Shown here: one piece after another, positions 1-64,000 of the stretch
Layout of the letters: every line of letters begins with the position of its first letter
Numbering within the stretch: position 1 is the first letter of the stretch
Source of the DNA: Hormiphora californensis
Lineage: Eukaryota > Animalia > Ctenophora
Reading direction: 5' to 3'
Assembly (NCBI GenBank): GCA_020137815.1
Contig: CM035353.1
Location: 3,348,001 to 3,412,000, forward strand
DNA: 64,000 bases
The notes under the pieces: model-generated
What the model saw: the letters and a program-made list of their open reading frames with translations, nothing else
Databases searched by the model: none
Told to the model about the DNA's origin: nothing
Program-made: the position numbers and the translations under genes

Positions 1-1521
1 TCCTATGGAGCTTTGTGACCGAGGTATAATTCGCCGTGATTCGCACGTTCTGAGCAGACTGGTGCCGCAAGGGCCCTCGTTATATCTGGGCTTAGTATCG
101 GCCTATGTTTAGCATTCACGGCTTATTAAAAAGAGTTCGATCATCTTCGTGTCACTTACTATAGATAACAGTGTGTAGCCCACTATAATATGTAATACTA
201 GCAGTTTATTGAGTGGAGGTAATTCTCAACAACCACCTGCAGCTGGGTACACATTTGGATTGAGAGGCGCGACGTGACCAAGTTACACGTGGACGATTGT
301 CGTTGCTATGGCACACCTGGTGGCGCGCCATGGCGCTCTTTAAACCTTATAAGGTATGATTAGTGAACTTAATACTATATTCTCCTGCCCCATCTCACAC
401 TTCCATTCAGCTTTTCTCACATTCTAATTGGTTTACCTCGAGGTAAGGAGATTAGAGATCTTTTTTTTTTTTTTTTTTTTCTCTCTGTGCGCATATTCCC
501 CTTTCTTGGTAATAGACCATCTCGTTGGTGTTACAACACTAGAAAGTAAACAGCTCTCAACGTTACCCTTGTTTGCGACCCCAGTTTTTTCTCAAACCGG
601 CACTGTCTGATTCACTTAATCACTAGTGTATGTTAACAATCTCGATAACATGCAGAGCAGTTTTGTCAACAAAAGTTATGTAGTGGTTTCGGGGCACGGT
701 CTCTAAATTCGCCCGTAGGCACTGTGATAGGTTTTCAGACAGGGACTAACACGGAGGAGGTAGCATCGGTAGGGGTAGCAAATCCGGGAAGGGTTACCCG
801 CCTAGCCGAGATCCTCTGGAGCGAGTCTCGGGGTAGGAGGGATGGGTGAATGTTACGGGTTGGGAATGGGAAGGGGATGGAAACTCAAGGAGGGAGAGAG
901 GTTTGTGCCTAGTTCCCATGTTCGTTACATTTGAATAAACATCTTAATGTCTATATGTCCTACAACCCGGAATGTGATTTGTAGGGAGTGATAAGAAACG
1001 GGGCTTTTGGAAAATGAATTGAGTGACATTGATTCGTGAGGGCAAAGGGTAATCTATGGGTTGGGGTGAGTGCGTGATGCCGCTAGTCCAAATTTTACAT
1101 GAGATACTGTTCTTATTGTGAATGGGTATAGGACAGAATTCAGATTCGCCCAATCGCTAGCCTCAGCCAATCGATAGCTCAGTCACCCATTTGCCAACCA
1201 GGTGATAATATGGTATGTGGGACAAGAGAGTTGGGGCTTCTGATTTAATGAAAAACGAGAAAAAGGATCGGGAGTAGAGAGTGTGGGAGAGAGGCGAGCA
1301 GACAGAGAAGGGAAGACAAGGCAAGGGGGTGAAATAAGCTACACCACCCGCTAATTGGGACCCTATCAAAAGAAAGGATCGGGAGGAGATCTCCCGCTGA
1401 GAACTACAAGGAGGAAAGAATGGGAAGAGAGAGATGAGAGAAATGTGAGACCAGGAAGGGCAATTAACACCGAAAATGGTCACGAACCAGAAAGAGATGA
1501 AATACAAGACTAATAGGATCC

Positions 1522-1524
<3 letters not shown>

Positions 1525-1565
<41 letters not shown>

Positions 1566-1700
1566 ATACATAAAAAGATATAAACCCGGCTGGCTCCTAT
1601 CAACAGGCTATCTGCCATAGCGAGAGAGAGAGAGAGAGAGGGGGAGAGAGAGGGAGGAGAGAGAGAGAGAGATAGAAGAAGAGATAGAGCGAGCGAGAGA
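1525..1700. repeat. (AG)n microsatellite tracts
   Basis: Pure (ga)n at 1525-1563 and an interrupted AG tract at ~1620-1700. Confidence 0.95.
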
Positions 1701-3089
1701 GGGGGGGGAGGAAATGGAGTGCACTGAAAGGGGAGGTGACTTGTGCTATTCTGAAGAGCATACCGAGATTCAGGAACCTGAAGAATAGATTAGTTGTGGT
1801 AGTGTGGGCGAGTGAACTTACCGCTCCTTATCGGGAGCATGCCCTGCAAATGAAATCCCTAGAATAAGGGGGTTAAGATTTGTGATAATTATCGGTTTCC
1901 ATTTCTTACCTTGGTCGACCTGATTGGAATGGTATGGCTGAATTGTGTACCCTTTACAGGACCTGGGCGAGTGGGATAAGACAAACACCCCATCCAACCC
2001 CAACCAAAAAACTATCCCAAACTAGCCCCTCGCTGCCTCCCCCAAAGACCAGGAAACCCCACCCACTTCTCCCTCTTAGGGAGAACGAAGCAGTCCTGAC
2101 CCCGGGCAAGAACGACCCTTACTAGGGGAACAGAGCCCCTGAACCCACCCCTCTCTCCCCACAGAAAACTCTGCCCGGTCCTGGAGTGAGTGCATGGCCT
2201 TACCCTTTCCTCAGCAGGAACGTGCTCTGAAACATGTTACCTAACAACTAGCAGTAATAAGTAAAACGGGGGAAAATAGTAAAACAACTAGACAAACACC
2301 AAAGCCAACTCATGCTAAGCTCCATTCCCCGGCCTGGACTAAAACTAGAATGAAGAACGATAAATGACTAATGACACATACAACTAAATGGAAGGTCATA
2401 CCGGAAAGGATAAGTAGAAAGGTGACCTAGCTAAGGGAAAAAAAACTAATTAACCGCCATGACATGACCAACTCAAGAAGAAATGAATAATGAACAACAC
2501 AATAACATGAAGGTCTTATCTGATTGGAGAATGTAGATCGGTGGTCGGTGTAGCTGGTCCTTTGTTTGCTGTATCTTCACAGTAGCAGGGGATGGCGGGA
2601 CTTGGTAGATCGAGATATTTACAAAGTGGTGAAATTTGAGAAGGCCCGGAGAGGAGGGAGAGCCGTGACCTAACAATTACAACAATACGAGAAGTGATCC
2701 GATTAGAGATCTTTCTTCTCTCGCTCCATCCATGGCCTTTCTCTCATTTTTCTGTGCTAGTGCTTTTATTTCGTTTAACCGATATTGTGTTATTGCTGCA
2801 GATGGTGGTGGTAAATCAGAGTCCCCTCTAGCCTCTGATTTACCACCTACCTAGAGGCTCTAGGCCAGATGATCTCCTATGGTCAGGTCTCCAGTCTCCT
2901 ATGGCCAGGTGATCTCCTATGGTCAGAGTTCCAGCTGTTTGTCTGAAAAAAATTAGTTGTGTGACTTGGATACATGCACCATATAGCAGATAAATAATCA
3001 TAAGTCTATTAAATTCATTATATTTTATAACACTATAGAGAATTGTCTGCCTCATAATCATACGTGGGGCTTACGAGCGGGCTGAAGGT

Positions 3090-4770
3090 TGGATGAGGCG
3101 GTGGAGTAGGGCTGTGGGTGGGGTGGCTGCAGGTGGGGTGGCTGAAGGTGGGGTGGCTGCAGGTGGGGTGGCTGCAGGTGGGGTGGCTGCATGGTGGGGG
3201 GCTGCAGGTGGGGTGGCTGCAGGTGGGGTGGCTGCAGGTGGGGTGGCTGCAGGTGGGGTGGCTGAAGGTGGGGTGGTGTGAGGGTGGGAGTGGGTGGGGT
3301 GAAGGTGGGGGTGGTCTGAGGTGGGGTGGCTGCATGTGGGGTGGCTGCATGTGGGGTGGCTGAAGGTGGGGTGGCTGCAGGGGGGGGTGGTGCTGAAGGT
3401 GGGGTGGCTGAAGGTGGGGTGGCTGCAGGTGGGGTGGCTGCATGTGGGGTGGTGGGTTGGCTGGCAGGGGTGGCTGCAGTGGGGTGGCTGAAGTGAAGGT
3501 GGGGTGGCTGCAGGTGGGTGGTGGGATGAAGGTGGGGTGGCTGAGGGTGGGTGGCTGAAGGTGGGGTGGCTGCAGGTGGGGTGGCTGCAGGTGGGGTGGC
3601 TGCAGGTGGGGTGGTGCTGAAGGTGGGGTGGCTGCAGGTGGGGTGGCTGAAGGTGGGGTGGCGGCTGTGAAGGTGGGTGGCTGATGTGGGGGTGGCTGAG
3701 GCTGTGGGTTTGGAGTAGGGTTTGCATGTGGGGTGGCTGCAGGTGGGGTGGCTGAAGGTGGGGTGGCTGCAAGGTGGGGTGGCTGAAGGTGGGGTTGGCT
3801 GCAGTTGGAGGATGGAACGGATGGGGTAGGAAGGTAGGGGGGACTGAAGGAGAGGAGGGCATGCGGTGGGGGTGGAGGTCTTGCAGACGTGGGGTGGTAG
3901 AAGGTGGGAGGCTGCAGAGGGGGTGGTGAAGAGAATGGGGGCTGAAAGAGGGGGGGTGGCTGCAAAAGGGGTGGCTGGTGCGGTGGAGTAAAGCTGAGGG
4001 GGTGGCGAAGGGGGGGGGTGAGTGGTGAAGATGAAGTGGGGGGCTGAGGTGGAGGTGCTAGTGGGGTAGTGCGCGGAAACAGTGAGGTGAGCGAAGGTGG
4101 ACGTGCGTGAAGGGGTGTGCGGGGGTAGCGCAGTGGGGAGGCGCAGGGGGGGGATGAAGGTTGGGTGGCAGAAGGTGGTGCGGGCACAGGAGGGGTTGGG
4201 AGTAGGTGGGAGGTTTGAGGTGGGTGACTGAAGGGTGAGGGTGGGACCTGGACAGTGGGGGTTATGAAGGTGGGGGTGATGAAGTGGGGGTGGATGAAGG
4301 GTGGTGGAAGAAGGTGGGGAGGATGAAGTGTGGGGTGGATGAACGGTGGGGTGGTGCATGCAGTGGTGGGGGCTGTAGGTGGGTTTCTGCAGTGGGATGA
4401 AGGTGGGGTGCGAAGGTGGCGTGAAGGGGGTGGGGTGGAGGGGTGGTGAAGGTGGGGTGGAGTGAGGTGGGGTGTGCAGCAGGTGGGGGGATGCAGGGGG
4501 GGTGCTGAGGTTGGGGTTGGCTGCAAGTGGGGTGGGATTAAGGTGGGGTGGCTGCAGGTGGGGTTGGCTGAAGGTGTGTGATGGGGGTGGCTGCAGGTGG
4601 GGGGGCTGCAGGTGGGGTGGCTGCAGGTGGGGTGGCTGCAGGTGGGGTGGCTGAAGGTGGGGTGGCTGCAGGTGGGGTGGCTGCAGGTGGGGTGGCTGCA
4701 GGTGGGTGGGGGGGTGGCTGCAGGTGGGTGCGAGGTGGGGTGGCTGAAGGTGGCTGTGGGTGGCGGAGGA
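3090..4770. repeat. 15-bp G-rich minisatellite (GGTGGGGTGGCTGCA)n with degenerate centre
   Basis: Regular 15-mer units at both ends and a degraded middle (~3700-4500). It produces QPPHL/SHPTC/ATPPA ORFs in all three minus frames because the C-rich strand lacks stops. Confidence 0.95.
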
Positions 4771-6861
4771 GGAGCTGCTGTGTAGTCCCATGGCAGAGGG
4801 AGGGGAGGAGCTGCGTGTAGTACCTGGCGGAGGATATGATCCAGACGGTGGTATAATTACTTCACATCATGAAAAGTGATACATATTTGCATGGACAAAG
4901 ATATACTATATTGCTATCATAGCAATGGGAGGAGGAGGAGGGAGGAAGGAAATTGAAAATTAGCACGTATAACTGATTGTAGTGTGTAACACTCATGGGA
5001 GTGGGTGTCAGTAATGATGTTAGTGGGTGAAAACTTACGGTAGCAAACAGGGAAATGTGGGGTCCATATGGGGTCCATGTTATAACTGCTAATTTAGTGG
5101 TATGTTATAACATACCCACTATTGGCAATTTGCGATTTGCGGGCATCGCACTATAGACGCAGTACCCACGTAGTCCGTCTATATTGCGTGTGTCTATACT
5201 GCGTCTATAATGCGTCTATGGTGCGTCTATAATGCGTCCTGGGGCGGCCTCCTCCGCCTTGTTACGTCCTAGTAGTAGATAAAACTTTGGGCGCCACCAA
5301 AAAAACGGGTTTGGGACACAATTTTGAGGGTTACTAAGTCACGTGGGCCAACCCGTTAAACCCAATTTGTATTTAAAAAGACAGATAATTCTTATAATTT
5401 GGAGAGGGAAAGTCGTGAATTTTTCCAGGGGAAAAAGTTTTAAAGTACAAAAAAACTCATTCTTCTTCAACTCCCAGTTTTCCTTTTTCCCGAAATTTTT
5501 AAACTTGATTTAACTTTTTCAACTTAAACATTAGAATTTTTTATTTTATCGTATATTGGGTTTTACCTATTTTTTTTTATCGTTTTTTTATTTGGGTCTT
5601 TACCCCTTTTTCAGTAGACCCTTTAAATTTTCCCTATTTTAAAAAGAAAGAAAAGGGGGTGTGAGAGAAAAAAACTTTAAAAAGCAAACTATGAAAAAGT
5701 TTAAAATTTAATGGAAGGGGGTAGGTACCAAAAAAAAATTTCTTCCTATTTCGTTAAAAGGGGCAAAAATACAAAATTTTAATATGTAATAAAATTTCCC
5801 AAGGGGATAAAACATATAGTATTAGGGGGTTTTTGGATGGTAAGTAAAATAGTAAACATTATAAATAACCCCCCACACAGGCTACCAAAATAAAGTAGGC
5901 CTCTGTCCCCGATACCTTTTTGGGGGCTAAAAGTAACGTTTGCCCTAAATTTGGGAAAAAACCCCCCGTTGGGTCAAAACAAACTAGACTTCCAGAGTCC
6001 ATAGTTGCCTTCCTGAATATAAGAGAAGCCGGGGGTTTTGCATTTGGGTTTGGGAGGGGTTTTATAAATTTATTTTAAACAAAAAGGGGCTCACAATACA
6101 GATCATTCTGACAGGTGCTTACCTATAAGATTTGGTCTTCTTCTTATCTTCGATCTTCACAATAATACATTTGATTTACGGCATGGTTATGGCTAGGTGG
6201 AGGGAAGGGCCCTTTTAAAGGATTTTTTCTTTGGTTTTTACGAATTCCCCGTGATCTCACACCTACATTATTTTTTATTCCCCTTTTTTTTTTCCAAAGT
6301 CTCAGTGGAAAGGGGGTTTTTCCCTTTTTATTCACAAACCCCCAAAATACGGTTTTAAAAGGAAAAATTTAAAGGTTTTGGGGTGGGGAAAAAGGGCCAT
6401 TTTTTGGGCAAATCTAAATTTTTTTTAAAACCTGGGGGGTCGAGTAGCCCCCCCCGCAAATTTTATCTCAAGGTCCGGGTTTCGAAACTTCCTTTCTCTT
6501 TTTTAGGCGGATATCATATTATAATAAAAAACCGGGTTTCCCTGTTGTAAATTGGGGACCCCCCCTACAGTTTAGGTCCTCATTTTCGTTTGTTTTTTTT
6601 CTTTGGTTAAAGGTGCCCTTAAAGTTTCCCCGGAGAGCCCGAAAGGGCCCCTTCCCGGGAAAAAGTTTGGGGGAGGGGCCGAATAAAGAGGTCTGTTTGC
6701 AAGGCCCAATTCTTGTAGCCGTGCCATGGGGAAATAGTCGTGCCTGAACCTCAGGTTCAGGCACGACTGTTCCCCCCCCCCCATTATACAGTAGTTCTCC
6801 TTATACAGTAGTTCTCCTTATTGCCGCGGAGAAGCTTCTAAACTAAACTATATTCTTATAC

Positions 6862-6992
6862 ATTTAGGTGCCGGCAGGCACCTCCGACCCGAAGAAAACA
6901 GCAAAAAACGAAAAAAAGAAAAAAAAATTTTTGCCCCTGCCACAAAAACCCAAAAATGCCGGCCCTATTAAGAACAAAGAAAGGTCTTTTTT

Positions 6993-7033
<41 letters not shown>

Positions 7034-8419
7034 AAAAACATGTCAACGATTGTGGCCACACCGTTTGAGATATCGACTTGAAATTTTGTAGGCATGTTCT
7101 TGTAGTATTCCTTTGTGTCATGACGTTGGCGGATTTTTGAATTTTTAATTAATTAATTAATTATAGGTAATTAAAAAAGGTGCAAGGGCACCGTGCCCCT
7201 GCACATTGCGTGTTATGTCCCTTGCACCGCGCCCTTGCACCAAATTCTATTTTCCGTTCTGCTTAAAATATCGACTTGAAACTTTGTAGGAATGTTCTTC
7301 AATCATAAAAGATGATGTTCGAAAAGTGGGAATAGTCAAAATTAATTAATTAGTTAGTTAGAGCCGTGCAAAAAATGGAATTTGGTGCAAGGGCAGGCAA
7401 TGTGCAAGGGCAAATGGTGCAAGGGCAGCCCCTTGCACCAATTTTATGATCGAACTGTGTCCACACCGTTTAATATTTTGACACGAAACTTTCTATGCAT
7501 GTTCTAGTAGCATAACTACGAGTACTAGAAGAGCCGTATGATTAATATATCAATTAGGTAATTAATTATAGGCAAATTAATTAAAATTTGCCCCTGCACA
7601 ATTTGTGCAAATTTCCCCTGAACATGTGCCCTTGCACCATTTTGTTTGCCCATGCACTAAATTATATTTTCCGTTCTGCTTAAAATATCGACTTGAAACT
7701 TTCTAGGAATGTTCTTCATGCATAAAACATATAATATAATCTACAGAAAGTGGGATTCCCACTGGGAATAGTCAAAATTAATTAATTAATTACTTAGAGA
7801 TTAATTTTGGGGTGGCCCCTGCACAATTTTGGCAAATTTGATATTCAAACTTTGAGCCTTTGTGAAAGTAATGAAAATTATTTATTTCAGGTTATGATGA
7901 ACAATAAGCTATAAAAACGCCCCTTTTTGTTACACAAGCCTGTGCTTGGTATCGAAGACACCTCACACTCTGTCGCCGGGCGACCTTCGCGTGCACACGC
8001 TGGCAAGGGGTAACTTCGTAACCAAAGCCTGTGCATTGTGCATAATGAAATGGATAAATTTTCATCCAGTTGCTGGCGATAGAACTCGATAGAGTTCGAT
8101 TGATTTACCATGACAACGGAGTTGGTTACCATACTAACCAGAGAATTCGTTGTAAAATAGTCCTTTCTTGCTATAAACTCGGCCTTTAGATAGAAAATTG
8201 ATTTTATTCTACTCGCACTAATGCAAGGGCATTTCACAGTTTGGTGCCGTTATTTTTGTCTCTATCTTTAATAGGATTTTGGGATTAGACTGAAAGTATG
8301 GGATCATTTGAGAAGTAGTGAAGATTTGAAAATGTTAGCAACTTGCCGGTTCGACAAACTAAACCCATATGATTCCAACTTCGGGTCGGACGAGGGGAAG
8401 CTTGCCTTTTGCGAACATT
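6862..8419. mobile_element. Non-autonomous Helentron/HINE-like insertion
   Basis: Absent from the paralogous site at ~14690 (ttcttatacatattatatctctcc). No TSD, T-rich junctions. 12-bp subterminal inverted repeats tccgacccgaag (6883-6894) / cttcgggtcgga (8379-8390) and a terminal hairpin aggtgcc-ggca-ggcacct (6866-6883). Confidence 0.7.
7946..8025. mobile_element. 80-bp TTGGT...ACCAA mini-element, 9-bp TSD (MULE-like)
   Basis: Flanked by the direct repeat agcctgtgc (7937-7945, 8026-8034); similar to 50924-50999. Confidence 0.8.
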
Positions 8420-9586
8420 TATATCTCTCCTAACGAGTAATTCACTCAAAATGTAACTTTCAGTCTTTTTTTTTCGATCCGCAGTTCCATCAAACTCTAA
8501 GGTGAACCCAATGACTACAATAAGAGTTAACATGCACTTTTTACATGTCCATTGAAAATTCCGGCACTCAGTTGCAGTATTAGAATGCGGGTTTTGATTA
8601 TCATTACTTCTAAGCAGATGTAACATGTTATTGCTAGAGGTCGTTCACCAATATCGGGGTGAGACATCCAGTCCACTCTATCCAGCTATGCTTGAGGTTG
8701 AGTTTGAAACAAATTTAACCTCCAGAATCCGTCTCCATCTTCCTGAAAAATAAGAGTGTTAAATAAATTGTTAATAACGCATATTTTCATAAAACAATGA
8801 ATGAGCGAGTATTCTGAGAATATATACCAAGATCTGCCTGGCGCCGCCGACCCCATCTGATCGCACTGCCATCAAATGGGGGTATGGCGCCGCCATACAG
8901 ACCAAGATAGAACAAGTTAAGATTAAATGCTACTATACAATAAACTCTAATATTTACATATTGTGCATCCTAGTTGTATGGCACCCGAGATATTTTCCGG
9001 CGATCCGTATTATTAGGCCTAGCGTGTCCAGGTTGGACGCTCGAAACCAGGCCATGGCCACTTGGTCTTTGTTAGCGGAGGGGAAGGGCTTCAGCGGTGC
9101 TCGTGGTTCGGACCGGTACCTTTGGTTCTCCCTGAAACAGATATCACATGTTGAACAGAACACATATTTTTTCTTAGAATTTTATTTTATTTTCTTTTCA
9201 GCCACAATGGTGCTATAACTTAAATGTTTCTATTGCCACAAGACGGTGGCCGAGGACGCCCTCACCGCCCTGGGGTGGCCTCCTCCGCCTCGTTACGTCC
9301 TTTATCCTTGAATAAATTAATCTATGTATATCAAATCTTCTATCAAATTCTATAGTTCAGCAAAAGAGGTCTGTTTACAAGTTCCAATTCTTGTAGCCGT
9401 GCCCGTACTGCAGTCACGCCTGTCAAACCTCTAGAATCCTCATATATATGACTCATATTGTTCGATATATTCAGCTATTGCGCTGGTAGAAGGATCGTAG
9501 ATCTCCGGCTTACGACTTGCCGCGGCTCCATACTTCAGTAGATCTGCACCATTGGTTCGAGCTCCTTCGGACCCCGATTTACCGAG

Positions 9587-11194
9587 TAGTAGAGTCGATA
9601 AGCAAACTCACCTCCTCTGATTTCGATGAAACTTCTCCCATGCTAAAATATGGTAATGGGGATACAAATACCGCTTATTTTGAGTCCGGAAAACTTTTGG
9701 TTCGTTAATTATTGCTAATTGAAAAACGCCAAAATGGCCTAAAATTGCCCTTAAAATGGTTTTGAAATTTTGGAGTTGGAACTCCAGACTTCGTAGAGAT
9801 GCCAAAAGTGGGCTCAGGCCCAAATTCGTCCGAATTTTTGCGTAGGACCGGATGGACTAAATTTTGGTCACGTGACTTCGGCTAACTTCTGAACCATTGA
9901 AGTAAGAGAAGTTTATAGGGGGCTTAAACGATGCAGAAAGAGATAAAAATGACACGTAATGACCTTATTTTTCATCTCCGACGTGCATGAAAGACACAAA
10001 TAGCAAAAAACTGATTTTTGAGCCATTTCACGTGACCAAAATTTAGTCCATCCGGTCTTACGCAAAAATTCGGACGAATTTGGGCCTGAGCCCACTTTTG
10101 GTGCATATTGGCATCTTAGCGGACATCTCTACGAAGTCTGGAGTTCCAACTCCAAAATTTCAAAACCATGTTAAGGGCAATTTTAGGCCATTTTGGCGTT
10201 TTTCAATTAGCGATAATTAACGAACCAGAAGTTTTCCGGACTCAAAATAAGCGGTACAGTCGGACCCCGATTTAGGGACCCCCGATTTAGGGACACCCCG
10301 ATTTAGGGACAGGATTTTTTTCCCCCAAAAATTTTTGAATTTTTTTGAGAAATTTTTTGTGAAATTTTTCAAAAAGATTCCAGCCATGTCCGAATCGTGT
10401 TTCGAATCGGTGCATCTTATCGCATGTCCTTCTGCTAATTAGACGGTTTGGAACGAACCGATACGTGATCCCCATGGTGCCCATCGAATCACAAGTTCAC
10501 CAAGGTCCAAGCGTCAAAATTTCGTTTCGATGGGGATCACGTTTCGATTCGTTCCGTCTAATTAGCAGCAGGACATGCGATAAGATGCACCGATTCGAAA
10601 TACGATTCGGACGTGGCTGGTATACCTTTAAAAAATTTTATAACTTTTTTGCAAAATTTTACAGTACGATTGTCAATGCTTTGATCGGTGCTCCCCATAA
10701 ATTTTGAGAGAAAAAGTTATTTTTAAATTTTTATACTTCCTCACCCGCTTAGGGTGCCCCGATTCGGTATGGTATCACGTATCGGTTCGTTTTGAACCCG
10801 CTAATTAGACAGGATATCCAGTAAGTTGCACCGATTCGAAATACAAACCGGACGGGCTGGTATAACTTAGAAAATTTTTCACATTTTTTTGAAAAAGAAT
10901 TATTTTTTTAATCAGAAATGATCATGTCATCAATACATGAATATTGCATATAACAGTTAGAGGTGTCTTTAGTCTTAATAATTGTATATCATTTTGGGCA
11001 ATAAAATAGGTTTTTTGGGTCAAATATGGCTCACCCCGATTTAGTGGACACCCCGATTTAGTGGACAAGACCCTTTCCCCCGAGGGTGTCCCTAAATCGG
11101 GGTCCGACTGTATTTGTACCCCCATTACCATATTTTAGCATGGGAGAAGTTTCATCGAAATCAGAGGAGGTGAGTTTGCTTATCGACTCTACTA
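9587..11194. mobile_element. Fold-back DNA element with ~290-bp inverted arms, interrupted by a MITE
   Basis: The left arm 9587-~9875 (tagtagagtcgataagcaaactcacc...) is the reverse complement of ~10010-10256 joined to 11113-11194. Confidence 0.8.
10257..11110. mobile_element. Tc1/mariner-pogo-type non-autonomous element (CAGTCGGACCCCGATTTA TIR)
   Basis: TIRs cagtcggaccccgattta / taaatcggggtccgactg with TA TSD on both sides; removing it restores the host arm. Confidence 0.9.
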
Positions 11195-12615
11195 GAGTAT
11201 AAATTTACCGAAACCCTGATTTACAAGCCCCCGATTTAGAAAATTAACAGTTTTTCATGAGTAAGTTTTATTACAACCTATCAAAATTCAATGTGGTCTC
11301 CAGCTGTATAACATAGTTTCTATTTTTTTATTTTTATCCAGGTCATCGAATACTATATATCAGTTCCATGGTTGTTATTATCATGGATGCGTGAAATGTT
11401 TTCCAGAAGAACGGGATCAAGAAAGATTGTCAAGGTGGAGTCATAACTTTAATTACAACAGGACCGTGAGAATTACTGAGGAGTTTGAGAGTCTTGGCTA
11501 TAAGGTATAGAAGTATGTGCTATGACGGATGATTTTTTTTTCACTTCAAAATGATACATTCAATTTCATGATTGCACAGAAAAAATTTTTTCCCTGCCCG
11601 GGTGAATGCCGAAGGCATTCACCCGGATGCCTTTTTACTTTGTAAAAAGGCATAGCAGGGTTAGAATTCGAAAACGACATTTTGGTATACTAACTAATCG
11701 GTAGAGGGACCATTTTGGTCACACTTTCGTTGCGAGGGGCAACCTCGTGGCGCGCGCGATCTGACACTTGCGGAGTAAAATGCACACGCACAAACAATTG
11801 AAATTTTATGAGGGGCGCGTGGCTATAAACTGTAACGTGCGGCAAAATTTGTTTTATATCGGCCGCACGTTTTGATTGGGGGAAAATGGAGAAATTGAAA
11901 AATCTGTTTTGCGTTTTTTTCAAAAATTCGAAAAACACAAATCCCCATTTTGATTTTTGCGGACAGCTTATATATATTTACTCGTTGGGCGAGTTGAATG
12001 GCAAATCGAAGAGGGCAGGGAAACGTAGCATTATGGATACATAATGCAAATAATTCTTGTTTGTTAATCATAATTTCCTGGGTTCTGGTCCTGGGTCCGT
12101 CATATCCATATCATGGGTCCTTTTTACTGATGCTGGGTACAGTCCTGAAAATGACATTTTTTTTGTAAAGGTGGTTCAGATTTGGGAGCACGAGTGGAGA
12201 ATTAAAAGAAAAGGACTTAGTCTCTCAAGACGTTACATGTACCCTTTGGCACGTGCGGCATGGGCAGCAAGCGTTCATAACTACAAACGCCTGCTATTCC
12301 TCGTCGAATTCACGGTCGAAGTTCACGTCGAGAATATGGCAATTATGTCGGATGACCACTGTTTGAAACAAATTTAACCTCCAGTATCCGTCTCCATCTT
12401 CTTGAAAAATAAGAGTGTTACATAAATGTTTAATAACGCATATTTTCATAAAACAATGAAGGCGCGAGTATTCTGAGAATATATACCAAGATCTGCCTGG
12501 CGCCGCCGACCCCATCTGATCGCACTGCCATCAAATGGAGGTATGGCGCCGCCATACAGACCAAGATAGAACAAGTTAAGATTAAATGCTACTATATAAA
12601 CTCTAATATTTACAT

Positions 12616-15600
12616 AGGCCTAGTGTGTCCAGGTTGGACGCTCGAAACCAGGCCATGTCCACTTGGTCTTTGTTATACATCATACATATTATGTCTACTT
12701 CTCCCTGGTCCGTATACCAAATCGACCAACCGTCCTTCTATCCTCATTTTAGTTATTTATTAACTATCCTAAAAGCATTCAGGTAGTTTTATATTATTAA
12801 AGTCGGATTTTTTGAAGTTGTCACCCCCTGGGTGGCGCGCGATGTTTTATTTGCGCGTCGGAAACTTGTTTTGGCGGTTTTTTGGCTCTCACGCCTTTGT
12901 TTCTTGGCCGATTTCGTCGGTCAAAAGTTTTACGGACTCACAAAATTATTCTCTTTCCGGTGATATGCGGTTTTATGCTGAAGAGTGAGAGCAAGTGGGG
13001 GCTGTCACGCGCAAATACGACGCCGCGCGTGAAAAGGGGGGTGACAGTTTCAAAAAATCCGACTTTATATTACCGCCACATCTGAACACTCGGGCTGCTC
13101 GTCTGGGCACTTGAAACGTTCCTTGCGGACACTCGTTTGAGTGGGACTCAGTATTCGACACGTTTTATTCACGTGGCGAACTAAACAATGGTAGCCCACG
13201 TTGGGAACTGAATCCCAGAACTCCAGTAGTTAAGACAAAGGTACTATTATAGTCATGCTATTGTTCCACACACCTGGTAAGAACAGTATGTCCCTTCTCC
13301 GTGGCTGTTCGTCCTTGCGTCTATATCGCATCTAAATAATATGATAAATTGTCCCTTGTGCCACCGGCACACATCCTGCAATTTGTATGGAACCGTACAT
13401 TAAGTGTTAGTTAATTTAATCGATAACAAGTAACATTATAATTATTACTAGAATGGCGTGTATATTATTTCTTGTAAATGATAAACATGCCATTTTCGGG
13501 TCCTGAGACGAAGTCAGTGCTTGACATTCAGTTTGAAACATACATAAGTTCCGCAATCCGTCTCCACCTTCCTGAAAAATAAGGGTGTTAAACTTTTAAC
13601 AACGCATATATTGTCATAAAACAATTAAATAATATCCGCTCCAAAAACCCGTGGTGTCATTTTCCAGCCCTCTTGCTCCGCCAGGTGTCTATGTTACCAA
13701 CTTGCTCCCAGCATTATTCCCTCTACCAGCTTCTACCACTGAGGCGCGAGTATTCTAAGAAGATATACCAATTGATAGAACAAGTTCTAAGTACTATTAA
13801 CTTACATATGTGCATCCTAGCTGTATGGCACCCGAGGTATTTCCGGCGGTCCGTATTATTAGGCCTAGCGTGTCCAGGTTGGACGCTCGAAACCAGGCCA
13901 TGTCCACTTGGTCTTTGTTGTATATCATACATATTATGTCTACTTCTCCCTGGTCCGTATACCAAATCGACCAACCGTCCTTCTATCCTCATCTATCCAA
14001 GCTTGGTCTTTGTTAGGGCGTCCGGAGGGGAAGGGCTTCAGCGGTGCTCGTGGTTCGGACCTTTGGTTCTCTCTGAAACACATATCACATGTTGAGCAGA
14101 ACACATATTTTTTTCTTAAAATTGTATTTTTTCCCTTTTCAGCCACAAGGCTATAACTTAAATGTTTCTATTGCCACAAGGCGGTGGCCGAGGACGCCCT
14201 CACCGCCCTGGGGCGGCCTCCTCCGCCTTGTTACGTCCTTTATCCTTGAATAAATTAATCTCTAACAAAGTTTCTATCAAATTCTATAGTTCAGCAAAAG
14301 AGGTCTGTTTACAAGGTCCAATTCTTGTAGCCGTGCCATGGGGGAAACAGTTGTGCCTGAACCTCAGGTTCAGGCACGACTGTTTCCCCCAATGGTAGTA
14401 ATAAATTGGGGGTATTTTTCTCTGATCAAACAGAGGCACTTTCTCCTTAGTTTCGCACCTTCCTCACTCCAATGTTGAATTTTATCTTAAAGCAGACATA
14501 TGTTCCATCATCCGTTTCTACTTTCAAGTAGGTCCTGAATTGAGGGTCATGGTTCTCTCCCTCCTGCAATCACGACATATTATCTCCACGTAGTTTTACC
14601 TCAGGTTCAGGCACGACTGTTCCCCCCCCCCCATTATAGTTCTCCTTATTGCCGCGGAGAAGCTTCTAAACTAAACTATATTCTTATACATATTATATCT
14701 CTCCTAACGAGTAATTCACTCAAAATGTAACTTTCAGTCTTTTTTTCGATCCCTAGTTCCATCAAAACTCTAAGGTGAACCCAATGACTACAATAAGAGT
14801 CAACATGCACTTTTTGCATGTCCATTGAAAAATTTTCAATGAAAATGCCGGAACTCAGTTGCAGTTGCAGTATTAGAATGCGGGTTTTGATTATCATTAC
14901 TTCTAAGCAGATGTAACATGTTATTGCTAGAGGACGTTCATCAATATCGGGGTGAGACATCCAGTCCACCCTATCCTATGCTTGAGGTTGAGTTTGAAAC
15001 AAATTTAACGTCCAGAATCCGTCTCCATCTTCCTGAAAAATAAGAGTGTTAAATAAATGTTTAATAACGCATATTGTCATAAAACGATAAAGGCGCGAGT
15101 GTTCTAAGAAGATATACCAATTGATAGAACAAGTCCAGATTAAATACTATACTAAGTACTATAAACTCTAATACATATTATGTGCATCCTAGTTGTATGG
15201 TACTCGAGGTGTTTTCCGTATTCCAGTCCGTATTATTAGGCCTAGTGTGTCCAAGTTGGACGCTCGAAACCGGGCCATGTCCACTTGGTCTTTGTTATAC
15301 ATCATACATATTATGTCTACTTCTCCCTGGTCCGTATACCAAATCGACCAACCGTCCTTCTATCCTCATTTTAGTTATTTATTAACTATCCTAAAAGCAT
15401 TCAGGTAGTTTTATATTATTAAAGTCGGATTTTTTGAAGTTGTCACCCCCTGGGTGGCGCGCGATGTTTTATTTGCGCGTCGGAAACTTGTTTTGGCGGT
15501 TTTTTGGCTCTCACGCCTTTGTTTCTTGGCCGATTTCGTCGGTCAAAAGTTTTACGGACTCACAAAATTATTCTCTTTCCGGTGATATGCGGTTTTATGC

Positions 15601-16420
15601 TGAAGAGTGAGAGCAAGTGGGGGCTGTCACGCGCAAATACGACGCCGCGCGTGAAAAGGGGGGTGACAGTTTCAAAAAATCCGACTTTATATTACCGCCA
15701 CATCTGAACACTCGGGCTGCTCGTCTGGGCACTTGAAACGTTCCTTGCGGACACTCGTTTGAGTGGGACTCAGTATTCGACACGTTTTATTCACGTGGCG
15801 AACTAAACAATGGTAGCCCACGTTGGGAACTGAATCCCAGAACTCCAGTAGTTAAGACAAAGGTACTATTATAGTCATGCTATTGTTCCACACACCTGGT
15901 AAGAACAGTATGTCCCTTCTCCGTGGCTGTTCGTCCTTGCGTCTATATCGCATCTAAATAATATGATAAATTGTCCCTTGTGCCACCGGCACACATCCTG
16001 CAATTTGTATGGAACCGTACATTAAGTGTTAGTTAATTTAATCGATAACAAGTAACATTATAATTATTACTAGAATGGCGTGTATATTATTTCTTGTAAA
16101 TGATAAACATGCCATTTTCGGGTCCTGAGACGAAGTCAGTGCTTGACATTCAGTTTGAAACATACATAAGTTCCGGAATCCGTCTCCACCTTCCTGAAAA
16201 ATAAGGGTGTTAAACTTTTAATAACGCATATATTGTCATAAAACAATTAAATAATATCCGCTCCAAAAACCCGTGGTGTCATTTTCCAGCCCTCTTGCTC
16301 CGCCAGGTGTCTATGTTACCAACTTGCTCCCAGCATTATTCCCTCTACCAGCTTCTACCACTGAGGCGCGAGTATTCTGAGAAGATATACTTAATTTATA
16401 GAACAAGTTTTAAGTACTAT
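12616..16420. repeat. Tandem segmental duplication, period 2622 bp
   Basis: 12616-~13800 is nearly identical to 15238-~16420 (identical ORFs at 12882 and 15504). Further partial copies of the unit lie at ~6680-6860 and 8420-9400. Confidence 0.9.
12798..13067. mobile_element. TIR MITE (TAAAGTCGGATTTTTTGAAGTTGTCACCCC family)
   Basis: ~30-bp TIRs; other copies at 15420-15689 and ~58788-58943, plus a one-ended copy at ~60133. Confidence 0.8.
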
Positions 16421-18141
16421 TAACTCTAATATTTAAATTTGACTGGTAGTCATCAACTTGGCTAGGCTCTTCATTTATAGGCATCTGTCAGGTCCTTGAC
16501 CTTGGATAGTTCTTCGTTGATGCTCATCTCTGTAGTAGCAGGTTCTCCATTCTGGTCACAGCACCATTTGTAGGGTTTGCCGGGCCTGCTCGTACACAGC
16601 GGTAGACCTTGCGTTGTTGTAGTCAGATGAGAACGAGTATTTTAGGTGTCGTGGTTGGAACTGCCCACGGAAAGATAAAACATGATATAGAACTCCGCCC
16701 GCCAACCAAACTAATACGCTTTGAATATATTCCAAAAACGTTAAAACAGAAAATAAGTGTGCTAAACAAACAGGAAAATGTATAAAAAGATGCAGAAAAG
16801 AAATATTAATAGAAAAATGAAAATATTACAGAAAATGATAATGCTGAGATTAAAATAGTGAAACAAAAAATAATGTAATTTTGAATCAGATCTAAGCAGA
16901 AAAAAAAGTAGAAAAAAACAGAAAAGAAAGATTGAAAGAAAAATGAGAAAAAGAAAGAAAATATTACAGAGGTAAAAAATCAGACAGGGTAAAATCGACG
17001 CGATACTTACCAAAATGATATGGCCACTTCTCTCTGTGTCCTTGTCCCTTGTTCTCGGTCTTATCCTGGATTTCAGTGACATGCGGAAGGCAACGTATGT
17101 ATCTAGATCCGTATCAACCTGAAGATAGGTTGTTTGCTTCTTCATTATGGCAATTCCTCCGTAATTGTTACAGGAGTGGTGTGCAACCTTGTAAATCCAT
17201 TTCTCTCTCTATCAATCATCCGATATATCGATCATCCGATTTTTGCACGCTCCAATATCACACCACTTTCTCCCTCTCTCATGCTCTCACAAGTGATATA
17301 CAACATATATATATAACATAATAAGGAGTTTGCGGAGTGGCATTGTGAGAGCGAAAGAAAAGTTAGATTACCGTATTTATTTAACTCTCTTCCGAGGTGG
17401 TGACGCTCTATAGCGAGGGTAGTTGAGGAGCGATGGCAGTGTCAGCTGAGCTGGGTTTGGGGCTCCTCAAAGTGTATATCCATCTTAGTGAAACAGTAAA
17501 GCTTTCTAAAACCGCAAACTAAAAACTTTCTAAAACCCAATTAATATAATATCGGATTACCAGTACTGTTTAAAAACATGAGCGTCTTAATCGCATCTAA
17601 ATAATATGATAAATTGTCCCTTGTGCCACCGGCACAAGCTGAGCTGGGTTTCCGTGCTCGGGCTCCTCAAAGTGTATCTTGGTGAAATTCATTGTTGGGG
17701 TGTAATTGAAGTTATCCTGAGCTGGTTGTAGCTTGGAGGGAGCAATGATTGTGGTTGATAGTGGAGTGGTTTCATCTAATTACCGTAAAAGAGTCCTGGC
17801 AGCCTTTATCCGGCCCTCACTCTCGGGGAAATCCCCCATCTATATATATATCTACATCCCCCATCTATAGCAGGCGCCCGATGCTCTTTTTCTTTTTGAA
17901 GGGAAGTCATCCTCATTGGAACTCCAGAAGTTGTAGCTCGAGCTCTTCTATACCAATGCTCGTACGAGGCTGGTTCGAATCATAGTTTCGTTATCAGCGG
18001 GATAACTTTGTGTTCCTCGGTCTGTGGTTCCAGGTCTGCGGGTTTCTTCTAGCAGAGAAACCTCCTCGGAAACCGTGATGCTTTCCAGGGAGGGGGCGGG
18101 GTGATATTCGCCTCCAGGATAGTGGTTTCTGGATGGCTTTA

Positions 18142-18642
18142 GGACTGTAACTCACCTGGACAGTAACTCGAAAGTGAGTTATTGTCCAAAAATTGGCGTC
18201 GACTTTTTTTTCTGGTGACTTTCTGTCCGCATTATTTTCGACTTTTTGCTAGGACAAAAAGTCGATAGCTAGGACAAAATCTCGAAATTTAAACTCACCT
18301 AGGTGAGTTATGCGGACACTAACTCGAATTTTGTTTCGAGTTGGCGGACAGAAACTCACTTGCTAAAACTACGAAAATGTCGAAAATTCTGGTGACATTT
18401 TCATTTTTCATGGTAGGTGAGTTTCTGTCCGGCCAATGAAATATGTTTCCAAACAGAATTTTTGAGTTTTTTTGTGCTAGCTATCATTATTACAAGTGAA
18501 ACAAGTTGTGTGGTTGACATAAATACACTGTAAAACCCATCTCCCATCCCTTTCTATATCTCCCTTCATCTCTCTCTTTCCCTCTCTCTATCTCTACCTC
18601 CCTTCCTCTCTCTTTCTCTCTCTCTCTCTTTCTCTCTCTCAC

Positions 18643-18701
<59 letters not shown>

Positions 18702-19795
18702 TTCCCTCTTTCCCTCTCTCCGTGCTGCTATTCAGAAACCTAGAAAATCCAAAATCCGTCAACAGAGAAGATGATGAGGAGTCACAGCTGATATTATAGG
18801 ATCGGACTGGACTCAGTAGAGAAAAGTCTTGAGTCGTAGTTGCATAGTGGGTATGGTGTCGATAAGGAGAAAGGATCCACAATCAGTAGGTCTTGCTGTG
18901 ATAAATTATCGAGGATACGTGGGTAGCTAGGCTGGTCGGGAACAGATTGGAGAGGAGAAAAACCACTGCAAGTGATGAACAGCTCTCGTTGTCTCTCCAT
19001 CTCTCTTCCTCTCTCTTTGTCTCTCCATCTCTCTTCCTCTCTCTCTTTGAATGGTGTGATAGATTATCGAGTGAAGGATAGGTGAGTCACTGAGTAGGAG
19101 AGCAGCTGCAGTCTGCAGCTAGGCTGGTTGGGAACAGATTGGAGAGGAGATATAGACCACTGCAGCAGGTGATGAACGATGACTCATTGGATGAGAGATC
19201 CGAGATCCATGATGGGAATTAAGCCCGGGAGCTAGAGAGACAAAGAGAAGCAGAGCTCAACCAATGTATGAGTGAACAACGAGAACTGAACTAGCCCGCC
19301 CTTTCTCCCCTCTCTCTCTCTGTCAGGATCTCTCTACAACTTTGCATCCCTCTCTCTGCCAACGACGCCGCCATGTCTTCCCGCCTTTTTCTCTCTGTAC
19401 ATGAAGTGAGTTCTAGTCCGGACAGAAAATCGAAATTCGATATTTAAGCGGACAAAAACTCACATATTTGCCCGCCCTTTCCCTGTCACCCTTGTTCCCC
19501 CTCTCTACCGAAAGTGAGTTGTAGTCCGAATTTGTGAGTTTAGAGGGCGGACAAAAAGTCGAATTTCGACATTTTTAGCGGACAGAAACTCACCTTGACC
19601 CACACAACTCGAACAGGTGAGTTAGTGTCCGCCCGGACTCTAACTCACCGTAAATAGTGCTAAACAGTGGGGCGGACAGAAAGTCACCTGATCCGGACTA
19701 TAACTCACCTAAATTCGACATTTTCAAAAGTGAGTTATAGTCCGAAATTTTCGAGTTCGAGTTCGAGTTATCGTCCGTTCGAGTTTCTGTCCGGT
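18142..19795. mobile_element. Non-autonomous DNA element with subterminal arrays of GGACAGAAACTCAC-like motifs and an internal CT microsatellite
   Basis: Many ggacaRaaactc/gagtttctgtcc motifs in both orientations cluster at both ends. Exact termini and TSD not resolved. Confidence 0.55.
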
Positions 19796-21196
19796 ACCCT
19801 TCTGGATCTGGGTCCTCCGAATGTATAGTCATCCTCGTGAAGTCCATGTGTAGAAAGATCTTGGTGTACCGTGTAGGTTGTACAGGAGTGGTAACGATTG
19901 TGGTTGAGATCATTGCAGTCGAATGCTGGTTCTTTTATACTCAGCAGGCTGGAGTGGTTTCATCCAATTACCGCGTGTGTCTTCCAAAATGATTATAAAT
20001 GAACATTATAATAGAGTTAACTCGACCGTCAAGCAATAATTAGAACAGATCTAAGTAACATTCTTACTTGTATATACATATTTATAATATGAATGTCTCT
20101 TATATCACATTTTACAATATTTCTAAAAAGTGCCTAAATAAGTATAGAGAGTTTAAGTGTTATTTTTCTGATAACATGCATTGATTTCTCATGATTTCCA
20201 GGATAGTTGTCCCATAACCAATTCTTATGCTTCAACTGGTATTTTATTTTCATAATTCCTGTGTCGAATAGTTATCACAGCTGCTTGTTCACTCTTTCTA
20301 TTCGATACACCCCATTGTATTAATCTGTCAGTTGGTTGGAGGACACACGCACGTCTCTTCAAGCATTTTGAAGCGCTTGCAGACATCACATGAAGTGAAC
20401 GCTTTCCTGCTCCGAGGTTTGTTAGTTTCCAAAAAGTCTTGGTAAATTCTGTGTATTGGAATGATATCTAATATATCTCCTTTTTCAGGGATGTAAAGGG
20501 CCTCAGGGAAATTCGGAATCTGACTTTTGTGAGCCAGAAACCAATTTCAGTATATATATATATATATGGAGGGAGGGTATGAATTGTGCACGCCTAAATG
20601 TGGAGGTGGGGCCAGGCTCTTGGTATAGAGCCGCTAGATCGGTTATTCGGTATATTCATTACCCATGATTTGTTTGAGAATGAGGGTAGTATAAATGGGG
20701 TATAGATGATATTATGTAACTTTCAGTAAAAGAACAAAGGTAAAGCTCAAGTAATTCCAAACTCGAAACTAAACGTTAAATGTAAAGAAGGTCGGTGGGT
20801 ATCTTGCGTCGTTTCGGTCTCCAAAAGTTTCTCCTCAAGGTTCCTCGCTTCAACCTTATAAAGGTGGCTCGGCTGGTCCTCACGAGACTCTGCTAGTCCA
20901 ATCAGATCCAATCTTCCTTGCAGTCGTAGTGTAGTAGGCAAATCTGTACGATGTCTTTATGGTCCTAGTTGCATGTGTTGTCCTCTCTCCAGGCACTATA
21001 GGCAGTTTCATTTCACGGTTCAGCCCCATCACTCTAACTAATACAATATATAATATAACACTAGTAAATAAGTCTCTGGGGTCCCTCCCGCATCACACCG
21101 ATCCCAAGGGCCACGAGGGCTATGGATCCCATCGCCACATCCTCCCCCTTCCCGGAAGAACAGAGGGCCCAGAGGAGGCACTGTTTGGAATTTTAC

Positions 21197-21310
21197 TTCC
21201 CTAGCTTCCTCAGTTTTTCTCCAAACTCCATGATGGATTCGCCCGGTTCTTGTTTCGCTTTCTGAAGCTTCAGCCGAGCGATTAGTTTGCTCTCCTTGCT
21301 CAGCGACTGT
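21197..21310 (-). pseudogene. Retrotransposon Gag fragment
   Basis: Minus-strand translation QSLSKESKLIARLKLQKAKQEPGESIMEFGEKLRKLGK* matches the Q-x3-E-S-[IV]-x2-[FY]-x2-[RK]-L motif of Ty3/gypsy-type Gag. The 3' part is repeated at 36784-36857. Confidence 0.6.
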
Positions 21311-22683
21311 ATGAGGGGGATGACTTTATTGTTGCCGGTGCCTGCCTTCGAGGTCTCCTGGATTTAGGGCTAGCCGGGCTCCTTGGTTTGGGACTCTTAG
21401 CCGGCGGTCTGCTTGGACCGGTGTTGTCCCTGTGCACCTGGTCTTTGTGAGGGAATCCTAGCTCCTATAGGCGTATCTGTGGAGGGTGTTTATTGTCCTG
21501 TTGATACACCGCGGGTAGTATCACCGGGAGGGGAGAATTCTGTAATTATTATAGTGCTTGACGTATCGGTTCAGTTGATTCCCAGAGCAGGGTTTTGGCG
21601 GCTTGTTTAGTCCCCGCCGACAGGGTTATGAATTGGTCTACCTCATGTCTGATGGCTCGTTTCCGGTGGGTTTTTTCTAAGTACAGCGTTCTGCTACGCA
21701 ATGGTATGGAGTCCATTCTGTTTAGTTGGTAGAACATGTCAAAAGTGCGAAAAACAACTTTACAGCTTTTTAATCACATAATTATAAGCTATTTAATCAC
21801 ATAAATATTTTGATGAAGGAGCAGTGTGTCCTAACAACACGCTGAACAAACGACCACGACTTAGACGTAACACTTACCAGTATTATCGTATCCCGTGTGA
21901 GCTGAATCCTTCACAGTCTCCTTGATAACGGCTTCAACCGTGGTCTTAAGTAGAGTTTGAAACAGACGAAAACGCCACCGCCCTAGTAAAGGTCGCGCGG
22001 GCAATTATGGTGAAAATTGGCCAATCTACAAACATTAATTCGCGAATCCTCAACAATATTGGCCAATCTTCGCTGGATGCGCAAATAGATTGGCCAATCT
22101 TCGCTGGCCATGGCTGAATTTCACAGCTGTTTCGCGCGCACACAACCCAAGATAACTGGTTTCGCGCCCCACGTCTATGCCACTCGATGCTCGCCAAATC
22201 TCCCGGTAAGGGATCAGCCGGTAAGGGATCAGCTGCAGCCGATGATGCTATTTGAATAATGTTACTTTGCTGGCAACATGCTTCCAATGAGATTCAATAA
22301 CATGCAGCAATGTGAATTGAGATGATCCAATTATGAAATGTTACTTTTCGGTAATCTGGTACAGTCTTATCGGTGCAGTGATACTATACTGATTTGAAAA
22401 GTAGACACCAAGAGGATTGCAGAACACCCGGAATTTTGATTTTAGCATAACGGGAACCATTTCCTCCCCATGGCGCCCCTTTTAGGGACCAAAACAAGGT
22501 CAGGGCCAGAGGGTACTCGCGACACACGGTCCACGGTCTCTGCGCCCCCAGCGACTCTCTCGACAGACACAAATTGGGTCGAGGAGAGTTAAAACTTCCT
22601 CAGAAATATTCAGGTGTTTTGGAATGACCGATGTGAAAATTCAATTATATGATATATATACCAACTAAAATTTAAAATTACAA

Positions 22684-22765
22684 GAGCGGATTTGGCTCAG
22701 TTGATAGCAGGTTGTTTGTCACCCTCAGGGCGTCGGGTTCGAGACCAGAGCATCGACCCTTTTTC
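22684..22765 (+). ncRNA. tRNA-derived SINE head or tRNA pseudogene
   Basis: A-box-like TGGCTCAGTTG (22693), B-box GGTTCGAGACC (22736), T-run at ~22760; no convincing acceptor stem. Confidence 0.5.
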
Positions 22766-24475
22766 CATATTTTTTAAAAACATTTTTGAAATTGGCACAG
22801 TAGAATGAACTGCCCCATTTTCCAAAATTTGGGGGAAAAAACTTATATGAATTTATTTAAAAAAAACCACCGTTTAAACCCGGGATAATCGTTCCGGGAT
22901 TAAAAAGGAGGGGAAAAGAGAGAAGCGAGAGAAGGGAGAGGAGGCGGAAAGAGAGAAAAGCGGAGAGGAGAAAAAAGAGAGAGAAAGGAGGATAAAGAAA
23001 AGAGGGGAGGGGAAGGGGCAGAGAGAGGGGGCAGCCCACAAGGGGGGCGGGAACAGAATCAACCGGAGCGCGCCCCGTCTCTCCTCCCCTTCCCCCCAAG
23101 GGAACCCAAAAATTTTTTTTAAAAACAGCTGCACATGCAGCAGACTACATTCACGTTTAGATCACAAACCATCCCTTTAATTTTACAGATAAAAATCAAA
23201 TACAAAACACGTCTCTCTCATTTTCTGGTGGTATTGGATAGGATTTTTTACCCCACAGGAATGGGCAAACTTGAATTAGTCAGATATTGTATTAAAAACG
23301 TAGTACACAACGTTAGAAATTGAAATGTAAAAACAACGTCTTGTCCATCGATCGTCTCCTTGGCCCTTCCCAAGGGCCCTTTTTCAAAAAAGGGGGGGGG
23401 GGGGGAAAAAAGGGAAAAAACGGGGCCCAAAAAAAGGGAGGGGAAAAAAAAAAAAAAAAAAAAAACCAAAAAAAAAAACAACCCCGAAAAACGGGGAAAA
23501 AAGGTAACCAAAAGAATTAAAAAAAATAAAATCCCATGGTTAAAAAGGGGAAAAGGGGAAAAAACACCTGAAAGAGGGAAAAAAAAAAAACAAAGCAAGG
23601 GGGGAAAAAGTTTTGAGAGGGGGCCGGGAAAAGGGGAAAGAGGAAGGAGAGAGAGAGAGGAAAAAAAAAAAAAAGAAAGAAAAAAAAAAAAGCAAAAAAC
23701 TAAAAAAGAAAAAAGAAAAAAAGATGAGAAAAAAAAAAAATCCCCAACTAAAAAAAAGAAAAAAGGCCCCCGGAAAAAAAAGCCCCCTGAAAAAAAAAAA
23801 AAAATGAGGGAGAAAAAAAGGGGAAAAAAAGCCCAGAAAAAAAAGAAAAAAGAGGAAGAGAATGGAAAGAGCGGGGAAAGGAAGGGGAAAAAAAGAAAAG
23901 GGGAGAGGGCGCCCGAAAAAGGAAAAGATGAGAAAAGTAGAAAAGAGAGTGCGAGAGAGGGAGAGGAAAAAGGAGAGAGAGGGGGGGGGGAGAGGGGGGG
24001 GGGGGGGCGGGCGGGGGGGGGGGGGGGGGCGGGGGGGGGCGGGCGGGGGGGGGGGCCCCGGGGCGGTGGGGAAAAGAAAGGGGGGGGAGGGAGAGGGAGG
24101 AAGAGGGGGGAGGGGAGAGGGGAGAAAAAGGCCCAAAAAGGGGAGAGAGAGGGGAGGAAGGGGGGGAGAGGGGAGAAAGGGGAGAGGAGGGGAGAGGGGG
24201 AGAGGGGGAAGAGAGAGAGAGAGGGGAGAAAAAGAGAGAGGGAGAGAGAGATTGGGGGGTCCCTTCTCTCTCTTCCTCTGGTCTCTAACCTCTCTCTCTC
24301 TCCTTCTCTCTCTTGGAGACTCTCCTTTAAATTGCTAATCTGAGCTGATCAGATCAGCTGTATACTATTGTGACAACTAAATCGTGTTTTTACCACGATA
24401 GTTCGTCACAATAGTATACAGCTGATCCCTCGCTTGCCTACACGATATAGAATAGGCAAGCGAGGTTGCCAATAC

Positions 24476-27400
24476 CAAGCTGTCAGTGATTCTAGGGTCC
24501 AAAACCGGCCTCTTCAAATTCCTGGCGTCAGCTTTCCCGAATGTTCTCAGGGTATGGCTGTAGACTGTCTCTTCATCGAACTCCTCGAACAGTATCGTTC
24601 TGAAATATAGTTTAAGTCAGACACCAAGTTACCAGAACCCTGATTTACTGATATCGATTTACAGGGTGTCACCACTCACCGGTGTCACGACTCCGGGGTC
24701 AGAGGGGTATCTAGGAGGGTCAGAGGGGTATATGGGAGGGTCAGAGGTGTATCTATAGGAGGGTCAGAGGGGTGTCTGGGAGGGTCAGAGGGGTATCTAG
24801 GAAGTTTAGAGGGGTGTATGGGAGGGTCAGAGGGGTGTATGGGAAGGCGAGAGAGGTATTTGGGAAGGTGAGAGGGTGTCTGAGAGGGTTAGAGGGGTGT
24901 CTGGGAGGGTCAAAGGGGTATTTGGGAGGGTCAGAGGGGCGTCTAGGAGGGTCAGAGGGGTATCTATAGGACGGTCAGAGGTGTATATGGGTGGGTCAAA
25001 GGGGTATTTGGGAAGGTAAGAGGGGTATTTGGGAAGGTGAGAGGGGTATCTAGGAGGGCTAGAGGGGTGTATGGGAGGGTCAGAGGGGTATCTAGGAGGG
25101 TCAGAGGGGTATATGGGAGGGTCAGAGGGGTATATGGGAGGGTCAGAGGTGTATCTATAGGAAGGTCAGAGGGGTGTCTGGGAGGGTCAGAGGGGTATAT
25201 GGGAGGGTCAGAGGGGTATATGGGTGGGTCAGAGGTGTATCTATACTAGGGTCATAGGGGTATCTGGGAAGGTTAGTGGGGTATTTGGGAAGATGGGAGG
25301 GGTATTTGGGAAGGTGAGAGGGGTATCTAGGAGGGTTAGAGGGGTGTATGGGAGGGTCAGAGGGGTGTCTGGGTGGGTCAGAGGGGTATCTAGGAGGTTT
25401 AGAGGGGTGTCTGGGTGGGTCAGAGGGGTATCTAGGAGGTTTAGAGGGGTGTCTGGGAGGGTCAGAGGGGTGTCTGGGAGGGTCAGAGGGGTATCTGGGA
25501 GGGGCAGAAGGGTATCTGGGAGGGTCAGAGGGGTGTCTGGGAGGGTCAAAAGGGTATTTGGGAAGGTCAGAGGGGTGTCTGGGAGGGTCAGAGGGGTATC
25601 TAGGAGGTTTAGAGGGGTGTCAGAGGGGTGTATGGGAGGGTCAGAGGGGTGTATGGGAGGGTCAGAGGGGTATCTGGGAGAGTCAGATGTGTACCTAGGA
25701 GGGTCAAAGGGGTATCTATAGGAGGGTCATAGGGGTATCTGGGAGGGTTAGTGGGGTATTTGGGAAGGTGAGAGGGGTATTTGGGAAGGTGAGAGGGGTA
25801 TTTGGGAAGGTGAGAGGGGTATTTGGGAAGGTGAGAGGGGTATCTAGGAGGGTCAGAGGGGTATCTAGGAGGATCAGAGGGGTATCTGGGAGGGTCAGAG
25901 GGGTATAAGGGAGGGTCAGAGGGGTGTATGGGTGGTTCAGAGGTGTATCTATAGGAGGGTCATAGGGGTTTCTGGGAGGGTTAGTGGGGTATTTGGGAAG
26001 ATGGGAGGGGTATCTGATCTAGGAGGGTCAGAGGGGCATTTGGGAAGGTGAGAGGGGTATTTGGGAAGGTGAGAGGGGTATCTAGGAGGGTTAGAGGGGT
26101 GTATGGGAGGGTCAGAGGGGTATCTAGGAGGGTCAGAGGGGTATATGGGAGGGTCAGAGGGGTGTATGGGAGGGTCAGAGGGGTATCTGGGAGAGTCAGA
26201 GGTGTACCTAGGAGGGTCAGAAGGGTATCTGGGTGGGTCAGAGGGGTGTATGGGTGGGTCAGAGGGGTATCTAGGAGGGTCAGAGGGGTATATGGGAGGG
26301 TCAGAGGGGTGTATGGGAGGGTCAGAGGGGTATCTGGGAGGGGCAGAGGGGTATCTGGGAGGGTCAGAGGGGTGTCTGGGAGGGTCAAAGGGGTATTTGG
26401 GAGGGTCAGAGGGATGTCTGGGAGATTCAGAGGGGTATCTGGGTGGGTCAGAGGTGTATCTAGGAGGGTCAGAGGGGTATCTGGGAGGGTCAGAGTGGTA
26501 TTTGGGAAGGTGATAAGGGTATCTAGGATGGTCATAGGGGTATCTGGGAGGGTTAGTGGGGTATTTGGGAAGTTGGGAGGGGTATCTGATCTAGGAGGGT
26601 GAGAGGGGTATTTGGGAAGGTAAGAGGGGTATTTGGGAAGGTGAGAGGGGTATCTAGGAGGTTTAGAGGGGTATCTAGGAGGTTTAGAGGGGTGTCTGGG
26701 AGGGTCAGAGGGGTACCTGGGAGAGTCAGAGGTGTATCTAGGAGGGTCAGAGGGGTATATGGGAGGGTCAGAGGGGCGTATGGGAGGGTCAGAGGGGTAT
26801 CTGGGAGGGGCAGAGGGGTATCTGGGAAGGTCAGAGGGGTGTCTGGGAGGGTCAAAAGGGTATTTGGGAAGGTCAGAGGGGTGTCTGGGAGGGTCAGAGG
26901 GGTATCTAGGAGGTTTAGAGGGGTGTCAGAGGGGTGTATGGGAGGGTCAGAGGGGTGTATGGGAGGGTCAGAGGGGTATCTGGGAGAGTCAGATGTGTAC
27001 CTAGGAGGGTCAAAGGCGGTATCTATAGGAGGGTCATAGGGGTATCTGGGAGGGTTAGTGGGGTATTTGGGAAGGTGAGAGAGGTATTTGGGAAGGTGAG
27101 AGGGGTATTTGGGAAGGTGAGAGGGGTATCTAGGAGGGTCAGAGGGGTATCTAGGAGGATCAGAGGGGTATCTGGGAGGGTCAGAGGGGTATAACGGAGG
27201 GTCAGAGGGGTGTATGGGTGGGTCAGAGGTGTATCTATAGGAGGGTCATATGGGTATCTGGGAGGGTTAGTGGGGTATTTGGGAAGATGGGAGGGGTATC
27301 TGATCTAGGAGGGTCAGAGGGGCATTTGGGAAGGTGAGAGGGGTATTTGGGAAGGTGAGAGGGGTATCTAGGAGGGTTAGAGGGGTATCTAGGAGGATCA

Positions 27401-29975
27401 GAGGGGTATCTGGGAGGGTCAGAGGGGTATAACGGAGGGTCAGAGGGGTGTATGGGTGGGTCAGAGGTGTATCTATAGGAGGGTCATATGGGTATCTGGG
27501 AGGGTTAGTGGGGTATTTGGGAAGATGGGAGGGGTATCTGATCTAGGAGGGTCAGAGGGGCATTTGGGAAGGTGAGAGGGGTATCTAGGAGGGTTAGAGG
27601 GGTGTATGGGAGGGTCAGAGGGGTATCTAGGAGGGTCAGAGGGGTATATGGGAGGGTCAGAGGGGTGTATGGGAGGGTCAGAGGGGTATCTGGGAGAGTC
27701 AGAGGTGTATCTAGGAGGGTCAGAGGGGTATATGGGAGGGTCAGAGGGGCGTATGGGAGGGTCAGAGGGGTATCTGGGAGGGGCAGAGGGGTATCTGGGA
27801 GGGTCAGAGGGGTATCTAGGAGGGTCAGAGGGGTATATGGGAGGGTCAGAGGGGTGTATGGGAGGGTCAGAGGGGTATCTGGGAGAGTCAGAGGTGTACC
27901 TAGGAGGGTCAGAGGGGTATCTGGGATGGTCAGAGGGGTGTCTGGGAGGGTCAGAGGGGTATCTGGGAGGGTCAGAGGGGTATCTGGGAGGGTCAGAGGG
28001 GTATCTGGGTGGGTCAGAGGGGTGTATGGGTGGGTCAGAGGGGTATCTAGGAGGGTCAGAGGGGTATATGGGAGGGTCAGAGGGGTGTATGGGAGGGTCA
28101 GAGGGGTATCTGGGAGGGGCAGAGGGGTATCTGGGAGGGTCAGAGGGGTGTCTGGGAGGGTCAAAGGGGTATTTGGGAGGGTCAGAGGGATGTCTGGGAG
28201 ATTCAGAGGGGTATCTGGGTGGGTCAGAGGTGTATCTAGGAGGGTCAGAGGGGTATCTGGGAGGGTCAGAGTGGTATTTGGGAAGGTGATGAGGGTATCT
28301 AGGATGGTCATAGGGGTATCTGGGAGGGTTAGTGGGGTATTTGGGAAGTTGGGAGGGGTATCTGATCTAGGAGGGTGAGAGGGGTATTTGGGAAGGTAAG
28401 AGGGGTATTTGGGAAGGTGAGAGGGGTATCTAGGAGGTTTAGAGGGGTATCTAGGAGGTTTAGAGGGGTGTCTGGGAGGGTCAGAGGGGTGTCTGGGAGG
28501 GTCAGAGGGGTATCTGGGAGAGTCAGAGGTGTATCTAGGAGGGTCAGAGGGGTATATGGGAGGGTCAGAGGGGCGTATGGGAGGGTCAGAGGGGTATCTG
28601 GGAGGGGCAGAGGGGTATCTGGGAGGGTCAGAGGGGTGTATGGGAGGGTCAGAGGGGTATCTGGGAGGGGCAGAGGGGTATCTGGGAGGGTCAGAGGGGT
28701 GTCTGGGAGGGTCAAAGGGGTATTTGGGAGGGTTAGAGGGATGTCTGGGAGATTCAGAGGGGTATCTGGGTGGGTCAGAGGTGTATCTAAGAGGGTCAGA
28801 GGGGTATCTGGGAGGGTCAGAGTGGTATTTGGGAAGGTGATAAGGGTATCTAGCATGGTCATAGGGGTATCTGGGAGGGTTAGTGGGGTATTTGGGAAGT
28901 TGGGTTGGTTACGGAGTCACCCCGTGAGCTAGCGCAGAGGGGGAATTTCATTACCAAGAAGTTGGGAGGGGTATCTGATCTAGGAGGGTGAGAGGGGTAT
29001 TTGGGAAGGTAAGAGGGGTATTTGGGAAGGTGAGAGGGGTATCTAGGAGGTTTAGAGGGGTATCTAGGAGGTTTAGAGGGGTGTCTGGGAGGGTCAGAGG
29101 GGTGTCTGGGATGGTCAGAGCGGTATCTGGGAGAGTCAGAGGTGTATCTAGGAGGGTGAGAGGGGTATCTAGGACGGTCAGAGGGGTATCTGGGAGGGTC
29201 ATAGGGGTATATGGGTGGGTAAGAGGTGTATCTAGGAGGGTCATAGGGGTATCTGGGAGGGTTAGTGGGGTATTTGGGAAGATGGGAGGGGTATCTGATC
29301 TAGGAATGTCAGAGGGGTATTTGGGAAGGTAAGAGGGGTATTTGGGAAGGTGAGAGGGGTATCTAGGAGGTTTAGAGGGGTGTCTGGGAGGGTCAGAGGG
29401 GTGTCTGGGAGGGTCAGAGGGGTATCTGCAGGAGAGTCAGAGGTGTATCTAGGAGGGTGAGAGGGGTATCTGGGAGGGTCAGAGGGGTATCTAGGACGGT
29501 CAGAGGGGTATCTGGGAGGGTCAGAGGGGTATATGGGTGGGTAAGAGGTGTATCTAGGAGGGTCATAGGGGTATCTGGGAGGGTTAGTGGGGTATTTGGG
29601 AAGATGGGAGGGGTATCTGATCTAGGAATGTCAGAGGGGTATTTGGGAAGGTAAGAGGGGTATTTGGGAAGGTGAGAGGGGTATCTAGGAGGGTTAGAGG
29701 GGTGTCTGTGAGGGGTATCAGATACCCGGTATCTAATCTAGGAGGGTGAGAGGGGTGTCTGGGAGGGTCAAAGGGGTATTGGGAAGGTGAGAGGGGTATC
29801 TAGGTAGGATTTAAGGGGTATCAGTTACGGTAATTTTTGGTCCAAAACTCCATTTTTACCATTTTTCTTATATATATATGTACTTACGTCATGAACTTGG
29901 TGGAACGGACAATGTCCTCTGCCCTTTTCATAAATCTCTCCACCACCTCATCATCTGCCTTATCTGGCGTGTATT
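24476..29975 (-). CDS. BEN-domain-like protein, two exons inside the TIR element
   Basis: Exons 29975-29888 (tag|...|gtaagt) and 24599-24476 (ttcag|...|gtattg) join in phase to give EYTPDKADDEVVERFMKRAEDIVRSTKFMTTILFEEFDEETVYSHTLRTFGKADARNLKRPVLDPRITDSL, resembling the BEN pattern 'lF..e.l..hsl.G...kp.LDP'. Start and end not found. Confidence 0.6.
24695..29820. repeat. 21-bp G-rich satellite (GGGTCAGAGGGGTATCTGGGA)n, ~5.1 kb
   Basis: About 240 variant units (estimated from length); source of the RVRGVSG/GGSEGYL/PLTLPDT ORFs. Confidence 0.97.
28905..28957. mobile_element. 53-bp TTGGT...ACCAA mini-element, 9-bp TSD
   Basis: Interrupts the satellite; TSD gaagttggg (28896-28904, 28958-28966). 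Confidence 0.8.
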
Positions 29976-31066
29976 CTATAAAAGGGGTGGGTATTAGAGA
30001 ACCTCATTACAAGTCAAACATCGCGAGGACAAGCACATGAGTTGAAAAGAATGTTAGAACAACATCTGAACAGTGAACGATAATTGCAACTGATCTGGCA
30101 AAAATGAAATAGTAAAAAATTGGTTAGCATACGTTGTTTTTGGGTAAGTGAGCATCAAGCTCAAGATCGTTGCGTAGGGTACAAAAAAACTGGCATACGC
30201 TACAGGCTCCTTATCGCGAGGCCCAAGGCTATTCCCAAAAAAGGTCATACGGAGCATGGAAACGTATGAGGTGAATCATATAAGGACATGCCAAAAAGTT
30301 CATCAGCAAAAATCGGGAAAAATGAAAAATGAAAAAAAAACAAAATTAAAGCTGGGTGAATTTTAACGCTTTTTGCGCGGCTTTAACAGTTTTAGCGCGG
30401 CTTTACAATTGCGCGTTCTGAATGTCAGCGAAGATTGGCCAATATATTTGCGCATCCAGCAAAGATTGGCCAATATTGTTGAGGATTCGCGCATTAATGT
30501 TTGAAGATTGGCCAATTTTCACCATAATTGCCCGCGCGACCTTTACTAGGGCGTCGGTCTCTATTCGGAGGTATGTTGATGCTTTCCTTTGTAACATCCG
30601 TAATAATTAGTCGCTTCAACGGCATACTAAAGAAAAGCCTAAAGAAAATGATGTTAATAAACAGGCGGCAACAGGGGGTGGTGAGCTGTAGGGAGTCTGT
30701 TCTGTTTAGTTGGTAGAACATGTCCTCTAGGGCTTCTACGAGGTGACTAGTCCGGACTGAGGATATTCGTGTACAGTTTTCTGCATCTGTTGGAAAACTT
30801 TGGGTCCAGTAGGGTTGCTTCCTCGGCTAGTCCCGGTACAGTTGGGGACTCGGGCATCTCCTCTTCCTAATTACTAATGGTCGAGTCTTCACTTCACGTA
30901 CATTTCCGTTCAATTCTATTTCACTTTAAATAACATGCCAACTACAAGGACCTTCTCATCGTATGAACTATCTGATATAGCTACATTTTTTATTACATTT
31001 ATGAGGGCCAAGTATGGTTCGACTGTACCCTGTTGACCCCTTTGGTCCTGGATTATATAGCCTGGA

Positions 31067-31157
31067 CCTCGTGTACAGGGGGTTGCAGTGGTCGGGGTCC
31101 TCGTGTGCATGGGGTTGCAGTGGTCGGGGTCCTCGTGTACAGGGGGTTGCAGTGGTC
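31067..31157. repeat. 32-bp tandem repeat x3
   Basis: cctcgtgtacagggggttgcagtggtcggggt starts at 31067, 31099 and 31131. Confidence 0.85.
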
Positions 31158-32710
31158 AATAAAGTAATCACTCTTTGACGGGTAGAATGCGTCTCTATTA
31201 AAAGCCATGTAAAGTCTAACAGCTGTAACCGAATGCTTAATTATAATGAGATCATGTCATTTTGGTATAATCGTGGTTAGGTCAGGCTGGTACCTGATGG
31301 TGGCCAGTCCTGGGGCCGTTATTAGTCCTTATAAATTATAATTCCAGTACAATTAACCTCACTCAAGGCAGCTGGTGTTTCGAGATGAACTACTACTTAA
31401 TGGTTGTCCTTTCTAGGTAAGTAAGATTCTACTAAAATCTAATCTCCAATTCTTGGATTACTGACCTTTTTCTCGGTATTGGGGGGTCATCAGGACTGGT
31501 CCCGGTTACAGGTTTGCAAGACAGCACATCCTGGAAGGTACGTGTTAGCAAACTGTCAAAAATGCGAAAAACAACTTTACAGCTTTTTAATCACATCAAT
31601 GTGTTGATGAAGGAGCAGTGTGTCCTAACAACATGCTGAACAAACGACCACGACTTAGACGTAACACTTACCAGTATTATCGTATCCCGTGTGAGCTGAG
31701 TCTAATGAGCTGAATCCTTCACAGTCTCCTTGATAACGGCAAGAATTCTCGATCTTGGCTCTCAGTCTATATATCTAGTCTATATATCTATATTCTCGAC
31801 CTTGGCTTCAACCTTGGTTTTAAAAACAGTTTAAAACAGACGAACACGCCACAGTCGGTCTCTATTCGGAGGTATATTGTTGCTTTCCTTTGTGTGGTTG
31901 CATCCGTAACAATAAGTCGTTTAAGGGGAATGCTAAAGAAAAGCCTAAAGAAAATGGGAATGATGTTAATAAACAGGCGGCAACAGGGGGTGGTGAGCGG
32001 TATGGAGTCCGTTCTATTTAGTTGGTAGAACATGTCTCCAGTGCTTCTACCAGGTCTCAGACTCTGGATGTTCGTATTGAGTCCGTTCTGTTTAGATGGT
32101 AGAACATGTCCTCCAGGGCTTCTACCATGTCTCGGACTGAGGATGTTCGACGAACATTGTTCTCGCACAGTTTTCTCCATCTGCCGGATAACTTTGGGTC
32201 CAGTTATCTCGGACCATCGGTTGAGCCATGGGGGCTATTGGTTGAGCCGAGAAGTTCATTTCCGGTGTGAAATAGACCGGTGGTGCGGGTGGCGGTGCAA
32301 GCAAGGTTGCTTCTCGGCTAGTCCCGGTACAGTTGGAGCCTCGGGCATCTCCTCTTCCTAATTACTAATGGTCGAGTCTTCACTTCACGTACATTTCCGT
32401 TCAATTCTATTAACATGCCAACTACAAGGACCTTCTTATCATATGAACTATCTGATATAGCTACAGTTTTTATTACATTTAAATTTATATTTATATTTCG
32501 GACAGCTGGTCTGTATTTTACGTCCCTTCGTCGTGGTAAGAAGGCCTCGGTTGCAGCTGAACGTACTTGTTCTTTGTATTTTCTCGCGCGGTAACACTGT
32601 CTAATTATGATTAATACAATGACTGTGAGTACAACTAAAATGATTGATATCAGGCCTGACCATTTGAATACTTCATCTAGGGTGCTATATTTCCAACATC
32701 ACTTACCTAT

Positions 32711-32946
32711 TACTCTCGTTTTTTAAGAAACGCTTTAGTAAGAAACTTTTTTATAAGAAACTTTTCAAATGTAAATCACACAATTCAGAGACACCACAAC
32801 AAAATAGAACACCCCTAACTTGTTTAGTTTCTTGATAAAGGAGAAATTATTTTTGTTTTTGGATTGCTAACACCTGTAGTTTCCTAGAAAAAAAGTTTCT
32901 TTTTTAAAAGTTTCTTGAAATATGCGAGCTTAATTAACGAGAGTAA
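32711..32946. mobile_element. Small TIR MITE inserted in an env-like remnant
   Basis: Ends tactctcgtt / aacgagagta; absent from the paralog at ~40785. Confidence 0.7.
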
Positions 32947-33576
32947 GGTATTTCATACTCGTTAAGTGATTCTATCATGGTATCAACAATAGATTCTAAT
33001 TGTTTATCGACTATTTGAACAAGATTACTTGCGTTTTTTCTTTTTATTTCGTTTGCTGTTCTCCCAGGGAACAACTGTCTTCCTTCTCATCCCTGGTGCA
33101 TCTCCTCTTGCTCGTGGATGTCTCATCATCAGCATCAAGTTGCTTTGTTCTCCTGCGATGAAGAGAGAGGTGGTTAGGATTAGGATTTAGGGAGGGTCAG
33201 GGGTTGAGAATAAGTAAGAATCAAATGACAGTATTACAGTATTACCGGGGTACTGGTAGAGGGCTGATCAGGGCCGTTGACTCATATATCAACGTCTTTG
33301 CTGCCTGGCGGGCCCCTGCCGAGACAGTTTTAAACTTATCGACCTCCTTGATCGAAAGTCTCCGGTTGCTTGTCTCTACCTGCAACAATCGTGATCGCAG
33401 TGAGGGAAATCATACGACTCTTACTGCAGTTAGCGACAATCGAGAAAACAGACAGCATAACTCTTTTAAGCGACAGTGCTGTGTAATTTCTCAAAACTCT
33501 TATTCTTAGTGAGCAACAGGGAAAAGAATTGGGGAGAGAAAGTGAGAGACAGGGTGCCCCCTTGAGAGAGATTATC

Positions 33577-33683
33577 TCGCGCGGCGCATTGGCACGTGCG
33601 GTTTGGGCGCTGACAGGCTTTTACATGTTGCAACATGTAAAAGCCTGCCAGCGCCCGAACCGCACGTGCCAGAGCGCCGCGCG
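33577..33683. repeat. ~105-bp near-perfect palindrome within a larger fold-back element (~33400-34290)
   Basis: Centre ...cttttacatgttgcaacatgtaaaag...; outer inverted segments at ~33408 and ~34258. Confidence 0.85.
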
Positions 33684-35859
33684 TTACTATCTTGCTCTCT
33701 CTCACTCACTAGCTGCATTCTGATTGGCTGTTATCGATCACATGTACGCAGTCACAGGCTATCAGCTTGTGCACTAGGACTTATCACGTGACCTTTCACG
33801 TGACTAGATGCTGTGATCCCCGGTCAGTTAAGAGTTTTAAGAGTTTATACGTCGCTAAGTAGCGGCGCTTACCACACAAGAGAATGGAATCACCATTCTC
33901 TTACTCTTGATATCTCTTAGGCACCAGTTAGAGATTCCCAGGCATCAGTTCCCGAGCTCGGCAGTTCCCAAGCTCGGGAAGCAAGTGAGTGCTGACGGTG
34001 CGCGTGAGTACTACTTTCCATTCAGTTTACGTGACGCGCAGCAATGTCACATGGTTCACACAGAACCATCTGCGTGCCCGGGCATCATGATGGCCGGGCA
34101 TGCAGGAACGCGCCGTGCCCTGATGCCTGGGATCGTCCCCCGGATATCAGGGTAGCAATCTGTAACTTGTGCGTAACAAGAAAATAAGAGTTATTTTGGA
34201 AAACAGTCAGCACCTGTCGCTTACTCCAGTAAGCGATTGCGAAATCAATCAGCACCTGCTAACTTCAGTAAGAGTCGTATGATATCCCTCAGTGGCACCG
34301 AGTCGTAGTGGTTTAAAAGGCCGTACATTTCCGTTTCCGCGATTTCCTTCCCCCCTTGGGCCCCATATTTCCCCATATTTTCTTTGTATTTTCTCGCGCG
34401 GTAACACTGTCTTATTATGATGTAGCATTCTCTTCCACCATGTTTATGAGAGTGAATGAGTGAAGGGTACTGTTTTCAGACAAAGATGAATACAAGTTAT
34501 ATAACTTTTTGAAAGTTAGAACGTGTTCGTTATTTGACTGAGGGTCGTGGTTGTGTGTACCATCTTCGGATCCTCCGTCCTTATAAGCGCAGCTCCAGGT
34601 AGTAGCAGGTGGCTTCGTTTATCACATCCCCACGGTCATTCACACGTTGACCGGCGTCAGTCCTCGGAGGGCAGATCTTGTTAGCGTTCATTAGCAGGCC
34701 CTCGTCATGTCAGCTACCAACGCGGGATTCCTCTGTACCCCTGGAGCTCCCTATGTCTACTCCTGATTCATTTAGAACAATTAGGAGGAGACTTACGATG
34801 AGGTGTGGTGTGCACAAAATGCAGGGAAACACTGTGTAGGGTGCACCTGTGTTATAACAATAAGACGGTGTTTTAAATCTCGACTATATGTTTGAGATTC
34901 TTCCGATAAGGTGCATCATATTTAGATATCGGGAAAAAATCTGTTTGTTCAATATCAAGGGGACAGTTCATGGACCCCGCATCCACCCCCCTGTGTAAGG
35001 AGATGGTTTTTAAACTGCTGGGGTTCTCCTCCCATGCCCGATCATGTTCATTTACCGGGGTGTGGTTTTGTACATCCCCCTCATCCGACCCTCCGTGTAT
35101 GATTGATAAGGTGGACTGTCAGTGTGTGACTATTTACTTTAATTGTTTGTGAAAACGGAAATAGACATTTATGTTTAAAATTCCTAGACGAACACACTTG
35201 GTTATAAGTGGTCCTCGGAGGACTCCTCCTACCCGTACGGGGTATTATCTCCTCCTTTTGCTGTACCTCGTCGGAAGTATCTCCGCGAATAGCGGTGGTG
35301 TTGGATCCGCTTGGTTGCATGGCCCCGGACTGCCGGGGTTTTGTTGTGCCTTTACACCAACCCGCTGCGGGAATGTTCTCATTGACCCATAGTGATACAG
35401 CGTGTCTATGCTCCTTCGCAGTCCCTGGACTATTTGGGCCTATGTTGCGTGGTCCAGGAGCGGATCCCTCATTGAGCCGGTGGCTTCCCAGAGGAGTGTC
35501 CTCCCTGCTTTGACCCTTCCCTCAGAATCGGGAAATTCGCCCATCTTCAAAATAGCTGGGTTACAACTGGAATTTTCTCTTCACCAAATAGTGTGTCAAA
35601 AAAATAAGATTCGTCCCTACTAACCTTTGAGCTGTTTTACTGTCTTCTTTTCTTCTTCTTCTTCTTTGTCTTTCATGGAACAGCCAAATATATCTATGCA
35701 CAACCCGGCGTTTGTTCTGCCAGGTCTCCCAATAGGGATAACATTGGGTTGTCGGCCTCGGAGGGAGTCTGAGTATCCAGTTCGGATGTGAGGGTCATTG
35801 CTTCCGATAAGGATGATAATTAGTGTCTAGAAATGTGGGTATACGAGGTACTTAAACAA

Positions 35860-36117
35860 CCCTGCTGGAATAGAATCGTTCAATATCATCCATATAACAG
35901 CGATTTAGCAGGCTAATTGTTCAATAATTGATTGAATATTGAGGTTCTTGCGCAATTTATTGTTCAACTATTCCCATGCGTTCTATTGTCCTCGATATAT
36001 CGTGGTCTTATCGAGGTATATTGACGTAAAATTGAACAATAAATCGCGCAAGAACCTCAATATTCAATCAATTATTGAACAATTAGCCTGCTAGATCGCG
36101 TTTATATTCCAGCAGGG
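35860..36117. mobile_element. Palindromic MITE, CCC...GGG ends, 2-bp AA TSD
   Basis: aa|ccctgctggaata...tattccagcaggg|aa with long internal inverted arms. Confidence 0.85.
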
Positions 36118-37982
36118 AAAGGATATACGGGGTAGAATTAGTTAATAGAGTTATACAAGCAAAGTCTCTAACGTAAAATACAACTTTGAAGTGTCTGTCC
36201 CTCCCATGTTCTTCTCCCGTCTTTTATTTATAGTCCCAACAACCCACGCAGTAAATATCCTCTAGCGCTCTGTTTTATGCGTTTTTAATCACTCGTTCCT
36301 CCTGGTAATCACTCGCTCCTCCTGGTTCCTGTCTCGCATGATGGTTCTCGAGCTCCTCTTCATGAATAGTATAGCACGAGGATTAACACCGCTTTCTTCT
36401 TCTTCTCTCCAGGCTGAGCAGGGGTAATTCGCCGAGGGGTAATTCGCTGAGAGGTATTTCACCGTGACGTCATTCCCACCAATGCAAAATCACAACATAA
36501 TCATAATAATACAAATTATAACTCGCTCACAGGGAGCACATATTTGTGGCTCCCGCATCTACACTTAAGAAAGCCAGCGGATCAGTTGCCTTTCTTTTAT
36601 CCCGACATTTTCTCTTTCGCAGACAGTATTGATCCGTTTTTCTCTTCTTCATTTCTTCTTCCCTACTCACTGGATCCAGATCCGCCAACTGATTAAGTGG
36701 CCGGACAACAACATTTTTGCGTTTCGGAGGCATTACTAGCAAAATTCAACGTACAGAACACTAACTATATTAGTATACCTGAGTCCCCTTCCCGGAAGAA
36801 CAGAGGGCCCAGAGGAGGCACTGTTTGGAATTTTACTTCCCTAGCTTCCTCAGTTTTCCCCCCCCCCCCACCCTTCTCGGTGTGTTTTTTCTAAGTACAG
36901 CGTTCTGCTACGCAATGGTAAGGAGTCCGTTCTGTTTAGTTGGTAGAACATGTCTTCCAGGGCTTCTACCAGGTCTCAGACTCTGGATGTTCGTGCACAG
37001 TTTTCTGCATCTGTTAAGAAACTTTGTGACCAATTATCGAGAAGTGTAAAGTAAACCAGTGGTGCGGGAGAGATGTCTAGTACAACTCTCCCCCTATTTT
37101 AAGAAAAATTTTATCAATTTAGATATAAATAAAGTAATCACTCTTAGATGGGTAGAATGCGTCTATATTATAAGACATGTAAAGTCTAACAGCTGTGACC
37201 GAATGCTTAATTATAATGAGATCAGGTCATTTTGGTATAATCGTGGTTAGGTCAGGCTGGCACCTGATGGTGGCCAGTCAAAAGTGCGAAAAACAACTTT
37301 ACAGCTTTTTAATCACATAATTATTTTAATGAAGGAGCAGTGTGTCCTAACGACACGCTGAACAAACGACCACGACTTAGGCGCAACACTTACCAGGATT
37401 ATAGTGTCCCGGGTTGGGTGGTCAGTCTCGCTAGTCGAATCCCTCACAGTCTCCTATCACGGCCAGAATCCGGCATCTTGGTCTCAACCGGGGTCGTAGA
37501 AACAACTTGAAGCACACGTACCTGCGTCTGTTTCAATGCGTAGATAACTGGTAGTCTTCCTCATTACAGTGCAGTTAGTCACTATGAGTCGTTTAAGGGG
37601 CATCCTAAAAAGAAAATGGGAATGATGTTAATAAACAGGCGGAAACAGGGGGGACTTTGTGAACTCTGTTTATTGGAATGATACCTAATTATCTCCCTTT
37701 TTAGGGATAAAAATTAGTGCCTCTGGAAAAATTCGAAATCTGAACTTTGTGAGCCAGAATCCAATTTCAGTATATATACGGAGGGAGGGTATGTTATGTT
37801 GATCACGCCTATTATATGTGGATTGTGGAGGTGGGGCCAGGCTCTTGGTATAAAGCCGCTAGATCGGTTATTCGGTATATTCATTACCCATGATTCGGTT
37901 GAGAATGAGGGTAATGTAAATGGGGTATAGATTATATATGTAACTTTCAGTAAAAGAACAAAGGTAAAGCTCAAGTATTTCC

Positions 37983-38032
37983 TTGGTGACGCGGTCACCC
38001 CTCCACTAGGGCCGCGCGAATGTCATCACCAA
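37983..38032. mobile_element. 50-bp TTGGT...ACCAA mini-element, 9-bp TSD
   Basis: TSD agtatttcc (37974-82, 38033-41); the empty site is present in the paralog at ~20750. Confidence 0.85.
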
Positions 38033-39319
38033 AGTATTTCCAAGCTCGATAATAAACGTCCAATGGAAGGAAGTTTCAGTGAGTGAGTCTGTGTTCTGCT
38101 GCGTAATGGTATTGAGTCCGTTCTGTTTAGATGGTAGAACATGTCCTCCAGTGCTTCTACCAGGTCTCAGACTCTGGATCTTCGTGCACAGTTTTCTGCA
38201 TCTGTTGGAAAACTTTGCGTCCAGTTATCTCGGACCATCGGTTGAGCCATGGGGGCTATTGGTGGAGCCGAGAAGTTCATTTCCGGTGTGAAGTAGAACG
38301 GTGGTGCGGGCGGTGGTTCAAGCAGGGTTGCTTCCTCGGCTAGCCCCGGTACAGTTGGAGCCTCGCGCATCTCCTCTTGCTAATGGTCGTCTCTTCAATT
38401 CACGTACATTTCGGTTCAATTCTATTTCACTTTGAATAACATGCCAACTTCAAGGACCTTCTCATCGTATGAACTATCTGATATATATATATATAGTAAC
38501 TATCTGATATATATATGTATAGCTACATTGTTTATTACATTTATGGGGGCCAAGTATGGTTCGACCGTACCCTGTTGACCCCTTCAGTCCTGGATTATAT
38601 AGTCTGGACAGTCGTATTCTTTCGGGATTCTGAGAGCGACATTCTCATTCTGCACTGCTTGTTTCCTTATTTCTGCTTTTAGTTGGGCTGTGGCATCGGC
38701 TGCTAGGTGAATTGGTGTATATCATCTTCGATTTCTCATTGCATTTCTTTTCTATTAGCCCTATTGATTTGCCCCAGTTGAAGCTTGAAAGCGAATACCC
38801 ATTGATACATGTACATCTGTTTTAGTATCTTGGGGCCTATTATATCATTCCGTCGCACTGTTCTTACCGACAGATCCTTGCAGATCTGTAACGTTTCTAT
38901 TTTTTCAGCCGCTGTTAGTCTCCCATTCACGTTGAGACCTTTGATCCAGATCCTCTTTACCTTGCGGGCGGTTCTTATCATGCTTCCATTTTGGTATATT
39001 TAATAATTTAATAAACGCGGTCATCCATAAATATTATTTATGGATGACCGGGTTGTTGCCGTATACGCGTAGATGAATTCTTCTACGAGGGGGCTCACTC
39101 CATAGTCCATACCTCGCGAACGTTTCCGCGATTTCCTTCCCCCCTTGGGCCCCATTTTTCTCGGTCTCCTCCAGTATTAATTGTACGTATTCTGCTGCCT
39201 TTTTCCATTTTTTCCGTCAGGGAAATGATGATGAGCGCTGTTATGTAGTGTGTCCCCTTCATGAAGAACCTGTAGAGGTTGAGAATAGTGTAACCAGACA
39301 CTTTTTTTGAGTATTTCAT

Positions 39320-39705
39320 GCCCCTTCAGACTATTGGTCTGTATTTCATGTCCCTTCGGACTATTGGTCTGTATTTCATGTCCCTTCGGACAGTTTGTCT
39401 GTATTTTACGTCCCTTCCGACTATTGGTCTGTATTTTACGTTCCTTCGGACAGTTTGTCTGTATTTTACGTCCTTTCCGACTATTGGTCTGTATTTTACG
39501 TCCCTTCGGACAGCTGGTCTGTATTTTACGTCCCTTCGGACTATTGGTCTGTATTTTACGTTCCTTCGGACAGTTTGTCTGTATTTTACGTCCCTTCCGA
39601 CTATTGGTCTGTATTTTACGTCCCTTCGAACAGTTGGTCTGTATTTTACGTCCCTTCGGACAGCTGGTCTGTATTTTACGTCCCTTCGGACAGTTGGTCT
39701 GTATA
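39320..39705. repeat. 30-bp minisatellite, ~12-13 units
   Basis: (tcccttcggactattggtctgtattttacg)n; reads QTNxPKGRKI on the minus strand; a single unit recurs at ~32497. Confidence 0.95.
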
Positions 39706-40233
39706 TATATTTTTTGGTGACGACCCAAGCAGATTTACGCCACGACAGATTTTACATATAATTTACAATTCACACTTCGTTGTGCTATTTTTGTCTGTCT
39801 GTCGTTTCGTCTAATTATTAATAACAGGACGTATGAGTTGGTATGACTTTTTAGTTCAAGCATGTCGTGGTGTGTCATGGCGACTAAAATCAGTTGTGGT
39901 TTCTCACTATATTTACTAATCTCACAGTAGATTTTCCTACTAATTTATTTAACTAGTTTCCAAAGTTCTATGACTATGCTATGAAAGACTGATTTTTTCC
40001 AACTTTGAGTATATTTTCCTCTTTTTTTCTTTAGTTAGCCAAATATGGCATCAATTTTCATAGCTCACTCTGAAATATTTCCGAGAGTGACCGGTCTACA
40101 TTTTGTCTGTTTATTGTGGTCGCGCTTCGTGCTCTAATTTGGGGTTGTCCCGCTCTCTCTCTCTCTCATGTGTGAGATGTTCGTGGAGCTAAATGTTATT
40201 TCTTTTTCGTGTTCTAGGTTTTCTAATTGTTAT

Positions 40234-40900
40234 TTAGTTCTTCATATATAAGACATTTTCGGTTAACCTCATCTTCTTTGCTGGTGTTGCAGGTGGGGTT
40301 CTAGTCGGTTTTGGAAGGGTGTTTTCGTTTATTCTGTCTGAGAATCTAACTCTATTTCTTAAATCGGGCATGCTTCGATACGTATCTACGATTGATGGGG
40401 CTGAGGCGGTTGGTGTGGGTGGTAATGCTCTTTCTCTTTCTTCACTAAAAGTTTCCATGGGTATGTGTCTAGATGACGTACTAGATGGGCTTTTAAATAC
40501 TCTCGCGCGGTAACACTGTCTTATTATGATTAATGCAATGACTGTGAGTACAATTGCTACCAGTCCTGACCATTTAAGTACAGTCGGACCCCGATTTAAC
40601 GGCACCATCGGGGGAAAGGGTTTTGTCCGTTAAATCGGGGTGTCCGCTAAATCGGGGTCAAATATTGTTAATTTCTTATATCGGGGGAAGATTATGCTGC
40701 CGTTAAATCGGGGTGCCGCTAAATCGGGGGCTGTTAAATCGGGGTCCGACTGTACTTCATCTAGGGTGCTATATTTCCAACATCACTTATTTCATACTCC
40801 TTTAGTGATTATATTATGGTGTCAACAATAGATTTTAATTGTTTATCGAATATTTGAACAAGATTACTTACGTTTTTTTCTTTTTATTTCGTTTGCTGTT
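40234..40900 (-). pseudogene. Env-like type I membrane protein C-terminus, split by a MITE and frameshift
   Basis: After removing MITE 40581-40752: NVSNLVQIFDKQLKSIVDTII*SLKEYEISDVGN/YSTLDEVLKWSGLVAIVLTVIALIIIRQCYRAR plus a cytoplasmic tail. A paralog lies at 32583-33060. Confidence 0.5.
40581..40752. mobile_element. Tc1/pogo-type MITE (CAGTCGGACCCCGATTTA)
   Basis: TIRs and TA TSD; empty site in the paralog at ~32668. Other copies at ~44206-44287, ~54562-54634, 54647-54818 and 57796-57951. Confidence 0.9.
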
Positions 40901-43350
40901 CGGGCCACGAACTCCTCCCAGGGGACAACTTCAGGCATCTCCATGTTAATGTGGATGGTTTGGGCGCGCGAACATGGGGGGCGCGACGTGCCCAAGTGGA
41001 TGGTGGGCTCGTATATTTACTGTAATACACGGTTACCCAACACGTCACCATGCTATATGTCTCCCACGGGAGAAACTCGGTGCCCTGTTCACCCGTCGGT
41101 CTAATGTTGTTATGGTACTTGATGTTTTCATGGCACTAACCTCGCTCTCAATATAGATCAAGACGCCTGCTGTGGTGAAGCTTGCTCTATTCATGCTTTC
41201 TACTAATTTAATTTCGCAATCGCGTTGTAGACAAGGAACTGATACATGCTCTTTGGTGGATTTATCGCTTGAAGGCCGAGAGAGAGCAAACCGTCCGTTT
41301 CCTAGTTGTTTGTTAGTTTGTTGGATAATTCAAGACACAGAAAGAAAAGAAACACAGTCTTAACAAAATTAAATTAACTAACATAAATCACATTATGTCT
41401 TGAGGTTGGATCCTGCCACCCAACTAGACTTATTTTTTCCCCTATCGGGACTGCCTCGTCATGAAAGAATGCTAGCCGCTCTCCTTCTTTTTTCATGGTG
41501 AGCCTGAGCTTCCCGCCCCGTTCAAGACACCGCTCAACGCTCCACTTTCCCTTAATCCTGGTCCTCCACACACGCCTTCTCCTCCTCGTGGATGAATCGT
41601 TTACAATTTTTATTTATGACTTGCTACCTTTGATGTTGGCTGCAGTTTGTAGAAAAAAATATATAAAAAGATGCCGAAAAGAAAAAAAAGAAGAAAAAAA
41701 AAGAAAAAGAAGAAAAAAGAAGAAAAAAGAAGAAAAAAAAGGAAAAAAAAAAAAGGAAAAAAAACTCAATTCACTTATATTATAAGTTATAAAGTAAAAC
41801 CGCAACATTATGCATAATATATTTTGTGCGTTCTGTGTGGTGAAACGTAATGCGGGTGGTCAGTTCGGGCAGTCTATTCGGGTTTTCCTTTCGAGCCCCC
41901 GACGGACTCGGAGACGTGATTTTTACTAGTCGTGACAAAAAGTCGCAAAAAGGGTAAGAACGATGCTGTTTAGTTGCTCTTGCAGGACTGCATGACTTGC
42001 TACCTTTGCTGGTGACTATACAATGAAACGTAATGCGCAGATCAATCTTTTGGGAGGTAAGTTCGGGCAGTCTATTCGGGCTCAGGGCTCTCCTTTCGAG
42101 CCCCCGTAATCCCCTATGTAAGAGCTAGTCACGACTAGTCTAAGTCACGACTAGTAAAAGTCACGACTAGTAAAAGTCACGTCTCATATAATATTATCTT
42201 CTTACTAGTAATAAGAAAGGAGGCTATGTCAATACGAGCTATAATTAAGTCGTGCATTCATTGACTAATGATCCATTATATGACAGTAGCATTATAACAG
42301 CTACTCGATTATTGGCGACTAAGAGAGCGAGGGCGAGTAGCTGTTATAATCGGGAGCTTAGTTAGTTGGGTATTGTAAAGCCATGCTGCGTCTAGCTACC
42401 ATCCTTTTATTAGAAGAATTATACAAGTTTTACTTGTATGGTTTTTATTTTTTTATCTGGGCCTGTCGGCTTGGCCACTTTGTTTAAGGTGGGATCAGGG
42501 ATGGGTTGAAATTGGTCTTGAGACAAACACCAAGTCTAGCCACCAACAAATCCAATATATATAATACTAGTGCACCCATTGGGTGCGCCTCAAGTAAGGG
42601 CTTTAACCCACCCGGCTTCGCCGGGTGGTTCTTTTCACCCCTTTCAATGTCAATAACACGGTTGCCATGGCAACTGAATTGGTAACTATGGGGACTGGCA
42701 TGTTAAAAGGCATTCGAAAATATTAACAAACTTCCACTGGAAGTACCAAAAGTGTAAATGGCAGCTTTACAGCTTTGGGCACATAGAGTGTTTTATGAAG
42801 GAGCAGTCTGTCGCTTAGATACCGCTGAACGAACGACCACCACTTCGACGTTCATCTCCAAATTATAATAGAGATAATAGATCGGTTCTGTGTGTCTGAT
42901 TCTCCCTCACCATCGTCTCGATCTGGTCTCTATTTCCCTCTCTCACCTGCTCTCATTATCCCTTTTTCACCATCTCTTCCGATCAACAAATTTGACTTTT
43001 TTGATCTCAGAACCAACATTTTTGCAATAGAACAATGAAACTTTTACTTAGTAAAACATAAAAACAAAGAAAATGTTAAAAGTTTCCAAATTTCCTCCCC
43101 GCAAATCAAAAAGACCATCACATTACCCCGAGAAGTCTTGTAAGAAACAAAAAAATGCGATTTACCAGGTCGAGAAGGTCTTGGTTTGGGATAGGGTGGC
43201 ATATTGAAGTTGATCTAGAACAATTTGTACTTTTTGCGCCTCAAAGGTCAGGTGTCCTATATATAGGCGAGGTCTAATAGGCAAAGTTATACGGAGTTAT
43301 AGCGAAGTCGTAAGACGTAACTTCACTGAAGCTATCTGATTTTTAGCGTT

Positions 43351-44033
43351 ATGTTTGGTATTTTGCTTTTGCTCCTGTCAACTTCTGATGGTAAGTCCTT
43401 TCAAGTTGCTGTGAGCAAGGCTACAGCGAGATCACAATTACAAGACCTAAAGCCTGAAAATGTACTGGATGGCGACATTTCCACGCAATTCCACTCGAGT
43501 CTCGATGGTAATCCGGAGTATCTGAAGTTGACTCTTTCTAGAGAGACTGATGTGGAGAAGGTGGTCATCGTTAACAAGTAATTTGAAATTATATAGTTTT
43601 GTTTTTTATTATTCCCCTGCCTTCTTGAATTTACGATAAATGTTAGAACGTTCTGGTACATGCATGTACGCCTTCTTCCATATTTAAACTTTCGACATTC
43701 TAAATTATTCCTTATGTAGATTCAAACAATTTTGCTACATACCAACTTTATCAATCACTTATAGGTTTGAAGGAGTTAATGAACAGTCTCTAAAGCGACT
43801 AAAAGGTACCCAAGTGAAACTCATCGGACCATCATTAACCCAAACCACCTGTGGTACTATCAACTCTGTCAGTCTGGTGGCAGACTTGGAACACCAGACC
43901 TACACAGTTCCCTGTCCTGCCACCTCGGAACCCACCATTGCTGTATTCCTGTACGATGACTTCAGGGAAGGTGATGGAGGCCGAATTATTATTCGATTAG
44001 TAGAAGTGATGATCTTTACCTCTACAACACCAG
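43351..44033 (+). CDS. Secreted F-type lectin / discoidin (F5/8C-like) domain protein, 5' exons
   Basis: Exons 43351-43577 and 43765-44033 are in phase. Signal peptide MFGILLLLLSTSDG, then ...ENVLDG...FHS...EYLKLTL...VEKVVIVNK-FEG...KRLKG...TCG...VPC...LVEVMIF. Downstream exons not found. Confidence 0.8.
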
Positions 44034-45460
44034 GTATATGATTATGGCATATTATTTAATTGACGTGCTACCGTTCCACCACCACTATAATCACAACATA
44101 CCAATTCTTCAATCCCACAACCCCTTAATATCCAACCATGGTCGAATTTAACTCAGATATGTCAGTTGGATGTGTTTTCAATTTCCTTAAAAACTTAAAA
44201 GTGAATTCGGACCCCGATTTAACGGCACCCCGATTTAACGGACAAATCCCTTTCTCACGAGGGTGCCGTTAAATCGGGGTCCGACTGTATACAATCAAAA
44301 TATCGAATCGAAAAATTTCGATATCAAAATATCAAAGTAATACAAGATTTAATATCGTTTACTCAAGTTTCATGCTTTCACAATCATCAGAACAATTGTG
44401 AAAGCATGAAACTTGAGTAAATGATTATTAAATCTTGTATTACTTTGTAATCATCTCCATAATCTTGATCCTGTCGAGCGCTTTACCAGAAATCCCTTTA
44501 CAAGCAAAGATATCAAAATATCGATATCGATATCGAATCGAAATTTTTCGATATCGAAATATCGAATTGATATTGAATTGAAAAAATTTTCGATATCAAA
44601 ATATCAAATCGATATCAAATCGAAATTTTTTGATAAAAATATCGATATTGAATCAAAAAATAAAATGTGATTTCGCTGACTCCTACACAAAAACAAAAAA
44701 ATAAATATAACAGTAACATCTTCACTGTAAAAAACTTACAGCATCCAAAATGTAACCTAAAAATGTAAGTATATTATGTCCTGATTTGTTTATTCTAGTT
44801 CCAAAATCTCCACCTTCTCCCTTCTAAAGGGTTTGAACAAACTAAGTGATCTGTGCGGCTAGGATTCACAGATATCTTTGTTAGAGAGGAGGAGGTGTGT
44901 CGTGTTATACCTCCCGTACTTCCACCCACTTGCTGTGGAGTGTGGCTGGGGAGTAGCGAGAGGAGGGGCATGGTGATTGTAGCTGGGAAGTGGGATTCAT
45001 GTGGGATTGTGAAATAATGCACTGTATGTATGCGCTCTGTGATGTGGATGAGCTGTTTGCACTGTGCCCAATCAGTCGGAAATCTCATGTCCTCGTCAAT
45101 ACAAATTAAATTCGCTTTATCAGTCGCTGTGTGATAAACTTAAGTCATTGTGTCACAACTTAATTTAAATGTTCAAGACTTACGACGACTGTTGAATTCA
45201 CAAATAGGCAAGTCTGAAGTGGTGTACTTTTTGGTATCCGCTAAGAAACTGCAGGTAACGACATCATCTCCTACCAGATTCAAAATATCGCCATCCCGGG
45301 AACAGGTTACAGTCAGGTGGTCTCCGTCATTTTGAATTGGGCCCCAGGAACCAGAGTTGGGAATGATAAACTCATGGCAACCTATTGGATAATGTAAAAA
45401 GTGATGAATGTTGCCAGATGTTGGTTGTTTTCATTTGTCTTGGAAAACTTTTTATTTATT

Positions 45461-48400
45461 TTATTTATCCATCCTTTTATTACACAAGCTAATAATACTC
45501 CGATTGGCTGGGAACACAGCGGGTAAGTTCAGTCACAAAAGTTCAAAAATTACCTTTGGTGCAAATAGGCGCATCACTGCTCCACTCCGCATCAGTACTA
45601 GAGACAGCATTACAAGTAAGAACACTCTCACCCTGTAACTCAAAGAAATCTGCACAGGAAACTGTCGTGATATCTCCAATATCCGCCGATTCGTATTGGA
45701 TGAGTGTACTGTTAGCAATCGTCAGACCAGGACAAACTGAACGCGAAAAGTGAAATTAAACCGTGTCTGAACTCTGAACCGTTTAATTTAAACCGTATAG
45801 CCACCTCAGGTCCAGGCCACGGCTATTTTCCACTGAGACAATATGAAATCTCAGGTTTCAGTGACGGCTTTTCCCTTAAATCTCAGGGAATAGGTCTCAG
45901 TGGAAAATAGCCGTGGCCTGAACCTGAGGTTCATGCACGACTGTTTTCCCCATTACATTATTGCAGCCCTGTAAATCCCGAGCGGATAGTGAGGGGTTTA
46001 CCGCGGTACATACTTAATGAACTTACCAATTTTATCACACTGCGGTACATCACTTGACCATGATCCATCATCCTGACAAGACAGTGTTGCACTTCCCACA
46101 TAGGATATGGGTGGCAACACATTCGATAATGGCAGTTGTCCCTGTTGGTGAGGCAGCCCAGCTTCCTTGTGTTGATCCCTCAACAGTAAAGGCAGGACAG
46201 TCGACTGATTCTGAATGGAAATAGTAATTGGTGTGAGTTCATTAGGTATACACATTATACTTGATCAAATAACTTGCGTAATACCAAAGCTCTCATGTAC
46301 AGTGTGTACACTGTGTGTACTGTACAGTGTACACTGTACAGTACACACAGTGTACACTGTACACTGCACACTGCAGTACTGCAGTACTACTACAATTGCA
46401 CAAGTGATATCGACTAAATTTAGAGTTTAGAACCTTAGGCTATAAGCATACTGATCGTGATGATCATAATCAGTTAAAAAGATGAAGTGTGCTCATGGTT
46501 TTGATCATCATCATCTGCAAAAAACATCTGCGGAACATTATGATCATCACGTAAGAGCTGGCCCTGGAGCCGTCTCTTAAGTTGGATGATGATCATCAAC
46601 ACCTAGTGTGCGCACGTTCTGATCTTATTCTTATGGAGGGCTGCACTGTAGTCATGTGATATGTACCACGTGGTACGACTTCGCGCGCGCGAGAGGCTGT
46701 TGTACAGGTCACGTGATATGCAACAACCTCTCAGAGCGCGCGACTCGCAAAGGGGGAGATAGCATCATCATGCTGAGCACACTGGTCATGATGATCATGA
46801 TCAAAAGGCAAGTTCCAACAAGTTGAGTATAGTTTATGATGATCAAACCTGCGCACACTATGGTTTATGATGATCAAACGTGAACACACTATGGTTTGAG
46901 AGCATCATGATGCATCAAGCCTCCATCATGATGATAACCATCAGTGTGTGCGCTTCTTTGATGGTGACCATCAAAATCTCCGCACACTGACCTGATTATG
47001 ATCATCACGATCAGTATGCTTATAGCCTTACCTGCTCTGTAGTAGTCAGATGCTGTGTCAGATTTGCTATAAAACCGAATCTTCTCCACAACATCACCAC
47101 CCCACTCTGTAACACAGCTGCTTAGTGAACTATGTGCAAACACTAAGTTCACCACCTCCACATTGTTACATGTGATGATCCAGGCGGTCTCTGTTTTGGT
47201 GATCGTCCAGATCTTATTCACTTCCGCCGGGGGTTGTACTGGCAGGTCTGTCCAGCTTTTGCAGTGGCCTATATAATACTGGATTGGGGAGAGGAACCGC
47301 ACAGCCACACCAGCGATAATTCTGCTGTCGCTATAAATCCACACAATAATCTTCTCATCACTGCCCAGTGTAGAGTCCGTCTTTATCTGGAGAGGTGTTC
47401 CCTCCAGGTCCCAGGGTGGATTCACAACTATCCAGTCTGAAATAAAGTACTACACGTATCTCAAAAGGGAAAAATTCTACAGCTGCTTAAGATTAGGGAA
47501 ATTTCTAGTTGCCACGGCCGTTAAATGCTAATCATATCCGGGCATATCGCGTCCCAGACATTTCCACGTGCAAATTAAGGGGTTGTTATGGTTGGTTGGC
47601 AAGGGGGTTGGTGGGGAGACTGGATACTACCGAATCAGCAAGAACACACCACCCACCAATCCGCACGTGTAATGCACGTGCGGGTTCGGTGTTTTATATT
47701 GGGTATTCTAGCACGGGGACAGTGATTTTCTCTAGATTTGCGATCGGTACGATCGCCCAAGTTTTCAGTACATTAAATTTAGACCCTTACCCGCTCTGTA
47801 GAAGTCGGCAACTTGGTTATTTTGGTAAAACACAATTTGCTCCACAACATCACCACCCCACTTTGCACCACAGTCGCTACTTGAACTATCTGCGAACAGG
47901 TAGTTCACCACCTCAACATTGTTACATGTGATGATGAGGGCAGTCTCTGTTTTGGTGAACGTCCAGATCTTATCCACCTCCACCGGGGGTTGTACTGGCA
48001 GGAACTCGGTGACGTTGCTGGTGCAGTATTTTATGAAAAACCCCATTGGGGAGGATAACAGTACTCGCATAGTAGATATATAGTTGCTGTCCTTGTCGAA
48101 CATCCCCATTGAGATTTGTTTACCACTGCCCAATACAGAGTCTGTCTTTATCTGGATAGGTGTTCCCTCCAGGTCCCAGGGTATCTTCACACCATGCTCA
48201 ACAGCTGTCCAGTCTGAAACGCAAAAAAGTACCAGCCTCTAAAAGCAATCTAGTGCTTACAAAGCATACTGATCGTGATGATCATAATCAGTTAAAAAGA
48301 TGAAGTGTGCTCATGGTTTTGATCATCATCATCTGCAAAAAACTGCAGTGTGCGGAACATTATGATCATCACGTATAAGAGCTGGCCCTGGAGCCGTCTC

Positions 48401-49384
48401 TTAAGTTGAATGATGATCATCAACACCTAGTGTGCGCACGTTCTGATCTTATTCTTATGGAGGGCTGCACTGTAGTCATGTGATATGTACCACGTGGTAC
48501 GACTTCGCGCGCTCTGAGAGGCTGTTGTACAGGTCACGTGATATGCAACAGCCTCTCAGAGCGCGCGACTAGGCAAGGGGGAGATACCATCATCATGCTG
48601 AGCACACTGGTCATGATGATCATGATCAAAAGGCAAGTTCCAGCAAGTTGAGCATGGTTTATGATGATCAAACGTGCGCACACTATGGTTTATGATGATC
48701 AAACGTGAACACACTATGGTTTGAGAACATCATGATGCATCAAGCCTCCATCATGATGATAACCATCAGTGTGTGCGCTCCTTTGATGGTGACCATCAAA
48801 ACGTCCGCACACTGACCTGATTATGATCATCACGATCAGTATGCTTATAGCCTATTGCTAACAAATCTAATAGATCACGCGCGTCTGACGTAATTATAGG
48901 CCCTTGTATTAATATTATAGATGGTATGATATTTCATGAAATTTAGACCCATACCTGCTCTGTAAAAGTCCGATGCTGTATCGCCACTGTAAAACTCAAT
49001 GTACTTCACAACATCACCATCCAACCCTTTGGAACAGGCACTATGTGGACTATCGGCAAACAGGTAGTTCAGCACCTCGACACCATTACATGTGATGATG
49101 AGGGCGGTCTCTGTTTTGTTAAACGTCCAGATCTTATCCACCTCTTCTCCTGGTGGCTGCACTGGCAGGTCTTTGTAGCTGTCGCTTGTGTAACTGCACA
49201 CCTTATACTTCATTGGGGAGGAGAACTTCACATTCACAAAACTGAGATAGGTGCTGTCCTTGTCGTACATCTGAACATTGATAATTTCATCACTACCCAC
49301 TGTGGAGTCTGTCTTTATTTGGAGAGGTGTTGCCTCCATGTCACAGGGTATCGTCCCAGTAGTCCTGCTTAACAGCTGTCCAGC
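45461..49384 (-). CDS. Multidomain extracellular protein: 3x 'WDLEGTPLQIKTDS' domain + 2x sushi/CCP (two +1 frameshifts; possible pseudogene)
   Basis: Phase-1 exons 49384-48955 (430 nt), 48213-47791, 47436-47032, 46210-46027 (184 nt, sushi CPAF...C...LSCQDDGSWSSDVPQC) and 45736-45554 (sushi CPGL...SC...LTC...WSSDAPIC), with a putative last exon 45507-45461 followed by AATAAA. Confidence 0.8.
46438..47027. mobile_element. PIF/Harbinger (Tourist-like) MITE
   Basis: 36-bp TIRs ggctataagcatactgatcgtgatgatcataatcag with TTA TSD; a second, left-truncated copy is at 48262-48852. Confidence 0.85.
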
Positions 49385-50179
49385 CTGAAATATAATCACT
49401 AAAAGTAGTCTAGTATGGTGCAACCCAACATAAAAAAAAAAAAACTGTTTTATTTTGATTTGATTTGATTTTCAAATGTACTTAGTACATTTGGTGCAGT
49501 ACCTTAATGTTTTGTTATATGTAAAGCTGGCATAAAATTAACGTGTCATGAATTAACAATTAGGTCGCGTTATTTTTTGGTAATAAGGTAAAGCAAATGC
49601 ATTTATCACACATTTAATAAACTACAAATCATCTTGTTCGACCCTCCTTCCCCGCGCCCCGGGGGAGTTTGAACAAAACAAAAATCATCAAACATTTATC
49701 AAACATATACATGTATTTGATATAATTTTTTTGCAAACCTGCAGTGAGAAAAATTGTTCCACCAGAGTAGTTTAAAGAAAGGCGAAGAACTATCATGTTA
49801 AAAACACATACAATGAAAAATGGGTTAGAATATTGATCACAGTGTTGAGGTATAAACATTGATGACACATTAGCCATTGATGACACATTCGTGTTATACT
49901 GTTATAAGGAAAGGAAGGGAACACAGCTACAAATCTTTGTATAACACAAAGATCATCTGGGATCCAGACAGGGAGAGGCGAGAGAGTTATATTTAGTTTG
50001 CTCCATACAACTGGAGAACAACTATTGCTATAACGTGCCAACCAATGGCGTGCTAGGTAAAAAGCCACGTGTCCCTCACGTGATCCAGCTTTCAGCTATT
50101 CATGGGAGAACGCGTCGATCAGTACAGAAGGAGGAATTGTAAGAGAAGAACTGAACAGAGGGAGAGCAGTCGAATGAGA

Positions 50180-50420
<241 letters not shown>

Positions 50421-50590
50421 GTCGAACGAGAGAAAGAAAAGGCGAGAGAGCTAATGGATCTTTGTTTTGTTCAAACAAGGCAAATGGATCTCAGCCGAAC
50501 TTGGGAAATCGGACCAATTCATGGGTTTAAAAAAGTACTGCAGAGAGAGTGGTAGCGTCCGTCTCCCATGTGGCAAACGTCCTGTGTGAC

Positions 50591-51340
50591 TTGGTGATAT
50601 AGACACCTGGCGCGACAGAGATTGGAGTCACACACAGGTGCCCGCTCCGCCCCAAAAAGGGTCGTTTCTTTCAAGGGATGTTGCAACTTGCACGCGATCC
50701 ACTGGACCGATTTGCATCCGGTTTGTCGCAAAAGACTGCAAACTGGTCATGGCCTAGTTTACTAGAAAATACCCGAGAAGTTTGTCTGTCAACAGGTAGT
50801 GGGTCAAAATTGACTCTGAAGTCAAATATAATACTGATGAATCTGACTTACGATAGTTTCTGCACTACGCCCATGCGATTTAGAAGATATTGGGAGATAT
50901 GTTGATGCAATTAGCATCAGAATTTGGTATCCAAGACACCTCACACTCTGACTCAGGCCGCTTCGCGCGCCGGCAAGGGAGGGGTAACTTCGTTACCAAC
51001 ATCAGAATTTGATGCCGGGTATTTTCCAGTACTCACAAGCCCTCAACCTATCTCCCAATATCGTCAGACTCAGTCTAAACCGCCTGGGAGTGGTGCAAAA
51101 AGGCTCAGAAGCCAGATTATAGATTTGACTTCAGTGTCAATTTTGACCCACTTCCTGTTGACAGACAAACTTCTCGGGTATTTTCCAGTAAACTAGGATC
51201 AATTTGTAGTCTTTTGCGACAAACCGGATGCAAATCGGTCCAGTGGATCGCGTGCAAAAAGCCTTGAAAGACACGACCCTTTTTTAGGGGCGGAGCCGAC
51301 ACCTGTGTGCGGGGGTCGCGCCAGGTGTCTATGTTACCAA
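50591..51340. mobile_element. Fold-back element with TTGGT...ACCAA ends
   Basis: ttggtgatatagacacctggcgcgac / gtcgcgccaggtgtctatgttaccaa with long inverted arms; contains mini-element 50924-50999. Confidence 0.75.
50924..50999. mobile_element. 76-bp TTGGT...ACCAA mini-element, 9-bp TSD
   Basis: TSD catcagaat (50915-23, 51000-08). Confidence 0.85.
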
Positions 51341-52644
51341 GGGTAAACTGGGGTAAAATGGTCCATTTTTTATCGTTTTAGGTTCTAAAATACGCAATTT
51401 ATACAGCAGGAAGAAAAAAATTATATAGGCTATCCAATGAAACGTTTTCCTTTCAGGGTCACCACACACCAAAGTTAAAATTAAAATTAAAATTTTGATT
51501 TTAAACCCGCACACACCAGCGGCCGTTAAAATTTCTCTCCCCATTCTAAAAGTAACAACCTCACGCGCGATTTTGACGGCGTGTTAAAATTTTGTCATCC
51601 AACGCGACCGTCAAAATCGTGCGTGAGATTGTTACTTTTAGAATGTGGAGAGAAATTTTAATGGCCGCTGGTGTGTGCGGGTTTAAAATCAAAATTTTAA
51701 TTTTAATTTTAACTTTGGTGTGTGGTGACCCTGAGACGAGCTAAATTTTAAAATCTGAAAGGTTTATTTAGTTGGTTAATTAATCAATTCGAAAAATTTG
51801 GTAGGGCTTTTTTTGGAAATTTTGCACTGGGGCAAAGTGGTCCCAGCCAATAGCACTGCTCGATTTTATCACGTGCCTGGTGTTGTTACTGTTAGAGCAG
51901 CGATCAAATTAGGGGCAAAGTGGTCCATGTTATCTTCAGCAATTTCTGTTCTGACAATTTAATCAACTTAATAGTGAGTTTTTTGAAAAACTTTTATACC
52001 AAGTTTTAGAAGGATAAAAAACCTAACTGGCAGTTTTTGCAAAATTAAAATCGACCAACTCAAACAGAAATTACAGCAGTTTTAAAGCAAAAATTCGGAA
52101 CAGGTCGAGTCTCCGCTGGAGAAAAAGTCACGTGACCACATGCAACTTGGACCGCTTGGCCCCATACATGTGCCACTTTGCCCCGTGGACCATTTTACCC
52201 TATAGTGAAACCGAATTCGGCCGAGTACTATGTAACCCGATCACGTGAACCAAAGCAAGACAAACTAAGGTAACCATGCATTGAGATTTGAGCTGTCAAC
52301 TCTCAATCTACGTCTCGATATCCACGGATATTCATTGTCATGGATATCCATCAATAGAAATGGATATAGTGAATTCTATCCATGGATATCCATTTTTGAG
52401 TGTGCAAGTATGACCGTGAACTTCATATTGAAGTGAGCTTACGCGAGCCCGAAGAAGACAGACTCCGTAGTATGGCAAGATTTTAGGTTCATTAGCCCCG
52501 GCGGCCCATGAATGTACCGTGTGGGGCAATAAAAAGTCTACCATAGTCCATAGTTCCAGATATCGTGGATTGCAAAAATTTGGTACATGTACCAGTTACT
52601 CTATGACTCATAGTATGAGACAAATAAATAACTTGGCCTAAATT

Positions 52645-53410
52645 AGGGCGCACACAGACTGTCCATGCGGGTAAGCGGTAAATACTCACTCGGTTCTTCA
52701 CATTTTTTGGACATTTTTGGCCATAACCCAGCCATTTTTTGACCAATTTGCAAAATCTTGGGCTCATTGGAAAGAGGACATTGAGACCTTTAAAATGAGC
52801 CCTAGAAAATGAAAATCGGCGCAAAATGCGCGGCGTTATGGCGTAAAATGCGCGTTTTCGCCATAGCGCCGCGCATTTTGCGCCGATTTTCATTTTCTAA
52901 AGCTCATTGGAAAGCTCTTAACGTCTTCTTTCCAATGAGCCCAAGATTTTGCAAATTGGTCAAGAAATGGCTGAGTTATGGCCAAAAACGTCCAAAAAAT
53001 GTGAAGAACCGAGTGAGTATTTACCGCTTACCGTCCATGCGTGATCATGTCCATTATTTTGACCAAGTCGCCAGCGTATCAAAATTAGTTGGGTTCAGTG
53101 GTTTTCGATATGTTAATATGTTATGAATTAGTTTCAGTTTTTACTCTCCAAGCTTGGTCAAATGATTTGTGCGACTTGGACAAATTACAAAATCTTGCCC
53201 ACATTATCATAAATATGATTATGGACATGGGCAAGATTTTGTCCAAGTCGCACAGACTGACAAAAATTGGTCATTTGACCAAGCTTGGAGAGTAAAAACT
53301 GAAACTAATTCATAACATATCGAAAACCACTGAACCCGACTAATTTTGATACGCTGGCGACTTGGTCAAAATAATGGACATGATCACGCATGGACAGTCT
53401 GTGCGCACCC
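52645..53410. mobile_element. TIR element built of two adjacent long palindromes
   Basis: Outer TIR gggcgcacacagactgtccatgcg / gcatggacagtctgtgcgcaccc; inner palindromes centred at ~52850 and ~53215. Confidence 0.75.
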
Positions 53411-53947
53411 TTTCAGACCTCGATCTAGCTCAAAATTCATTTCTTTGATAGGAATGAACACTTTTAGACGTCACAGAAAGAGTTTTCATTCTAGTAAAAT
53501 GGTTTGCTTGAGAACATACCGTAGAATTTTTACGGTTATAATATGTTCCCAAGCAAACGATTTTACACGACAATCTCGACAAATATTAAAATAAATATAT
53601 TGGGAAGAATGCAATGGGAAGCCAGCCGGGCAAGGAGAATCGAGAGTTGTCAGTGTTTTACTAAGTCTTATTACAGCCGATATTGTTGTGGTAGAAAAGG
53701 ATCTATTATATACATTTACACATATGTTACATATATTTCATACACGGTTTCTATTTCACATTGCATCGGTTTTAAAAACCCCTCACATTGTCTTTTTCAA
53801 TCTCTGGCATATAAAAATAACTGTCTCTGACAAACATTCCTTTATACATCATCGATGTGCACCTTTCGTAATTTCTTTAAATCTTTCGTTATCTGAAATA
53901 CAAGATGTTAATAGAATATACCACCATTTGCACGCTGAAGTTTCTCC

Positions 53948-54008
<61 letters not shown>

Positions 54009-54034
54009 TATACCCCCTCCCTCTCTCTCTTTAG

Positions 54035-54520
54035 TAGCTCTGACGAGGGTGAAGAAGAGTTGAGTATTGGACAGAGAAGGAGGGTGATAGATTGTGATGA
54101 TGAAGCTGGGGAGAATAAAGAGAATATTGAGTCGTATTTCCATAGCCGGAAAGGAGGCAACACTTCCAACAAAACACTTCATGACTTGCAGGTAAATGGG
54201 TGAATGGCTTTTTTGGGGCGCCGACCAAATCTTGGCGTCTAGCACCGCTAGGAATGAGACGGTTCAATTGAACCCCGATTCACCGGGCGAAATCATTTCT
54301 CCCGAGCACCCGGCCAGTAAATCGTGGTGTAACTTTATGAGGTTTATATGTTTGTCAGAACCCGTCTAAATCACCCGAATTCCCCTACTAGTTGGACGAG
54401 CTGGATCACAACAAGACCGTAAAGCTGCTGAGTAAGGTTAAGATCAAGTACTCTAAGGAGAAGACGGCCCTATTTGCTGATCACTGTCAGTACTTCCCTC
54501 AATGGCTCATCTACCTTCAG
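54035..54520 (+). CDS. ORC2: Origin recognition complex subunit 2, internal N-terminal exons (partial)
   Basis: Exons 54035-54191 and 54392-54520 give ...ENIESYFHSRKGGNTSNKTLHDLQ|LDELDHNKTVKLLSKVKIKYSKEKTALFADHCQYFPQWLIYLQ, matching the ORC2 'YF...TS..TL..L...LD...F..W...L' segment that precedes GFNxLLYGxGSK (recognised from memory). Confidence 0.75.
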
Positions 54521-54825
54521 GTAGATGTATCTTTATCTCTATAGAGATAAAGATACTACATCTGATTTAGTGGCACCCCGATTTAGTGGCAGGATTTTTT
54601 CCCCCGTGGGTGCCACTAAATCGGGGTCCGACTGTAGATATATCTACAGTCGGACCCCGATTTAGTGGCACCAACGGGGGAAAAAATCCTGCCACTAAAT
54701 CGGGGTGCCACTAAATCGGGTTCAAATAATGTTAATTTCTTATATAGCGGGGGAAAAAAATCCTGCCACTAAATCGGGGTGCCACTAAATCGGGGGCCAC
54801 TAAATCGGGGTCCGACTGTATATAC

Positions 54826-57800
54826 CTGATGTTCTCGGAGAAGGGCCTTGCTTTGGCTTTGAAGTTCTAGTTTGTGCTCCGTCAAAGCCTGACTCTTCCG
54901 AATGAGTGTTAGTAGCTCCTGAAAGATATTGATAAGAAGAGTATTAGTACTTAGTAGCTCCTGAAAGACATTGATAAGAAAAGCGTTATTGTAGCTCCTG
55001 AAAGACATTGATAAGAATTACGAAGACAACACTTTTAAAACTTAATTTTAGGTACGCTAAACTTACCAAGTTTAAAACTTAGATAAGTTATTTTAGGGTG
55101 CCTTGTATTTCGGTAATATAAGGTATATTTCATTTCTGAAATTCGACCACTTCAAAGATAAAGAATTACCTTTCGCAAGTGTTTATTTTCCTCGCTTATC
55201 TTCTGCGTGTGCTCCACCAGGCAAAGGACCGCCTCATCATTTGCCTTCTGTTTCATCTGGAAAACACTTAACTTTGCTAAATAATCACACACCTCCACAC
55301 ACACAAACATACACCGCGCCGCCATGGTATTTTAATACCATCACGAGTACCCCACGAGTACTTTTGGTAAACATACTTTCTTGGTACTTTCTGTTCTCTA
55401 TAACAATTTACCGGTGCTATCTTTACCATGTCAACTGATGGGTGATATAATTTACCTGTTTGATTTTCATTTCTGCTTCCTCCTCGTGGCATACTTTTTC
55501 TTTTAAAAAGTTGCTTTTCATTTGTTGGAGTGTTTCCGCGTGTTCGATCTTCAATCGCTCTACTTCAGCCTCGAGATGTTCTATCTCTCCCTCCTATTGA
55601 AATAGTACAATTAGGTATAGCACGTGCCGTTAGAAATTTCATCAAAGCTGCAACGGTGGAATATTTATCGAGAATGTTACTTTGGGGAAATGAGCCATTT
55701 AAATTCCTTTGGGGCAATGCCACGGCTCCAAAAGCTGACGTGTTTTTATTACCACTTCTTTAAAAACTTTTATGATATCATTTCGTATACCACAACGTGG
55801 TATAATTACCAGCGTATAAAAAGTTAGGAAATTATTGTATACGTCAATTAGATACGTGATAATTTCGATTTTCTATTTCTGACGATCCAATCATCCATTC
55901 CTTCGTCAATGCCGATGATTAGTATCGGTAACAAAACTAACATACGTGTATGGCATCCAATTTCGATTGAACCAGTGATTCTATATCAATGTTTCCCCAA
56001 TTAAGTTTCAGCAGAAAGTTCTACCGAATGCTTTCAGTGCAGTAGACACGCTTCATTAACACATTTCGCCACCATGAAGTACTTCCACCATCAATGCAGT
56101 TGCCATGTGTATGAAGACTGTACAAATAGTAAACCATTTTTTTGGCGTTATAGACCGGGGCAAATTTTTTTCACTGGATCGGTTCTAACCCCAATTTTAA
56201 AATAAGATGTATGTACAATGAAAAAAATTAAAATCATGTTTTTATTTTATCTTTCTAATGGTCTAGGGACCTTGATTTACCTGAACTTAAAATTTGGGTC
56301 GGCCATTTTTCATGAAATTTTCACCGAGGCAATTCGAATCACACCGTACCAGTAGTGCTTTATTTCGTCACGTGCGAATCACGTCCTAAGAGACCAACTT
56401 ACAGAGAGACATTGATCCAGAGTGCTCCCGTAATTTTTATTCTCACAACTATACTATCACCGCTTTGACATTCCAACCCGCTAACCATGACCAACATGAC
56501 AGTAGCTACCGAGATAGTTACCGAGATAATTCTATCCCCCCCCCCCCCGTAAATATTAGCTCTCTCAAGGGGTTATATCGTAAAGGGTTAACCAAATTGC
56601 CCTGGTCCACTAACCAAATTGCCCCGGTGTACTATACCAAATTGCCCCGGTTCGAATCGCCCCGATGGTTCGTATTGCCCCGGTGGCCTTAATTACCAGA
56701 ATTTAGAATAAAAACATGCGAAAATTTTAGTAATATTATTAGCTGTCAGCTAGTTTTCTCAAATCTGAAATTGGCCAACTTAAACCGGATCTAGAGCCGT
56801 TGAAGTCATAACGGGTAGGCTCGAACAAGCAGTTTTCTTCTGGAGATAGGATGACGTCATTATGATAGCTTAATGACAGACGGGCAGCACATGTTTCAAA
56901 TTGCCCCGGTGGTTCGAATTGCACCGGTTTACCCTATATGAAAGCATTGTCTTGTGCAGACAATTATAATAGTCAATACTTTCATAAATGAAAAACACAA
57001 CGGAAAGATCATGGAAGCACGCGGGAAAGAAGGGGTGGGGGGGGGGACGGCCAATAATTTATACAGCATAAATCATTGGAATGAAACAATTACCTGCTCA
57101 AGGCGAATGAGTCTGTATTCAGCGAGGTCCTGAAGGTCTCGTGTTGCTTGGGCATACTCCGCCTCCTTTGTGTCCAACATGTTGCTTAACTCGTTTTTAC
57201 GTTTCTATAGGGAGTAGGGTATTATGTGATATTATAGCGATTAATGATATATGTATTCTAGTTGTTGAAACAGCTTGAGAGCAGTTAAATATTTTAAAAT
57301 GGTGACTGAGTATCTTAAGTCAACCTTTATAATCTCTCCAACAAGAATACTGAGCTGATGAATAAGTTCATACTAACAGTGGTGAATGCTCTATCGCTCT
57401 ACAAGGTAATAGGAGTTTTAGAGTTGAAATCATTAACTTATCGCAAATTGATGGAATATTTATCATTTTTTCGTAGTCTGCAGTTGGTACTGAAATTACC
57501 CGCATAAGCTCACGGAGGGGCAATAATAGCGATTGCCGACGCCCTACATGTCTACAAAATGGTCATTTTGAGAAAGCATCTTAATTATTTATATAGAGGT
57601 GACTTCATAACCAATTACTCTGCAGGTGGTATTCGGTGTCAAAGTCCTGAACTTCCCCGGTCCATCCGATCTATCTACTGAGAACTACGTGATTTTAAAG
57701 GATGTAGAATTCCCGGAAACCCAGTCTGGTGTGAGCGTCTGTACTTGGATTAAAAAGTTCCTAGATTCGTCTTCTCCGCATGTCTTTTTCAGGTACAGTC

Positions 57801-60800
57801 GGACCCCGATTTAACGGCACCCTTGGGGAAAGGGTTTTGTCCGTTAAATCGGGGTGTCCGCTAAATCGGGGTCAAATACTGTCAATTTTCTATATCGGGG
57901 GAAGATTATGCTGCCGTTAAATCGGGGTGCCGCTAAATCGGGGTCCGACTGTAGTTATATGGTGGGACCCCTTATATTCTTATGGAGGCCATAGCAAGCT
58001 ATATACGGCAAGGCAACACGGAGAGTTCGTTACTAAGTGAACAATGAGTAGCAATATCCACCACGCCAGTGTCTGACTTCCCATATCTTATGATCATAAT
58101 TATTATTATAAATCTAGGTCTCTTTACCATTTTTTAATCCTAACGCAATTCACATTTGTTACCGCAAATCTAACATTTTCCCAGTTACGCTACAGCTCGG
58201 GATAACAATGAGATTGCCCTTCCGGATGATCTGGGATACGTTAATTCCAACTTTGGCTCCTCTCCAATCAAGACGTAGGTTACCTATTTAACTAATGAGT
58301 AATGCTTTAAATACATCTAGTATTTAGTGCAGTTTATAGGTGACCTCAGCTGAGAGATATCTTCTGAGCTATTTCAGGAGATATCTCTATATAACCATTC
58401 AATTGAATGGTTACTGGTCATACCAACTTTTAATTTGGCAGTTATATGATTTGATGGCTGCAGGGAGCTTTTAATTTCTTTCTTTCTGCCGTACGCATTT
58501 TCAATAATATCTAGCCATTCGTCAGAGAGATATAAATATATATAATATTATATAACAGATACAATGATGATCATGGTCACGCTGTCAAATGCGCTTATAA
58601 TCAGTGATCTAATTTGTTTATTCCGAACAAGGGATAGAAGAGTGTCCTTGTTATGTTCTAACCCTCCCTTTACATTTGTAACACAGTCTAGCCAGGCAAG
58701 AGTTTCCAGGGAATGCAATACTGGTAAAAACCCGATTGAGGGCTTACTCGGCCCGGGATGCCCGGGGCAGGAAAGAAATTTGCCCGGTAAAGTCGGATTT
58801 TTTGAAGTTGTCACCCCCAAATGACCGTGCATGTGAAATTTATCAATTTTGGCACGCACACCACACGTTAACATGTGATGTGACGCCCAAAAACATTCCG
58901 TGCACGAGAAGGGGGATGACAACTTCAAAAAATCCAACATTTAAACCAGGGTCCGACTGTATTATTAAATGGATATTTTTTTCAGGTGGTACCACTACTG
59001 TTTTGTATTAGATTTTGAAGATCATTTCCTTTCGGTCATTATTGATGGCATTCAGGTAATACTATACATACCACGTTCTCTTACTGTTTATTATTATAGA
59101 GACTTACGCTCCAGTTACAAAATTGAAATCGGACATCAGTTTCTCTGGACAGCACTGGTGAACCACCCTGCACGCGGCATTTTCACGTGATCGATGTGAA
59201 TTGCATTGAAAGTAGCGCGTCAGCACTCCAAAGAGAAACTGACACCAGTTTTCACTGAAAAGTGATACCAGGTTTCCATTTTGTAACTGGTCCCTAACAG
59301 AAGTGTTGCCCCTAAAAGATACTGGAATATGAGATTGAGAGTGAAGCATATTTAGAGGAGAGAGGAACACTTGTGTTGGGGCAGGATCAGGATTCTCCCG
59401 GCAATTCATTTGACCTTACTCAGGCTTTTGCTGGACAACTTTTCAACCTTAATGTTTTCAATGTGAGTACAGAGAACTTGGTCGAACGAGCCAGGCCTAA
59501 AAAACACCAAAAGCAACAATCCACACCATATAAATCAGTCAAGATGTGTATTCATTACACATTATATGTCGTAACCTAAAATGTACCTCAATAACCTCAA
59601 TAATAAATAAAGTCACCGCGTCACACCGCTCAAAGAGCTTGGTAGAGCGTCGGCTTAGTATCACCAACCAACCAACCAACCTCAATAACCTCATGCAAAT
59701 ATATCCATAATTTGTACAGAGAGCGCTAAGTTTGGATAAGGTGAGGTCGATGGCCTCTTGGAGATGCGCTAGAGGACATGATAACGACGGTTCTATTGTA
59801 TTGTCTTGGGGAGAAATCATTAACCAGGATACGCACGGAAAGGTCAGTTTTCATCTATCACCTTATGTTATTATTAGAGTGATTCATAATGATTTTTAAT
59901 TGCGATTTTTTGCTTCATGGTCATCGGGGCAATATAATTTTTATAGGACCTTGTTCCTGACACAATTTCGGTCTCCTAACATCTTTGGTAAAGATCTGAC
60001 GAACTTTTTTCCCAATGCTTCACCCAATTATCTAGTGTTTGACCATACTACCGTCTCATTTTCCAAAAAATTGTCAAAAGGCAAGCAAAAATTTTGGGAA
60101 ACGATCTATTTTGCTCATGAAGTAGTTCATTCTAAAGTCGGATTTTTTGAAGTTGTCACCCCCCTTTTGTCGCGCGGCGTCGTATTTGCGCGTGACAGCC
60201 CCCACTTGCTCTCATTTTTCGGCAAGGGTTGATGTATATTACAGTTTGAGTCAAAGTGTAATATACACCAACCCTTGATGATTGAGTCCCGTGTCGGAGA
60301 AAGTGTCACACTTTCTCCGACACGGGACTCAAGCACGGGGGTGTAGGTACTAGGTAGCCTCCAGAAGGTGGGGTGTGACTGTAATTTCTTTTTGTGTGCC
60401 TGAAAGTGCAAGAATCGATTAATCACCCTCCGCTAGCTTGATTAGTGCTTTGTCAACAAGCTATAGGGAGGAGGGAACGGTCCCTAATCGATTCTTTTAT
60501 TTTCAGGCACACAAAAAGAAATCACAGTCACACCCCACCTTCTGGAGGCTACCTACACCCCCGTGCTTGAGTCCCGTGTCGGAGAAAGTGTAATATACAA
60601 CAACCCTTGATGATTATTACATTATACCAAAACTAATTAAAATTAGTAGGCTGCCTTATTATTTGAGCTACCTTTGCCAATTTGACATTCACGGGATGCA
60701 GACAGGGTATAGATACTTCGTTTGTGTTCAAAAGTGAATGTAATGCTGTCAAAGGTAGTTCAAATAATAGGGAAATTTTCAATTAGTTTTGGTATAATAT

Positions 60801-62840
60801 ATGATTAGATGACTGGTTAAAATGGTCTATAATTACTATTTAGTGCACGAGGCCGAAGGCCGAGTGTTCTAAATACAACAATAATGAACCGAGACCGATA
60901 GGTCGAGGTAGATCCTTTTACTTAGTTGCCGAGCCTGCGAGGCACGCTAAGTGTAACTACTGAGCGAACCTGCGAGCTCTGTAGTTGTACTTTTGGGCCG
61001 AGCCTGCGAGGCCTAAAAGTGAAAGAATCTTTAACATTATTGTTGTGTAATAGAGCATGTAAAAGCAGCCATCTAATTTTATTAGATGATTTTGGAAACA
61101 AACTGAGTGAACGAGATAAAGATAAAGTGAGAGAAAGAGAATGTGTGTGAGTGAGTGAGAGAGAGATAGGGAAAGAGAGAATCGAAGGCAGAGAGGGAAA
61201 GCAGATGCAGAACGCTCATTGGGGTGGTGCCATCACGTGACAATCAGTGATCACGTGACCTATAGTTGCAGAGGGGAAGAAAAGATAAGGGTTAGGGCGT
61301 GTGCAGTATAGTGACGTAATGTTTACACTATGTGTGTGACTAGAAGGTGTCTAATTTTTCATATACCACTGCAACGGTATTTTACTTTATAATTACTAGT
61401 GTTTTGCAGTGGTCTAAACTCTAAGTTTTCACAGTGCACTGTAACCGGTGGTCTAAGTGGTTAGACCACCGGAAACGGTGCACTGTGAAAACTTAGATCA
61501 CCGGTCAAAATTGTCTAATTGGCATGATATCATTTTTTGTGCATTATATCGATGCAGATGTAGTGGAACTCGTCTAGACAGTTTGGAATCGCGAAACTAC
61601 GCGAAACTACGAAACAACTCTTATCTCTTTTCGTTCGGCCTTGGAATGTGGTTTACAAAAAGTATAACTCTCTAAAGAGTGCGTACACTGAATTTAGGAC
61701 AAATGGGACCACCCTGTAACTTCAGTCCCAGATGAGATAGAGACGTCTTGGCATTTTAAACTTGAGTCACAGACCCCAAGCCGGGTAATGGGTATACATT
61801 CCAAATTTCAAGGTAAACGGATAAAAAAGAGCAGCGCTATAGCCTTCTGAAATTTCTTTTTTCAGCCAAACATCCATAAAACGTATAACTACGTTTCTGG
61901 CAGCGCTTTTTTGCGGGGGGGGGAAACCTTTGTGCTTGCCAGCGCAGTGATATTGCCATACAAATTTGTTAGAACAAAATTAGATGAGTAACAAATATAC
62001 ATATAATCTAGGTAACTGTAATAAGGGAGGAATGTTTGGACGAACCTAGAGAAATCTCAGAAATACGATCCATGGTATCTAACCAGTCGGAGCTGAACAT
62101 CTTTGATAAATAATGGCGATTTTTAAAAAGAATCTGATACAGCTACAGAGGAATTTTCAAATGATAAAATATTGCCAAGCTGGTTTTTAAAGGTCAAAAT
62201 ACTTTTTTAAACCTTCGTTAAACTGAGAATGAAAAATGAACAATAAATTGAAATACACCACCATACCCTTGACACCTTCCGACTTTTGCCTCTTGCAATA
62301 TTGATGAAAAAATGAAGTTTGAATTGTCATGTAACAAAGTTTGAGCTAGTGCGACTAGTAAAATATATTGAAACTCCCTTACTAAAACAAGTGAGAGTGG
62401 GTTTGGAGGTTGGTATTGCGGGGTTTGTATCGGTTCTTTGGGTTTGGTCTGGCAGCATGATTCATGTTCTCAACTTATTGATGTCCTAATATATCTCACC
62501 TCGTATTGATCCACAATAACCTGACGATCCTTATTGATGTCCTAATATATCTCACCTCGTATTGATCCACGATAACCTGACGATCCTTATTGATGTCCTA
62601 ATATATCTCACCTCGTATTGATACACAATAACCTGACGATCCTTATTGATGTCCTAATATATCTCACCTCGTATTGATACACAATAACCTGACGATCCTT
62701 ATTGATGTCCTAATATATCTCACCTCGTATTGATCCACAATAATCTGACGATCCTTGTTGATGTCCTCCAACTCTTGAGAGTTCTTCTCATTTAATGCTG
62801 CAATGGTGCTCTGCCGTTTCTGCGTTTTCCTTGACATGTA
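54826..62840 (-). CDS. CCDC166: CCDC166-like (DUF4515) coiled-coil protein, five phase-0 exons (partial)
   Basis: Exons 62840-62724, 57204-57094, 55593-55456, 55256-55170 and 54918-54826, all AG/GT-bounded multiples of 3: YMSRKTQKRQ...LAEYRLIRLEQ|EGEIEHLEAE...EHAETLQQMKSNFLKEK...|...LVEHTQKISEENKHLRK|ELLTLIRKSQAL...LLREHQ. Confidence 0.7.
57626..59842 (+). CDS. Pentraxin-domain protein (nested antisense in the CCDC166-like intron)
   Basis: Exons 57626-57792, 58185-58274, 58986-59055, 59319-59462 and 59720-59842 join in phase: VSVCTWIK...FFSYATARDNNEI...WYHYCF...IIDG...GTLVLGQDQD...FAGQLFNLNVFN|RALS...C...VLSW. First exon not located. Confidence 0.9.
62475..62767. repeat. 56-bp tandem repeat (~5 units) spanning an exon/5' splice-site boundary
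   Basis: Units start at 62475, 62531, 62587, 62643, 62699 and 62755. Confidence 0.95.
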
Positions 62841-62968
62841 CTGAAAAAACAAGGCATGGATCAATATACAAGAAACCTAGGTATATTGTAGCTGAAGACT
62901 TGAAACATAGTGTTCTCGAAAGCTGAACTGTCAATTCTAATTGATTTAGTACTATTATATCGTTGTTT

Positions 62969-63132
62969 ATCTAATCTAACTATATCTAATGCAAATTTGC
63001 ACGGAAATGTGACACCCTATCGTCAATGTGACGACGTGATCCGTCAGTGTGACGACGTGATCATATTTCAGTGTTGCCTAATCCAACTACCATTTCACCG
63101 AAATTCGCCCGTAGGGCGAACGGGTTTGCTAG
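62969..63132 (+). mobile_element. Short non-autonomous Helitron-like element
   Basis: A|TC start; 3' hairpin cccgt-agggcga-acggg followed by CTAG|T. Confidence 0.5.
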
Positions 63133-63615
63133 TTTATCTAATCTATCTAATTGTTTACACAATTAACCCGGGTATGTAGCGGGAATGTAGCGACTAGCGG
63201 GTAGGGTTATTTGCTGTACTTTATATCGCCCGACATGTGAAGCAGGGAGGGTGGTTTATTGAATATAAACTTTAGAGACTAACACTTGCTTTTCATAGCG
63301 GGCGGGCGTTCATTAGAAAGGGATGATATAATGAGCCTTCTCATAGATCTACCCTTCTGAGAAGGGCCTTCTTTATCGCTAACGGTTTAACTACCTATCG
63401 TTAGGTTGTGAAACCGTTAGCGATATCTACTTTTAATACCAGTTAACCATTTTGTTAAGAGTTGTCGAACTGCTCAATTTACAAAGTGAGAGAGATTTCA
63501 GGTTTATCTAATTTACTTTTGGCATGGGAGCACCCCGTCTTTATTTTTAATTCAACAAGTTCTCTAGCTCATTTATCTGACCCATTTAACCCGTAATTTA
63601 ACTTACTCAGTCTAA

Positions 63616-63746
63616 CCCTACTAAAATATAGTTCGACGCGACGCGCGATCGATGAACGATCGATAAACGATCGATATCGATCGTTTATCGATCGTTTATC
63701 GATCGTTCATCGATCGCGCGTCGCGTCGAACTATATTTTAGTAGGG
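63616..63746. mobile_element. Palindromic MITE, CCC...GGG ends, 2-bp AA TSD
   Basis: aa|ccctactaaaatatagttcgacgcg...cgcgtcgaactatattttagtaggg|aa. Confidence 0.85.
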
Positions 63747-64000
63747 AATGGATTCAAAGTTAATAGGTCAAGCCAGTCAAAAAGTTGAAGAGTTTTACAA
63801 TGTCTGCCTAAATTAATATCGATAGCACGTCACATGTATGCTGGTGGAACATGAATTATTGGCAATTTGCGATTTGTTCAGATCACCTAAACGGTAGAAT
63901 TTTATGAACACAAAGAAAAAAAACTACCGTTTAGTATAGTGTAGTATGTATAGTAGTTTTTACTTCGTGTAACTATAGCTCTCCGACGCCTGTCACGATC

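Follow-up and report, generated by a model that had tools for sequence, protein, structure and literature searches.

The 8.6-kb span at 21981..30551 of the Hormiphora californensis window analyzed here (the whole stretch of 64,000 nucleotides) is a genuine inserted transposon copy. Its ends of the TRC type, its empty site, and a layout like that of SmTRC1 lead us to read it as a non-autonomous CACTA derivative. We put at roughly 70% the probability that it is a transposase-less, internally deleted copy of an animal CACTA/EnSpm-type element which retains the two 3'-terminal exons of its own likely BEN-domain helper gene.

The terminal inverted repeats (TIRs; left, 21981..22106, plus strand; right, 30426..30551, minus strand) are identical at 122 of 126 bases and carry CCC and GGG termini, the left one opening with CCCTAGTA. 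Each contains three copies of a 10-bp palindrome, ATTGGCCAAT (at 22016, 22058, and 22089 on the left and at 30434, 30465, and 30507 on the right), that occurs nowhere else in the window, which matches the ~126-bp repeats with three inner motifs described in the original prediction. A 2-bp CG flanks the element on both sides (21979..21980 and 30552..30553), and is placed outside the TIRs because different letters follow the end in other copies. When the flanks were joined without the element, they aligned across the junction with a paralog that represents an empty site and belongs to a multi-copy host repeat outside the element (31804..32055, plus strand; 84.6% over 253 columns), and the alignment score was highest with a single CG kept (71 vs 66 and 65). 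The predicted CG target site duplication (TSD) is thus borne out as one site with one mismatch, since the paralog has AG where the element is flanked by CG. The insertion had also been said to interrupt an open reading frame that is intact in the paralog at ~31850. This is not supported: a 5-base indel ~25 bases from the insertion site distinguishes the two host copies, so that their long frames are out of register and represent different frames, and neither copy's long frames had a Pfam match.

The CCC ends and 2-bp TSD agree with the published definition of animal TRC elements (TIRs beginning CCC, 2-bp TSD; PMC1636069), in line with the CMC/EnSpm type first assigned. In that paper, the Tribolium TIR begins with the same 8 bases as the one described here, and SmTRC1 of Schistosoma contains tandem repeats, occurs also as deleted copies, and yields a short TnpA-like product by splicing. 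The element shares with animal TRC elements (SmTRC1, Tribolium, Aedes) its CCC ends, inner TIR repeat, tandem block, probable deleted copies, and predicted spliced exons outside the transposase frame (PMC1636069), along with a 2-bp TSD proven via an empty paralogous repeat, as for elements including Spongebob/EnSpm-4N1_HM of Hydra (PMC4298943; PMC1636069). It differs from them in the lack of a Transposase_21 frame, in TIR length (126 vs 10–54 bp), and in helper exons that resemble BEN, whereas SmTRC-PrA had no recognized domain (PMC1636069); the 5-kb satellite in its intron and the tRNA-like cassette further set it apart. A Pfam scan of 49 frames from the unique sequence of the element (that other than the satellite and 23350-24260) gave no match of any kind, and so none to Transposase_21 or another DDE transposase; the remainder of the window likewise showed no transposase among 80 frames of at least 90 residues. 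As had been noted from the start, no transposase is recognizable, and an autonomous CACTA/EnSpm element was rejected for this reason. Because no autonomous partner was seen, the superfamily is assigned from the ends, and we infer the link between the exons and a transposase. Plant CACTA elements, by contrast, have CACTA ends and a 3-bp duplication.

Two exons are predicted on the minus strand: exon A, an internal coding exon of 88 nt (29975-29888) in which codons 15 and 28 are in-frame Met, and exon B, a terminal coding exon of 223 nt to a TAG stop (24599-24377) that would supply most of the likely BEN domain. They are separated by a predicted GT-AG intron of 5288 nt (24600..29887), with borders AG/GTAAGT for exon A and AG for exon B. 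When joined, one of three frames is open for 102 residues and then stops, as expected from the two in-phase exons originally proposed, and relatives support coding. Judged from sequence comparison, both exons are coding. For exon A, the five differences listed from a relative are all at third positions and four are synonymous (P ~0.005, drawn from one contig per run), a pattern that points to selection somewhere between two sequences, either of which could be the element's own gene. For exon B, three homologous ENA proteins show 55–56% identity (E 3.8e-17, 55% over residues 3-73), and the only relatives in large protein sets were three proteins from short contigs (P0001, P0004, and P0005). Two of three phmmer matches (P0002 and P0003) were repeat proteins and were discarded as chance. 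A word-based protein search with a 41-residue exon B query returned nothing, and further searches of this type gave P0001 as the sole relative at near length, with no longer relative among 1437 candidates. Two adjoining strong hairpins (24352..24465, minus strand; z −14.2) overlap the stop, taking in the final 29 codons before it and the beginning of the 3' UTR after it. An alternative in which exon B ends at 24476 and the hairpins are an inserted MITE was rejected, as the homologues match on to the stop (identities of 21/42 before, 10/13 in, and 8/16 after the first hairpin).

Exon A begins mid-codon, and the sole upstream candidate for a start exon comprises two codons with a weak donor, so that what is left resembles a 3' remnant of a helper gene belonging to the element itself. 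The claim that the exons are cargo and that the element spreads a working DNA-binding protein is not supported. In our preferred reading, the copy would have been moved, through a 2-base staggered cut, by a transposase from an intact partner elsewhere in the genome, much as deletion derivatives of maize Spm (dSpm) are moved in trans. The transposase and 5' exons would have been lost from the interval separating exon A from the right end, and this copy therefore probably makes no full protein. In the intact partner, the full helper would act as maize TnpA, binding each TIR at its three ATTGGCCAAT palindromes. By analogy, this would resemble the two-component design of maize En/Spm (TnpD and TnpA), where the second protein, a splice product, binds motifs repeated at the ends (TnpA role as summarized in PMC1636069). 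The same paper predicts a fast-evolving TnpA-like DNA-binding helper for animal CACTA elements, whose domain it could not name.

It is rather unlikely, although worth weighing, that the exons are instead true cargo, i.e., that the element acquired them, along with the intron between them, from an ordinary BEN gene of the host (a Pack-type capture). In run X6, similarity to an exon A relative spans 29878-29983 of a 122-base contig, corresponding to exon A and ~10 bases on each side, as would be seen for any selected gene, and no transposase is present that would tie the exons to the element. However, the depth of the exon A relative in X1 is about threefold that of flank contigs (69 vs 24–35, a rough figure), none of the relatives found was an annotated host protein, and terminal exons of a spliced gene within CCC ends correspond to the SmTRC1 layout.

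We consider it improbable that the copy is a working mini-gene, transcribed from its right end and spliced over the satellite into an 88-residue BEN-only protein that starts at Met codon 15, binds the TIRs of the family, and aids or blocks transposition. Both splice borders and the entire joined frame are intact, a short protein could start from the in-frame Met at exon A codon 15, and the interior seems to be present in a few copies. CCAAT boxes are common promoter elements, which also counts for this alternative. The intact frame would, however, be expected in a young deletion copy even without selection, and the stretch from the TIR to exon A contains 12 ATGs. Moreover, the 14 codons ahead of this Met are conserved in the relative (two of the five third-position changes, plus one at codon 14, fall there), which places the ancestral start further upstream. 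In its most extended and equally improbable form, the BEN-only protein spliced over the 5-kb satellite would bind the ATTGGCCAAT ends and regulate the family in trans, while the cassette would shield the copy from silencing. If this is true, BEN would supply the animal equivalent of maize TnpA that has long been missing, binding site included.

Returning to the remnant of a helper gene, the sequence features of the exons suggest that they likely encode a BEN-type domain. The top three ESM Atlas matches were BEN clusters (0.92–0.93, with 188–199 of 256 features in common), and all 10 of the best named matches agreed on BEN, although just 18–39% of members in the matched clusters carry this domain and shuffled proteins reach 0.9 in 4–10 of 100 cases. 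The 41-residue part of exon B had no Atlas match. A loop that terminates in KRPVLDP, with long helices behind it, fits the BEN layout. BEN domains have five helices with a middle loop (PMC10789644) and include a DUF4806 subtype (PMC11075544, PMC10789644), and the language-model features of exon B group it with BEN clusters. Unlike known BEN domains, these exons had no Pfam or fold match: the Pfam comparison proposed with the original prediction, run on the exons singly and on P0001, P0004, and P0005, gave no match to BEN (PF10523 and subtypes) at E up to 1 or 10, and no exon matched the sequences of solved structures. An AlphaFold model of exon B alone, built on a 4-row alignment, was of low confidence (pLDDT 65.6, pTM 0.35), and searches with it were uninformative (0 Foldseek matches; best VIA-align Z of 4.2, to generic long helices). 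The BEN assignment is thus likely and is drawn from the Atlas (top clusters at 0.93, with 195 of 256 features), with the Pfam and fold searches giving nothing. The lack of a match in Pfam and among solved-structure sequences would fit exons that code for another small helical domain, yet the placement of exon B with BEN clusters and the fit of the loop and helices to the BEN layout make this highly improbable.

The likely BEN domain, together with the 10-bp palindrome present three times per TIR, represents a candidate pair for a TnpA-like system. Drosophila Insv binds CCAATTGG (PMC4281564), and the TIR palindrome has the CCAAT/ATTGG half-sites of the Insv and ELBA sites; unlike in the Insv site, however, the half-site order is reversed in the palindrome, which is a predicted site here. 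The BEN-like DBD1 of Tn3 TnpA binds the inverted repeat (PMC9579193). If the helper reading is true, BEN chromatin factors would be tied to transposon end recognition in animals, with Tn3 as a bacterial structural precedent. Since this copy appears to be a broken relic, it would serve as a supporting example rather than as the best place for proof.

Evidence for a family comes from contigs that end at 30551 with other flanks (one in X1 and five in X6). Loose ends behind 30551 in these two runs, along with a high summed depth, suggest dispersed copies with the same ends. In X1, the summed depth over the TIR is ~5500, vs 24–35 in listed flank contigs and 72–88 in the interior, where contig depth is a rough guide and cannot be read as copy number. 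The right subterminal segment (30371..30425) recurs in a family member of far greater abundance (X1 record 3, depth 968), whose sequence departs from the element at 30371, leaving only the right 181 bases in common; loose contig ends before 30371 occur in X1, X5, and X6. Taken together, paired ends, an empty site, copies with other flanks, and the absence of a transposase match are consistent with the recently mobile, non-autonomous element originally envisaged. That the two TIRs are independent short elements, or that the span is mis-assembled, might be argued from this abundant member, from the poorly sequenced look of 22900-24260, and from the fact that no contig spans the element, and has a negligible probability given that the window holds just two exact ends, oriented inward, that the sequences on either side of the element, once joined, match the paralog with a single CG, and that an X1 contig passes from the TIR 237 bases into the left interior. 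Runs X5 and X6 had no cover over 30040-30291, which proves nothing, and a possible RNA run (X8) had 0 contigs on 29830-31060, which says nothing about expression. A search of JGI metagenome and IMG/VR contigs by protein and TIR pattern yielded no loci.

The remaining interior comprises a purine-rich low-complexity stretch, a Pol III-type cassette, and the satellite, the latter two of which are probably passengers. The low-complexity stretch (22900..24260) contains many long homopolymer runs (15 of at least 6 bases in 23340-23700 vs 6 in 2449 control bases), and we infer that it may be badly sequenced, which leaves that interior and the exact element length uncertain. The cassette (22686..22764, plus strand), antisense to the exons and pointing inward, appears to be a decayed tRNA-like unit with an A box (22693-22703), a B box (22736-22746), and a T5 run (22760-22764), at tRNA-like spacing, in line with the Pol III-type cassette first proposed. 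The combination of A box, B box, and T run was found in 0 of 2000 resamples, and an exact B box in 18, with a pattern written after the site had been seen. The A and B boxes 43 bases apart, the T run after them, and a T-arm with 4 of 5 pairs resemble tRNA-derived type 2 Pol III units and SINE heads. Unlike these, the cassette has no cloverleaf and pairs at 4 of 7 positions of the acceptor stem, and, unlike a SINE, it comes with no recognized body or tail and no second copy in the window. A tRNA gene was rejected on the missing cloverleaf and on the lack of an ARAGORN or Rfam call; at its loosest setting ARAGORN made 0 calls on the cassette and 93 elsewhere in the window.

The satellite, a G-rich 21-bp minisatellite of ~240 units (24696..29801, plus strand), accounts for 5106 of the 5288 intron bases, in agreement with the claim that the intron is almost entirely satellite. 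Slippage and unequal exchange may have expanded it inside the intron. It contains long exact internal duplications, including 292 exact bases repeated at a 1776-base spacing, and a 53-bp insert (28905..28957) with a 9-bp direct repeat on its flanks.

The 8571-base segment at 21981–30551 is a genuine, recently inserted transposon copy, non-autonomous and with ends of the animal CACTA/EnSpm type; most likely, with a probability of about 0.7, it carries the 3′-terminal part of a BEN-type helper gene that belongs to the element itself. Its terminal inverted repeats (TIRs), first noted at ~126 bp with three internal motifs, were recovered as a pair of 126 bases each (122/126 identical) that begin with CCCTAGTA and hold three ATTGGCCAAT palindromes apiece, a motif found 0 times elsewhere in the window. 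The 18-base end pattern has two exact, inward-facing matches in the window (chance expectation 0.01) and one further match with three mismatches at 2110–2127, minus strand. Lone ends beginning with CCCTAGT, at 2110–2127 and near 38011 (both minus strand), are perhaps relics of related families.

CG flanks the element on both sides. When the flanks were joined without the element, keeping one CG, they aligned across the junction to the empty paralog at 31804–32055 (84.6% over 253 columns), and the junction alignment scored 71 with one CG vs 66 with none and 65 with both. A 2-bp CG target-site duplication is thus the best reading, although it is drawn from a single site; the paralog reads AG at the target position, where the element flanks read CG. 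The host sequence is itself a rearranged multi-copy repeat (21145–21978, 30553–31309, 31554–32530, 36785–38609); the window holds several partial copies of it, and no Pfam family matched. A 5-base indel near the insertion site distinguishes the two host copies, and their long frames thus differ; the proposed interruption of an ORF left intact in the paralog is not supported.

Seven public sequencing runs matched part of the window, six from two samples of one organism and one from a marine metagenome (small share); together with the sequence itself this points to a marine animal as the likely source. Contigs from four of eight listed runs were compared over 29830–31060 (right arm and flank). 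In two of these runs, X1 (one contig) and X6 (five contigs), the match to the window ends at 30551 and continues into other letters, which indicates that the boundary is right, that the CG lies outside the TIR, and that further insertion sites exist, in line with the predicted recent mobility. In X1, depth, which is not a copy number, was 24–35 for the listed flank contigs, 72 and 88 for the two interior contigs, 968 for a contig over 30371–30491, and about 5500 when summed over TIR bins. The abundant family form departs from the element at 30371. The depths suggest that the ends form an abundant family, with the element's interior present in few copies only.

CCC ends and 2-bp duplications define the animal CACTA "TRC" elements (PMC1636069), which agrees with the CMC/EnSpm-type assignment originally made, and Hydra elements are classed in the same way (PMC4298943); 2-bp duplications are also shown for CMC elements whose ends read CAC or CA (PMC13189230, PMC6004678, PMC12730594). 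The first 8 bases of a Tribolium TIR are identical to those found here, and the Schistosoma element SmTRC1 likewise carries a tandem-repeat block (both PMC1636069). PMC1636069 also describes TRC copies with deletions, and a short spliced product without recognised domain that is expected to act like TnpA, the maize En/Spm helper protein. Among the listed results of a literature search, no title or abstract start concerned a BEN helper gene in CACTA elements. The element is of a known kind, and what appears new to the literature as searched is a putative BEN protein together with a candidate binding palindrome.

Exons A and B are coding. Exon A (29975–29888, minus strand) is preceded by AG as acceptor and followed by the donor GTAAGT; exon B (minus strand) begins at 24599 directly after AG. 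Across this predicted splice, a single one of the three joined frames stays open, giving 102 residues with a stop at 24377, as expected for two in-phase GT-AG exons. A relative of exon A is present on one X1 contig and one X6 contig, the latter with 9 differences in 106 bases. All five listed differences, with three more lying outside the list, fall at third codon positions (4 synonymous, one E->D), other frames reach at best 3/5, and random change would make at least four of these five synonymous with P 0.005. Exon B up to its stop matched protein P0001 (E 3.8e-17, 55% identity over residues 3–73), the other two of three matches being dropped as repeat proteins. The P0001 cluster has two further members, and all are unnamed ENA proteins from contigs <700 bases. 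Separately, the final 29 codons of exon B, together with its stop, are overlapped by two very strong hairpins at 24352–24465 (z -14.2 vs shuffles). The first was equalled by 0/500 synonymous recodings, and its arm residues are the best conserved in exon B homologues (10/13); the hairpins might serve as a signal in the RNA or represent a palindrome of the DNA retained within coding sequence.

Exon B likely encodes a BEN domain. For its 73 residues, the top three matches of an ESM Atlas feature search were BEN clusters (0.92–0.93, 188–199/256 features), in a search where shuffled proteins attain 0.9 in 4–10/100 cases. In total, 16/30 matches fell within the BEN-cluster set, the best named matches agreed in 10/10 cases, and BEN was annotated on 18–39% of members in the matched clusters. 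The first 41 residues by themselves had no ESM Atlas match. The predicted BEN identity is backed by feature similarity, whereas the Pfam check proposed for it gave no match for the exons, scanned singly, or for their homologues. Among described BEN proteins, Insv and ELBA have the sites CCAATTGG and CCAATAAG (PMC4281564), Tn3 transposase has a BEN-like domain that reads the inverted repeat (PMC9579193), and DUF4806 is treated as a BEN subtype in papers that also define the fold (PMC11075544, PMC10789644). The Ben genes treated in PMC5704228 are solely those of bracoviruses.

Exon A opens with two bases completing a codon and hence needs an upstream exon. The 450 bases between exon A and the right TIR offer a sole ATG-to-donor candidate, of two codons with a weak donor, and exon A conservation reaches upstream of an in-frame Met at codon 15. 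None of 49 frames from the element's unique parts matched a Pfam family (0/49), as anticipated for a non-autonomous element in which no transposase had been recognised. The simplest reading is that the helper gene is a 3′ remnant, and an internal deletion would have taken away the transposase along with the 5′ exons.

As first noted, the intron is almost entirely 21-bp satellite (24696–29801, 5106/5288 bases; 49% G, plus strand). The array holds exact internal duplications of up to 292 bases and may have expanded locally through slippage and unequal exchange. Such arrays are not special to the element, since SmTRC1 has its tandem-repeat block and another G-rich minisatellite (3117–4753, 15-bp unit, with a noisy decayed middle and clean ends) lies outside it. 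A 53-bp insert in the satellite (28905–28957) is bordered by a 9-bp direct repeat, has short inverted ends and occurs once in the window; it has the look of a very small insertion from a different type of transposon. Long homopolymer runs are numerous in the purine-rich region 22900–24260, which is similar to the decayed central part of the 3117–4753 array and may be poor sequence, which suggests low-quality stretches in the assembly at both places.

The Pol III-type cassette (22686–22764) was also borne out as a sequence pattern: an A box precedes the window's only exact B box (22736) by 43 bases, and T5 follows. Among 2000 resamples of the unique interior, 0 had A box, B box, and T run together and 18 had a B box, for a pattern written after seeing the site. 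As a tRNA the cassette was rejected (no ARAGORN or Rfam call, acceptor stem with 4/7 pairs), its fold is no better than shuffles, and by default we read it as a passenger.

Other repeats in the window include a 1.19-kb duplication (12615–13802 and 15237–16425, 99% identity), each copy of which contains a 270-bp element (12798–13067, 15420–15689) whose inverted ends are 61 bp long, and two MITE-like 592-bp elements (46437–47028 and 48262–48854) that are 96% identical and have perfect 30–38-bp inverted ends.
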